This document shows positions 1 through 37,546 of a DNA stretch of 37,546 nucleotides, one piece after another (the first letter of the stretch is position 1; each line of letters starts with the position of its first letter). The translations under genes were made by a program, and so were the position numbers. The notes below the pieces were generated by a model, which ran no database searches, was not told the origin of the DNA, and worked only from the letters and a program-made list of their open reading frames with translations. Origin of the DNA: Candidatus Hadarchaeota archaeon (lineage in GTDB: Archaea > Hadarchaeota > Hadarchaeia > Hadarchaeales > Hadarchaeaceae); the NCBI GenBank assembly GCA_964564905.1, contig CAZMCI010000004.1:1-37546 (forward strand). Direction: 5' to 3'.

Positions 1-305
1 GCGAGTCCTTCTTGGTCAGCTGCACCGTTTCCCCCTCAGCGCGACCACCGCTCCTTCCCACGACCCGGTAGCTAATCTGCTCGAAAGTTGAGGCGATATG
101 CGGAGGGCTCAGGGTGAAATGTGAATCAGCCTTCCGAGGTGGCCGAATGTTCGGTAATGTGGAGCCGCCGGTAGAACTTACTCACCCTCTATTGCTTACG
201 AGGCGACCGCTGTAACCAATCTCAGCCAACGACAAAGTCTCGATGGCGCCGGGGAAGGAAGCGTGGCTCGGAGTCAAAAGCCCCCGGCGGACAAGAGCGG
301 GTTTT
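1..305 (+). ncRNA. Unclassified structured RNA candidate (~300 nt; may begin at or just before the window edge)
   Basis: ORF-free and GC-rich, unlike the AT-rich spacers elsewhere. Terminal helix 7-17/290-300. Hairpins at 101-109/128-136, 138-143/164-169 and 247-254/282-289. Their G-U wobbles (g105-t132, t140-g167) become A-C mismatches on the minus strand. UUUU at 302-305. Family (SRP RNA, RNase P RNA or other) could not be resolved by eye. Confidence 0.35.
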
Positions 306-502
306 CGTATAAAATTATCTCTGGAGCCGCCGATGGGTTTCTCACCAGAAGTATAAGGACAGAGGTTTTCCCCACTTGCTTTCTGGCTCAACACCCCCCT
401 CATAATCGCTTGTCAAACTGGAAGCCGAGCAATATTCAGACTCTAGAACTTCAGAAATAGATTTTATACTCAAGTTCACATAAAGTAGTGGTCGGAGAGA
501 GC

Positions 503-742
503 ATGGCCAAGAGATTGATGTTTGATGTCGTGATTCAAAAGGATGAAACGGGCGGGTATGTGGCGTTTGTTCCTTCCCTACTTGGGTGCCACACGCAAGG
601 CGAAACGCTCGAAGAGTTGATGAAAAACGTTGAAGAAGCGATCGAGCTCTACCTAGAAACCTTGGACGAGGAGGAGAAATCAGAAGTTCTCAAAATGGCT
701 CACTCAGTTGTAGGATTACAAAAAGTAGAGGTTCATGCCTAA
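503..742 (+). CDS. hicB: HicB-family antitoxin (UPF0150 fold)
   Basis: Motif GGYVAFVPSLLGCHTQGETLEELMKNVEEAIELYLE is typical of HicB. GGAGAG lies 4 nt upstream of ATG 503 (the ORF is open from GTG 488). TTTTATA at 462-468. Overlaps hicA by 8 nt. Confidence 0.8.
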   Translation: MAKRLMFDVVIQKDETGGYVAFVPSLLGCHTQGETLEELMKNVEEAIELYLETLDEEEKSEVLKMAHSVVGLQKVEVHA

Positions 743-965
743 AATCGGACCCGTTCCAGCTGAGAAGCTCATCAAAATATTGATCCATGAAGGATTTCAG
801 GTCGTAAGAAGGAAGGGTTCCCATGTCATCCCGATGAAAGAGAACGCGCGCACTGTTGTCCCAGTTCATCCAAGCAAAGAGGTCAAACCAGCACTTGTGA
901 GGGCGATAATCCAGGAAGCGAAACTCACCCGAGAAAAATTCTTCGAGCTGTTGAAGAAGATGTAA
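735..965 (+). CDS. hicA: HicA-family mRNA interferase toxin
   Basis: 76-aa basic protein. LIKILIHEGFQVVRRKGSHVI matches the HicA/YcfA dsRBD-like motif with the GSH histidine. Translationally coupled to hicB. Confidence 0.8.
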   Translation: MPKIGPVPAEKLIKILIHEGFQVVRRKGSHVIPMKENARTVVPVHPSKEVKPALVRAIIQEAKLTREKFFELLKKM

Positions 966-1024
966 CCCAAAATCTGGAGCCGCCGGTGGAACGGTGAGTT
1001 GAGGGCTTTTGACTTCAAGTTAAG

Positions 1025-1109
1025 CGCCGGGGAGGGGATTTGAACCCCTGCTCTCCGGTGGAGAACCAGATCTCGAGTCTGGCGCGTTACCTGGCTTCGC
1101 TACCCCGGC
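1025..1109 (-). tRNA. tRNA-Ser (anticodon CGA), class II with long variable arm, no encoded CCA
   Basis: Minus-strand read GCCGGGG-TA-GCGAAGCCAGGTAACGC-G-CCAGA-CTCGAGA-TCTGG-TTCTCCACCGGAGAGC-AGGGGTTCAAATCCCCT-CCCCGGC-G. It has a 7-bp acceptor stem, 3-bp D stem, 5-bp anticodon stem with loop CU-CGA-GA, a UCUCC/GGAGA variable arm, a T arm and discriminator G. Confidence 0.93.
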
Positions 1110-1130
1110 ACCTGAATAGAATTACGCCCC

Positions 1131-1143
1131 TTAAATAATAAAT
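1131..1143 (-). promoter_or_regulatory. TATA-like box for tRNA-Ser
   Basis: Minus strand reads ATTTATTATTTAA, 22-34 nt upstream of the tRNA 5' end at 1109. It abuts the DP2 stop codon. Confidence 0.45.
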
Positions 1144-4100
1144 CACAGGAAATCGGCCAAGCTCAGCTGTCTGTGGGCGTCGCTCTCGAACATGGATCTG
1201 ATATCACGCTGGGTGAGGTTCAAGCGCTGCTTGGTGTAGTCGCTGGCATGGTATTCCTCCGCTACCTGCATTGCGATCTGAAGGTATTTCTCCACTCCCC
1301 CTCGTGTGACGGTCAGGACCAGCTTACCGCCGCAACGTGTGCAAACACCGCTCAGGGGGACCCTCCGGTGGATCTTGTTGCACGACACGCACCTGAATCT
1401 CTGGGTGGCAAACTTGCGCAGGTTTCCCTTGAGATCCGGGATGAAGTGGTGCTCGATGACGCGCTCGGCGACATCCCGTTCATCCACGGCCCTTATCTTC
1501 CTGGCCAAACCGAGCTGTGCTGAGATCTTGTCCTCCATCGTCTCCAGCGTCTTGTACCTGCTCGAGCGTGGGCCGGAGGCGATGTCGCTGGTGGCGGTGG
1601 AAAATTTTAGTCCCTCATACTGGGCCTCGGAACCGAGCCTGTGCTCCACCGTTTCCATCAACTTTGCCATCTCGACCGGACTGGCATACCGGTAGGTCGC
1701 CTCGTAGAACTCGATCGGATATCTCTCCATCACATCCATGTTGTGGGCCTCCTTGTCTATCTCCGTGGGATTTATGCGGGTGCTGAGGATGAGGGGCGCA
1801 TCCATTGTGCCGCCCCGCGTGGATGGGAGGAATCGCCTGCTGAAGTTCAGGAGGGCGTCCAGCAGGAGCATTAAACAATCCTCATCTCCATCACAATCTC
1901 TCCTCTTTGCCGCGTGGAAGAACGGATGCGCATATCCAACGCTGGCGTCCGTGAACCCGATTATACGTCCCGCGACCGCGACCGACGTGTGCGGAGCCAG
2001 CCCCATCACGATGTGGCCCACGAGGTCGGACGGAGAACGGGCATTGTAGTAAGGGGGCAGACCGTAAAACTTCTGGAGTAATTCGTCCACGAATCTGGAC
2101 GCTCCAAGCAGATATTCGGCTCCAGCATTGGAGATTATGACATCTTGAACTTTTAACTCCAGAATCTGCTCCTCGTTCTCAAGCGGGTTTCCGTGGATGT
2201 CCCTGGTGTACCCGAGCTCACGGAGGCGCTCCACCGAGGTTCCTATCTCCTTGGGCTTGAAATGGGTGAGGGGAACATTGGTGGCATCAAATCTTATTGT
2301 GCCGTCCTTGAACACGTAAACCCCATGTTTCGCGCGGAGGATGCCCTTTTCTATCGGCTCTGGAATTTTATACTCGCTCGTCATGCCCTGTACCCCTTTG
2401 ACCAGCTCCGGACGTTCTTCCCCCAGACGATCAAGTGCCGCCTCGAAAAGTGATTTCAAGCGCAGCCCGCGCTTGCTGAAGTACTCCCCAACGGCATTAC
2501 ATGCCGGGCACCTATCATCAATCAGGGGGCGCCCGCACCTGGAGCACGTCCTCACCACGTCGACGACAGAGCCGCAGTTCTGACATTTCCTGGTCAGCCC
2601 GATGGCTCCGCACTTCGGACATTTGAAGTTCACCACCTCAACGTATGTCTCCTCGTCGGTCCCCGCTGCCTTTACGAGATTGCGCGTCGACCCTCCACGC
2701 ATGCCCACTGGAAAAAGCACGTGTACCGGAGGCTTCATCTTTCTGGGACTTGCTTTCTCCGGTCTGCCCATCCTCGCTCCAATGCGGGTTGGGGCTTTTC
2801 TCCTCACGGGAAATCCGGCCAGCGATTGAACTATCTCCATCACATCCTTGGCTGGACTGGAGCGTAGTATTCCCTCCAGTCTGTTTCTGCTGAGGCGTGT
2901 TCCCTCCAGAAGGCCCAGACACCTGCACAGGGGGAGGGAGTGTTCCTCTATCAAAACATGACCGCCTTCGACCCTGTGGGGTACGCCAAGTTCCTCCAGC
3001 AATCTCTTTGGCGTCTGATCAAGCGAGACACGTAACCGTCTGAGATTTTCTCCTTCGAACTCTGGTTTCCCGCCGACGAGCCATTTACCCAGCTCTCCCA
3101 GTTCTTCGACCTTCAGGTCATGATAATGATAGGTGTAAGCCGGATGAAGTGGTACGCCCAGCCTCTCCGAAATCCTCACCGCGAGCTCCGGGGGTGGGCG
3201 TGGATATGGAGGGGAACAATATGCGTCCAGTTCCACGTCAAATTTCTTATCTTTTAATGCCCTGGATACCTCCTGGCTCCACCACTCCTCGGAGTAACCG
3301 GCTGGCATGAGCGGATGGTTGTTCTCGAGAAACTCCCCGAAACTGATGAGTATGTCACCCAGAAACAGTATCTCCTCGACTTTGTCCCTGAGTTCCAGGG
3401 CCTCCCTCACGCTTCTCAGCTGTACCACCGAGCCATCCCTAAGCTTGACCACCGGACCCTCGATCGAGTCGACCGGTACGACTGCTCCGCCCTTACCCGG
3501 ACGTTCGGTCTTGAGCTGTGTACCGACCGCCAAAAAATCGTCGCACACCACCATCGTCGCCGGGTGGACACCTATCGCCGCTATCCCGGTGTTTCTGGCC
3601 CGACCGTATCGAAGCCTGAATCCACCCTCGCTACCACGCTGCCCCTCAGTCCCCGGATGGGAAAAAACGGGCCTCCCCGCTATCACCTCTCCGAGATAGG
3701 CCTTTCCCTTCGGGAACGCGGACGCTTTTTCCTTGGTCGGAGCCCTGGAAATTATATCGGCTAGCCATCCCCATCCATCGATGTTGAGCTTGTTAACGTA
3801 CTTCATGATCTTCGAGGCTTTTTGCATCACGCCCTCGGTCAGAGCCAAAACTGCCCCGCCCCTGATGAAATTATGTTCTATGCGCTCCAGATCTCTGTAC
3901 GCTGTGACCGAGATGTCTCGCTCCGTGGGTTCCCCCGTGACCTCGACGGGCAGGTTCTGTACCGCGAACAGGATGTCCTCCTCCGGAGGTTTGTACTGTT
4001 CCCGGGCTATGCTGTTGTGATAGATCTCTACTTCCTCGGCAAAGCGTCTGGCTTCCTTCTCGGTGGGTTTGTACGGGCTCAGATGAAGTTTTCGTCGTGC

Positions 4101-4586
4101 GAAGTCCCCGGCCAGGACCGCAAGGGCCGCTGCCGTCCCACCCGCTGCTCTGATCGGGCTCGCAAAATATAGCGCGAGGTAGGGGCTCCCGTCCATGTTC
4201 TTCTTTATCTTAACTTCGGTTATCCCCTCGAGGGGGGCTATCACTATCCCCTCGGTGAGCACGGCAAGCGCGGTCCTTATGGCCTGCTCGGCGGCCTTTT
4301 CTTCCGTGAATTTGCCGAACTTTCCATCGACGATCATCTCGACAAGCTTGAGTGCCAGCTCTTCACGCGGCATTTTCTTGTCCAGTTCCCTGATGACCCC
4401 AGCGACGCCTTGAGGCCCGACAAGTTTTTCTACCCTGGAAGCGAGGTCTCCTGCCCTCGGTATCTCCGAGTCGAGTTCCGGATCTCGCCCGAGAGAGCGG
4501 GCTTTTTTTGCTATTTCGTAAATCTCGTTTATCTTTCGCTCCATTTCTCTGAAGTAGGTCTCCATCTCCGGACTCATGAGGCTCAA
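1143..4586 (-). CDS. dp2: DNA polymerase II (PolD) large catalytic subunit DP2, intein-free
   Basis: 1147-aa ORF with the DP2-typical N-terminus and multiple Cys4 zinc modules (CPKCG..CQNCG, CSRCG..CPAC, CVSC..CTRCG). Conserved DP2 segments include GGTMDAPLIL and HPFFHAAKRRDCDGDED. Start overlaps the HAD stop (ATGA). Confidence 0.95.
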   Translation of the reverse strand: MSLMSPEMETYFREMERKINEIYEIAKKARSLGRDPELDSEIPRAGDLASRVEKLVGPQGVAGVIRELDKKMPREELALKLVEMIVDGKFGKFTEEKAAEQAIRTALAVLTEGIVIAPLEGITEVKIKKNMDGSPYLALYFASPIRAAGGTAAALAVLAGDFARRKLHLSPYKPTEKEARRFAEEVEIYHNSIAREQYKPPEEDILFAVQNLPVEVTGEPTERDISVTAYRDLERIEHNFIRGGAVLALTEGVMQKASKIMKYVNKLNIDGWGWLADIISRAPTKEKASAFPKGKAYLGEVIAGRPVFSHPGTEGQRGSEGGFRLRYGRARNTGIAAIGVHPATMVVCDDFLAVGTQLKTERPGKGGAVVPVDSIEGPVVKLRDGSVVQLRSVREALELRDKVEEILFLGDILISFGEFLENNHPLMPAGYSEEWWSQEVSRALKDKKFDVELDAYCSPPYPRPPPELAVRISERLGVPLHPAYTYHYHDLKVEELGELGKWLVGGKPEFEGENLRRLRVSLDQTPKRLLEELGVPHRVEGGHVLIEEHSLPLCRCLGLLEGTRLSRNRLEGILRSSPAKDVMEIVQSLAGFPVRRKAPTRIGARMGRPEKASPRKMKPPVHVLFPVGMRGGSTRNLVKAAGTDEETYVEVVNFKCPKCGAIGLTRKCQNCGSVVDVVRTCSRCGRPLIDDRCPACNAVGEYFSKRGLRLKSLFEAALDRLGEERPELVKGVQGMTSEYKIPEPIEKGILRAKHGVYVFKDGTIRFDATNVPLTHFKPKEIGTSVERLRELGYTRDIHGNPLENEEQILELKVQDVIISNAGAEYLLGASRFVDELLQKFYGLPPYYNARSPSDLVGHIVMGLAPHTSVAVAGRIIGFTDASVGYAHPFFHAAKRRDCDGDEDCLMLLLDALLNFSRRFLPSTRGGTMDAPLILSTRINPTEIDKEAHNMDVMERYPIEFYEATYRYASPVEMAKLMETVEHRLGSEAQYEGLKFSTATSDIASGPRSSRYKTLETMEDKISAQLGLARKIRAVDERDVAERVIEHHFIPDLKGNLRKFATQRFRCVSCNKIHRRVPLSGVCTRCGGKLVLTVTRGGVEKYLQIAMQVAEEYHASDYTKQRLNLTQRDIRSMFESDAHRQLSLADFL

Positions 4587-5392
4587 CCCATCACCTCTCC
4601 TATGCTTCCAAAGACGAAATCCGGGGAGGCACCGGCATTTTTCGTCCTCCTGAGGTCCTCCACGGTGCAGGCGCCGCTCAGCACAAGTATGGTCCTCACC
4701 CCCGCCCTCCTACCCGCCTCGATGTCCGTATCGATGCGATCACCGATTATGGCGGTTTCACCGGGATTTGTTTTTAGGAAGGACATGGCCAGATTTATGA
4801 TATGGGGGGATGGTTTGCCTACGACCACATCGGGCTCTCTGCCCGAACAGCCCCTCAGCGCTCCCACTATGGCCCCGGCTCCGGGCAAAAGCCCTCTCTC
4901 CGACGGGTATGTGGGATCCAAGTTGGTCGCAACGAACTCAGCACCAGCCATGAGGGCACGCAACCCCCCCGCTATCTTATCGTATTTTATCTTCTGATCC
5001 AACCCTGCCACCACGTGGGTGGCTGTCTCCGCCTCTTCCCCCGAAACCAACCTCAGGCCCGCACGCCTCAGCTCGGATTTCAGACCAGTCCCCCCAACCG
5101 CGTAAATCCTTGCGCCGGGCGAGTGCTCCCTGAGATACACTGCGGTGGCATATCCCGAGGTAATTACACTGCGTGCACTCACCCTTATGCCCATTCGCGC
5201 GAGTTTTCTCGCGTATTTTTCCCTGGTACCGGTGGAATTATTCGTGATGAAGAGAAGTTTCTTTCCCTCCCTCCGGAACCGTTCGACCGCATCGGCCGCC
5301 CCGTCAACCGGTCTATCTCCGTTGTAAAGAACACCATCCATATCCAGAAGAAGTGCGGATATGCCCTCGAGGGCCCTCGGGGTATCACGCAA
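4583..5392 (-). CDS. HAD-superfamily subfamily IIA phosphatase (NagD-like)
   Basis: LLDMDGVLY (DxD nucleophile motif), ITNNST, GKP and GDRIDTDI motifs. 269 aa. Overlaps the DP1 stop by 8 nt and the DP2 start by 4 nt. Confidence 0.85.
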   Translation of the reverse strand: MRDTPRALEGISALLLDMDGVLYNGDRPVDGAADAVERFRREGKKLLFITNNSTGTREKYARKLARMGIRVSARSVITSGYATAVYLREHSPGARIYAVGGTGLKSELRRAGLRLVSGEEAETATHVVAGLDQKIKYDKIAGGLRALMAGAEFVATNLDPTYPSERGLLPGAGAIVGALRGCSGREPDVVVGKPSPHIINLAMSFLKTNPGETAIIGDRIDTDIEAGRRAGVRTILVLSGACTVEDLRRTKNAGASPDFVFGSIGEVMG

Positions 5393-6965
5393 GACGTATC
5401 ACCCTCGTCTGATGGGTTTTAAGATCGAACACCGGGACCATCCCCGGTGTCGGCTCAACCCCCAGCTGCTGCATGTAATGGGTTTTTCCCTGAAAAGTAC
5501 CGGAATTCACCACGGAAACATCACGATAACGGGTGTAACCGTTGACGTGGACATGCCCGCAATGAAAAACGTCTGGGATTTCATCTATCACCATGTAGTC
5601 GTGCTGTTCCGGGGAGAGAGCGACGCGTCCCCCATAAATGGGCGCCAAATGGCGTTTTTGCAGGAGTTTGACCATGGGAGCCACCGGATTCTGACGGTTG
5701 AGCCCCGGCATGGTCCCTATGAGATCATCGAAACTTCTTCCGTGATACACTATGAAATTGACCCCGTGAAGGGATAGCCAGGCGGGATTTCCCACCATCA
5801 CGGTGTTCAGGTCGTACAGCCCCCCAGCCACATCTTTGGAAATCGCCGGCTGGGGCTCCGACGGACGCACGGCGTCGTGGTTGCCGGGAAGTATCACGAG
5901 GGTGATGTGTTCCGGGATCTGTCCCAAAATGGTAGCCGCCACCTCGTACTGTTTGAAAATGTCGTCGATCAGGAGCTCCTCCTCCTGACGCGGATAGACA
6001 CCTATTCCGTCCACGACGTCGCCGGCAAGGACGATGTACTTCACCCTGCCGGCAAGTTCTCTCTGCCCGCCGTTTCCCGTCTCTCCCCGAAGCCACCTGA
6101 CAAACTTCAAAAACAGGTCTTCCAGAAACATCTCACTACCAACGTGCAGGTCCGAGATCAGCGCGGCGCAGACCGGATCCTCCGCTCTATGAAGCTCATG
6201 CTTTACCGGCAGGTCCGGCCAGATTATATCGTTCACGAAGATTCTGGGAATCCTGTCACCCGCACGTAAGGATCCCACCACGCCGATCACCTCATCGGCG
6301 ACCACCTCTGAAGCTTTCTGGAACAGTTCCCCCTTCCTCTTGAATACAAAAGCGGTTGCCCTCCCGGTGGGGTCTTCCAGATCTATCATCACGTTTCCGG
6401 ATGAGGACTCCCGCTTATCCGATACCATTCCGATCACCTTGACGATCTGTCTCTCACCGAGCTTGCTCAAACTTCCCATGGGGATGGAATCCTGCAGTTC
6501 GATCCGATTTCGCAAAATGCGTTTCATTTTTTCGAACCTATCCTTGAAAAGCCCGACGAAATCCTTCAGCTCTCCCTCGCTGTAACTTTTACCTGTCACA
6601 TCCTTCAATATCTTCACGCGCGATTCGTACTCCGCTGCGATTGGTTTGAACTTGGTATGAGACAATTCCGGGAGGGGTTTCGTCTCGGTCTCGTCCTCCA
6701 GCTTCCGCGTGCCCTCGACCTCCGTGACCGGGAACAATGGTTTTGGACGGACCGATCGTTCCGGCTCGTGAACCTCTCCCCCCAGGATCTCCGTAACGAT
6801 ATCCGGAGTTATCACGAAGGGCTTGGTCTCCCTCTCGGTCAGCGCCGATAGTACCTTCTGCACGGCGGCCTCCATATTTTCGTGAGACCGGAGGACCTCG
6901 AGTGCACCCTTTGTGAGTTGCATGTCGACGTCCATGAATTTTCTAACTACGGAGCTTTCGTCCAT
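5385..6965 (-). CDS. dp1: DNA polymerase II (PolD) small subunit DP1 (Mre11-like phosphoesterase/exonuclease)
   Basis: 526 aa. Has an OB-fold region followed by calcineurin-like motifs DLHVGS, GDVVDG, GNHD and GHVH. Confidence 0.93.
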   Translation of the reverse strand: MDESSVVRKFMDVDMQLTKGALEVLRSHENMEAAVQKVLSALTERETKPFVITPDIVTEILGGEVHEPERSVRPKPLFPVTEVEGTRKLEDETETKPLPELSHTKFKPIAAEYESRVKILKDVTGKSYSEGELKDFVGLFKDRFEKMKRILRNRIELQDSIPMGSLSKLGERQIVKVIGMVSDKRESSSGNVMIDLEDPTGRATAFVFKRKGELFQKASEVVADEVIGVVGSLRAGDRIPRIFVNDIIWPDLPVKHELHRAEDPVCAALISDLHVGSEMFLEDLFLKFVRWLRGETGNGGQRELAGRVKYIVLAGDVVDGIGVYPRQEEELLIDDIFKQYEVAATILGQIPEHITLVILPGNHDAVRPSEPQPAISKDVAGGLYDLNTVMVGNPAWLSLHGVNFIVYHGRSFDDLIGTMPGLNRQNPVAPMVKLLQKRHLAPIYGGRVALSPEQHDYMVIDEIPDVFHCGHVHVNGYTRYRDVSVVNSGTFQGKTHYMQQLGVEPTPGMVPVFDLKTHQTRVIRLA

Positions 6966-6975
6966 GAAAAACTCC

Positions 6976-8286
6976 TCACGCCCTTAAACTCTGACCGGGA
7001 AGAACCAGGGTTTCCAGGGTTCCTATGGAGTAATCCTCGTGAACCGCAGCTCTTGCCTGCGTCGGGTGGATGTTCAGCTTTATCTCCTTCGTCCTCCCGT
7101 GGCGTCCCCTGTTGACCACCTGGGCACTTATGATCCCAAGCATGTCCAGTTCGGAGATAAGATCACTTATCCGACGTCGCGTCAGGACATCCAGCCCGGT
7201 CTGATGGCAGAGATCTTGATACACTTCGTACACATCGCCGCTCACTATTCTTCGTGGGGTTCGCTCGGCGAGCAGCACGATACTGTACAGCACCAGCTTT
7301 GACTGCGTAGGCAGGGTTCGAATTATCTCCACCATTTTGTCCTGCTCGATTTTCTCGTAAGCGCGCCTTACATGTTCCACGGTGACGAGCTCCGCTCCAT
7401 CACGCTCCGCGAGTTCTCCTGCTACCCGGAGCATGTCCAAGGCCCTCCGGGCGTCTCCGTGCTCTCTGGCCGCATGAGCCGCACAGAGTTGTATCACTCC
7501 GTTCCCAAGGACGCCCTCCATGAAACTTATCCTAGCCCTCTTCTCCAGGATATCTTTCAACTGAAGCGCATTGTACGCCGGGAACACTATTTCCTCCTCG
7601 CTGAGGCTACTTCGGACGCGGGGATCGAGATATTCCATGAAGTTCGTGTCATTTGAAATTCCGACAACGGCCACTTTTGCGTTCTTCAGGTCCAGGTTCA
7701 TACGTGTCAGGAGATACAGGATCTCGTCGCCGCTCCTTTGAACGAGCTTGTCGACCTCGTCGAGTATTACCACAGCAAGCTGTCTGTCCTCGTCCAGAGC
7801 TCTAAAGAAACTGTGATAGACCTCATCCGTCGGCCACCCGGTCATGGGCACCCGCCTGGGGAGCCCGGCCGACTTCAAAAATTTTTCACCGCGGGTATCC
7901 TCCAGATTTCTGAGAAAAACGTCTGAAATTGTCGCGAGTATCCTGTACTGGGTGTTCACAATTTCGCAGTTCAGGTAAACCACTTTTACTTTCAGCGGTG
8001 CCCGGTCGCTGACCCTCTCCAGTTCCTTTGCCACGTATCTCACCGTTGCGGTTTTTCCCGTTCCAGGTTTGCCGTAAAGGAAGATGTTCGAGGGGGTTTC
8101 GCCGCGCAGGGGTGCTGCAAGTATCCGCGCTAGCTGGTGGATCTGCTCATCCCTGTGGGGCAACTCGTCAGGTGTATAGCTAGGGCGAAGGTATTCCCGA
8201 TTTTTGAATATTTGTTTCGTCTCCAGCAATGTGCTGAACAGGTTTTCCGGGCTCATGTTTTTCCACCTCCTCTCCAGATCTTTCAA
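6976..8286 (-). CDS. cdc6: Orc1/Cdc6 replication initiator
   Basis: Walker A YGKPGTGKT, Walker B ILDEVD, sensor motifs and a C-terminal winged helix. The true start may be Met11 (8256) or TTG 8229. Every possible start overlaps the upstream gene. Confidence 0.95.
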   Translation of the reverse strand: MKDLERRWKNMSPENLFSTLLETKQIFKNREYLRPSYTPDELPHRDEQIHQLARILAAPLRGETPSNIFLYGKPGTGKTATVRYVAKELERVSDRAPLKVKVVYLNCEIVNTQYRILATISDVFLRNLEDTRGEKFLKSAGLPRRVPMTGWPTDEVYHSFFRALDEDRQLAVVILDEVDKLVQRSGDEILYLLTRMNLDLKNAKVAVVGISNDTNFMEYLDPRVRSSLSEEEIVFPAYNALQLKDILEKRARISFMEGVLGNGVIQLCAAHAAREHGDARRALDMLRVAGELAERDGAELVTVEHVRRAYEKIEQDKMVEIIRTLPTQSKLVLYSIVLLAERTPRRIVSGDVYEVYQDLCHQTGLDVLTRRRISDLISELDMLGIISAQVVNRGRHGRTKEIKLNIHPTQARAAVHEDYSIGTLETLVLPGQSLRA

Positions 8287-8746
8287 GCGAAGCGCTCAGC
8301 CTTTCAATCCAGCCATCCAGCGTGTCGGCCAAGCGATTTATGAGAAAATGTTCTTCAACCGGAAGGCCGAGGACCTCCCCCGGGGAGAGGGCAAGGCGAA
8401 GGAGTTTCGGGAGGCGTATCTCCACCAGCGCCAGAATTTGGTCCCTCAGCCCATCTGCCCTTTTGGATTCGCCCGCCTCTCGCAACATTGAGATCCTCTG
8501 GGCGGCGAGTCGATAAAAATCGTCAGGCAACGACCCAATGGACAAGCTGCGTTCCTCCGCGAGGATAAGCCTTCTGAGCTCGGCGGGCTCAAATTTTTGA
8601 ACCGACTCGGCAACTCCATGGCGTTCCAAAACCATGGCATCCCACGTCCAGACTTCCACCTCGTCTCCCGGGACAAGGGGACCCAGCTCCCTCCGGACCA
8701 ATTTTATCTCCGGGACCTCTTTCAGAATGCGGACCTTCCTCTTCAT
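8180..8746 (-). CDS. GINS subunit-like protein (B-A domain order, Gins23-like)
   Basis: 188 aa. N-terminal small beta domain (LGPLVPGDEVEVWTWDAMVLERHGVAE) followed by a helical domain (LPDDFYRLAAQRI..VEIRLPKLLRLAL). Sits between mcm and orc1. Assignment is by pattern and context only. Confidence 0.55.
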   Translation of the reverse strand: MKRKVRILKEVPEIKLVRRELGPLVPGDEVEVWTWDAMVLERHGVAESVQKFEPAELRRLILAEERSLSIGSLPDDFYRLAAQRISMLREAGESKRADGLRDQILALVEIRLPKLLRLALSPGEVLGLPVEEHFLINRLADTLDGWIERLSASLERSGEEVEKHEPGKPVQHIAGDETNIQKSGIPSP

Positions 8747-8747
8747 G

Positions 8748-11700
8748 CTATTTCACCGCCCTGCTGACCGTCTCCGGAGTTGGGGAATAGAGATATCCCC
8801 TCTTTTTCTCTTCTTCTATTACCCAATCCACAAATCCCTCTTTGATGCCCTCCGCCATGGCCTGTATCTTCACTTTTTCAATGGGCGCCGCACCCTCATA
8901 CTGCTCTTCCAGCTCTCTGATGATATCGAATACGCGCTGACGTTTCTCTCGCTGGGACTTTGGTATCCCGGTCATTATCAGATCCACATCGACAACGTTT
9001 GCTTCTGTGTCTATCCCCGCCTCCCTCAAGCTCGTCTTTATGAGGTTTATCGCCCTGTTCGCGTCCTCAACGGTCACACGGGTGCTGAGTCTCATCCTAG
9101 CGTTAGACTTTGCCAAACGTATGAGTGCTTCCAGCTGTCTGACCGTGATGGGCAGGGGGGCTCCCTCCGCCACGACCTTCCTCCAGTCGACAAAAAAGTC
9201 CTCTATCACTTTCGAGACTTTTTTATCCTCAATTTTTGGATCGATGTACTTCCGGGCATATATGATGATCTTGCGCAGGAACTCCGGATCAAACGGTGCC
9301 TTGACGACTTTTTTCGGAGCGGTATGCATCTGCAATACGTGCTGTGCCATGGAACGGTCATTATCGACCCGGGGTTCATCACGCAGGAGCAGCACCAGGT
9401 CGAACCTAGAAAGCAGCACCGGATCAAGCGCCAACTGCTGGGCCGGAGGAATATTCTTATCAAATCTTCCCAGCTTTGGATTGGTGGCCGCGAGGATCGC
9501 CGTGCGAGTATTGAGGGTCGCGACTATGCCTGCCTTGGCGACACTTATTGTGTTGTGCAATACCAGACCCTGGCTAATGAAGTTATGGGTTGGCTCAACT
9601 GTTACATCATAGACCCACTTCGTGCTCAACGTTCCGGAATTGGGCAGGATTTCAACCTTCGTGACCCTGAGCCATCTTAAATCACACAACTTTTCAAGAG
9701 ATTCTATTCTTTGAATGGATTCCTCCAGCTTTCGCGATAGCACCGAAATCAAGTTCGTCAACAATTTTTTCCGCTTTTCCTCTCCGTAACCTCCTCTCTC
9801 GGCGTAATCGATATTGCCCCGCTTCAAGCCCAGCAAACGGGCGACTTGTGCCTGTGAATAACCGAAAACTTGCCGAATTCCCTTCAAATTATTTGAGGTC
9901 TCGAGGACCTTTTTGAGAAACTGAAATCTTTTTCTGAGAATATTTAATCGACCCTGCACCACTCCACGGGTGATGCCATGACCGGAAGCCATGTGCTTCG
10001 CAAAATACCCATCGTAGCGCAGACCAGCTATCCGATATAAGTCGATGATTTCTTCGGCAAGCCCTGTGGGTAAAACATCGTGATATCTGGAAACTTTTTT
10101 GCTTTTTTCCGCCATCTGCCTTATTTTCTCGGCTCTGGGGTCACTTTGGTCCGCTAGTTCCTCTGAAAATTTTTGAAGCGAATCGCCTGTTATGTAAACC
10201 TTGTAGGAGTTGTTTGATCGATCCTCCAAGATGCGAGAGTTAATTGAGAGTTTGAGCAAAAGGTCCTGATAGTCTTCAGCCAGCCCACGGGAACTTGTCC
10301 GGTAACATATACCCGTGCTCTCAACGCTTCCATCGCCCAAAAACGCGGATCGAAGGAATTCTCTTGCTATTTCTCTGGATGCGCCCATGATCTTGGCCGG
10401 TACCCTCTTTGATGAAGCATGCGCTAAAATTTCCGGAAAGTTTTCTTCGAACCACCTGTACATTCTAGCCGAAACGGATCGCTGTCGGGTTATGCTGTCG
10501 CTTTCTCTTATTTGGATGCCCGGAGTGATCCTGAAGATATCCTCCATGAGCCGCTTCATCTCTTTTGATAATAAAGGATCGGAGTTCACGAAACCGATTT
10601 CGTTGGAAGGTTTGTATGCCCATCCCTCGGAGATTAAGAACCCCATGACCCTCGCAAGTTCAGGAGTCAAAACAGTTGGGATCTCGATGTCCTTTTCGGT
10701 GCGATGTCCTACTTCTACTGCGGGCAAGGGGACTGCCACAGAAGAATTTGGAACCATCTTCGGAGCTGGGACGAATAACCCTGGAGTCATCTCCCTGGCC
10801 GGAAGGGTGGAAACCTTGCCGTCCTTCCAGAGGAAAACCGGATGTTCGGGGGTAACCACCACGCTTCTGCCGTTAGAATAAGTCAATTTGACGAATTCTC
10901 CAGGTGCGATGTGGCGGCTGACCCTGTTTATCTTGGCCCTCACCACACCATTCTGGTCTAGTGTAAAAACTTGCATGTCCTGATTTAACGGTAATATTTC
11001 ACAATTCACCCCGTTGAGAACCCGGTCTTTGTGTTCTGCCATCATTTTGTCCACAAATTCACCTATTCGAACTTTTCTGCCGTTAGCTAAGAGTATCTCC
11101 ACGTGAGGGTGATAGCTCTGCTGTTCCATCGACTCTAAAATTGCGGCCGCTTCATCCTTGTTCATCTTTTCAAACTCATCTATGCTCGCCAGTCCGCCAT
11201 CTGCTATCACCAGAGCCCCGGCTTCGAGCCCCCATCCGCCACTCAGGTCGTCTCTAACCGCTGCAGCCGTGAGACCAGCCCCAGTCGATTTCATTCCCGA
11301 GGTGTACAGACCACGCGGAGCTACATTTGCGACCCACTTGAGTATCTGGCTTTTGGCTGTTCCGGGATCCCCACAAAGTAGAATATGAGTATCACCGCGA
11401 ATCCTAGTTCCATCCGGCAGAACCGTTGGATTGCACCCAAAAAGCTGAAGAGCAACAGCCTCCTTTATCGCCTCACAGCCATGGATCGCTGGAACCACCG
11501 ATTGGACTATCTTATTTCTAATCCATGGGTCCTTGGCGAGCTCCTTTATTTTTTTCTCGTCCTCCTCGGTTAATTCCGTTTCCTCCACACCTTTTTGTCG
11601 TACCTCCACGTGGTTCACGAACAATATCTTTCTAAAAGTCGTCCTACGTTCCCGCTTTTGTCTCTCCTGAAACACCCTCAAAACTCCGGTCAGGACGACG

Positions 11701-12317
11701 TGATTACCCGGAACAGCCTTATCGACGAAATCGTCCCTTATTATGCCGTCCAACTTCTGCGGCATTCTCCCCCCACGCAACTTTTCCGGTGGTTCCTGAA
11801 CGCATATGCTCTGCCAGTCACGGAACACCGTTCTCTCAATTATCAAATCGAACGCGCCTTTACGACGACAATTCGGGTTTTCACATGAAAGTGGTTGTCT
11901 GAAGAATTCTCCCGCCTGGAAAACCCTGTTCTCCTCGCCGCAGTACCTGCATTTGAATACGGCCTCCTTGGCCTCCGGTTTAACCTCGCTGGTACGGGTC
12001 ATTATGCCTTCCACTTGGATAAATTTGCCCACGTGTTCGGCGCGAATGTTGCGAATTTCTATGCTTTCCGGAAGCGACTTGACACGCAAACGCATGTCAC
12101 TTATCTTCGTTATCCCCTCGAGAATCGCGTCTGCAGTGTTGAAAAAATCCAGTGGTGAGTCAAGCAGACATTTTGCTAGATCCTTATCAAACTCAAGAAT
12201 ATCATCAAAGCTTACAACTAACGATTTTTGCCCGGCGGCGGTCCTCTTCCGTAACTCCTTGAGGATATTCTTCCTGTGGAGGAAACCCTCTACTCTCTCT
12301 TTAAGCACCGGTTCCAA
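8748..12317 (-). CDS. mcm: MCM replicative helicase interrupted by one intein (400-aa N-extein, 522-aa intein, 267-aa C-extein)
   Basis: Zn finger CRYCG..CENPNC, Walker A GDPGTAKS, Walker B SIDEFEKM, ..MEQQ/TISVAKAGI.. and arginine finger SRFDL. The extein total of 667 aa is a normal MCM length. Confidence 0.97.
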   Translation of the reverse strand: MEPVLKERVEGFLHRKNILKELRKRTAAGQKSLVVSFDDILEFDKDLAKCLLDSPLDFFNTADAILEGITKISDMRLRVKSLPESIEIRNIRAEHVGKFIQVEGIMTRTSEVKPEAKEAVFKCRYCGEENRVFQAGEFFRQPLSCENPNCRRKGAFDLIIERTVFRDWQSICVQEPPEKLRGGRMPQKLDGIIRDDFVDKAVPGNHVVLTGVLRVFQERQKRERRTTFRKILFVNHVEVRQKGVEETELTEEDEKKIKELAKDPWIRNKIVQSVVPAIHGCEAIKEAVALQLFGCNPTVLPDGTRIRGDTHILLCGDPGTAKSQILKWVANVAPRGLYTSGMKSTGAGLTAAAVRDDLSGGWGLEAGALVIADGGLASIDEFEKMNKDEAAAILESMEQQSYHPHVEILLANGRKVRIGEFVDKMMAEHKDRVLNGVNCEILPLNQDMQVFTLDQNGVVRAKINRVSRHIAPGEFVKLTYSNGRSVVVTPEHPVFLWKDGKVSTLPAREMTPGLFVPAPKMVPNSSVAVPLPAVEVGHRTEKDIEIPTVLTPELARVMGFLISEGWAYKPSNEIGFVNSDPLLSKEMKRLMEDIFRITPGIQIRESDSITRQRSVSARMYRWFEENFPEILAHASSKRVPAKIMGASREIAREFLRSAFLGDGSVESTGICYRTSSRGLAEDYQDLLLKLSINSRILEDRSNNSYKVYITGDSLQKFSEELADQSDPRAEKIRQMAEKSKKVSRYHDVLPTGLAEEIIDLYRIAGLRYDGYFAKHMASGHGITRGVVQGRLNILRKRFQFLKKVLETSNNLKGIRQVFGYSQAQVARLLGLKRGNIDYAERGGYGEEKRKKLLTNLISVLSRKLEESIQRIESLEKLCDLRWLRVTKVEILPNSGTLSTKWVYDVTVEPTHNFISQGLVLHNTISVAKAGIVATLNTRTAILAATNPKLGRFDKNIPPAQQLALDPVLLSRFDLVLLLRDEPRVDNDRSMAQHVLQMHTAPKKVVKAPFDPEFLRKIIIYARKYIDPKIEDKKVSKVIEDFFVDWRKVVAEGAPLPITVRQLEALIRLAKSNARMRLSTRVTVEDANRAINLIKTSLREAGIDTEANVVDVDLIMTGIPKSQREKRQRVFDIIRELEEQYEGAAPIEKVKIQAMAEGIKEGFVDWVIEEEKKRGYLYSPTPETVSRAVK
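9552..11117 (-). mobile_element. MCM intein with LAGLIDADG homing-endonuclease domain and an HTH-like insert
   Basis: Inserted in MEQQ|TISVAKAG. Starts with Ser (SYHPHVEILLANG) and ends VLHN, followed by Thr+1. LAGLIDADG blocks are LARVMGFLISEGWAY and REFLRSAFLGDGSV. An XRE-like stretch reads FGYSQAQVARLLGLKRGNIDYAERG. Confidence 0.9.
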
Positions 12318-12452
12318 TAATTCCAGCCTCCTGTCAGAATGGTGTTAAAGAGAAGAACCGCGCCACTTAAAAACGAGACCGTGAAAAATTTGCACTTATT
12401 GCTTAAATTTGAAGAAACATTTATGATTTTATTACTTATATTTACTGCAATA

Positions 12453-12473
12453 TTGTTTAACCACAGGGGGAGG
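12453..12473 (-). repeat. Degenerate ORB-like box
   Basis: TTGTTTAACCACAGGGGGAGG resembles TTGTTTCCACTGGAGAG at 22476-22492. Confidence 0.35.
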
Positions 12474-12572
12474 CCAGCACATCCATCGTTGGACATATTA
12501 ACATCTCTGTTTAACGGTAGACGCATTTTTATCCCTGTTTAGACCTGGATGAGCTATTTTTTTTATTATTTT

Positions 12573-12590
12573 GAGGAGGGGTCACCGAAA
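12573..12590 (+). repeat. Conserved spacer box GAGGAGGGGTCACCGAAA (copy 1)
   Basis: Near-identical to 22265-22285 (GGAGGAGGGGGGTCGCCGAAA). Both copies sit in AT-rich spacers. Confidence 0.5.
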
Positions 12591-12690
12591 ACAGCTTAGA
12601 TCCAATTTTACAGCTTTAATCGTCTTTCTTTTAAGAATGTTGGATTTTTGACCCATTTTTCAAAAAAAAGATACCATGAGGCTTATTTCG

Positions 12691-12718
12691 AGTGGAAACA
12701 CAAGAAAACAGTGGAAAC
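12691..12718 (+). repeat. Two direct mini-ORB-like boxes (AGTGGAAAC x2)
   Basis: cgAGTGGAAACa at 12691-12699 and caGTGGAAACg at 12710-12718. The archaeal ORB core is TCCAGTGGAAAC. Confidence 0.45.
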
Positions 12719-12777
12719 GATGGTAGAAAAACTTCGATGAGTCTACTAAACTTGAAATTTAAAATTTTGCAGCGGAT

Positions 12778-14085
12778 CTATCCTATTTTCAGATATTCAT
12801 AAGCCTGCACAGCGGAGCCAAAACAATACTTTACCTCTTGATAGTCCCGTCTGAATTCTGCTACCTCGGCAGCTATCCGGTCCGCTTTCTCACCATCCAC
12901 CACTATACGTTTAATGAAGTCGGCTATCTTTTCCATTTCCCGTTCCTTCATGCCCAATCTCGTCACTTCCGAGGTGCCGAGCCTTATACCACCAGGATTT
13001 TTGTAATGTCTTCCCTCCTTTATGTCCCACGGGAGTAAATTACGATTTAGGATGATATTGGCTCGCTCTAACTTTTGTTCCAGTGTACCACCGTCGCCGT
13101 ACTTGGTGACGTCCACGACTATCGCGTGGGAACTGGTAAATCCTTGATCAGGACACAAAACGTCGAATCCCCTCTCATGAAGCGCTTGGCCCAACGCTCT
13201 GGCATTTTTTACTATCTGGGCAGCATACTCCCTTCCAAACTCGAGCATTTCCGCCAACGCCACCGCCAATGCTGCTACAGCGTGAAGATGATGATTGCTG
13301 ACAACCCCGGGGAAGACCGCCTTATTTATCGCATCTGCCAGTTCTTTCTTGCAGAGGATCATGCCGTGCTGTGGCCCGGGGAGGGTCTTATGCGTACTGC
13401 ACGTCATAACGTCTGCCCCCTCCTTCAACGGATCCTGAAATTGCCCTCCGGCTATCAATCCGGCCACGTGAGCCGCATCGTAGGCCACATGTGCCCCTAC
13501 ATCCCTCGCCACTTCGCCCAGTTCTTTCACGGGGTGGGGGAAGAGAAAAACGCTCCCCCCAAAGAGGGCCAACTTTGGCTTGACCTCTTTTATTTTTTTG
13601 GCTGCGGCATCCACATCTATGTTCATCTTCTGCTCATCGAACGGCCAATACTCAACATTCAGACCGTGCACAGCTCCGGCGGTGCCGCCAAATTTTTCCT
13701 TACCCATGCTTATGTGCCCGCCGCATGGGATGGCCAAACACATCATGGTATCCCCAGGCTTGGTCAACGCTGTGTACATTGCAAGATTGGCAACCACCCC
13801 GGAGATCGGCTGCACGTTTGCGTGTTCCACTTTGAATAACTCTTTCGCCAAGTTCATGGTGATAATCTCGACTTGATCGATGTACTTACAACCTGCGTAA
13901 ACGCGTTCCCCCGGCCATCCTTCCGCGTACCTATGCTGGAAATCGCTGATCATCGCCTCCCTAACAGCTGGGCTGGTGATGTTTTCACTCGCTATCAGTG
14001 GAATTGCCTTCTTAAACCAGTCGTGATGTTCTCGTAGCAGAGCAAAAGTACGTTCCATTGACTCTCTCGGTTGCAACAATCTCAC
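12778..14085 (-). CDS. glyA: Serine hydroxymethyltransferase
   Basis: 435 aa. PLP-lysine motif TCSTHKTLPGPQHG and overall SHMT architecture. Confidence 0.95.
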   Translation of the reverse strand: MRLLQPRESMERTFALLREHHDWFKKAIPLIASENITSPAVREAMISDFQHRYAEGWPGERVYAGCKYIDQVEIITMNLAKELFKVEHANVQPISGVVANLAMYTALTKPGDTMMCLAIPCGGHISMGKEKFGGTAGAVHGLNVEYWPFDEQKMNIDVDAAAKKIKEVKPKLALFGGSVFLFPHPVKELGEVARDVGAHVAYDAAHVAGLIAGGQFQDPLKEGADVMTCSTHKTLPGPQHGMILCKKELADAINKAVFPGVVSNHHLHAVAALAVALAEMLEFGREYAAQIVKNARALGQALHERGFDVLCPDQGFTSSHAIVVDVTKYGDGGTLEQKLERANIILNRNLLPWDIKEGRHYKNPGGIRLGTSEVTRLGMKEREMEKIADFIKRIVVDGEKADRIAAEVAEFRRDYQEVKYCFGSAVQAYEYLKIG

Positions 14086-15299
14086 CCCAGATGTTTAAGT
14101 ATCGCATCGTATTTAGCTTCGACTTCTATGGGCTTTTGAGATATTTCTATGGCCTCCTCAGGATCCTTGAGTATGTTCCCGGTCGCCACGCAAACTACCC
14201 TCTCATCTTTATCGACCACGCCTTTCTCGACCAGCTTCTTTAGCCCGGCTATGGTAGAAGCGCTGGCTGGCTCTACTCCAATTCCCTCAAGGCTAGCCAA
14301 CGTTTTTTGTGCCGCGATGATCTCCTCGTCACTCACGCTCTCGGCCGTGCCGTTTGACCTTTTTATCGCTCGAATGGCCTTCGGCCCATTAACCGGATTT
14401 CCTATCCTAATAGCTGTGGCTATCGTCTCCGGGTGCCTCACGGGCACAAACTTTTCTGAACCACGTTTTATGGCATCTACGATCGGTTTTGCTCCTTCGG
14501 CCTGAATTCCGGTCATCATCGGGATACCCTTTGTGAGCCCAACCGCGTCGAACTCAAAAAATCCCTTATAAATGGCCCAGATGTTAGCACAGTTTCCCAT
14601 CGGCACCACGACACGGTCGGGCGTCTCCCACCCAAGTTGATCCGCTATTTCAAATCCTATTGTCTTCTGACCTTGAGGTCTGAACGGGTTTAACGAGTTT
14701 AAAAGATAGATATCCATCCGTTTCTTGCAAATACGTCGCACGAATGAAAGGGCCTCATCAAAATTGCCTTTTATGGAGATGATCTTCGCTCCATAGATCA
14801 TGGCCTGCGCAAGCTTTCCCAGAGCTACCTTTTTGCTTGGAAGCAGGACCAAACATTTCAATCCGGCTTTTGCCGCATAAGCGGAAAGCGAAGCTGCAGT
14901 GTTTCCCGTCGAAGCGCACGCAACGGTATTTACTCCAAACTCCATCGCCTTGGTGACCCCAACTGTCATCCCCCTGTCTTTGAAGGACCCCGTTGGATTC
15001 GCTCCCTCGAACTTCACATAAAGCTCCCGAACGCCGATTTTGGCTGCAAGACGATCGCAACGGTAAAGTGGTGTTCCTCCTTCACCAAGGCTTACCATTT
15101 TTCCTTCATCCAGGATTGGAAGGAAAGCACGGTATTTCCAAACGCTCGGTGCCTCTGTCCTCAAACGTTTTTTGTCGATTCCACGTTGCAATTCCTCCAA
15201 CTCAAACTCTACCTCAAGCAGGCCTCCACACCTGGGGCAAGTATAAAACCTTTCCTCAATCCCCAACTTTTTCCCGCACTCAATACATTCCAAACGCAA
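14082..15299 (-). CDS. thrC: Threonine synthase (with N-terminal zinc ribbon)
   Basis: CIECGK..CPRCGG ribbon, PLP motif NPTGSFKDRGMTV. 4-nt overlap with glyA. Confidence 0.92.
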   Translation of the reverse strand: MRLECIECGKKLGIEERFYTCPRCGGLLEVEFELEELQRGIDKKRLRTEAPSVWKYRAFLPILDEGKMVSLGEGGTPLYRCDRLAAKIGVRELYVKFEGANPTGSFKDRGMTVGVTKAMEFGVNTVACASTGNTAASLSAYAAKAGLKCLVLLPSKKVALGKLAQAMIYGAKIISIKGNFDEALSFVRRICKKRMDIYLLNSLNPFRPQGQKTIGFEIADQLGWETPDRVVVPMGNCANIWAIYKGFFEFDAVGLTKGIPMMTGIQAEGAKPIVDAIKRGSEKFVPVRHPETIATAIRIGNPVNGPKAIRAIKRSNGTAESVSDEEIIAAQKTLASLEGIGVEPASASTIAGLKKLVEKGVVDKDERVVCVATGNILKDPEEAIEISQKPIEVEAKYDAILKHLG

Positions 15300-15301
15300 A
15301 C

Positions 15302-16312
15302 CTAACCCCCAAGTGTCCGGTGGATGTCAATTAAATCCCCGAGCAATGAGCTTGACGTCTCCTGTGGTCCAGCTCCAAATCCGGTGATGGTGATCTCGCG
15401 TGCCAGGTCGAGTTCAAACTTTACTGCATTTAAAGTACCGCCAACGGCAAGTGGATGCCCAAACGGGACGAGTTTTGGCCCAACCTCCAGAGACCCCCGT
15501 CTCGCGACGCCTACAAGCTTTATCGTTCGTCCCCCCTCCCGTGCAAGACGTATCGCCTCCGAGGAGATCCGATCAATGCCGGTGACCTTCACGTGCTCAA
15601 GCCTTGCATCTATTCCTAAGATCGAATTCGCGAGGATCGTTATCTTGCATGCGGTGTCTATTCCCTTTATATCCAATGTTGGGTCCTTCTCGGCTATCCC
15701 CAGCTCCTGCGCTTCCCTCAGCACTATCTCAAATGGTATCCCCTCCGTGCTCATCCGCGTGAGGATATAATTCGTGGTTCCGTTGAGCACGCCGCAAACT
15801 TTCCGTATCTCGTTGCCAGCCAAAAGCTTCCTTGCCAAATTTATTACGGGTATGGCCCCTCCCACCGAGGCAGAGTATCTAAACTCAACACCGCATTTTC
15901 TCGCCAAGGAATCAAGTTCTCTGAACGCGACCACAAGTGGGCCTTTGTTGGAAGTTATAACGTGCTTGCCTGCCAGCATTGCTCGTTTTATATGAGTCAA
16001 TCCTGGTTCTCCGGTTTTGATATTGGTCGGAGTGAGTTCGTAAACCACATCGGCCTCCATGTCCTCGATGACCTCGAGGGCCCTCTTCCCACGTTTTCCA
16101 CCCCCATACGCTGCAACCGACTTTTTTTCGGCCACCTTCAACAGCTTCGATAAATTTAGTCCTTTCTCATCCACTGCTGCTCCGCGCTCATCCGCTACGG
16201 CGACAACACGAGGAACTAGACCATGGGTTTTTCGGAGAAAATCAGCCTTGTCGATAAATATCCTAGCGAGTCCTTTGCCCAGATTTCCAAACCCAATCAA
16301 TATTATCCTCAT
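15302..16312 (-). CDS. hom: Homoserine dehydrogenase
   Basis: N-terminal Rossmann MRIILIGFGNLGKG, then substrate-domain motifs GAIPVI and LNGTTNYIL. Confidence 0.92.
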   Translation of the reverse strand: MRIILIGFGNLGKGLARIFIDKADFLRKTHGLVPRVVAVADERGAAVDEKGLNLSKLLKVAEKKSVAAYGGGKRGKRALEVIEDMEADVVYELTPTNIKTGEPGLTHIKRAMLAGKHVITSNKGPLVVAFRELDSLARKCGVEFRYSASVGGAIPVINLARKLLAGNEIRKVCGVLNGTTNYILTRMSTEGIPFEIVLREAQELGIAEKDPTLDIKGIDTACKITILANSILGIDARLEHVKVTGIDRISSEAIRLAREGGRTIKLVGVARRGSLEVGPKLVPFGHPLAVGGTLNAVKFELDLAREITITGFGAGPQETSSSLLGDLIDIHRTLGG

Positions 16313-16815
16313 TCAACCTCCTCCAGAGAGGTTATCATCAAAAGTTTTTTTCGGCCAGCAGCGCGCCGGAGTGTGGAAATCGCCAAACGGAGATGTTTTT
16401 CATCTCCAGCTGTAATTGTCATCCTCGCGGCGGATTCCTTGTTTGGAGCACCCATCGCTAGACTTAAGTCGGAAACCATCACTCCCCGGATAGCGTTTAA
16501 TCTATCTATTGTACCCATGATGTCCGTATGAACTATGTGGCCCACCAAAAGAACTGTTGATCTAACCGCGCCCTCACGCTCTCCCAACTGCGTGACCCTT
16601 ACACCTATCGTTCTAAGCTCATCCAAAATTTTGTTCATCCTTGCTTTATCTCCTATCTCAAAAACCAACATGACGGGAACCCTCCCGAGCGGTGTTTTTC
16701 GCTCCCGTTGGTGCATAATGCTCTGGATGTTGCCCCCAAATCTTGAAATGGGTTCGAGGGCCTTGAGAAGCTGACCGGGCACATCCTCAAGTTCCATCAC
16801 TATTTTTACAAGCAA
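16309..16815 (-). CDS. ACT-domain regulatory protein (hom-associated)
   Basis: 168 aa with two ACT-like repeats (ELEDVPGQLLKALEPISRFGGNIQSI). TTG start preceded by GGGAGGAAGG. 4-nt overlap with hom. Confidence 0.7.
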   Translation of the reverse strand: MLVKIVMELEDVPGQLLKALEPISRFGGNIQSIMHQRERKTPLGRVPVMLVFEIGDKARMNKILDELRTIGVRVTQLGEREGAVRSTVLLVGHIVHTDIMGTIDRLNAIRGVMVSDLSLAMGAPNKESAARMTITAGDEKHLRLAISTLRRAAGRKKLLMITSLEEVE

Positions 16816-16873
16816 AATCCTTCCTCCCGATCCTCCTGGAGTTTACCTCTCTTTCAACTCAGGACGAATCATC

Positions 16874-18055
16874 TTAAATATTGCCTACCCGCTGGCCGCC
16901 GATGAAAACCCCCATAAACTTACTTCCTTCCAGAAGGCCAAACGCACCTTTTCTAACCGAGCTCTCGTCGAAACATTTTACCCCATCCTTCTGACCATCC
17001 GTGGAATAAACCGAGAAAGGTACGGGATCAGCGGCATGTCCCCTAATTTTTATCGGTGTCAGATGATCCGCCATCACCGCTATCTTGTATTCTCCATCAA
17101 GCTCCTCAATTATATTCCCCAGCAAACGTGAATCGATGTTTTCAATAGCTTCGATTTTTCTTTCGATATCACCCACGTGTCCGGCCTCATCTGGTGCCTC
17201 CACGTGAATCAGAACCAAGTCATGATCTTCTAACGCGCGCAACGTGTACTTGGCCTTATTCTCGTAATTCGTATCATAATATCCCGTGGCCCCGGGCACC
17301 TCAAGCTTGGTCATCCCCGCGCATACCCCTATACCCTTGACTACGGTCACTGCTGACACGACAGCGCCGCTGATTCCGTATTTTGCATTCAGTGTCTTCA
17401 TTGCCGGTTTTTTTCCTCCCCCCCAGAGCCAGATCATGTTGGCGGGATTTTCCCCTTTTCTCGTCCTCGATATATTCACTGGATGTCTCGAGAGAACCTG
17501 TTCTGACCTTAGCATCATCTCGTTCAAAATTTTCGCCGTTTTGTTGTATGTGGGTTTGACCAGATAATCCTCAATTTTTCCACCTATGACATCATGAGGG
17601 GGTGTCGTCTTTATTTTACCCGCATCGTTCGGGGCTTTTTTAAGCACGAAAAGGTGCCGGTAACTGATTCCCGTGTGGAAATCCCCCAAGTGGCTAAATT
17701 CCTTGTTGAGGACGGTGATCAATTCTTGGGCCTCTTCAGTGGTTATATGCCCGGCGCTGTAGTCAGCGATTCTCCCTTTTTTTTGAGTTATGAGGTTGCA
17801 TCGGAATGCAAACTCCCCTCTTTTCAATTTAATTCCCATGCCGGCTGCCTCTAGCGGGCCCCTGCCCAAACGGTATTTCCGTGGGTCGTATCCGAGTATG
17901 GACATCATTGCAATATCCGACCCCGGATTCATCCCCTCCGGTATCGTCCTCAAAAGTCCATTTTTTCCGTTGGCGGCAATCCAGTCCAGGTTGGGCTTTC
18001 TCGCTACCTGCAATGGTGTTTTTCCGCCTAATTCTTCCAATGGGTAGTCTCCCAT
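16874..18055 (-). CDS. apgM: 2,3-bisphosphoglycerate-independent phosphoglycerate mutase, archaeal type (annotated from first ATG; true N-terminus probably upstream)
   Basis: ELGGKTPLQVARKPNLDWIA, HVEAPDEAGH and ADHLTP motifs. The conserved N-terminal IIIVGDGMGD block lies partly upstream of the first ATG (see finding). Confidence 0.88.
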   Translation of the reverse strand: MGDYPLEELGGKTPLQVARKPNLDWIAANGKNGLLRTIPEGMNPGSDIAMMSILGYDPRKYRLGRGPLEAAGMGIKLKRGEFAFRCNLITQKKGRIADYSAGHITTEEAQELITVLNKEFSHLGDFHTGISYRHLFVLKKAPNDAGKIKTTPPHDVIGGKIEDYLVKPTYNKTAKILNEMMLRSEQVLSRHPVNISRTRKGENPANMIWLWGGGKKPAMKTLNAKYGISGAVVSAVTVVKGIGVCAGMTKLEVPGATGYYDTNYENKAKYTLRALEDHDLVLIHVEAPDEAGHVGDIERKIEAIENIDSRLLGNIIEELDGEYKIAVMADHLTPIKIRGHAADPVPFSVYSTDGQKDGVKCFDESSVRKGAFGLLEGSKFMGVFIGGQRVGNI

Positions 18056-18168
18056 CCCGTCTCCAACAATTATAATGTATTTCGTGCTCTCACCCGACTG
18101 GATTATCGCTTAGTTACACGTGCCGAATTCACTTGATCTTCTCGTCTGGACCAACCGTATTGCTCCTT

Positions 18169-18777
18169 TCATCTCATTACTGGAAACTTCCTCGGGATCT
18201 TCACCACTATTCGTTCCTCATCTACATTTATCGTCACTGCGTTTTTATCTACGGAACTGGGTACTGCTACCGTACAAAAGTATCCTTTGTTCAACTTCGG
18301 GGCCACCGCATAAATTTCCACGCTTTCTTGATAGAACTTCAATCTCACATTTTCTCTGTCTTCCACACCCTTGGCCTCGACCGTTATCGTCACGCCATCT
18401 ACGTCCAACGACACATTGTAATTTGGTATCACCTTTTCCTTGACTTCTGGCAAAGCTGCTTTCTCTCGTTTCCGCTCTGGGACCCTAACTGCCCTTTCTC
18501 TCGGTCTCTTGCCGCCAAAGATGGCTTTTTCCCCTATTGGCACTCTCTCCCATTTCCCGCTTGGACCAAAACGTTTCATTTCTATTTTTGGTGGGTGCAC
18601 CCCATCACTTGAGAAAAAAATACTAAACCCGCTGCGTTCTATCCTGCCCGGTTTCCTGGCAAATCTTGGAAACTTATCTTCTCTCAGCCCCTTTAACTCG
18701 TTTTCTATTTCTTCAAAGTCTCTAAAAAATTGCCTCATCATGCGTCTGAAAAACTCGTCAAAAGGATCTTGACCCAT
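18169..18777 (-). CDS. Hsp20/alpha-crystallin-like domain protein
   Basis: C-terminal 90 aa (NVSLDVDGVTITVEAKGV..VRLKFYQESVEIYAV..TVAVPSSVDKNAVTINVDEERIVVKIPRK) fits an ACD beta-sandwich pattern. The N-terminal half is basic and disordered. Confidence 0.6.
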   Translation of the reverse strand: MGQDPFDEFFRRMMRQFFRDFEEIENELKGLREDKFPRFARKPGRIERSGFSIFFSSDGVHPPKIEMKRFGPSGKWERVPIGEKAIFGGKRPRERAVRVPERKREKAALPEVKEKVIPNYNVSLDVDGVTITVEAKGVEDRENVRLKFYQESVEIYAVAPKLNKGYFCTVAVPSSVDKNAVTINVDEERIVVKIPRKFPVMR

Positions 18778-18847
18778 CCCTCACCACCAACTATACAGAT
18801 GCTGCTCCTCTCTTTTAATTGTTGATACATGCGTGAAATTTCTCTTT

Positions 18848-18991
18848 CTAGTGCTCTTCCTCAAGCGATTCTAATGATGTTTCTTCTGCAAGCAGGCACT
18901 TTCCATTGGAGTAAAAATCACACTTGGGGCAACATTCATTACGGCTTTCACAGGTTTCAAACAATGGGCACTTGGGGCAACACTTTGGCAT
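18848..18991 (-). CDS. 47-aa cysteine-rich small protein candidate (below the ORF-track cutoff)
   Basis: Hand translation: MPKCCPKCPLFETCESRNECCPKCDFYSNGKCLLAEETSLESLEEEH. GGGAGG lies 6 nt upstream of the ATG. The CCPKC motif occurs twice. It sits 70 nt upstream of the Hsp20-like gene on the same strand. Confidence 0.45.
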   Translation of the reverse strand: MPKCCPKCPLFETCESRNECCPKCDFYSNGKCLLAEETSLESLEEEH

Positions 18992-19158
18992 CCTGCCTCC
19001 CTCAACCCACCTGAGGAGGAATACTGTCTTTATTAAAATTTTTGTTTTTTTGAATATATTATCTTTTTTGAGTTCATTGCCATGTGTCCCAAAACCTGTG
19101 CAAAAACATTCTCATGCCATTAGACTGGGTTAAAATCAGGTCATTTGTCAAAGAAATG

Positions 19159-19166
19159 TTTTTATG
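19159..19166 (+). promoter_or_regulatory. TATA box for the RNA candidate at 19187
   Basis: TTTTTATG preceded by purine-rich AAGAAATG. Centred about 25 nt upstream of the first paired nucleotide of the RNA. Confidence 0.45.
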
Positions 19167-19186
19167 TGAGTAATTTTTAGATAATG

Positions 19187-19474
19187 GTGCGTCGGGGGGG
19201 CGATCCGGAGAGGTCTCTAGGGTTGGTCTTGGTGGATCCCACTGGTTGGTGTCTTTGCGAGTTAGGCCGGCTCGTGAAGATACCAAACAGCAGGCTGTCA
19301 AGATCGGCCCGAATGCTCTCGAATGATTGCGGCGCGGAAAACTCATAAGAGTTCTCCGCACGATCCATGAAGGATCGGAGCGATGTGGTTCGGCGGGCTG
19401 CCCAAAAGGTGGTCCTGACGGGCTACATCGACCGTGATCATAGAGGTGCTGTGGCCCCAACCTCGGCGCATTTT
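19187..19474 (+). ncRNA. Unclassified ~288-nt structured RNA gene candidate
   Basis: A GC-rich island in an AT-rich spacer. The 5' UGCGUCGGGG (19188-19197) pairs with the 3' CCUCGGCGCA (19461-19470), including two G-U pairs valid only on the + strand. Internal hairpins are GCGGAAAACUC-AUAA-GAGUUCUCCGC (19333-19358) and GAUCC-AUGAA-GGAUC (19362-19376). TTTT at 19471-19474. Overlapping ORFs look non-coding. Confidence 0.5.
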
Positions 19475-19651
19475 ACTTTGTTTAAATTTAAATGGTCGTA
19501 AAACTGACTTTTTTTGGGTCTTATGCCGAAACGGAGAAAACCCAACTATAAACGAAAGTTAACGATGATTCACCAACGTTTTTTTTCGCCAAGTGACATA
19601 GCCAAGCGTTTGAAAAAGAAAAAACGCAGAGGAAGATAAAACGGTGCTAGC

Positions 19652-20524
19652 TTGGAAGTCATACGAGAGTTCGATCCTTGGAATGATCCACTTTGTACAT
19701 GCCCGAAAAAATTTGGGCTTAATCCGTACACGGGTTGCTGTTATCGATGCATTTATTGCTACATCACTTCATACATACCACGTGCTTTTGAGTGCAGGCC
19801 AAAAGAAAATTTGCTTTCAAGGGTGAAACGTGACCTCAAACGAATTGATCGCCACCACATCATAAGCATGTCAAATAGCAGCGACCCATATCCTCCCATA
19901 GAATCTAACCTCAGACTCACTAGATCATGTTTGGAAATATTCCTACGCGAACGTTTCCCTGTACAGATCATGACGAAATCTGATCTTGTTGTCCGCGATA
20001 TCGATTTACTTTCAAAAATGAGATGCGTGGTGAGCTTCACCGTGACGACTCTAGATAAAAAGCTTAGTAGCATGTTGGAGCCCAACGCCCCCCCACCCGA
20101 CAGAAGACTTAAAGCCATGAAAAAGCTTTCTGACGCAGGTATCCCCGTTACCTCACGTTTGGATCCAATAATCCCTGGGTTAAACGATTCTGAAATTGAG
20201 CAAGTTGTGGACGCCGTGACCGCGCATGGCGCTCTTCACGTCACATCATCCACGTTTAAACCGCGAGCTGATAGCTGGAATCGGGTAAAAAAGGTTTTTC
20301 CGGAAGTTGCTTCCAAACTCCACCATCTGTACTTTGTCGAGGGAAAATTACATCATAACAGTTGGTACCTGCCAAAGACATTTAGAATTACTTTATTAAG
20401 TCGTGTCAGAAAGGCCTGTGACAAAAATAGGATCACCTTTGCCTCCTGCAGAGAAGGTCTGAAGTGGCTAACGACTGGAGCGAGTTGTGATGGCACGCAC
20501 CTTATCCCCAAAACTTTTGAGTGA
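19652..20524 (+). CDS. Radical SAM protein, SplB/DNA-repair-photolyase-like family (COG1533-like)
   Basis: NPYTGCCYRCIYCY contains the CX3CX2C cluster near the N-terminus. 290 aa. TTG start. Confidence 0.7.
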   Translation: MEVIREFDPWNDPLCTCPKKFGLNPYTGCCYRCIYCYITSYIPRAFECRPKENLLSRVKRDLKRIDRHHIISMSNSSDPYPPIESNLRLTRSCLEIFLRERFPVQIMTKSDLVVRDIDLLSKMRCVVSFTVTTLDKKLSSMLEPNAPPPDRRLKAMKKLSDAGIPVTSRLDPIIPGLNDSEIEQVVDAVTAHGALHVTSSTFKPRADSWNRVKKVFPEVASKLHHLYFVEGKLHHNSWYLPKTFRITLLSRVRKACDKNRITFASCREGLKWLTTGASCDGTHLIPKTFE

Positions 20525-20525
20525 A

Positions 20526-21167
20526 TTATTTTAGAACCTCTCCTGTACTCAAAAACCAGATATACAAGTCCAGCTCGCCCACTGGAACCCCAACCTTGTT
20601 TGCTATATCGACAAGCCTTCTTTCGAGATCAAGATATCGTCTGCGGGTAAGGGCCTTGGGGATCCTATCAACTAACCCATACGCATACATCATCCTCAGT
20701 ACGTGTCTATCCAATATCGCCACATCGCTAAATCCTACGTTCCTAAGAAAATGACTCGCTTCTTTCCATCCTATTCCTCTTACACTCCTCACTAACCACT
20801 CTCTCTTCTCATCTGTTTTCTCGAATTTCATTAGGATATCCTTGATGTTGTAAAACTTCCGGGCTTCCATTATAAACTGTGCTCTAGTGTTGGGAAATCT
20901 ATGCCCGGCCAGCCTAAGCTTCCTCTCCAGCTCCTCAACCGGCAATCTTAGAAATCCATCTGCGCCCAACTCATGTTGGATTTTCATTCCAAGTCTTGCG
21001 GTAGAATTTGCTGTGAGTATACAAAACGAAAGCTCTGAAAACCACTCTTTGTTGTTTCTCCTTCCCAGATCCATGAACTCCTGGATTCTTTGTTTCACAA
21101 GTGTGCCTACGTCGCTTTTCTTCACTTTATTGATTTCAGCTATCAAACGTTTGTCCATACTTTGCAC
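20526..21167 (-). CDS. ogg: 8-oxoguanine DNA glycosylase/AP lyase, archaeal Ogg2 type (HhH-GPD)
   Basis: FCILTANSTA, GIGWKEASHFLRNVGFSDVAILDRHV and ELDLYIWFLSTGEVLK match the Methanocaldococcus-type Ogg pattern. Confidence 0.88.
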   Translation of the reverse strand: MQSMDKRLIAEINKVKKSDVGTLVKQRIQEFMDLGRRNNKEWFSELSFCILTANSTARLGMKIQHELGADGFLRLPVEELERKLRLAGHRFPNTRAQFIMEARKFYNIKDILMKFEKTDEKREWLVRSVRGIGWKEASHFLRNVGFSDVAILDRHVLRMMYAYGLVDRIPKALTRRRYLDLERRLVDIANKVGVPVGELDLYIWFLSTGEVLK

Positions 21168-21172
21168 GAAGA

Positions 21173-21367
21173 TTAATGCACTGTCCTCCCAAAATTATTC
21201 ATCTCTTTTGTGTCTACAACAATTCCAAATTGTTTTTTGCACTGCGGACACAGTACCGTATCCCACACCTTCCCTGGAGCAATTAACACTAGTTCAGAAC
21301 GTGGGATCCATGAACCACAATGAGGACATTTTTCTTGTTTTTTCATCAGCATCCCAATCGTGATCAT
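21173..21367 (-). CDS. Small zinc-ribbon protein
   Basis: 64 aa with CPHCG-x24-CPQC. Packed between the PriS-like gene and ogg. Confidence 0.5.
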   Translation of the reverse strand: MITIGMLMKKQEKCPHCGSWIPRSELVLIAPGKVWDTVLCPQCKKQFGIVVDTKEMNNFGRTVH

Positions 21368-21398
21368 TTTCCTTCACTTTATAAAGTTCATTCACATC

Positions 21399-22220
21399 TT
21401 ATACTTCTGCTGGTTTGGCCTCTAGCTGTCTGGTGCGCCATGGGTGGAGGTATCCTATTTGAGCACTCATGGGTGCTGATCCAAACTCCCAGTCAAATGA
21501 CTTCACGTTGCTTGGGCTGGCATCCAGTACGGAAAATGAATTTATTCGCTTTGGATCTACTGGAACCGAAACCAATCCCGTTTCGGGATTTAGGCTCATT
21601 GGCGCTAGTAGCAGGCCTCGCCTAGCCCGAAGTTCGGAGAGGAGGCAGGTTTTTCCTTCCTGTATGATCTCGATCGATGCACCTTTGTTTTTTATCTCAA
21701 TGTTGTGGGAATATTTGCAAATCTGGCTCACAATTGAATCTGTTAGCTCCCTCTGTAAATCATCTAGAACCTCCAGTTGTCCCATCCAGAGTTCATGAGG
21801 GATTGTGTCAAGCGGAATGATAAGATCGAACCCTAGGTCTCCAGAATATTTTACCCATGGGACGATCCCGATGTCCTCAAACGCCTTTACCACCAAAGCT
21901 GCGATATGTTTAACGAACCCGAGTCCTCCATGCTTTGTCCTTAACGTCCAGACTAGGTCTCTTCCTATTGGTTTGTCGAAATCCAACCCATCATACCGCC
22001 AGTACGAACAGTAAAATGCTGAGGCCCCTTGGCTAACTGCTTGAGTTATTGCAGAGGGTGTATCCAAAATAATCGGATGTTTTTCATCCTGGTCATTCAC
22101 ATAACGCTGTAAGCTCTTGATGTGTTTGTTAAAAATGGCACACTCTCTAAATTCATTGTTCCTACTGGGATTCGCGAAGCCCAAGATCGTCCGTTTAACG
22201 TCGATACGGTTATAATACAT
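21399..22220 (-). CDS. PriS-like (archaeo-eukaryotic primase fold) protein with non-canonical catalytic motifs
   Basis: NEFRECAIF (REF-like), FYCSYWRY and GRDLVWTLRTKH sit where PriS has DLxFDxDxDH. YSGDLGFDLIIP sits where PriS has SGxRGxH. LRARRGLLLAPMSLNPETGLVSVPV matches RLxRxPxSxHxKTGL. GGAGGA lies upstream of the ATG. Confidence 0.55.
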   Translation of the reverse strand: MYYNRIDVKRTILGFANPSRNNEFRECAIFNKHIKSLQRYVNDQDEKHPIILDTPSAITQAVSQGASAFYCSYWRYDGLDFDKPIGRDLVWTLRTKHGGLGFVKHIAALVVKAFEDIGIVPWVKYSGDLGFDLIIPLDTIPHELWMGQLEVLDDLQRELTDSIVSQICKYSHNIEIKNKGASIEIIQEGKTCLLSELRARRGLLLAPMSLNPETGLVSVPVDPKRINSFSVLDASPSNVKSFDWEFGSAPMSAQIGYLHPWRTRQLEAKPAEV

Positions 22221-22264
22221 TGTTCCTCCGAGTGGACTTTCATACTGATATTTTAAGCGAATTT

Positions 22265-22285
22265 GGAGGAGGGGGGTCGCCGAAA
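22265..22285 (+). repeat. Conserved spacer box GGAGGAGGGGGGTCGCCGAAA (copy 2)
   Basis: Matches 12573-12590. The adjacent hexamer AGCTGT is the reverse complement of ACAGCT, which follows copy 1. Confidence 0.5.
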
Positions 22286-22463
22286 GCTGTTTTTCATTAG
22301 AAGCTTATTTTTCGTGTTTTTTCGTGATTCAAGCTGGGAATTTTCTTTATTCTAAACAAACACAGGTTTATTTTACTTTTACACCAAAAAATGACTTATC
22401 TAGTTTCATTATCTGTTTAAAACACCATTTTTTCTTATTTGTATATCGGAAGCTACGGTGATC

Positions 22464-22488
22464 GGGGAACCCCTTTGTTTCCACTGGA
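22464..22488 (-). repeat. Origin recognition box (ORB)-like element
   Basis: Minus strand reads TCCAGTGGAAACAAAGGGGTTCCCC. This is the ORB core TCCAGTGGAAAC plus the downstream G-rich element known from Pyrococcus and Sulfolobus origins. Confidence 0.55.
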
Positions 22489-22538
22489 GAGATATATTAC
22501 ATAACCAAACAATTTTATGTTATATTTACATAATAAAC

Positions 22539-22913
22539 ATGATGCCAACAGAGTTTGATAAAGGTTGGGTAGTATGTTTTATCGAAAATAAAGGCGCGTT
22601 TACTGTAAATAAGATTAAAATTACCAAAAAAACAAAAAACGGCGTCAAAAAATACACGTATAACAATCCTGCGTTTTATGTGGTTTCGAGAGACAGACTT
22701 CCACTGGAAATAGTCAAAAATACACTTGGAATGGGAAAAATAAGACATTATGGTGGTATTTTTCAATTGGAGATAAGAAAAAAAAGCGAACTCCTCAGAT
22801 TGGTGGGGTTTTTGGATGGGAATCTTAGGTCCGAAAAATCAAAACGGTTTGACTTATGGAAGAAACAGGTTCTGGAGTGGAAAACAAGGGCGTGGGGGGC
22901 CGGTGTCGGGTAA
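22539..22913 (+). CDS. Free-standing single-motif LAGLIDADG homing-endonuclease-like protein
   Basis: DKGWVVCFIENKGAFTV (LAGLIDADG-type helix), LEIVKNTLGMGKI and LLRLVGFLDGNLRSEKSKRFDLWKK are typical of the family. Start taken at ATGATG 22539 (the ORF is open from 22458). ATATATTA at 22491-22498. Confidence 0.6.
   Translation: MMPTEFDKGWVVCFIENKGAFTVNKIKITKKTKNGVKKYTYNNPAFYVVSRDRLPLEIVKNTLGMGKIRHYGGIFQLEIRKKSELLRLVGFLDGNLRSEKSKRFDLWKKQVLEWKTRAWGAGVG
22699..22710. repeat. ORB-core-like near-palindrome inside the LAGLIDADG ORF
   Basis: TTCCACTGGAAA; the reverse complement reads TTTCCAGTGGAA. Confidence 0.3.
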
Positions 22914-22987
22914 ACTGATAAAGGCTTTTAGAGCATGGGGGATATCCTTTCAGTTGGAGTGGTAGAACGAGCAACGCTTTTGATCTG

Positions 22988-23962
22988 GTGGCCCGTGGAA
23001 CATCGGAGATCGTCACCGAGGCCGAGTTACGGGAATTACTGAAAAAAAAGGGATTCGTTACTTATTGCGGGTATGAGCCCTCAGGTAAGATTCATTTCGG
23101 CCATTTTTTGACCGTCAGAAAGTTAATGGACTTCCAAAAGGCCGGCGCGAGGTGTCTGGTGCTGTTTGCTGATCTGCATGCGTATCTGAATCACAAAGGG
23201 GATTTAGAAGAGATAAGGAGGACAGCAGAGTACAACAAACACTGTTTCATCGCGCTGGGTCTTGATGCAAAGAGAACAGAGTTTTTGTTGGGGTCTAGTT
23301 TTCAGCTTAAGCCTGAATTCATGATGGATGTGTTCCGGATGGCCACAGGCACCACCCTGTCGCGCGCCCGACGTTCTATGGCGGAGATAGCTAAACACGC
23401 AGAGGATCCAGACGTAGCGCAGGTGCTTTACCCAATAATGCAGGCTGCAGACATGGCGCGACTTGGAATAGATGTGGCTGTCGGGGGAAACGACCAACGC
23501 AAGGTCCATATGATTGCTCGTGAAAAATTACCAGCACTGGGATACAAAAAACCCGTCTGTGTGCACTTGCCTCTTTTGCACGGAATAGATGGTTCAGCAA
23601 AGATGTCATCAAGTAAAGGTAACTTCATAGCAATAGACGATGAACCTTCGGTCATAAAGAAAAAGATAATGAAAGCGTTTTGCCCTCCAAGACAAGTGAT
23701 GGATAACCCAATCATTGAATATGCGGAGCACGTGGTCCTGTCCTCTCAGGATAAGCTTGAGATAAAAAGACAGGCACGGCACGGTGGGCCACTTGAGCTG
23801 ACAAGAGCCGAGGAACTAAAGAACATCTACGCAACAGGAGAACTTCACCCAGCAGATCTTAAAACATCTGTTGCGGAAGCGCTTATTGATGTGCTTGCAC
23901 CTGTCCGGGAGTATTTCGAGGAACACCCAGAGGTCAACCCACAAAATTCTCGGATAATTTAA
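22988..23962 (+). CDS. tyrS: Tyrosyl-tRNA synthetase (archaeal short form)
   Basis: HIGH-type motif GKIHFGH, KMSKS-type motif KMSSSKGN. 324 aa. GTG start. Confidence 0.93.
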   Translation: MARGTSEIVTEAELRELLKKKGFVTYCGYEPSGKIHFGHFLTVRKLMDFQKAGARCLVLFADLHAYLNHKGDLEEIRRTAEYNKHCFIALGLDAKRTEFLLGSSFQLKPEFMMDVFRMATGTTLSRARRSMAEIAKHAEDPDVAQVLYPIMQAADMARLGIDVAVGGNDQRKVHMIAREKLPALGYKKPVCVHLPLLHGIDGSAKMSSSKGNFIAIDDEPSVIKKKIMKAFCPPRQVMDNPIIEYAEHVVLSSQDKLEIKRQARHGGPLELTRAEELKNIYATGELHPADLKTSVAEALIDVLAPVREYFEEHPEVNPQNSRII

Positions 23963-24046
23963 ATTAATAGCGCAGCAAAATGTGATACCAGTATTTAACG
24001 AAGATTAAGTTCGAAGGCTGGTAAAGTGAGGGCAAGACCCCGGTCG

Positions 24047-24850
24047 ATGTCGATCACCTCTGGAAAAGGCGGCACAGGCAAAACCACCATCACAGCAAAT
24101 CTCGGGGTAGCGCTCGGGGCCCTAGATAAAAAAGTTACTATCTTGGATGGCGATATCGCCATGGCCAATCTCAACATAGTGATGGGAATGACTAAGTGTG
24201 AGATAAACTTTTTCGATGTCCTCCTAGGGAACGCAAGCGTGGATCAGGCGATGTATACCAATTACGGGATAAAAGTCCTTCCGTGTGGATTTCGTTTCGA
24301 GGATGTTCACGAGGTACTTTCCAATGTTAAAAAAGAACACGTAGAAGAGGTAGTAAACGAGATTTTGGAACAAACTGAATTTTTGTTGATAGATGCACCC
24401 GCAGGAATGGCTGAAACTACGTTGATATCTATTGCTGCAACTCGGGAGATGCTTCCCGTATGTAACCCCACTTATACGAGTTTGGTGGATGTGTACAAAA
24501 CAATTCGCATCGCAAATGTCCTTGGTTCTTGGACCAGAGGGTTGATCGTGAATCGTACAGGCAAAACTGCGGATCTTTCGGTTGACGAGGTGGAGCAATT
24601 CATGAACCGGGCGCTTGGTTCGATGCCGGTGATTGCGGATATCCCGGAGGACCCAAAGGTTCAAGAGGCGGAGAGAGACGGAGTGCCCGTGGTCGTGTAT
24701 GACCCCGAATGTGAGGCGTCTATTGCAATAAATGAGCTTGCCAAGGTGATTATCGGTGAGGCTAGCTTGCCATATATCCCATGGGAGGATAGGGAAATAG
24801 GGGAAACGGCCAAACGTTTGATTCGCGCGCTGACCGGAAGGCGTGTTTGA
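24047..24850 (+). CDS. minD: MinD/ParA-family P-loop ATPase
   Basis: Deviant Walker A SGKGGTGKTT, LDGDIAMANL and IDAPAG. ATG 24047 preferred over GTG 24026. Confidence 0.85.
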   Translation: MSITSGKGGTGKTTITANLGVALGALDKKVTILDGDIAMANLNIVMGMTKCEINFFDVLLGNASVDQAMYTNYGIKVLPCGFRFEDVHEVLSNVKKEHVEEVVNEILEQTEFLLIDAPAGMAETTLISIAATREMLPVCNPTYTSLVDVYKTIRIANVLGSWTRGLIVNRTGKTADLSVDEVEQFMNRALGSMPVIADIPEDPKVQEAERDGVPVVVYDPECEASIAINELAKVIIGEASLPYIPWEDREIGETAKRLIRALTGRRV

Positions 24851-24862
24851 CATATCGTAGAT

Positions 24863-25204
24863 CTACGGGATTAAATGCGAGAGCACCAGTACGGAGAACA
24901 CGAAAACAACTCCCGCTGTCAGGAATCCGGCGGCGATCCCAAACTTGGGGAGCGTGACATACAGCGCAACAGCAAAGAACACATTTGATATCATTGCAAG
25001 CACTATCCCACGGGTCATCTCAGCGGCAGATTCGAGCCCATTGCGGAGGTACTCCAGAAATACCACCCCGCTGGTCCTGATTGGGGCACCAGCCAGTATT
25101 CCACCTGCAGTTGGACCGAGCAGCGATGCTACGAGCAAGGCCCCAGCAACGAGCAAACCGCCGAATAAAAAGTCAAACACGACGGTTCTGATGGTTGATT
25201 TCAT
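24863..25204 (-). CDS. Small integral membrane protein (4 predicted TM helices, DUF3147-like)
   Basis: 113 aa, glycine/alanine-rich hydrophobic helices. The family call is tentative. Confidence 0.5.
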   Translation of the reverse strand: MKSTIRTVVFDFLFGGLLVAGALLVASLLGPTAGGILAGAPIRTSGVVFLEYLRNGLESAAEMTRGIVLAMISNVFFAVALYVTLPKFGIAAGFLTAGVVFVFSVLVLSHLIP

Positions 25205-25300
25205 GTTTGCCCCAATTCAACTTTTGACGATGTCGATAAAACATTCACGTTCGATATTTCACGAGTCTATTTTTAGGTAGGAGCACAAAATTAGTTTGGG

Positions 25301-25825
25301 TTGAGCGTGGAGAGACTTGCTGATGTGGATGTCGAGGTGAAACAGGGAGACCTCACGAAACAGGTCGCGGACGCTATCTGCAATCCAGCCAACAGTCTGA
25401 TGTACATGGGCGGCGGAGCAGCTGGGGCGCTAAAACGAGCGGGAGGTGAGGAGATCGAGCGAGAAGCTTTAAAGCATGCTCCGGTTCCGGTGGGGATGTC
25501 GGTGGCAACGGGTGCCGGGAGACTAAAGGCCAGGTGGGTGATACATGCACCGACGATGGAACGCCCGGCGATGCGGACGACCAGTGAGAAGATACGCCGA
25601 GCAACGTTTTCCGCGCTGAAGACCGCCGACGAGGTTGGGGCAAAAAGCCTTGTGCTCCCAGGTATGGGCACCGGGGTCGGCGGGGTTTCTCCGAAGACAG
25701 CAGCAGAGGCCATGATCTGTGCATTAAAAGATTTTGCGCCGGGGTCAAAATCACTAAAAAAAGTACTCCTGTGCGACTTGAGCGGAGAGATGGTGAAGGC
25801 CTGGCTGGAGGCTTTGTCACAGTGA
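25301..25825 (+). CDS. Macro domain protein (ADP-ribose binding/hydrolase, Af1521-like)
   Basis: ICNPANSLMYMGGGAAGALKRAGG, VIHAP and PGMGTGVGG motifs. TTG/GTG start region. Confidence 0.85.
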   Translation: MSVERLADVDVEVKQGDLTKQVADAICNPANSLMYMGGGAAGALKRAGGEEIEREALKHAPVPVGMSVATGAGRLKARWVIHAPTMERPAMRTTSEKIRRATFSALKTADEVGAKSLVLPGMGTGVGGVSPKTAAEAMICALKDFAPGSKSLKKVLLCDLSGEMVKAWLEALSQ

Positions 25826-25853
25826 TCCGACTCGAGGGTCAGGTAGAAATAAA

Positions 25854-26135
25854 ATGACGATAAAATTTGCAGAGTTCAAGGCTCCGAAAGGTGTGGTCAA
25901 AGTTGAACTTGAGCTTCTCAATGAGAGGATATCTCGAATATCCTTTAGCGGTGATTTCTTCATGTATCCCGAGGAGGCCATCGAAAAACTTGAGGAATCT
26001 TTAAAGGGAGTGAGAGCCGATGAAAAGGATCTGAGAGCAGTCGTGAAAAAATTTTACACCTCAACCGGCACGAAAACGCCAATGCTGGAGCCAGAACATT
26101 GGGTCAAAGCCATCTTACAGGCGGCGGGTAAATGA
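25854..26135 (+). CDS. lplB: Lipoate-protein ligase C-terminal domain protein (LplB-type)
   Basis: 93 aa. KVELELLNERISRISFSGDFFMYPEEAIEKLEESLKG matches the LplA C-terminal accessory domain. ATGA overlap with lplA. Confidence 0.8.
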   Translation: MTIKFAEFKAPKGVVKVELELLNERISRISFSGDFFMYPEEAIEKLEESLKGVRADEKDLRAVVKKFYTSTGTKTPMLEPEHWVKAILQAAGK

Positions 26136-26890
26136 AAAGATGGAGGATATTGCCTCTACGGATCGATGACGCCTTTATGAGCATGGCAATCGACGAGGCG
26201 TTGTTGAAGTTGAACTCGGAGGGAAGGTCTCCAAATACACTTCGTTTTTGGCGCTGGTCACCATCGGCGGTATCTCTCGGATGTTTTCAAAGCGTTGAAC
26301 GTGAGGTAAACCTGGGTGTGGCAAAAGAATATGGTGTGGACGTGGTGAGACGAATTACCGGGGGAGGGGCCGTTTTTCACGATCAAGACGGCGAGCTGAC
26401 CTACAGCGTTGTGTGCGGACAAGATGATCTCCCCCTTGATATCATCGAGTCCTACAAGCTCATATGTGGAGGACTAGTGCATGGGTTTCAGAAACTTGGT
26501 CTACAAGCTGAATTTAGACCAGTGAACGATGTTCAAGTTGGTGGGAAAAAGATTTCAGGCAGCGCCCAGACACGCCGATGGGGCTCGGTACTCCAACATG
26601 GGACCGTGCTCATCTCTCCAGACATACACAAAATGTTTGAACTCCTGAAAGTTAGCCATGAAAAAATATCTGACAAATTCATAACCTCGGTTTTTGAACG
26701 GGTGACGACAGTGGAGCGAGAGCTTGGGCGAAAGCCGAGTTTTGAGGAGATACGTGAAGCAATGATTGCTGGATTCGAGGAGAGTTTGAGTGTGAAGCTG
26801 GTAAAAGGGAAGCTGACCGAGGAAGAGCTGAAGCTGGCAGAAGAACTCAGACCAAAATATGCGTCGGAAAAGTGGTTAAGAAAGAAATAA
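26132..26890 (+). CDS. lplA: Lipoate-protein ligase A catalytic domain
   Basis: RRITGGGAVFHD, GELTYS and GKKISGSAQ (catalytic Lys) motifs. 252 aa with no C-terminal domain, i.e. a split ligase as in Thermoplasma. Confidence 0.9.
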   Translation: MKRWRILPLRIDDAFMSMAIDEALLKLNSEGRSPNTLRFWRWSPSAVSLGCFQSVEREVNLGVAKEYGVDVVRRITGGGAVFHDQDGELTYSVVCGQDDLPLDIIESYKLICGGLVHGFQKLGLQAEFRPVNDVQVGGKKISGSAQTRRWGSVLQHGTVLISPDIHKMFELLKVSHEKISDKFITSVFERVTTVERELGRKPSFEEIREAMIAGFEESLSVKLVKGKLTEEELKLAEELRPKYASEKWLRKK

Positions 26891-26904
26891 GTAGTTGTTT
26901 TCCC

Positions 26905-28578
26905 TTATAGAGATGCAATAGTAAAGAAATACCAGATGTAATTCTCTCCGATGCTGTTCCATGCAAGGTCCATCGCTTCTTCTCCGATCGTCACACCATA
27001 TACAGTTTCAGGCATCAGGTTTTCTGTAGGGGTGAAGATAAGCGTGTTTTCGCTCCAGCTAAACTCGCCATCAACCTCAGGAAAAACTGAGAAAGCAGAT
27101 TGTGTGGCTGTTTTGCTCATTCTTTCGCTAAAAGTCACGGTTATAGAAGTAGAAACTGGCACATTCTCTTCTCCATTTTCTGGATGGGTAGATACCACAC
27201 TAGGAGTAATGTTATCCTTCACCCGGGAGGATATCCATTCTTGAGGATTTTCGACGCCCTTTCCACTACAAGGCGGGTATTGATTCGGCAGGTTTGTTTC
27301 AGTCCATTTTTTGAAAAATTCTTGATTTTGAAGAGCTGCGTCCTTTTCTTTGGCACTTTTGATGGCTTCCTGCCACAATTTTGCCCATGAGATGTCTCCT
27401 TTTTTAAAGTTCTCAGCCAAAGCCTCCATATCTTCGACCAATCCACTTACGGCTTCTAACCCCATGTCATCAGGGTTTAGATCTGGGCTGGCATCACCAT
27501 TTTCCACAGCCTCACGGTATTTTCCGAAAGTGGTGTTTTTGTGGTCCAAATCCCCCCACCCCATGCTGTCATTATCGGTGGAAGTATAGATTATCTCAAC
27601 TTTTTTATCCCATTTTTTCAGGGCTTCTATCCATTTGCCGGAATAACAAGCAGCCACGGTTACAGAGATATGCACACCATTTTCGAATTTGCATACCCAT
27701 TTGGAAAATTTCTCAGGAGTAAGCATGAATCCATCTACCATTTCAATAGCTCCATCGTTTTCCCTTCCGTGCCCAGTTATGTAAATTGAAAAGTTTTCAC
27801 ACGGCTTCAGCAGCTTTGAGAGACTCTCCATAACATTTTCAATATTGTTTTCTGTGGGCCTATTTTCTTCATCACCCCAAAGCTCGAGATGTGTGACGTC
27901 GAACCCAAAAACGTTTTCCATTAGATAGTGCCATTCGCCAGCCGATGTTGGGATGTCTTGATTGAAACCCGGCTCACCCTCGATTATCAGGGCTCGGTTT
28001 CTACTGGTGCTATTATTACCTGAACCGGTTAGATTTGGAGTCCTGACGAAACTTGCCATAACAGTAGAGTGGTTTTCGATGTACGTTGAGTACACCCAAT
28101 ACTGTTTGTTCCAGTATTCTTCCGATGATCCCCATAAGTCTGTCCTGTTGAGTTGTGGCCACCAGCTTTCTATCTTGATCTCATATTCTCCGGTCAAAGC
28201 GTTAATGAACACGTATCTAGTTGGGTGTGAAAACATAGCGTATGGGAAGTCGTTTATCCAGAAAAACCAAGTGTTCTCTTCTATAGTGTAAACATGTTCC
28301 GGAGCACCGTGCGAGGAGATGTTGTCTCCGGCTTTCAACATTTGTGGCCATAGAAGAGCGACTAGATCGTGATTCAGTTCTCCAGGCTTTATAACGTTTT
28401 CAAGCAGGATTTGCGTGGCATTTTCTGCAGTGAGCAGAGGTACAGCGATTTTCTCCTTTACCGGTTTTGACATTATAATGTAACTTATTCCCATAACCAC
28501 AACCGAGAGTACAATAATTCCCACACACAAGACAACGAGTCTCACCAGTTCACACTCATCAATCAATCTTGTGACCAC
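26905..28578 (-). CDS. Membrane-anchored extracytoplasmic protein with a clan-CD (legumain/caspase-like) Cys-peptidase-like core and a C-terminal Ig-like domain
   Basis: N-terminal TM LVVLCVGIIVLSVVVMGISYII. His-Cys dyad context IYITGHG ... VTVAACYSGKW. The C-terminal VVSTHPENGEENVPVSTSITVTFSERM..TVYGVTI resembles an SbsA/Big-type Ig domain. Confidence 0.5.
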   Translation of the reverse strand: MVTRLIDECELVRLVVLCVGIIVLSVVVMGISYIIMSKPVKEKIAVPLLTAENATQILLENVIKPGELNHDLVALLWPQMLKAGDNISSHGAPEHVYTIEENTWFFWINDFPYAMFSHPTRYVFINALTGEYEIKIESWWPQLNRTDLWGSSEEYWNKQYWVYSTYIENHSTVMASFVRTPNLTGSGNNSTSRNRALIIEGEPGFNQDIPTSAGEWHYLMENVFGFDVTHLELWGDEENRPTENNIENVMESLSKLLKPCENFSIYITGHGRENDGAIEMVDGFMLTPEKFSKWVCKFENGVHISVTVAACYSGKWIEALKKWDKKVEIIYTSTDNDSMGWGDLDHKNTTFGKYREAVENGDASPDLNPDDMGLEAVSGLVEDMEALAENFKKGDISWAKLWQEAIKSAKEKDAALQNQEFFKKWTETNLPNQYPPCSGKGVENPQEWISSRVKDNITPSVVSTHPENGEENVPVSTSITVTFSERMSKTATQSAFSVFPEVDGEFSWSENTLIFTPTENLMPETVYGVTIGEEAMDLAWNSIGENYIWYFFTIASL

Positions 28579-28633
28579 TAAATATAATATACTATTTGGA
28601 AATTATTTGAACTATTACATGGGGCAAACTTAC

Positions 28634-28654
28634 TTACTCAAAATCATTGAGTAA
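28634..28654. promoter_or_regulatory. Perfect 8-5-8 palindrome (operator-like) in a divergent promoter
   Basis: TTACTCAA-AATCA-TTGAGTAA, ending 14 nt upstream of the GTG start at 28668. Confidence 0.4.
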
Positions 28655-28667
28655 AAATAAAAACTAG

Positions 28668-29576
28668 GTGACAAATATCCAGACCGATGCTCTTAAAGTG
28701 AAGTTGGGCTCTGACCGTACATTTTATGCCTGTTATCCCCATCCTTACTATCCAACGCTTTCCATTACCGGGGCGGGGTGCTCCCTTCAATGTAAGCATT
28801 GTGGTCGCCACTATCTCAAACACATGATTCCGTGTCCCACACCGAAACAGTTTCTCAGGACTTGCAAAAAACTTTCTTCCAATGGGGCACGCGGATTGCT
28901 TTTAAGTGGGGGCTATAACGCAGAGGGCTACGTGCCGTTTGAGCCATTTCTCGACGCGATCGAGCGGGTGAAGCGTGAGACGGGGCTCTTCATCAGTGCT
29001 CATACAGGTCTGATGCCAAGGTGGTTAATTCACGAACTCGCGGGTGTGGGTCTTGACGCGGCATTTTTTGACGTGGTTGGCTCAAATGAAACGATCGAGC
29101 TTGTGTTCGGCATCGAGAGGAAAATCACGGAGTACAAGAGAACACTAAAGGTGCTAAGAAGAGAGGTGCGGTGGGTCGCACCTCACGTTTGTATCGGCCT
29201 CCACAAGGGCAAAATAGTGGGGGAGTTTGAGGCTCTTGAAATGATTTCAGCAGTAGATATTGATGTCTTGGTTTTTCTTGTGTTCGTGCCCACTACTGGG
29301 ACGGCATTTGAAAATGTTCAAGCACCCGATCCGAGTGCAGTAAGCGAGGTGATAAGCAAGGCAAGAGAGATGTTCCCAACTATTCCTTTGACTTTGGGTT
29401 GCATGAGACCACGGGTAGCCGGGAGGATCGAACTCGAACTCGCGGCTTTGAAAGCTGGCGTCAACCGAATGGAGATCCCCCATAAGCAAACTCTTGGGGT
29501 TGCCCGCAGTATGGGACTAATTGTCAAGAGACTCGATGCGTGTTGTGCGGTGCCGGATACGATTGCGGTAGATTGA
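28668..29576 (+). CDS. Radical SAM protein, candidate LipS-type lipoyl synthase component
   Basis: GAGCSLQCKHCG (CX3CX2C) plus extra Cys residues (IPCP, RTCKK, LGCMRP, DACCAVP). 302 aa. Lies in the lipoate island. Confidence 0.6.
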   Translation: MTNIQTDALKVKLGSDRTFYACYPHPYYPTLSITGAGCSLQCKHCGRHYLKHMIPCPTPKQFLRTCKKLSSNGARGLLLSGGYNAEGYVPFEPFLDAIERVKRETGLFISAHTGLMPRWLIHELAGVGLDAAFFDVVGSNETIELVFGIERKITEYKRTLKVLRREVRWVAPHVCIGLHKGKIVGEFEALEMISAVDIDVLVFLVFVPTTGTAFENVQAPDPSAVSEVISKAREMFPTIPLTLGCMRPRVAGRIELELAALKAGVNRMEIPHKQTLGVARSMGLIVKRLDACCAVPDTIAVD

Positions 29577-29614
29577 TTTGCCGATGACGAGAAATTGGTG
29601 GGGGGAGAAACGGC

Positions 29615-31402
29615 ATGCAGAAATTAAAACGCGAAACGGTGTTGATTTTGCTAGGTTTGTTTTTAGCTTCGTCGTTGATGTTTTCGTTTGTTCAAGAGGA
29701 GCCAACGCTTGGACTCACGGATGAGATAAAGGTGGATCAAGTGGGGTATCTGCCGAGTCACAAAAAACTCGCGTTTGTGACAGGTTCAACCGTAAAACCG
29801 GGAGCAAAGTTTTATGTAAAAGAGGCGAATACAGGCACCACGGTTTACACAGGGATGTTGAGTACTCAATCGTTTGAGTGTACCGATTCCGGAGATACCA
29901 TTTATTCCGCAGATTTTTCTGACCTCGCTGCTCCGGGCAGCTACTATCTCGAGGTGGAAGGGGTTGGCAGATCATTTAATTTTGATATTCAAGATAACAT
30001 CTATAACGAGCTTTTTTATCACGCAATGCGTTTCTTCTACTATCAAAGATGCGGGATGGATTTGGAGGCTCCGTATGCCGGGAAGTGGACCCATAAAGCC
30101 TGTCATCTCAATGATGCTGTGATTCATTCAAGTGCCGTTTCGGAGAAGAGACCAGAGGGAACTTTGGTCAGCTCTCCCGGCGGCTGGCACGACGCTGGCG
30201 ACTATGGAAAAAAGATCGTGAACGCTGGAATAACCGTGGCAACGCTGCTACGATTGTACGAGATGTTTCCCGAGAGGGTTGGGACGATCAACTTGAACAT
30301 ACCCGAGAGCGCGAACTCCATGCCCGACATTTTGGATGAGGTCAAGTACGAACTGGACTGGATGCTCACCATGCAGAGACCGGATGGGGCGGTGTACCAC
30401 AATATAGTAACCTCATCTTTTGCCTCCATGGGGACTGCACCTGAAAATGATTCAGCCACCAGATATTTTGGGCCAGTTTCCTCCTGTGCCACAGCGGATT
30501 TTGCAGGGGCAATGGCCATGGCAGCGAGGATCTACGAGAATTTTGATCCTCTTTTTGCGCAAAATTGTTTGGACGCGGCAGAAAAAGCTTGGGAGCATCT
30601 GGAAAATCACCCAAATATCTTCCCCTCTGGTGGTTACACCGATCCGGAGGGAATACACGGAACTGGGGGTTATTATGATACAGATGACAGCGACGAGCGA
30701 TTCTGGGCAGCAGCAGAATTATTTAGGACAACCGGGAAAACAAAGTACAACGAATACGTGAAGGCAAATTACAGTCGTTGGGGAGGAGTACATTATCCAG
30801 AGTCTTGGCGGTACGTTAATAATTTGGGGATGTTTGCTTATGCCTTTGCTACTCAGCCTGAAGTCGATGTTGATCTCCAAAATCAAATCAGGTCGAGCAT
30901 TGTCGATTACGCTAATAGCACCCTAAGTCGCATAACATCGACCGGTTATCGTGTCGCGCTAAACTCGGACGATTATTATTGGGGCTCAAACTCCATAGCT
31001 ATGTACTTTGCCGCAGGGTTGATAATCGCCAACGAGATACAGCCGAAACAAGAGTTCATCGAGGGAGCGCTCGACCAGCTACACTATATTTTGGGAAGGA
31101 ACGCGCTAAATCATTCTTTTGTGACTGGCATGGGGGAGAATTGTACAAGGTACCCATGGCACACTTGGATTTGCAATTACCCCGGTGACCCCCCGCCGGG
31201 TTTGCTTTCCGGCGGGCCCAACAAATACAAAGCTCCCTACGACAAAATACTATGTGAAATCATCGACTCCGGAGCACCGCCAGCCAAATGTTATGCGGAC
31301 AATTGCGTGATCCAAGGCACGATAGGCACATGGGCTTCAAATGAGCCTTGTATAAGTTATAACGCACCACTAGTTTTCGTTGCAGGGTACTTTTTGACTT
31401 GA
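29615..31402 (+). CDS. Secreted glycoside hydrolase family 9 (endoglucanase-like) with N-terminal Ig-like domain
   Basis: Signal/TM LILLGLFLASSLMFSFV. CelD_N-like IKVDQVGYLPSHKKLAFV. GH9 signatures GGWHDAGDYGKK, SFVTGMGENCTRYPWH and NEPCISYNAPLVFVAG. Confidence 0.85.
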   Translation: MQKLKRETVLILLGLFLASSLMFSFVQEEPTLGLTDEIKVDQVGYLPSHKKLAFVTGSTVKPGAKFYVKEANTGTTVYTGMLSTQSFECTDSGDTIYSADFSDLAAPGSYYLEVEGVGRSFNFDIQDNIYNELFYHAMRFFYYQRCGMDLEAPYAGKWTHKACHLNDAVIHSSAVSEKRPEGTLVSSPGGWHDAGDYGKKIVNAGITVATLLRLYEMFPERVGTINLNIPESANSMPDILDEVKYELDWMLTMQRPDGAVYHNIVTSSFASMGTAPENDSATRYFGPVSSCATADFAGAMAMAARIYENFDPLFAQNCLDAAEKAWEHLENHPNIFPSGGYTDPEGIHGTGGYYDTDDSDERFWAAAELFRTTGKTKYNEYVKANYSRWGGVHYPESWRYVNNLGMFAYAFATQPEVDVDLQNQIRSSIVDYANSTLSRITSTGYRVALNSDDYYWGSNSIAMYFAAGLIIANEIQPKQEFIEGALDQLHYILGRNALNHSFVTGMGENCTRYPWHTWICNYPGDPPPGLLSGGPNKYKAPYDKILCEIIDSGAPPAKCYADNCVIQGTIGTWASNEPCISYNAPLVFVAGYFLT

Positions 31403-31776
31403 CCTTCTTCCTCGAACGCGGGGCTTCCACCTTCCACTTGTGCCACGCCCGCCGCGGAGGCACAGGTTCGCTTCGTGCTGCCGGGAGTTCGCGAGGTTGC
31501 GCATCTCCACTCTGACCGCTTGAGCCCGCTTTTTCCACATGGAGCCAGCCGGGGAGGCGGATCTCTCATGTGCACTCAAGGGCTCGGTCAGGGGAGACTG
31601 GTCATTCCCGGTCGAGCCCCTCCCCTGAGGTATAGCCCGAGGCTAGTTTGGCTTTCGTCGCCTGAAAATTGGTCCCGGTTGTTATCTCCCTTTGGGGGTG
31701 TAATCGAAAGTATTTGACCTCAATTTTGTCCACCCTTTGAAAGCAGTGGTCTTCTTGAGGTGGTTCTTATAAAGAA
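31403..31776. other. GC-rich non-coding block with interleaved complementary segments
   Basis: No credible ORF; all frames are stop-poor with P/G/R/S-rich junk. GGGCTCG 31580-86 pairs with CGAGCCC 31613-19. TCAGGGGAG 31588-96 pairs with CTCCCCTGA 31620-28. Tandem CTTCCAC x2 at 31424-37. Confidence 0.4.
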
Positions 31777-31788
31777 TTGGGTGAGTAC

Positions 31789-32784
31789 ATGGAAAAAGTC
31801 AGGCAAGAAGGAAAATCTTCAGTTGCCAAAGTGAGGGTGGCGTTCGGCACCGGGGTTGTGCTCGGGCTCTGGCGGGGGCAGCTAGAGGTACCACCAACGA
31901 CCGCACACCTTCTGACCTACCACGATGGCCGTTGCAGCGCGAACTGCAAGTTCTGTCCCCAGGCGCGCGGGAGCACAGCAGATCTAAAAATGCTGTCGCG
32001 AGTGGTCTGGCCGCATGTTGAGCTAAAAAGAGTTCTCGCAGCGCTGGGCGAAAATTCAAATGAGTTTAGGCGCATCTGTATCCAAGCACTCAATTATCCG
32101 GGGGTCTTGGGTGACATTTTCGAACTTATAGCGCGCGTGAAGAGCGTCTGCGATCTGCCTATTTCCGTTTCGTGCCAACCTCTAGACACAGAGGATATGC
32201 GGAAGCTGGCAGATGCCGGAGTCGAGCGGGTCAGCGTGGCGCTGGATGCTGCGACGCCGGAACTCTTCGAGCGCATTAAGGGTGGCGGATACACTTGGGA
32301 TGGGCATATCAAAGCGCTGAAACAAGCGCGGATCGTCTTCGGTAATTTTGTCACAACGCATCTTATCGTGGGGCTTGGGGAAAGCGAAGAAGAAATGATC
32401 AGGACAATTCAATTTTTGCACGATATGGGCATAACCGTTGGATTATTTGCGTTTACACCTGTCCCGGGTACACCCCTTTCTTCTAAGACACCTCCGGACA
32501 TCACAAGCTATCGTAAAATTCAGTTAGCTAGATTTTTGATAGTCAGCGAAAAGAAGAGGGTGGAGCAAATGCGTTTTTTGAATGGCCGCTTGACTGATTT
32601 TGGCATGGATCGAGAAGCGTTAGAAGTGATTGTGAGATCCGGTAAGCCGTTCATGACATCTGGATGTCCGCACTGTAATCGTCCATTCTACAATGAGTCC
32701 CCTCTTGGTCCTCTTTATAATTATCCAAGAAGACCAACGTCTGATGACCTCAAGGTTATTCAAAATGAGTTAGGCAATCTGTGA
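31789..32784 (+). CDS. Radical SAM protein (BioB-related), candidate LipS-type lipoyl synthase component
   Basis: GRCSANCKFCPQ (CX3CX2C), additional Cys in SVCDLPISVSCQP and SGCPHCN. ATG 31789 is preceded by GGGTGAG (the ORF is open from TTG 31777). Confidence 0.6.
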   Translation: MEKVRQEGKSSVAKVRVAFGTGVVLGLWRGQLEVPPTTAHLLTYHDGRCSANCKFCPQARGSTADLKMLSRVVWPHVELKRVLAALGENSNEFRRICIQALNYPGVLGDIFELIARVKSVCDLPISVSCQPLDTEDMRKLADAGVERVSVALDAATPELFERIKGGGYTWDGHIKALKQARIVFGNFVTTHLIVGLGESEEEMIRTIQFLHDMGITVGLFAFTPVPGTPLSSKTPPDITSYRKIQLARFLIVSEKKRVEQMRFLNGRLTDFGMDREALEVIVRSGKPFMTSGCPHCNRPFYNESPLGPLYNYPRRPTSDDLKVIQNELGNL

Positions 32785-33006
32785 ACTACTCCTAGCTTTC
32801 ACAGGGAGCTTTTCTGCTTCAGCGACGGGACTTGTTTTTGATGGGTAAAGACGAAACCTGTACGATAACGTTGACTCATCCCTCATGTATTTAGCCGGGG
32901 TTCTTTACATAGAAAAAATTCGCCTCTCATCCCTTTCCTTTCGGAAGGGGACTTCGGCGATAAAGTTAAATTTTTGAGTACAAGTTTTTTTGCGTGGGGT
33001 TTGGCA

Positions 33007-33429
33007 ATGGATGGAGAGCACCTGGTTCGCGAAGGGCTCTATTACACCCGGGAGCATGAGTGGGCCAAAGTGGAGGGAGCATTAGTCCGCGTCGGGGTAA
33101 CAGATTACGCACAGAAAAAACTAGGGGATGTCGTGTATGTTGAATTACCAGATATTGGAAAACAAATTAGGCAAGTAGCCGAGCCCAAAACAAGTGATAT
33201 GGAAATTGGAACGCTTGAGTCGATCAAGGCGGTTTCAGTTGTTTACAGCCCACTGAGCGGAGTTGTCAAAGAAGTAAATTCTTCTCTTGCGGATAAACCG
33301 GAACTTGTCAATAGCAGCCCCTACGATGATGGATGGATATGTGTGCTTGAGCCAAGTTCCCTCGAGTCGGAGCTCGAGAAACTGATGGACTCCAAAAACT
33401 ACATTGAATACATAAAAAAGATCAAGTGA
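33007..33429 (+). CDS. gcvH: Glycine cleavage system H protein (lipoyl carrier)
   Basis: VGVTDYAQKKLGDVVYVELP and the lipoyl-lysine motif LESIKAVS. ATG 33007 preferred (the ORF is open from TTG 32974). Confidence 0.92.
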   Translation: MDGEHLVREGLYYTREHEWAKVEGALVRVGVTDYAQKKLGDVVYVELPDIGKQIRQVAEPKTSDMEIGTLESIKAVSVVYSPLSGVVKEVNSSLADKPELVNSSPYDDGWICVLEPSSLESELEKLMDSKNYIEYIKKIK

Positions 33430-33439
33430 ACTGAGTTAG

Positions 33440-34819
33440 ATGGTTCACCAATACATTCCGAACGTATCCAAAATTCGAAGGCAAATGATGGACGAGGTTG
33501 GAATAAAAGATATTGAAGAACTTTTCGCTGATGTTCCCCAAGAGATAAAATTAGATCGAGAACTTCGTCTGCCACCACCCATGTCGGAGCCTGAGGTCAG
33601 GCGACATCTTTCGTCCATCTTATCGAAGAATAAACCGTTTACACGTATGCCAATGTTTTTGGGTGGAGGTGTATGGCCTCATCACGTACCTTCTCATGTT
33701 CGTTCAGTGATCCATCGTTCAGAGTTTTTGACCTCCTACACGCCCTATCAAGCGGAGGTAAGCCAAGGAGTACTTCAGGCGCTGTTCGAGTTTCAGAGCA
33801 TGATCTGCGAGCTCGTGGGTCTTGATGTTGCAAATGCTTCGATGTATGACTGGGCAACAGCGCTTGGAGAGGCTGCTCTCATGTGTGCTCGTGTTACGGG
33901 CAGACGGAAGTTCATCGTTCCGGAGATAATTTCACGGGATCGTCTTTCCGTACTGCAGAATTATACGTCGGGCGCACACCTGCGGATAGTCAAAATTGAA
34001 CCCGAAAAAGATACGGGACAGCTTAACCTGAAAAAACTTCGCCGAGAAGTCGATGAAGACACCGCTGGAGTTTATATAGAAAATCCAAGTTACTTGGGAT
34101 TTTTGGAGACCCGTGTTGATGAAATAGCAGAGATAGCACACAAGGTCGGAGCTAGGTTCGTCGTTGGAGTAAATCCGATTTCACTGGGAATAGTCAAAGC
34201 GCCTGGGGACTACGGAGCCGATATCGTCGTTGGGGAGGGGCAACCACTGGGCAATCCAGTAAACTTTGGTGGGCCTGCTTTGGGGATATTTGCATGTCGC
34301 GATGATGAAAAGCTGATACGGCAGCTTCCGGGGAGGATTGTTGGAATGACCACGACGAGAGACGGAGAAACTTGGGGATATACAATGGTCCTGCAGACGC
34401 GGGAACAGCACATTCGTCGTGAACGGGCTACATCTAATATTTGCTCAAACGAGGCGCTCTGCGCAGTGGCCGCAGCGATCTATCTAGCTTCACTCGGACC
34501 CACGGGATTTCGAGATCTAGCGGAAACATGTGCAGCTAACGCCAAGTATGCAATGGATGGACTGAATCGGATCGATGGATTGGAAGCGCCCGTGTTCGAC
34601 TCGCCTCACTTTAATGAATTCACCCTGAGATGTGAGAGACCTGGGCTTTCGATAGAAAAGTTCAACAGAGAACTCCTAAAACACGGGGTTCATGGAGGAA
34701 AAACGTTAAAAAAAGAGTTTCCCGAGCTAGGAGAGACATCTCTTTTGTGCGTGACCGAGATTCACACAAAGGAAGATATCGATCTTTTGGTGGAGGCAGC
34801 ATCCCGAATCGTGAAGTGA
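33440..34819 (+). CDS. gcvPA: Glycine dehydrogenase (decarboxylating) subunit 1
   Basis: 459 aa. [21 protein letters not shown] and [20 protein letters not shown] are GcvPA signatures. Confidence 0.93.
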
Positions 34820-36327
34820 TGAATATGAGTTATCACCAGGCCAGATGGGCTCGCGGCGACCGTTTGGAACCTCTTGTGTTCGAGCTTTCCAGCAAAGATC
34901 GCAAAGGAATTCGTTTACCACAGAAACTTCCTGCAAGGCCGGAGATTCCCGATAAACTTATCCGCGATTCGTTGGAGTTGCCGGAGTTGTCCGAGCCGGA
35001 GGTGGTAAGACATTATACTAGGTTATCTCAGATGAACTACGGCGTCGATCTCGTTTTTTACCCGATAGGCTCGTGCACCATGAAGTACAACCCAAAGATA
35101 TGTGATGAACTCGCGGCTTCGGAGGAGGCGGTCTTTATCCATCCAGATCAAGATGAGGACACAGTTCAAGGTGCCCTTGAACTAATGTACCGTTTGGAGC
35201 ATTTCTTATCTGAAATAGGTGGAGTTTCTCGCGTATGTCTTCATCCATCTGCCGGGGCACATGGTGAGCTGCTCGGCATGTTGTTGACGCGCGCGTATCA
35301 CAGCTCTAGGGGGGAGGAGCGCTCGGATGTGATAATCCCGGACTCGGCCCACGGCACGAACTTCGCGAGCGGTGCCATGGCTGGCTTTCACGTCGTCGTA
35401 ATTCCCTCCAATAACCGCGGGAGGGTGGACCTGGAAGCACTAAAAGCAGCAGTTTCCGACCGGACTGCCGCTTTGATGCTCACGAACCCCAACACGCTGG
35501 GGCTGTTTGAGGACGAAATACTGGAGATCGCGGAGGTCGTCCATGAGGCCGGAGGACTTCTCTACTACGATGGCGCGAACATGAACGGCATCCTGGGAAA
35601 GGTCAGACCGGGCGATATGGGGTTCGATATAGTACACTTCAACCTGCACAAAACATTTTCAACCCCCCACGGCGGCGGAGGCCCAGGAGCCGGTCCAGTT
35701 GGCGTCGTTCAGAAATTGGAGAAATTTCTGCCGGTACCTACCGTGGAATACGACAGAAAAAGGAGACGTTATTATCTCGATTACGATCGCCCTGAATCAA
35801 TAGGAAAGATAAGGTCATTTTACGGAAATTTTGGCGTGCTTGTCAAGGCCTACGTGTATATAATGATGATGGGGCCGGCCGGGCTCAGGGAGGTTGGAGA
35901 GACCGCAGTTTTAAACGCGAATTACGTGATGCGTAAAATGGCTGATGTTCGTGGATTTGAAGTAAAATTTAACGGTCCATGTAAACACGAGGTCGTATTC
36001 AGCGCTGAACCCCTGAAACGTGAGACAGGTGTGACGGCACGGGATGTAGCAAAACGTTTGTTGGATTACGGGATGCATGCGCCAACTTATTATTTTCCAC
36101 CGATCGTCCCCGAGGCGCTGATGGTGGAGCCCACAGAGACCGAGACAAAAGAAGAGCTCGATAGATTTGTACTGGCCATGAGGGCGATAGCCGAGGAGGC
36201 ACGTTCTGACCCTGAAAAATTGCGAAGGGCTCCAACGAGGACCGCGATTGAAAGATTGGATGAGGTCAAGGCGTCACGGGAACCTATTTTGAGCTGGCGG
36301 ATGTACAAAAACCGGGCGAAGTTATGA
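34819..36327 (+). CDS. gcvPB: Glycine dehydrogenase (decarboxylating) subunit 2
   Basis: PLP-lysine context [16 protein letters not shown]. Start ATG overlaps the gcvPA stop (TGATG). The ORF track extends it spuriously to 34747. Confidence 0.93.
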
Positions 36328-37433
36328 AGAAGTTGGGTCTGATCGTCAACCCCATAGCGGGCATGGGGGGGCGCGTGGGGTTGAAGGGAACAGATGGACG
36401 AGATGTCCTCCGTAGGGCAATAATGCTCGGTGCTAGACCAGTGGCTCCGGATAGGGCCATAGCAGCTTTAAAAAACTTGGCTCAAGTCAAAAACTTGGTT
36501 CGGATTGTGACTTGCTCTCACGAAATGGGTGAGGATGAGGCGAGGATGTGTGGTTTTGACCCACAAGTTATACATCATGTGAGGTCCGGAGAGACAACCG
36601 CCGCGGATACGAAAGAAGCTGCGTACAAGATGAAGCGAGATGGTGTGGATCTGATTCTTTTCGTGGGAGGTGATGGGACTGCTAGGGACATATACGAAGT
36701 GGTTGGAGGAGACGTGCCTATCCTTGGCGCTCCAGCCGGGGTAAAAGTTTATTCGGCTACATTCGCGAACACACCTGAGCTGGCAGGTATTGTAGCGGCC
36801 CGTTTTTTGACGGAGGGACTTCCAGTACGAGAAGCCGAGGTGATGGATATAGATGAGGAAGCCTTTCGAAAAAATCAGTTGATGTCGGAGCTCAAGGGAT
36901 ATGCAAAAGTCCCGTACGAGCCTGTGATGATGCAGGCGGCCAAGGAGAGCAGCACCGGATTTGATCTGGCGGACCAGAAGGCAATAGCACGGTGGATGGT
37001 CGATCTCATGGAACGTGGACGTATGTATATCCTGGGACCCGGCACGACTACACGTGCTGTGGCGGAAGAACTTGGTATCTACAATTCTTCCCTACTGGGT
37101 GTGGATTTGATCATGGATCACAAGCTTGTTGCACGCGATGTCGATGAATGCCAAATTTTAAAGGAAATTGAAAATATTCCAGCCGCCATAATAGTCAGCC
37201 CGATAGGCAAACAGGGCTTCATTTTCGGTAGGGGGAACCAGCAAATAAGCGCACGCGTCATCAGGAAGGTCGGAAAGAAAAATATCGTGGTGGTGGCAAC
37301 ACCACACAAACTTTCCACGATTTCCACTTTGAAGGTAGACACAGGAGACCCTGAGTTGGACGAGGAGCTTCAGGGGTATATTCCAGTCGTGGTAGGTTAC
37401 CTCCAGACCAAGATGGTCAAAGTTACCAACTAA
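36324..37433 (+). CDS. ATP-NAD kinase-like family protein (COG3199 / AcoX-like)
   Basis: [11 protein letters not shown] and VGGDGTARD (the NAD-kinase/DAG-kinase GGDGT motif). 369 aa. ATGA overlap with gcvPB. Confidence 0.7.
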
Positions 37434-37437
37434 CTAT

Positions 37438-37455
37438 CACCCAATAAATTGGGTG
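37438..37455 (+). terminator. Hairpin just after the last gene (weak terminator candidate)
   Basis: CACCCAAT-AA-ATTGGGTG starts 5 nt after the stop codon. No T-run follows it. Confidence 0.25.
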
Positions 37456-37524
37456 GCTTCTCCATGAGGTGAACCGAAGTGGTTGGAAAAACTCCACTGA
37501 CCTCAAAGCGGTTGACACGCTCCG

Positions 37525-37546
37525 CGCCAAGAGCCGGCTCTTGGCG
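37525..37546. repeat. 22-bp perfect palindrome at the window edge
   Basis: CGCCAAGAGCCGGCTCTTGGCG. Truncated context. Confidence 0.4.

What the first reader, a model, noticed from the sequence alone, without database searches (positions are those of the whole stretch)
22221..22538. Second origin-like spacer only 10 kb away, carrying a near-consensus full ORB box
- The minus strand of 22464-22488 reads TCCAGTGGAAACAAAGGGGTTCCCC. This is a 12/12 ORB core followed by the G-string typical of long ORBs, and a better match than anything next to orc1.
- It lies in a 318-bp AT-rich divergent spacer. To the left are the PriS-like/Zn-ribbon/ogg genes; to the right is a LAGLIDADG ORF containing another ORB-core-like palindrome (22699-22710).
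- Gene orientation in the window flips around 19-22.5 kb: nearly all minus to the left, mostly plus to the right. Genes are co-oriented away from an origin in just this way.

Either this is the real oriC, or the two spacers form a dual origin, or this is the replication module of an integrated element.
Basis: partly seen in the sequence, partly recalled or inferred. Interest (0 to 1): 0.65.

Follow-up and report, generated by a model that had tools for sequence, protein, structure and literature searches.

The report
Replication origin of a Hadarchaeota chromosome
The near-perfect Orc1-binding box is real and is one half of a conserved inverted pair that most likely marks the chromosomal replication origin of an uncultured Hadarchaeota archaeon, here with a small nuclease-dead LAGLIDADG gene lying between the two boxes.

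Summary
The minus strand of 22464-22489 is a full-length origin recognition box (ORB). It scores 35.3 of 36.0 bits against a matrix built only from other genomes.

They also missed that the palindromic core at 22698-22711 lies midway between the two. The three boxes frame the LAGLIDADG ORF (22539-22913).

The window comes from a Hadarchaeota metagenome contig. In 611 kb from 41 related loci plus the window, 52 of 55 long-ORB matches fall at this one locus, upstream of a conserved primase-like gene.

Sister clades lack the LAGLIDADG gene. There the inverted ORBs flank 75-190 bp of very AT-rich DNA, which is a textbook archaeal oriC.

Third-codon GC skew changes sign at the ORB pair whichever way the genes point, and genes run away from it on both sides.

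The MCM-upstream spacer has only tandem mini-ORBs beside a shared promoter motif, and the skew does not switch there. No mobile-element signature was found.

Verdict: most likely the chromosomal oriC. It is a known kind of origin with an unusual layout: it is not next to orc1, and a conserved coding sequence carries two of its Orc1 boxes. No experiment supports this yet.

The parts
22464..22489 (-). ORB1, the proximal long origin recognition box: CTCCAGTGGAAACAAAGGGGTTCCCC. The dyad end faces the LAGLIDADG gene. The G-string end faces the primase-like gene.
   Evidence: Read directly from the sequence. It is the only 12/12 core match. It scores 35.3 of 36.0 bits with a matrix from other genomes. 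Orthologous boxes are found in about 30 Hadarchaeota loci.
22870..22895 (+). ORB2, the distal inverted ORB variant: TTCTGGAGTGGAAAACAAGGGCGTGG. It lies inside the last codons of the LAGLIDADG ORF (VLEWKTRAW).
   Evidence: It forms an inverted repeat with ORB1 (I3). On its own it scores 16.8-20.4 bits, no better than the best shuffle. However, it is found at the same place in 15 orthologous loci. Its synonymous sites are frozen: Arg is always AGG, and the third base of the variable codon is A in 14 of 15.
22698..22711 (.). Central palindromic mini-ORB, CTTCCACTGGAAAT, inside the LAGLIDADG coding sequence (codons L-P-L-E-I).
   Evidence: Scores 18-19 bits on both strands with the mini-ORB matrix. 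In L014, L019 and L032 it has the same spacing to the flanking ORBs, about 176 and 220 bp. Third-position variability is low in these codons.
22490..22538 (.). AT-rich core (GC 0.16) between ORB1 and the LAGLIDADG start codon. It is the candidate site of first melting and also holds that gene's TATA-like promoter. It contains the conserved element TTATGTTAT (complement of the GTAWCATAA-type motif, ATAACATAA in this window) about 25 bp from the ORB dyad.
   Evidence: GC content. It is part of the least stable DNA in the window. The motif lies at the same distance from the ORB in both Hadarchaeota clades.
22539..22913 (+). LAGLIDADG-fold gene (124 aa) lying between the two ORBs. Probably nuclease-dead: its motif reads CFIENKG where active enzymes have GFIEAEG or GFVDGEG.
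   Evidence: Pfam PF00961, E = 1.3e-6. Codon-position entropies of 0.84, 0.71 and 1.32 show purifying selection on a protein. AlphaFold model pLDDT 89. Foldseek best matches are I-TnaI, I-Vdi141I, I-CeuI and I-CreI. Motif comparison with active enzymes. The family is restricted to Hadarchaeota.
22290..22463 (.). AT-rich stretch (GC 0.28) on the G-string side of ORB1. Its length varies between lineages, so it is probably not part of the conserved origin core.
   Evidence: 22338-22537 is the least stable 200 bp of the window, z = 3.6. The stretch is absent in L018, L024, L027, L028 and L032, where the ORB abuts the promoter motif.
22270..22289 (-). Promoter-proximal motif CAGCTTTCGGCGACCCCCCT of the primase-like gene, followed by GCTTAAAATA (BRE/TATA-like).
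   Evidence: A matrix scan places it 69-80 bp upstream of the primase-like gene in nearly all loci. This includes divergent lineages that have no ORB there.
21399..22220 (-). Conserved Hadarchaeota primase-polymerase (AEP) fold gene. It is the anchor gene next to the origin.
   Evidence: 165 homologs; every one that carries a source name is labelled Hadarchaeota or Hadesarchaea. Weak LigD Prim-Pol and PriS matches. Foldseek matches Prim-PolC and the LigD polymerase domain on a pLDDT-70 model.
22988..23962 (+). Class I tRNA synthetase (W/Y family, tyrosyl-type). It is the conserved neighbour on the other side of the ORB pair.
   Evidence: Pfam PF00579, E = 1.4e-53. It is the neighbour in most related loci.
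6976..8286 (-). Orc1/Cdc6 initiator of the Orc1-1 type, inside an MCM-GINS-Orc1-DP1-HAD-DP2 gene string. The true start is probably downstream of 8286, because the ORF overlaps the GINS gene.
   Evidence: Pfam Cdc6_C, lid and AAA domains. Best solved relatives are Sso Orc1-1 (2qby_A, E = 3.5e-106) and A. pernix ORC1 (2v1u, E = 4e-98). NCBIfam NF001625 scores 587 bits against a cut-off of 501.
12687..12718 (+). The other spacer. It holds two direct tandem mini-ORBs, TTCGAGTGGAAAC-N6-AACAGTGGAAAC, about 90 bp from the promoter motif of the MCM operon. It is a probable Orc1-responsive regulatory cluster or an accessory Orc1 site, not an inverted ORB pair.
   Evidence: It is conserved 6.4-9.5 kb from the ORB pair in many loci. 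No long ORB is found there in any locus. The skew does not switch there.
12575..12594 (-). Second copy of the promoter-proximal motif (CTGTTTTCGGTGACCCCTCC), upstream of the MCM operon.
   Evidence: It is present upstream of the MCM operon in 13 loci.

Best explanation
This is the chromosomal replication origin (oriC) of a Hadarchaeota archaeon, of the ORB/Orc1 type. Which steps are shown and which are inferred is marked below.

**Proposed mechanism (inferred).**
- Monomers of the Orc1-1-type initiator encoded at 6976-8286 bind with fixed polarity to ORB1 (22464-22489, minus strand) and to the inverted ORB2 (22870-22895, plus strand). They probably also bind the palindromic mini-ORB midway between them (22698-22711).
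- By analogy with the solved Orc1-ORB complexes, the winged-helix domain reads the TCCAGTGGA dyad and the AAA+ domain reads the GGGG string.
- The dyad ends face each other, so two MCM hexamers would be loaded onto the AT-rich DNA between the boxes.
- Melting would start in the least stable stretch, which abuts ORB1 (22490-22590). Forks would then leave in both directions, co-oriented with most genes.

**The unusual part.**
- In this clade the DNA between the boxes is not empty. It holds a 124-aa, probably nuclease-dead LAGLIDADG gene.
- The coding sequence of that gene also encodes ORB2 and the central mini-ORB.

**Shown here:**
- The boxes and their phylum-wide conservation.
- The canonical architecture in sister clades.
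- The local skew switch.
- The presence of the initiator gene.
- The dual constraint on the coding sequence.

**Inferred:** Orc1 binding, MCM loading, the melting site, and firing in vivo.
For: 1. **ORB1 is a near-maximal match.** It scores 35.3 of 36.0 bits, against 17.2 for the best of 200 shuffles. It is the only 12/12 core in the window.

2. **Long ORBs occur almost only at this locus.** In 611 kb from 41 Hadarchaeota loci plus the window, 52 of 55 long-ORB matches lie 98-928 bp upstream of the primase-like gene. They form an inverted pair.

3. **Sister clades show a textbook oriC.** Where the LAGLIDADG gene is absent, the two ORBs are 97-215 bp apart, start to start. The 75-190 bp of DNA between them is extremely AT-rich and carries a conserved palindrome. 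This matches the ORB2-DUE-ORB3 layout described for Sulfolobus oriC1 (PMC12141716).

4. **The skew switches at the pair.** The cumulative GC-skew minimum falls within about 0.5 kb of the ORB pair in 12 of 21 loci, including the window.
   - Third-codon skew on the top strand is negative on one side and positive on the other, for both co-directional and head-on genes.
   - For head-on genes the values are -0.035 against +0.099 (Mann-Whitney p = 3e-4).
   - The predicted leading strand exceeds the lagging strand in 17 of 21 loci (Wilcoxon p = 0.001).

5. **Genes point away from the pair on both sides**.

6. **The least stable 200 bp of the window is 22338-22537**.

7. **A cognate initiator is present.** Its closest solved relatives are the two Orc1 proteins crystallised on ORB DNA.

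8. **The same motif marks origins elsewhere.** The 19-mer CCAGTGGAAAYNAAGGGGT lies within a few hundred bp of an orc1 gene in 30 of 120 metagenome stretches from diverse archaea.

9. **ORB2 and the central box are constrained at the DNA level.** Their synonymous sites are frozen inside an otherwise freely drifting coding sequence.

10. **The ORB pair is separable from the neighbouring promoter.** Divergent lineages keep the primase-like gene and its promoter motif without an ORB. In one of them (L041) the ORB pair lies 9.7 kb away, next to a different gene.
Against: - No binding, marker-frequency or initiation-point data exist.
- Only 10-22 kb on either side of the site could be examined. A global skew curve and a genome-wide ORB census were not possible.
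- ORB2 in this window is weak when taken alone: 16.8 bits, equal to the best shuffle.
- The 380-bp gap between the ORBs is two to four times the canonical distance, and a transcribed gene fills it.
- orc1 is 14 kb away rather than adjacent.
- Both the ORB pair and the MCM-upstream mini-ORBs lie beside the same promoter motif. An Orc1-as-regulator reading therefore cannot be dismissed.
- The 21 loci in the skew test are related genomes, so the p-values overstate independence.
- In Thermococcus kodakarensis the ORB-bearing origin and Cdc6 are reported to be dispensable (PMC5663688, title and abstract seen). Presence of an origin does not prove it is used.
Confidence: 0.78

Rival explanations
1. 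Dual or extended origin. Both the ORB pair (22.5 kb) and the MCM-upstream spacer (12.3-12.8 kb) fire, or they cooperate as one Orc1-bound zone about 10 kb long. The nearest precedent is the oriC plus dp1 ORB clusters of Pyrococcus.
For: - The tandem mini-ORBs at 12687-12718 are conserved 6.4-9.5 kb from the ORB pair in many Hadarchaeota.
- That spacer is AT-rich, with GC 0.35 and several low-stability windows.
- In Pyrococcus a second ORB/mini-ORB cluster a few kb from oriC is bound by Cdc6 in vivo (PMC1904270).
Against: - No long ORB and no inverted pair is found at that spacer in any of the roughly 40 loci.
- Cumulative skew runs straight through it without an inflection, and the minimum lies at the ORB pair.
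- The mini-ORBs lie about 90-120 bp upstream of a promoter motif shared with the primase-like gene. That position fits a regulatory role for the operon that contains orc1 itself.
Confidence: 0.12
2. The boxes are not an origin but Orc1-dependent operators. On this reading, ORB1 and ORB2 are binding sites through which an Orc1/Cdc6 paralog controls the divergent promoters of the primase-like operon and the LAGLIDADG gene.
For: - ORB1 lies about 25 bp from the LAGLIDADG TATA-like element. In compact genomes it directly abuts the promoter motif of the primase-like gene.
- The same combination of promoter motif and mini-ORBs occurs upstream of the MCM operon.
- Non-initiator Orc1 paralogs that act as transcription regulators are known in Sulfolobales (PMC9738581, abstract seen).
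Against: - The ORB-to-promoter distance varies from 0 to about 200 bp, while the ORB-to-ORB geometry is fixed within a clade.
- Lineages that keep the gene and its promoter motif lack the ORB.
- Sister clades show inverted ORBs around a gene-free AT-rich core.
- The skew switch is independent of gene orientation.
- The same 19-mer marks orc1-adjacent origins elsewhere.
Confidence: 0.07
3. The locus is the replication module of an integrated plasmid or virus, consisting of an AEP primase-polymerase, a homing endonuclease and ORBs captured by the chromosome.
For: - AEP primase-polymerases are typical replicases of archaeal plasmids and viruses (established knowledge).
- The region has lower GC (0.38-0.46) than the PolD end of the window (0.56).
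- A LAGLIDADG gene is present.
Against: - The primase-like gene has 165 homologs. Every one that carries a source name is labelled Hadarchaeota or Hadesarchaea, and where the flanks could be read the neighbourhood is largely conserved: a tyrosyl-tRNA synthetase on one side, and MCM-operon elements (promoter motif, mini-ORBs) downstream.
- It has no relatives in IMG/VR viral contigs, PLSDB plasmids or GenBank phages.
- The window contains no integrase, transposase or flanking tRNA.
- The LAGLIDADG family has about 20 members, all at this one locus.
- The primase-like gene shares a promoter motif with the MCM operon.
Confidence: 0.02

Closest known systems
Sulfolobus/Saccharolobus oriC1 (ORB2-DUE-ORB3 bound by Orc1-1) and Aeropyrum pernix oriC1
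   Same: - Long ORBs consisting of a TCCA-N-TGGA dyad followed by a GGGG(T) string.
- Two boxes in inverted orientation around AT-rich DNA. In the Hadarchaeota clades without the LAGLIDADG gene the spacing (97-215 bp) is comparable to the 130-bp Sulfolobus unit (PMC12141716).
- A conserved short motif inside the AT-rich core, comparable in position to the Sulfolobus ucm.
- The initiator in the window is most similar to Sso Orc1-1 and A. pernix ORC1.
   Different: - The origin is not next to orc1, which lies 14 kb away inside an MCM-GINS-Orc1-PolD gene string.
- In the window's clade the boxes are about 405 bp apart, start to start.
- The intervening DNA encodes a conserved protein, and a third, palindromic box lies midway between the two ORBs.
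- The core motif (GTAWCATAA, or the palindrome TGTTACAATAGTAACA) was not shown to be related to the ucm.
Pyrococcus/Thermococcales oriC with its second ORB cluster inside the dp1 gene
   Same: - An inverted pair of long ORBs plus mini-ORBs.
- A second cluster of mini-ORBs a few kb away near replication genes.
- ORB elements embedded in a protein-coding sequence and still bound by Cdc6 in vivo (PMC1904270).
- Origins that overlap small predicted ORFs (PMC4640148).
   Different: - In Pyrococcus the G-string lies about 8 nt further from the core (TCCAGTGGAAATGAAACTCTGGGGG), and oriC abuts cdc6.
- In the window, the ORF lying inside the origin is a real, conserved, folded protein gene under purifying selection, not an orphan prediction.
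Methanothermobacter-type arrays of 13-bp mini-ORBs
   Same: The MCM-upstream spacer carries two to three direct tandem mini-ORBs with a 10- or 19-bp period. Such arrays bind Cdc6-1 cooperatively in that organism (as summarised in PMC1904270).
   Different: Only two or three copies are present. They are not flanked by inverted boxes, they lie next to a promoter motif, and the skew does not switch there.
Homodimeric LAGLIDADG homing endonucleases (I-TnaI, I-Vdi141I, I-CeuI, I-CreI)
   Same: - A single alpha-beta-beta-alpha-beta-beta-alpha domain of about 120 aa.
- TM-score about 0.7 to these enzymes.
- Pfam LAGLIDADG_1 above its cut-off.
   Different: - The catalytic acidic residue at the end of the LAGLIDADG helix is Lys in the window. 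Across 15 orthologs it is Lys or Arg in 9, Glu in 4, and Cys or Ala in 2.
- The gene is not in an intron or intein, is not sporadic, and lies at one fixed locus in one phylum.

Membership tests
Archaeal ORB/Orc1-type replication origin (oriC1 type) | Origin recognition boxes matching the dyad plus G-string consensus | tested here: met
   ORB1 scores 35.3 of 36.0 bits and has a 12/12 core. The same 19-mer lies beside orc1 genes in 30 of 120 metagenome stretches.
Archaeal ORB/Orc1-type replication origin (oriC1 type) | At least two ORBs in inverted orientation flanking an AT-rich unwinding region | tested here: met
   An inverted pair lies at 22464-22489(-) and 22870-22895(+), and the DNA between has GC 0.33. 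In this clade the intervening DNA is mostly coding. In sister clades the pair flanks 75-190 bp of non-coding AT-rich DNA.
Archaeal ORB/Orc1-type replication origin (oriC1 type) | Cognate Orc1/Cdc6 initiator encoded in the genome, usually adjacent to the origin | tested here: inconclusive
   An Orc1-1-type gene is present in the window. However, it is 14 kb away, not adjacent. Adjacency is common but not universal: two Thermococcus species have oriC 349-453 kb from cdc6 (PMC4640148).
Archaeal ORB/Orc1-type replication origin (oriC1 type) | Switch of strand compositional skew and of gene orientation at the site | tested here: met
   The test is local only, covering 10-22 kb on either side. The cumulative skew minimum falls at the pair. 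Third-codon skew changes sign independently of gene direction.
Archaeal ORB/Orc1-type replication origin (oriC1 type) | Conservation of the element at the syntenic position in related genomes | tested here: met
   52 of 55 long-ORB matches in 611 kb fall at this locus.
Archaeal ORB/Orc1-type replication origin (oriC1 type) | Specific binding by Orc1/Cdc6 (footprint, EMSA or ChIP) | not testable with these tools
   Requires purified protein or cells.
Archaeal ORB/Orc1-type replication origin (oriC1 type) | Replication initiates there in vivo (marker-frequency peak, initiation-point mapping or ARS activity) | not testable with these tools
   No read-depth data or cultures are available, and the organism is known only from metagenomes.
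LAGLIDADG homing endonuclease (functional, mobile) | LAGLIDADG fold | tested here: met
   Model pLDDT is 89. Foldseek matches I-TnaI, I-Vdi141I and I-CreI with TM about 0.7. Pfam PF00961 scores 29.7 bits against a cut-off of 23.1.
LAGLIDADG homing endonuclease (functional, mobile) | Catalytic Asp or Glu at the end of the LAGLIDADG helix | tested here: not met
   The window has CFIENKG where I-Vdi141I has GFIEAEG and I-TnaI has GFVDGEG. The position is Lys or Arg in 9 of 15 orthologs.
LAGLIDADG homing endonuclease (functional, mobile) | Sporadic, mobile distribution (in an intron or intein, or free-standing at a homing site) | tested here: not met
   About 20 homologs were found, and every one that carries a source name is labelled Hadarchaeota or Hadesarchaea. 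Where locus tags or fetched loci show the position (four tag pairs, 17 loci), the gene lies at this one locus next to the primase-like gene. The exhaustive search shows a sharp drop to generic two-domain enzymes.
Integrated plasmid or virus replication module | Integrase or att sites, sporadic presence, relatives on mobile elements | tested here: not met
   No integrase or nearby tRNA was found. The neighbouring genes recur in conserved order across the phylum. No relatives exist in viral, plasmid or phage collections.

The most novel reading that the evidence does not exclude
The origin of this Hadarchaeota clade has captured a homing-endonuclease gene that is now a fixed, nuclease-dead DNA-binding protein.
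- Its coding sequence doubles as two of the origin's Orc1-binding sites.
- Its product would be an origin-specific accessory factor. The unrelated 187-aa protein encoded beside the ORB pair in sister clades would play the same part.
- The role would be comparable to that of UBP at the Sulfolobus ucm.
- The two genes are mutually exclusive across the phylum, which would then reflect non-orthologous replacement of an origin factor.
Probability: 0.2. Interest if true: 0.75.

Novelty: new variant of a known kind. Interest (0 to 1): 0.55.

Why it matters
- **A first origin candidate for the phylum.** Hadarchaeota are known only from metagenomes, and I found no paper describing their replication origin. 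This locus gives a concrete, testable oriC for the phylum. It also provides an anchor for orienting assemblies and for growth-rate estimates from read depth.
- **orc1 adjacency is not a safe search rule.** Here the ORBs lie between a tRNA synthetase gene and a primase-like gene, 14 kb from orc1.
- **An overlapping code.** The conserved LAGLIDADG gene inside the ORB pair carries Orc1 boxes written into its codons. It is a clean natural case of replication-initiator sites and protein sequence constraining the same bases.
- **Two uncharacterised proteins to test.** The LAGLIDADG protein and the 187-aa protein in sister clades are candidate origin-associated factors.

Tried and rejected
**Known RNAs.** Rfam searches (gathering thresholds on the whole window; E <= 1 locally) found no known RNA in or near the spacer. 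The only hit was tRNA-Ser at 1024-1109.

**Mobile-element origin.** Viral, plasmid and phage searches with the primase-like protein found nothing.

**Further ORB-like words.** Those at 22761-22773 and 22948-22959 were rejected. Their codons drift freely among orthologs.

**The AT-rich stretch 22290-22463 as the unwinding element.**
- I considered it because it is the least stable DNA in the window.
- I set it aside as non-core because it is missing in several genomes where the ORB abuts the promoter motif.

**Direction of evolution (LAGLIDADG insertion or loss).**
- A neighbour-joining tree places the 187-aa state both basally and nested among LAGLIDADG-bearing lineages.
- The only remnant similarity in LAGLIDADG-less loci is confined to ORB2 itself.
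- The question is left open.

**The 187-aa protein.** It has no Pfam, NCBIfam or PDB-sequence match. It could not be folded because it is not encoded in the window.

**Whole-genome skew and ORB census.** These were not possible.

**Canonical ORB polarity.** I could not confirm from the papers I read which end of an ORB faces the unwinding region in known origins. I therefore report only the arrangement seen here: dyads inward, G-strings outward.

**Literature.** Searches for Hadesarchaea or Hadarchaeota origins, and for LAGLIDADG together with ORB, returned nothing relevant.
Full report
**Observation.**
- The minus strand of 22464-22488 reads TCCAGTGGAAACAAAGGGGTTCCCC.
- It is the only perfect match to the 12-nt ORB core in the window. 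About 0.0045 such matches are expected by chance.
- I built a 21-nt matrix only from ORBs of other genomes, leaving out the window and its closest relative. The box scores 35.3 of a possible 36.0 bits, and the best score in 200 shuffles was 17.2.
- The spacer 22221-22538 has GC 0.33, against 0.50 for the window. It separates two divergent genes.

**Context.** The window is a metagenome contig of a Hadarchaeota (Hadesarchaea) archaeon. Its gene map, reading left to right, is:
- A tRNA-Ser gene.
- A minus-strand string of PolD DP2, a HAD hydrolase, DP1, Orc1/Cdc6, GINS and an intein-bearing MCM.
- A 460-bp spacer at 12318-12777.
- Amino-acid metabolism genes.
- ogg, a 64-aa zinc ribbon and a 273-aa primase-like gene (21399-22220, minus strand).
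- The spacer in question.
- On the plus strand, a 124-aa LAGLIDADG ORF (22539-22913), a tyrosyl-type tRNA synthetase, a ParA/Mrp ATPase and metabolic genes.
- No integrase, transposase or virus-like gene.

- ORB1 has an inverted partner 380 bp away: TTCTGGAGTGGAAAACAAGGGCGTGG at 22870-22895.
- The unit is therefore ORB1, a 49-bp stretch of GC 0.16, then the LAGLIDADG ORF with a mini-ORB in its middle and ORB2 in its last codons.
- The dyad ends of the two long boxes face inward and the G-strings face outward.

**Comparative evidence.** The primase-like protein has 165 homologs, and every one that carries a source name is labelled Hadarchaeota or Hadesarchaea. I used it to fetch 44 genome loci.
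- *Long ORBs are confined to this locus.* A 26-nt ORB matrix found 55 matches at 14 bits or more in 611 kb. Of these, 52 lie 98-928 bp upstream of the primase-like gene, as a proximal box plus an inverted distal box. The three exceptions are in one divergent lineage (L041). There the pair lies 9.7 kb away, beside a different gene.
- *Two architectures exist.*
  - In 15 loci, including the window, the boxes start 391-418 bp apart and the LAGLIDADG gene lies between them.
  - In at least six others they start 97-215 bp apart. The DNA between them is 75-190 bp of extremely AT-rich, gene-free sequence carrying a conserved palindrome (TGTTACAATAGTAWCA or TTTGTTACATATGTAACAAA). An unrelated 187-aa ORF starts just outside the proximal box.
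  - The second form is the textbook archaeal origin. It matches Sulfolobus oriC1, where inverted ORB2 and ORB3 flank an AT-rich unwinding element with an essential motif midway (PMC12141716).
- *A shared core motif.* When loci are anchored on the proximal ORB, both clades show a GTAWCATAA-type element about 25 bp from the dyad.

**The LAGLIDADG gene is a real gene.**
- *Coding signature.* Fifteen orthologs share a median 52% amino-acid identity. Codon-position entropies are 0.84, 0.71 and 1.32, the signature of purifying selection on a protein.
- *Fold.* The AlphaFold model is confident (pLDDT 89) and has the alpha-beta-beta-alpha-beta-beta-alpha LAGLIDADG fold. Its best structural matches are the homodimeric enzymes I-TnaI, I-Vdi141I, I-CeuI and I-CreI.
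- *Catalytic residue.* Active relatives read GFIEAEG or GFVDGEG. The window reads CFIENKG, so the catalytic acid is replaced by lysine. Across orthologs that position is Lys or Arg in 9 of 15.
- *Distribution.* The family is tiny. The indexed search found about 20 proteins, and all that carry a source name are labelled Hadarchaeota or Hadesarchaea. Four have locus tags adjacent to the primase-like gene. The exhaustive search found seven representatives before a sharp drop to generic two-domain endonucleases.
- *Conclusion.* It is a fixed, vertically inherited and probably nuclease-dead LAGLIDADG protein, not a mobile homing endonuclease.

**An overlapping code.** Within the otherwise drifting coding sequence, the codons that spell ORB2 are frozen at synonymous sites.
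- The arginine is AGG in 15 of 15 orthologs, whereas other conserved arginines use five different codons.
- The preceding codon varies in amino acid (T, I, S, G, A, L, Q, R) but keeps A as its third base in 14 of 15.
- The E/Q codon is always GAG or CAG.
- The central mini-ORB codons also show low third-position variability.
- The DNA is therefore constrained as Orc1-box sequence on top of the protein constraint.
- There is a precedent: an ORB cluster bound by Cdc6 in vivo lies inside the dp1 gene of Pyrococcus (PMC1904270).

**Skew and gene orientation.**
- In the window the cumulative GC skew falls steadily from about 1.5 kb to 22 kb and rises afterwards. It shows no inflection at the MCM-upstream spacer.
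- Across 21 loci with long flanks, the minimum lies within about 0.5 kb of the ORB pair in 12.
- To separate replication from transcription effects, I measured third-codon skew gene by gene.
  - On one side the top strand is C-rich for co-directional genes (-0.076) and for head-on genes (-0.035).
  - On the other side it is G-rich for both (+0.094 and +0.099).
  - Head-on genes alone differ between the sides (Mann-Whitney p = 3e-4).
  - The predicted leading strand exceeds the lagging strand in 17 of 21 loci (Wilcoxon p = 0.001).
  - The loci are related genomes, so these p-values are optimistic.
- Genes point away from the pair on both sides: 84% and 96% of long-ORF bases in the window.
- The least stable 200 bp of the whole window is 22338-22537.

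**Initiator.** The Orc1 in the window is most similar to Sso Orc1-1 (2qby_A, E = 3.5e-106) and A. pernix ORC1 (2v1u, E = 4e-98). These are the two proteins solved on ORB DNA. It also passes the NCBIfam ORC1 equivalog cut-off.

- Thirty of them carry an Orc1 homolog, usually within a few hundred bp. This word therefore marks orc1-adjacent origins in many archaea.
- Many of the remaining hits may be chance, given the size of the collection.

**The other spacer.** It carries two direct tandem mini-ORBs (12687-12718), and related genomes have two or three copies with a 10- or 19-bp period.
- No locus has a long ORB or an inverted pair there.
- The mini-ORBs lie about 90-120 bp upstream of a 20-nt motif, ATACTTTCGGYGACCYCYCT, followed by an A-run and a TATA-like box.
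- The same motif lies 69-80 bp upstream of the primase-like gene in nearly every locus and upstream of the MCM operon in 13 loci.
- I read the other spacer as the promoter region of the MCM-GINS-Orc1-PolD string with Orc1 sites attached, that is, feedback control or an accessory Orc1 cluster. A weak second origin is not excluded.

**Integrated element.** This reading fails on every test available.
- The flanking genes recur in conserved order across the phylum.
- The primase-like protein has no relatives in viral contigs, plasmids or phages.
- There are no integration hallmarks.

**Mechanism proposed.**
1. Orc1 monomers bind ORB1 and ORB2 with opposite polarity, and perhaps also the central box.
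2. MCM is loaded onto the AT-rich DNA between them.
3. Melting begins beside ORB1, in 22490-22590.
4. Forks leave in both directions.

The sequence anatomy, its conservation, the skew switch and the presence of the initiator gene are shown. Binding, loading, melting and use in vivo are inferred. The role of the LAGLIDADG protein is unknown. The bolder reading is that it is an origin accessory factor, and that the mutually exclusive 187-aa protein of sister clades is another. I rate that reading at about 0.2.

**Novelty and limits.** This is a known kind of system, an ORB/Orc1 origin, in a phylum where no origin has been described in the literature I could search. Its layout is unusual:
- It is not next to orc1.
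- A conserved protein gene lies inside the ORB pair.
- Orc1 boxes are written into that gene's codons.

Everything rests on sequence analysis. Only 10-22 kb on either side of the site could be examined. In at least one related order, an ORB-bearing origin is reported to be dispensable (PMC5663688).

Noticed in passing
window 19187-19470 (+): The ORF-poor gap between 18777 and 19652 contains a GC-rich segment of about 285 nt. It is conserved at 70-77% nucleotide identity in more than 20 Hadarchaeota loci, with indels that are not multiples of three. A consensus fold has 92 pairs, 31 of them with compensatory changes. Shuffled controls gave 16.3 +/- 2.6 such pairs and slid controls gave 5-14; 95.8% of cells are paired. 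The 5' and 3' ends pair, a TATA-like box precedes the segment and a T-run follows it. There is no Rfam 15 match at E <= 1 in the window or in four orthologous loci. It is a candidate unknown or very divergent structured RNA.
   Followed up: partly
window 22270-22289 (-) and 12575-12594 (-); L004-L041: A 20-nt motif, ATACTTTCGGYGACCYCYCT, is followed by an A-run and GCTTAAAA. It lies 69-80 bp upstream of the primase-like gene in nearly all Hadarchaeota loci, and a second copy lies upstream of the MCM-GINS-Orc1-PolD string in 13 loci. It is a candidate operator or promoter element of a replication-gene regulon.
   Followed up: partly
L004:9337-9897, L036:9324-9887, L033:9316-9885, L113:12167-12709 (-) and others: In Hadarchaeota clades that lack the LAGLIDADG gene, a conserved 187-aa ORF (SFD..F.G....FYR..G...PH..LGKSV.A.P motif) starts about 25 bp outside the proximal ORB. 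It has no Pfam, NCBIfam or PDB-sequence match. It never co-occurs with the LAGLIDADG gene within the loci. It also accompanies the displaced ORB pair in L041 and appears in a distant metagenome contig with the order synthetase-ORB-p187.
   Followed up: partly
L004, L006, L008, L013, L033, L034, L036 etc., 25-40 bp on the dyad side of the proximal ORB: A conserved palindrome (TGTTACAATAGTAWCA or TTTGTTACATATGTAACAAA) lies inside the AT-rich core between the ORBs. A second copy lies near the 187-aa ORF start in L031 and L036. Only the half-site GTAACATAA survives in the LAGLIDADG clade. It may be a binding site for a dimeric origin or promoter factor.
   Followed up: partly
window 21399-22220 (-) and 21173-21367 (-): The phylum-wide primase-like protein has an AEP fold, with Foldseek matches to Prim-PolC and the LigD polymerase domain (TM 0.35-0.46 on a pLDDT-70 model). 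Its alignment consensus and invariant columns show no obvious DxD catalytic motif: the invariant residues include D87, L88 and W90, not a second acid. A 64-aa four-cysteine zinc ribbon follows it. It may be a non-canonical or inactivated primase paralog kept next to the origin.
   Followed up: partly
window 8748-12317 (-): The MCM gene carries an intein with a LAGLIDADG_3 endonuclease domain, inserted in the P-loop region. It is unrelated to the small LAGLIDADG_1 gene at the origin.
   Followed up: no
window 29615-31402 (+), 26905-28578 (-), 488-742 (+): The window encodes a GH9 cellulase with a CelD_N domain and a Big_5-domain protein in an archaeal genome. It also encodes a HicB-like antitoxin at its left end.
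   Followed up: no
L047, L065-L068, L071, L085, L132 (metagenome stretches): Several low-GC contigs carry two direct copies of the long ORB about 60 bp apart, immediately upstream of an orc1 homolog. These are presumably origins of another archaeal lineage with a tandem rather than an inverted arrangement.
   Followed up: no

Follow-up and report, generated by a model that had tools for sequence, protein, structure and literature searches.

The window, a stretch of 37,546 nucleotides, is archaeal DNA whose nearest reference is a Guaymas Hadesarchaea MAG. The genes described here lie on its plus strand unless stated otherwise. A bipartite lipoate/octanoate-protein ligase is encoded by lplB (25854..26135; small, C-terminal-domain subunit, Pfam Lip_prot_lig_C) and lplA (26132..26890; catalytic subunit, Pfam LplA-B_cat, E 2.3e-54), the start of lplA overlapping the stop of lplB. 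LplB scored 73.4 bits on the NCBIfam LplB model NF053749 (cut-off 65) and matched chain C of PDB 3R07, the Thermoplasma acidophilum LplB, with an E value of 9e-15. LplA matched the T. acidophilum LplA (PDB 2ARS and 3R07_A, E 7e-36 to 9e-36) and carries the motif GGKKISGSAQ (K140); its 233 bits on NCBIfam LplA_large fall under the cut-off of 480 of what is a deliberately narrow 'exception' model. A macro-domain gene (25301..25825; ADP-ribose-binding, Af1521-like; Pfam Macro, E 2.5e-28; 195 bits on NCBIfam NF001666, under the cut-off of 246) ends 28 nt upstream of lplB. Among the related loci, numbered here with the prefix L, the macro-domain gene stands immediately before lplB in L001, L002, L005 and L036, is separated from it by ABC-transporter genes in L003 and L006, and is missing from L007 and L039. 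It is therefore a conserved neighbour in many Hadarchaeota, and its membership of the lipoate system is uncertain.

Two radical-SAM genes lie downstream of the ligase genes. The first, lipS1 (28668..29576, GTG start), contains the motif CSLQCKHC at 28779-28802, and the second, lipS2 (31789..32784, with the longest ORF beginning at TTG 31777), contains CSANCKFC at 31933-31956. Each is separated from the gene before it by a gene of another kind. Between lplA and lipS1, on the minus strand (26905..28578), is a gene for a membrane-anchored surface protein with a C-terminal Ig-like Big_5 domain (E 3.8e-19) and a weak peptidase-C13-like region (Pfam Peptidase_C13, E 0.002, below cut-off); at 43.4%, its GC content is below the window average of 49.7%. 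Between lipS1 and lipS2 is a gene whose product is a secreted endoglucanase of family GH9 carrying an Ig-like CelD_N domain at its N-terminus (29615..31402; Glyco_hydro_9, E 8.4e-90; CelD_N, E 1.8e-21). Neither gene is part of the lipoate system. A non-coding spacer of 386 nt (31403..31788, 57% GC) separates the GH9 gene from lipS2. The spacer gave no Rfam match and a folding z-score of -1.8, and it holds a TATA-like TTATAAA about 15-20 nt upstream of the lipS2 ATG.

Genes of the glycine cleavage system follow. The product of gcvH (33007..33429), the lipoyl carrier and substrate protein, scored 135.5 bits on TIGR00527 (cut-off 115.85). Its frame is open from TTG 32974, and ATG 33007 is the most likely start. 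GcvH aligns with the pea and Thermus H proteins, and the lysine of its ESIKA motif (K74, counted from ATG 33007) corresponds to their ESVKA lysine. The two subunits of glycine dehydrogenase (aminomethyl-transferring) are encoded by gcvPA (33440..34819; subunit 1, 608 bits on NCBIfam NF001696, cut-off 364) and gcvPB (34819..36327; subunit 2, 746.5 bits on NCBIfam NF003346, cut-off 441). The most likely gcvPB start, ATG 34819, overlaps the gcvPA TGA by 1 nt. Both gcvT and lpd are absent from the window and from the flanks of its relatives, so that the locus accounts for part of the glycine cleavage system. The last gene (36324..37433), whose start overlaps the gcvPB stop, is of the 'ATP-NAD kinase family' (NAD_kinase N and C regions, DAGK-like; Pfam NAD_kinase, E 3.4e-20; NAD_kinase_C, E 3.9e-15). 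Its product has an invariant GGDGT motif, no PDB match by sequence, and weak fold matches to DgkB and PFK. The gene adjoins gcvPA/gcvPB in Hadarchaeota, MSBL1, one Bacillota MAG and four bacterial plasmids, and is a conserved uncharacterised operon member.

An earlier note on this DNA had described lplB, lplA, the two radical-SAM ORFs, gcvH, gcvPA and gcvPB as a lipoate island, and all of these genes are present where it placed them. It left out the two unrelated genes (26905-28578 and 29615-31402) and the NAD-kinase-like gene (36324-37433), and the word 'island' suits the gene set and not a mobile element, the region being a conserved chromosomal operon.

The earlier note had also proposed that the two radical-SAM ORFs are a LipS1/LipS2-type lipoyl synthase. 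Both ORFs passed the curated equivalog models: LipS1 scored 259.3 bits on NCBIfam NF053742 (cut-off 230) and LipS2 355.2 bits on NCBIfam NF053743 (cut-off 270). In BLASTP over almost their full length, LipS1 was 37% identical to TK2109 of Thermococcus kodakarensis (E 2e-58) and LipS2 was 42% identical to TK2248 (E 3e-82). With each other the two window proteins gave an E value of 0.023 and, judged by sequence, they are not paralogous copies. The radical-SAM and auxiliary-cluster ligands of LipS1 and LipS2 have been defined by mutagenesis in T. kodakarensis (Neti et al. 2022, PMC9585515). In the alignment, C38/C42/C45, H173, C245 and C292/C293 of the window LipS1 meet T. kodakarensis C27/31/34, H159, C230 and C276/277, and C49/C53/C56, C97, H191 and C293/C296 of LipS2 meet C39/43/46, C85, H178 and C276/279. 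Across 120 homologues of each protein these positions are invariant in LipS1 and invariant or near-invariant in LipS2. The extra cysteines noted before in both ORFs are thus confirmed, being C22, C56, C66, C175, C245, C292 and C293 in LipS1 and C97, C121, C129, C293 and C296 in LipS2 beyond the CX3CX2C motif, and they include the auxiliary-cluster ligands that align with the mutagenised positions. An AF2 model of LipS1 (pLDDT 92.9, pTM 0.91) has the full TIM-barrel radical-SAM fold of the BioB/PylB/HydE type; these are its best PDB folds, and LipA/LIAS ranks lower, with a TM of about 0.5. Taken together, these data support the proposal, and with the nearest characterised orthologues 37-42% identical, LipS1 and LipS2 functions are predicted for the two proteins.

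We found no canonical LipA and no LipB in the window, in agreement with the earlier reading. Over the whole window, no open frame of 100 codons or longer contains CX4CX5C, LipA and LipB profiles had no match among the scanned ORFs, and the sole RSSY is in a spurious antisense frame of 105 codons within the MCM gene. Among the window's open frames of 100 codons or longer, CX3CX2C occurs three times, in lipS1, in lipS2 and in ORF 19652-20524. The last of these was rejected as a LipA candidate, being a member of the PA0069/Rv2578c/spore-photoproduct-lyase-like radical-SAM family.

The linkage of lipS1 and lipS2 to lplAB and gcvH was borne out and is tighter still in relatives, where the genes form a single operon in the order (macro)-lplB-lplA-lipS1-lipS2-gcvH-gcvPA-gcvPB-(NAD-kinase-like). 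The run lplB-lplA-lipS1-lipS2-gcvH(-gcvPA-gcvPB) is uninterrupted in L001-L007, L038 and L039, and the lipS genes are likewise linked to lplAB and gcvH in loci from Hadarchaeota, MSBL1, Thermoproteota and Bacillota. The Big_5 gene is not present in L036 or L001-L007, and in L001-L007 lplA abuts lipS1; L008 has another minus-strand gene, of 606 aa, in the same slot. The GH9 gene is found in L037 and is missing between lipS1 and lipS2 in L001-L008, L038 and L039. In L036 it has shrunk to a remnant of about 195 aa, the equivalent of window positions 30190-31573 having been lost, and only the 3' 216 nt of the spacer (31573-31788) are common to both loci. The Big_5 and GH9 genes are two lineage-specific insertions that split an operon contiguous in relatives, and neither disables it. 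In relatives, lipS1 and lipS2 are translationally coupled; the GH9 insertion has abolished this coupling, so that their co-expression is here an assumption.

We asked whether the operon could instead be decaying, with coupling broken by the two foreign genes, lipS1 or lipS2 or both turning into pseudogenes, and the cell relying on lipoate scavenged through LplAB. Besides the interruption itself, no gene of the cluster has diverged further from its counterparts in close relatives than lipS1 (62% amino acid identity to L008, compared with 97-98% for the gcv genes), and LipS1 has a unique substitution, Phe133, at the position of T. kodakarensis S119, which is occupied by D, S or N in the 119 other homologues. 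The lipS1 product called on the contig itself (P0001) is 250 aa long and lacks the CX3CX2C motif. S119 was not counted as a conserved ligand by Neti et al. (PMC9585515). Homologues aligning at 93-100% coverage keep the 52 N-terminal residues absent from the gene call. Neither ORF is truncated and neither has lost a ligand, and TATA-like boxes lie upstream of lipS1, in an AT-rich intergenic stretch of 22% GC, as well as upstream of lipS2. Against two close relatives, lipS1 gave dN/dS values of 0.25 and 0.16 and lipS2 values of 0.215 and 0.13; this range of 0.13-0.25 indicates that both genes are under purifying selection. In L036, it is the inserted GH9 gene that has decayed and not lipS1 or lipS2. 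We therefore regard decay of the operon as very unlikely.

One or both radical-SAM ORFs might also be a biotin synthase or a BioB-like enzyme (HydE, PylB, HmdB, ThiH) that lies beside the lipoate genes by coincidence. Many annotation pipelines label such ORFs in this way. Several homologues bear the name 'biotin synthase', or else 'biotin synthase-related radical SAM', in their source databases, and BioB, PylB and HydE are the nearest solved structures by sequence and by fold, yet the name is a misannotation for LipS proteins according to Neti et al. (PMC9585515). The profile and BLAST comparison proposed in the earlier note, which matched the ORFs to the LipS1/LipS2 models and to TK2109/TK2248, left BioB, LipA and PylB far below cut-off: on the BioB model (TIGR00433; cut-off 225) LipS1 reached 28.5 bits and LipS2 74.3 bits, LipS2 reached 21 bits on LipA, and the PylB, HmdB and MoaA models gave at most 39 bits with cut-offs above 280. 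The ligand pattern fits the auxiliary [4Fe-4S] sites of LipS, the profile-scanned ORFs of the window include no bioF/A/D, hyd or pyl genes, and lplAB and gcvH are linked to the lipS genes in the four groups of loci named above. Because of the profile scores, this possibility is effectively refuted, and we consider it extremely improbable. That the system serves a GcvH-like LbpA of sulfur-oxidising sHdr, beside whose shdr-lbpA clusters lipS1/S2 were first noticed in bacteria (PMC10332631), has a negligible chance of being right, given that the window GcvH exceeds the cut-off of its equivalog model (135.5 against 115.85) and fails the GcvH-like models, that gcvPA/gcvPB lie directly 3' of gcvH, that hdr-like genes were not found among the profile-scanned ORFs of the window, and that sHdr and LbpA both stand at 0 in Hadarchaeota (Tanabe table, PMC10332631).

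We are thus highly confident that the region is a chromosomal operon for lipoyl-cofactor assembly by LplAB and LipS1/LipS2 in an uncultured member of the Hadesarchaea (Hadarchaeota), fused with its client genes for GcvH and GcvPA/PB. In such an operon, LplA-LplB with ATP would activate free octanoate, or scavenged lipoate, and transfer it to lysine K74 of apo-GcvH. LipS2 would cleave SAM reductively at its CX3CX2C [4Fe-4S] cluster, abstract hydrogen from C8 and attach there a sulfur supplied by its auxiliary [4Fe-4S] cluster (C97, C293, C296, H191), turning octanoyl-Lys into 8-mercaptooctanoyl-Lys. LipS1 would perform the same chemistry at C6 of this intermediate with its own auxiliary cluster (C245, C292, C293, H173), yielding lipoyl-Lys, and the lipoyl-GcvH could then work with GcvPA/PB, the P protein, in cleaving or synthesising glycine. 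By analogy with T. kodakarensis and the bacterial systems we infer that C8 is sulfurated before C6, that the auxiliary clusters donate the sulfur, and that the ligase uses octanoate. The earlier wording of a linked 'salvage ligase' holds for the linkage and not for a mere salvage role, as LplAB installs the octanoyl substrate in the pathway before LipS2, then LipS1, sulfurate it (PMC10332631).

The system is not new. The Lpl-LipS1/S2 pathway was mapped across GTDB earlier and found in 17% of archaeal genomes; in Hadarchaeota, Lpl with LipS1 and LipS2 was counted in 5/13 genomes, Lpl in 6/13 and LipA in 0/13 (Tanabe et al. 2023, PMC10332631). The window locus is an ordinary member of this route already catalogued in the phylum. 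Its only under-described feature is the NAD-kinase-like gene that recurs beside split gcvPA/gcvPB in archaea and bacteria.

Among known enzymes, BioB (types I and II) offers the nearest solved fold (Foldseek E 6e-13 to 9e-12, TM 0.62-0.66) and likewise sulfurates the terminal carbon first, but it differs in substrate, in the arrangement of auxiliary-cluster ligands and in HMM scores far under cut-off. LipA/LIAS achieves the same net reaction, also by radical-SAM chemistry on protein-bound octanoyl-lysine in which an auxiliary [4Fe-4S] cluster is sacrificed. LipA is a single polypeptide that makes both insertions, C6 first. It has the N-terminal CX4CX5C and C-terminal RSSY motifs that the window LipS proteins lack, and LipA HMMs gave about 21 bits on the window proteins against cut-offs of 203-310, with a fold TM of about 0.5.

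The ligase resembles T. acidophilum LplA-LplB (3R07, 2ARS) in having separate catalytic and accessory polypeptides, and the window proteins match the respective chains; Thermoplasmatota, however, mostly use LipA (Tanabe table, PMC10332631), which differs from the LipS1/S2 pairing here. The bacterial sLpl(AB)-LipS1/S2(-LipT) pathway of Thioalkalivibrio and Hyphomicrobium denitrificans (PMC10332631) shares the clustered gene families and the scheme in which the ligase installs octanoate and LipS2 and LipS1 insert sulfur. It differs in that its ligase is fused, whereas lplB and lplA are separate in the window, which also lacks lipT, lipX and lipY; its client is LbpA/sHdr, whereas that of the window is GcvH with GcvPA/PB. 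The window order lplB-lplA-lipS1-lipS2 also departs from the 'typical archaeal' lipS2-lplA-lplB-lipS1 (PMC10332631).

The T. kodakarensis pair TK2109/TK2248 (PMC9585515) belongs to the same two families and has identical CX3CX2C motifs. Its auxiliary ligand sets are also identical, with three Cys and a His in each protein and a C-terminal CC in LipS1 and CxxC in LipS2, and CX4CX5C and RSSY are likewise missing. The window LipS1 differs from TK2109 in 11 additional N-terminal residues and in the Phe at the S119 position, and its host is an uncultured Hadesarchaeon, the orthologue being known from sequence. From the locus-tag numbers TK2109 and TK2248, we presume the two T. kodakarensis genes to be unlinked. 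In contrast, the window and its relatives carry lipS1 and lipS2 together with lplAB and gcvH-gcvP.

Two radical-SAM genes lie on the plus strand of the window, one with a GTG start and the motif CSLQCKHC (28668-29576) and the other with the motif CSANCKFC (31789-32784). An earlier note had read them as the two-protein lipoyl synthase LipS1/LipS2, and we compared both ORFs by profile and by BLASTP with this system and with other radical-SAM families. The first ORF scored 259.3 bits on the NCBIfam LipS1 equivalog NF053742 (cut-off 230), over profile positions 7-268 of 268, and the second scored 355.2 bits on the LipS2 equivalog NF053743 (cut-off 270), over positions 1-292 of 292. Window LipS1 aligned with TK2109 of Thermococcus kodakarensis at 37% identity (E 2e-58), and window LipS2 aligned with TK2248 at 42% (E 3e-82); both reference sequences come from the supplementary material of Neti et al. 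2022 (PMC9585515) and were reconciled with the gene sequence given there and with the published residue numbering. Scores on the other families were far under the cut-offs. The LipS1 ORF gave 28.5 bits with BioB (cut-off 225) and 17.3 bits with PylB, and the LipS2 ORF gave 74.3 bits with BioB, 38 bits with PylB/HmdB and 21.2 bits with LipA (cut-off 310). Identification of either protein as BioB was rejected on these scores. The two window proteins aligned with each other at E 0.023, which is in effect no sequence kinship. These results identify the pair as members of the LipS1/LipS2 system, as the earlier note proposed.

Mutagenesis of the T. kodakarensis enzymes has assigned the cluster ligands, namely C27, C31 and C34 (radical-SAM cluster) with C230, C276, C277 and H159 (auxiliary cluster) in LipS1, and C39, C43 and C46 with C85, C276, C279 and H178 in LipS2 (PMC9585515). 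We assigned ligand roles in the window proteins by alignment to these residues. The CX3CX2C motif of LipS1 is C38-x3-C42-x2-C45, aligned with C27/C31/C34, and the equivalents of its auxiliary [4Fe-4S] ligands, C245, C292, C293 and H173, are all kept; both sets are invariant in 120 sequences. LipS2 likewise keeps C49/C53/C56, C97, C293/C296 and H191, which are invariant in 120 sequences with the exception of C97 (Cys in 119 of 120). The extra cysteines noticed earlier in each ORF include equivalents of the mutagenized auxiliary ligands. Window LipS1 has a Phe (F133, 29064-29066) where T. kodakarensis LipS1 has S119, a residue that the published model places close to the auxiliary cluster; in the 119 other aligned homologues this position is taken by Asp, Ser or Asn.

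We found no solved structure of LipS1 or LipS2, and the nearest PDB sequences were those of BioB, PylB and HydE (E 1e-3 to 1e-7). A confident AlphaFold2 model of window LipS1 (pLDDT 92.9, pTM 0.91) had BioB, PylB and HydE as its top fold matches (E ~1e-12, TM 0.62-0.66), with LipA/LIAS lower at TM ~0.5. This ranking of a predicted fold agrees with LipS proteins having been described as 'BioB-annotated'.

In the database, LipS1 of this contig (P0001) has been called as a protein of 250 aa that starts at the internal Met53, so that the CX3CX2C motif is lost, and it is without any Pfam match. The LipS1 call of the closest relative (P0002) is shortened in the same way. Judging by homologues, the N-terminus that begins at GTG 28668 is real. 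Automatic gene calling thus removed the radical-SAM motif, and lipS1 shows a pitfall in the annotation of radical-SAM genes with a GTG start.

The earlier note had also stated that the window has no canonical LipA or LipB, and here motif and profile scans agreed. In a six-frame scan of the entire 37.5-kb window, open frames of at least 100 codons held only three CX3CX2C motifs and no CX4CX5C, and the sole occurrence of RSSY was in a spurious antisense frame within the MCM gene. None of the ORFs scanned in the window matched a LipA or LipB profile, the LipA HMMs reaching 21 bits at most, and a canonical LipA (CX4CX5C, RSSY and profile) was rejected by motif scan and HMM scores alike. Canonical LipA, LipB and LipM are all missing from the 37.5-kb window. 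Such an absence beside LipS1/S2 is usual, although not obligatory, for archaea. The S4 table of Tanabe et al. 2023 lists, for 13 Hadarchaeota genomes, LipA in 0, LipA+LipB in 0, Lpl in 6 and LipS1+S2 in 5, all of the latter with Lpl (PMC10332631), and this published phylum-level zero (0/13) makes a lipA elsewhere in the genome unlikely. The third radical-SAM gene of the window (19652-20524, plus strand) belongs to a PA0069/Rv2578c/spore-photoproduct-lyase-like group and is not LipA. This gene and that of an Ogg 8-oxoguanine glycosylase (20526-21167, minus strand) are arranged tail-to-tail, probably as a DNA-repair pairing.

The two radical-SAM genes share their island with a ligase and a lipoyl carrier. 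lplB (25854-26135, plus strand) passed the LplB equivalog NF053749 with 73.4 bits (cut-off 65), and lplA (26132-26890, plus strand), which overlaps lplB by 4 nt, encodes a full catalytic domain (LplA-B_cat, E 2.3e-54); on the narrow 'exception' model NF053750, lplA scored 233 bits, below the cut-off of 480. The bipartite ligase matched the T. acidophilum LplA-LplB heterodimer 3R07, lplA on chain A (E 9e-36) and lplB on chain C (E 9e-15), and as in the T. acidophilum type the catalytic and C-terminal accessory domains are encoded by separate genes. gcvH (33007-33429, plus strand) scored 135.5 bits on TIGR00527 (cut-off 115.85), and the lysine of its ESIKA motif (K74, counted from ATG 33007) aligned with the lipoyl-lysine of the ESVKA hairpin in the pea and Thermus H proteins. 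Compared with these two proteins, the window GcvH has a 7-residue insertion (RQVAEPK, residues ~55-61) just ahead of the lipoyl-lysine hairpin. gcvPA and gcvPB scored 608 and 746 bits, both well over their NCBIfam cut-offs. LipS1, LipS2, the lipoate/octanoate-protein ligase and the lipoyl carrier co-occur within 7.6 kb of the window. The window lacks gcvT and lpd, for the T and L proteins, as do the 10 kb around the operon in relatives (flanks of L002 and L003), and an SHMT gene (12778-14085, minus strand) lies 19 kb upstream. The reading of the carrier as an LbpA-type client of sHdr was rejected, as the window H protein passes the GcvH equivalog TIGR00527 and, in the 13 Hadarchaeota genomes of the S4 table, sHdr and LbpA are 0 (PMC10332631). 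The same table gives GcvH in 46% of these genomes.

The steps of a pathway can be proposed from the characterized systems (PMC9585515). LplAB would adenylate octanoate (or lipoate) and load it onto K74 of GcvH. LipS2, for which we infer a specificity for octanoyl-lysine, would first supply sulfur to C8, and LipS1, predicted by analogy to accept only 8-mercaptooctanoyl-lysine, would put the second sulfur at C6 of this intermediate. Both enzymes would act through the 5'-deoxyadenosyl radical, each with its own auxiliary [4Fe-4S] cluster as the sulfur source, and the lipoyl-GcvH so formed would then partner GcvPA/PB. LipT is listed as absent from Hadarchaeota (PMC10332631).

Related loci showed the same genes in closer order. 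In 9 of them (L001-L007, the MSBL1 locus L038, and L039), lplB-lplA-lipS1-lipS2-gcvH form an unbroken string of often overlapping genes, with the exception that in L005 the string ends at lipS2 without an adjoining gcvH. The genetic linkage of the LipS pair to gcvH and the ligase, which the earlier note had claimed for the window, is thus contiguous in these relatives. In most of the 9 loci the string runs on into gcvPA-gcvPB, and among the related loci a macro-domain gene often precedes lplB and an NAD-kinase-like gene often follows the string. L005 (GCA_030016755.1, JASEJC010000003.1) carries the NCBI label 'Candidatus Hodarchaeaceae archaeon', an Asgard name, and has the Hadesarchaea-type synteny MinD-DUF3147-macro-lplB-lplA-lipS1-lipS2, with protein identities of 66-82% (60% for lipS1); the label may have been confused with Hadarchaeaceae.

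The window interval contains three genes that the earlier note left out (26905-28578, 29615-31402 and 36324-37433). Two of them are insertions, unrelated to the operon and both for exported proteins, that break the string contiguous in relatives: a Big_5 Ig-like gene with a weak peptidase C13 match (26905-28578, minus strand) inside the lipoate interval, and a GH9 endoglucanase (cellulase) gene with a CelD_N domain (29615-31402, plus strand) between lipS1 and lipS2. The Big_5 gene is not in the close relative L036. The same slot between lplA and lipS1 is occupied by a different minus-strand gene of 606 aa in L008, the Guaymas MAG 'Hadesarchaea archaeon B75_G9', which was the closest match in the genome collection. 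The GH9 gene is common to L037 and is cut to a remnant of ~195 aa by a 1.38-kb deletion in L036. A search for target-site duplications and inverted repeats around both insertions returned only short, chance-level repeats. The spacer between the GH9 gene and lipS2 (31403-31788; 386 nt, 57% GC) is non-coding, with a marginal fold z-score of -1.8, and had no Rfam family, protein similarity or copies elsewhere; only its 3' 216 nt (31573-31788) are common to L036. Sigma-70 and terminator scans of the region gave counts equal to shuffle expectation, with models that are uninformative for an archaeon.

Divergence from L008 was uneven along the operon. GcvH, GcvPA and GcvPB share 97-98% protein identity with L008, and LipS1 shares 62%. 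The dS values against L008 were 0.12-0.17 for the gcv genes, 0.95 overall for lipS2, of which the 5' half has diverged, and 1.7 for lipS1, and DNA identity falls between ~29024 and ~31831 (against 3125-3690 of L008). This mosaic divergence suggests that recombination inside the operon has replaced the allele with a diverged one. The dN/dS ratios (0.25 and 0.16 for lipS1; 0.215 and 0.13 for lipS2) indicate that both genes are under purifying selection, and a pseudogene reading was rejected on the same values (0.13-0.25). The locus is thus an example of a conserved cofactor-assembly operon that tolerates insertions of unrelated secreted-enzyme genes and is still under purifying selection.

The third omitted gene (36324-37433, plus strand; 369 aa), which is translationally coupled to gcvPB, its start overlapping the gcvPB stop, belongs to the large 'ATP-NAD kinase family' with Pfam NAD_kinase N and C matches, and the family has an invariant GGDGT motif. 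The protein had no NCBIfam equivalog and no PDB sequence match, and its model (pLDDT 84.7, pTM 0.56) resembled DgkB-type diacylglycerol kinases and PFK only weakly in fold (E ~1e-3, TM 0.24-0.31). Homologues (39-68% identity) are neighbours of split gcvPA-gcvPB genes. They come after gcvPB in the Hadarchaeota loci L002 and L003/L004 and in MSBL1 L038, and plasmids of Rhodococcus qingshengii, Sphingomonas psychrotolerans, Gemmobacter fulvus and Paracoccus aminophilus carry one directly 5' of the gcvPA-gcvPB pair. In a Bacillota MAG (L022) the homologue is the last gene of gcvT-gcvH-gcvPA-gcvPB-lipS1-lipS2-lplA-lpd-kinase, and in the Hadarchaeota locus L039 it directly follows gcvH, without gcvP in the locus. 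The homologues of Peptoclostridium and Natronosalvus are not beside gcvPA-gcvPB. AcoX of acetoin operons is presumably a member of the same family. We found no paper that links this family with gcvPA/PB. That the lipoyl/glycine-cleavage machinery has in this protein a functional partner not recognised before is a tentative idea, which we hold to be rather doubtful. In that role the protein could serve the split P protein or the H protein, as a dedicated kinase or as a regulator that binds nucleotides, and would not be a housekeeping NAD kinase. The recurring neighbourhood of this uncharacterized family and split GcvPA/PB is a lead for follow-up.

Directly 5' of lplB lies an Af1521-like macro-domain gene (25301-25825, plus strand), and the same arrangement is found in L001, L002, L005 and L036, several relatives having a 4-nt gap or an overlapping start between the two genes. 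In L003 and L006, ABC-transporter genes stand between the macro gene and lplB, and L007 and L039 have no macro gene. The best matches of the protein were Af1521-type ADP-ribose-binding models, and it scored 36.9 bits on NF003163 (protein-ADP-ribose hydrolase; cut-off 272). Bacteria have a module in which a SirTM sirtuin and a Zn-macrodomain are encoded with GcvH-L and LplA2, and the macro-lplB pairing of the window is reminiscent of it. Membership of the macro gene in this ADP-ribosylation module was rejected because there is no sirtuin and no Zn-macro signature; sirtuin genes were found neither in the window nor in the related loci examined. Coupling of a macro domain to lplB could mark ADP-ribose-based control of archaeal lipoylation, an idea weaker than that for the NAD-kinase-like protein.

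The window, which takes up its entire contig of 37,546 bases, is archaeal DNA, with genes for PolD DP1/DP2, Cdc6, an intein-bearing MCM and an archaeal TyrRS. The MCM gene (8748-12317, minus strand) is split by this intein, which has a LAGLIDADG endonuclease domain. A free-standing LAGLIDADG ORF (22458-22913, plus strand) lies between a PrimPol-like gene and the TyrRS gene, a position kept in L001 and L002.

Taken together, the ORF list, the motif scan and the profile results bear out the earlier observation. lplB, lplA, the two radical-SAM ORFs, gcvH, gcvPA and gcvPB were all found where the earlier note had placed them, and its interpretation was right: the feature is a real, orthologous instance of a known pathway. 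A LipS1/LipS2 two-protein lipoyl synthase is thus recognisable from raw sequence by motif and context alone. The T. kodakarensis pathway has been characterized biochemically (PMC9585515), and the Lpl-LipS1/S2 pathway has been proved genetically in bacteria and mapped over GTDB, where 17% of archaeal genomes have Lpl+LipS1/S2 and the Hadarchaeota LipS1/S2 are monophyletic in the published trees (PMC10332631). Because of this published map the system is already known, this phylum included, and the curated equivalog HMMs would name both genes automatically. The biology gained is one more orthologous instance only. Its local peculiarities are the two insertions and the gene order, which is lplB-lplA-lipS1-lipS2 in the window as against the 'typical' lipS2-lplA-lplB-lipS1 (PMC10332631).
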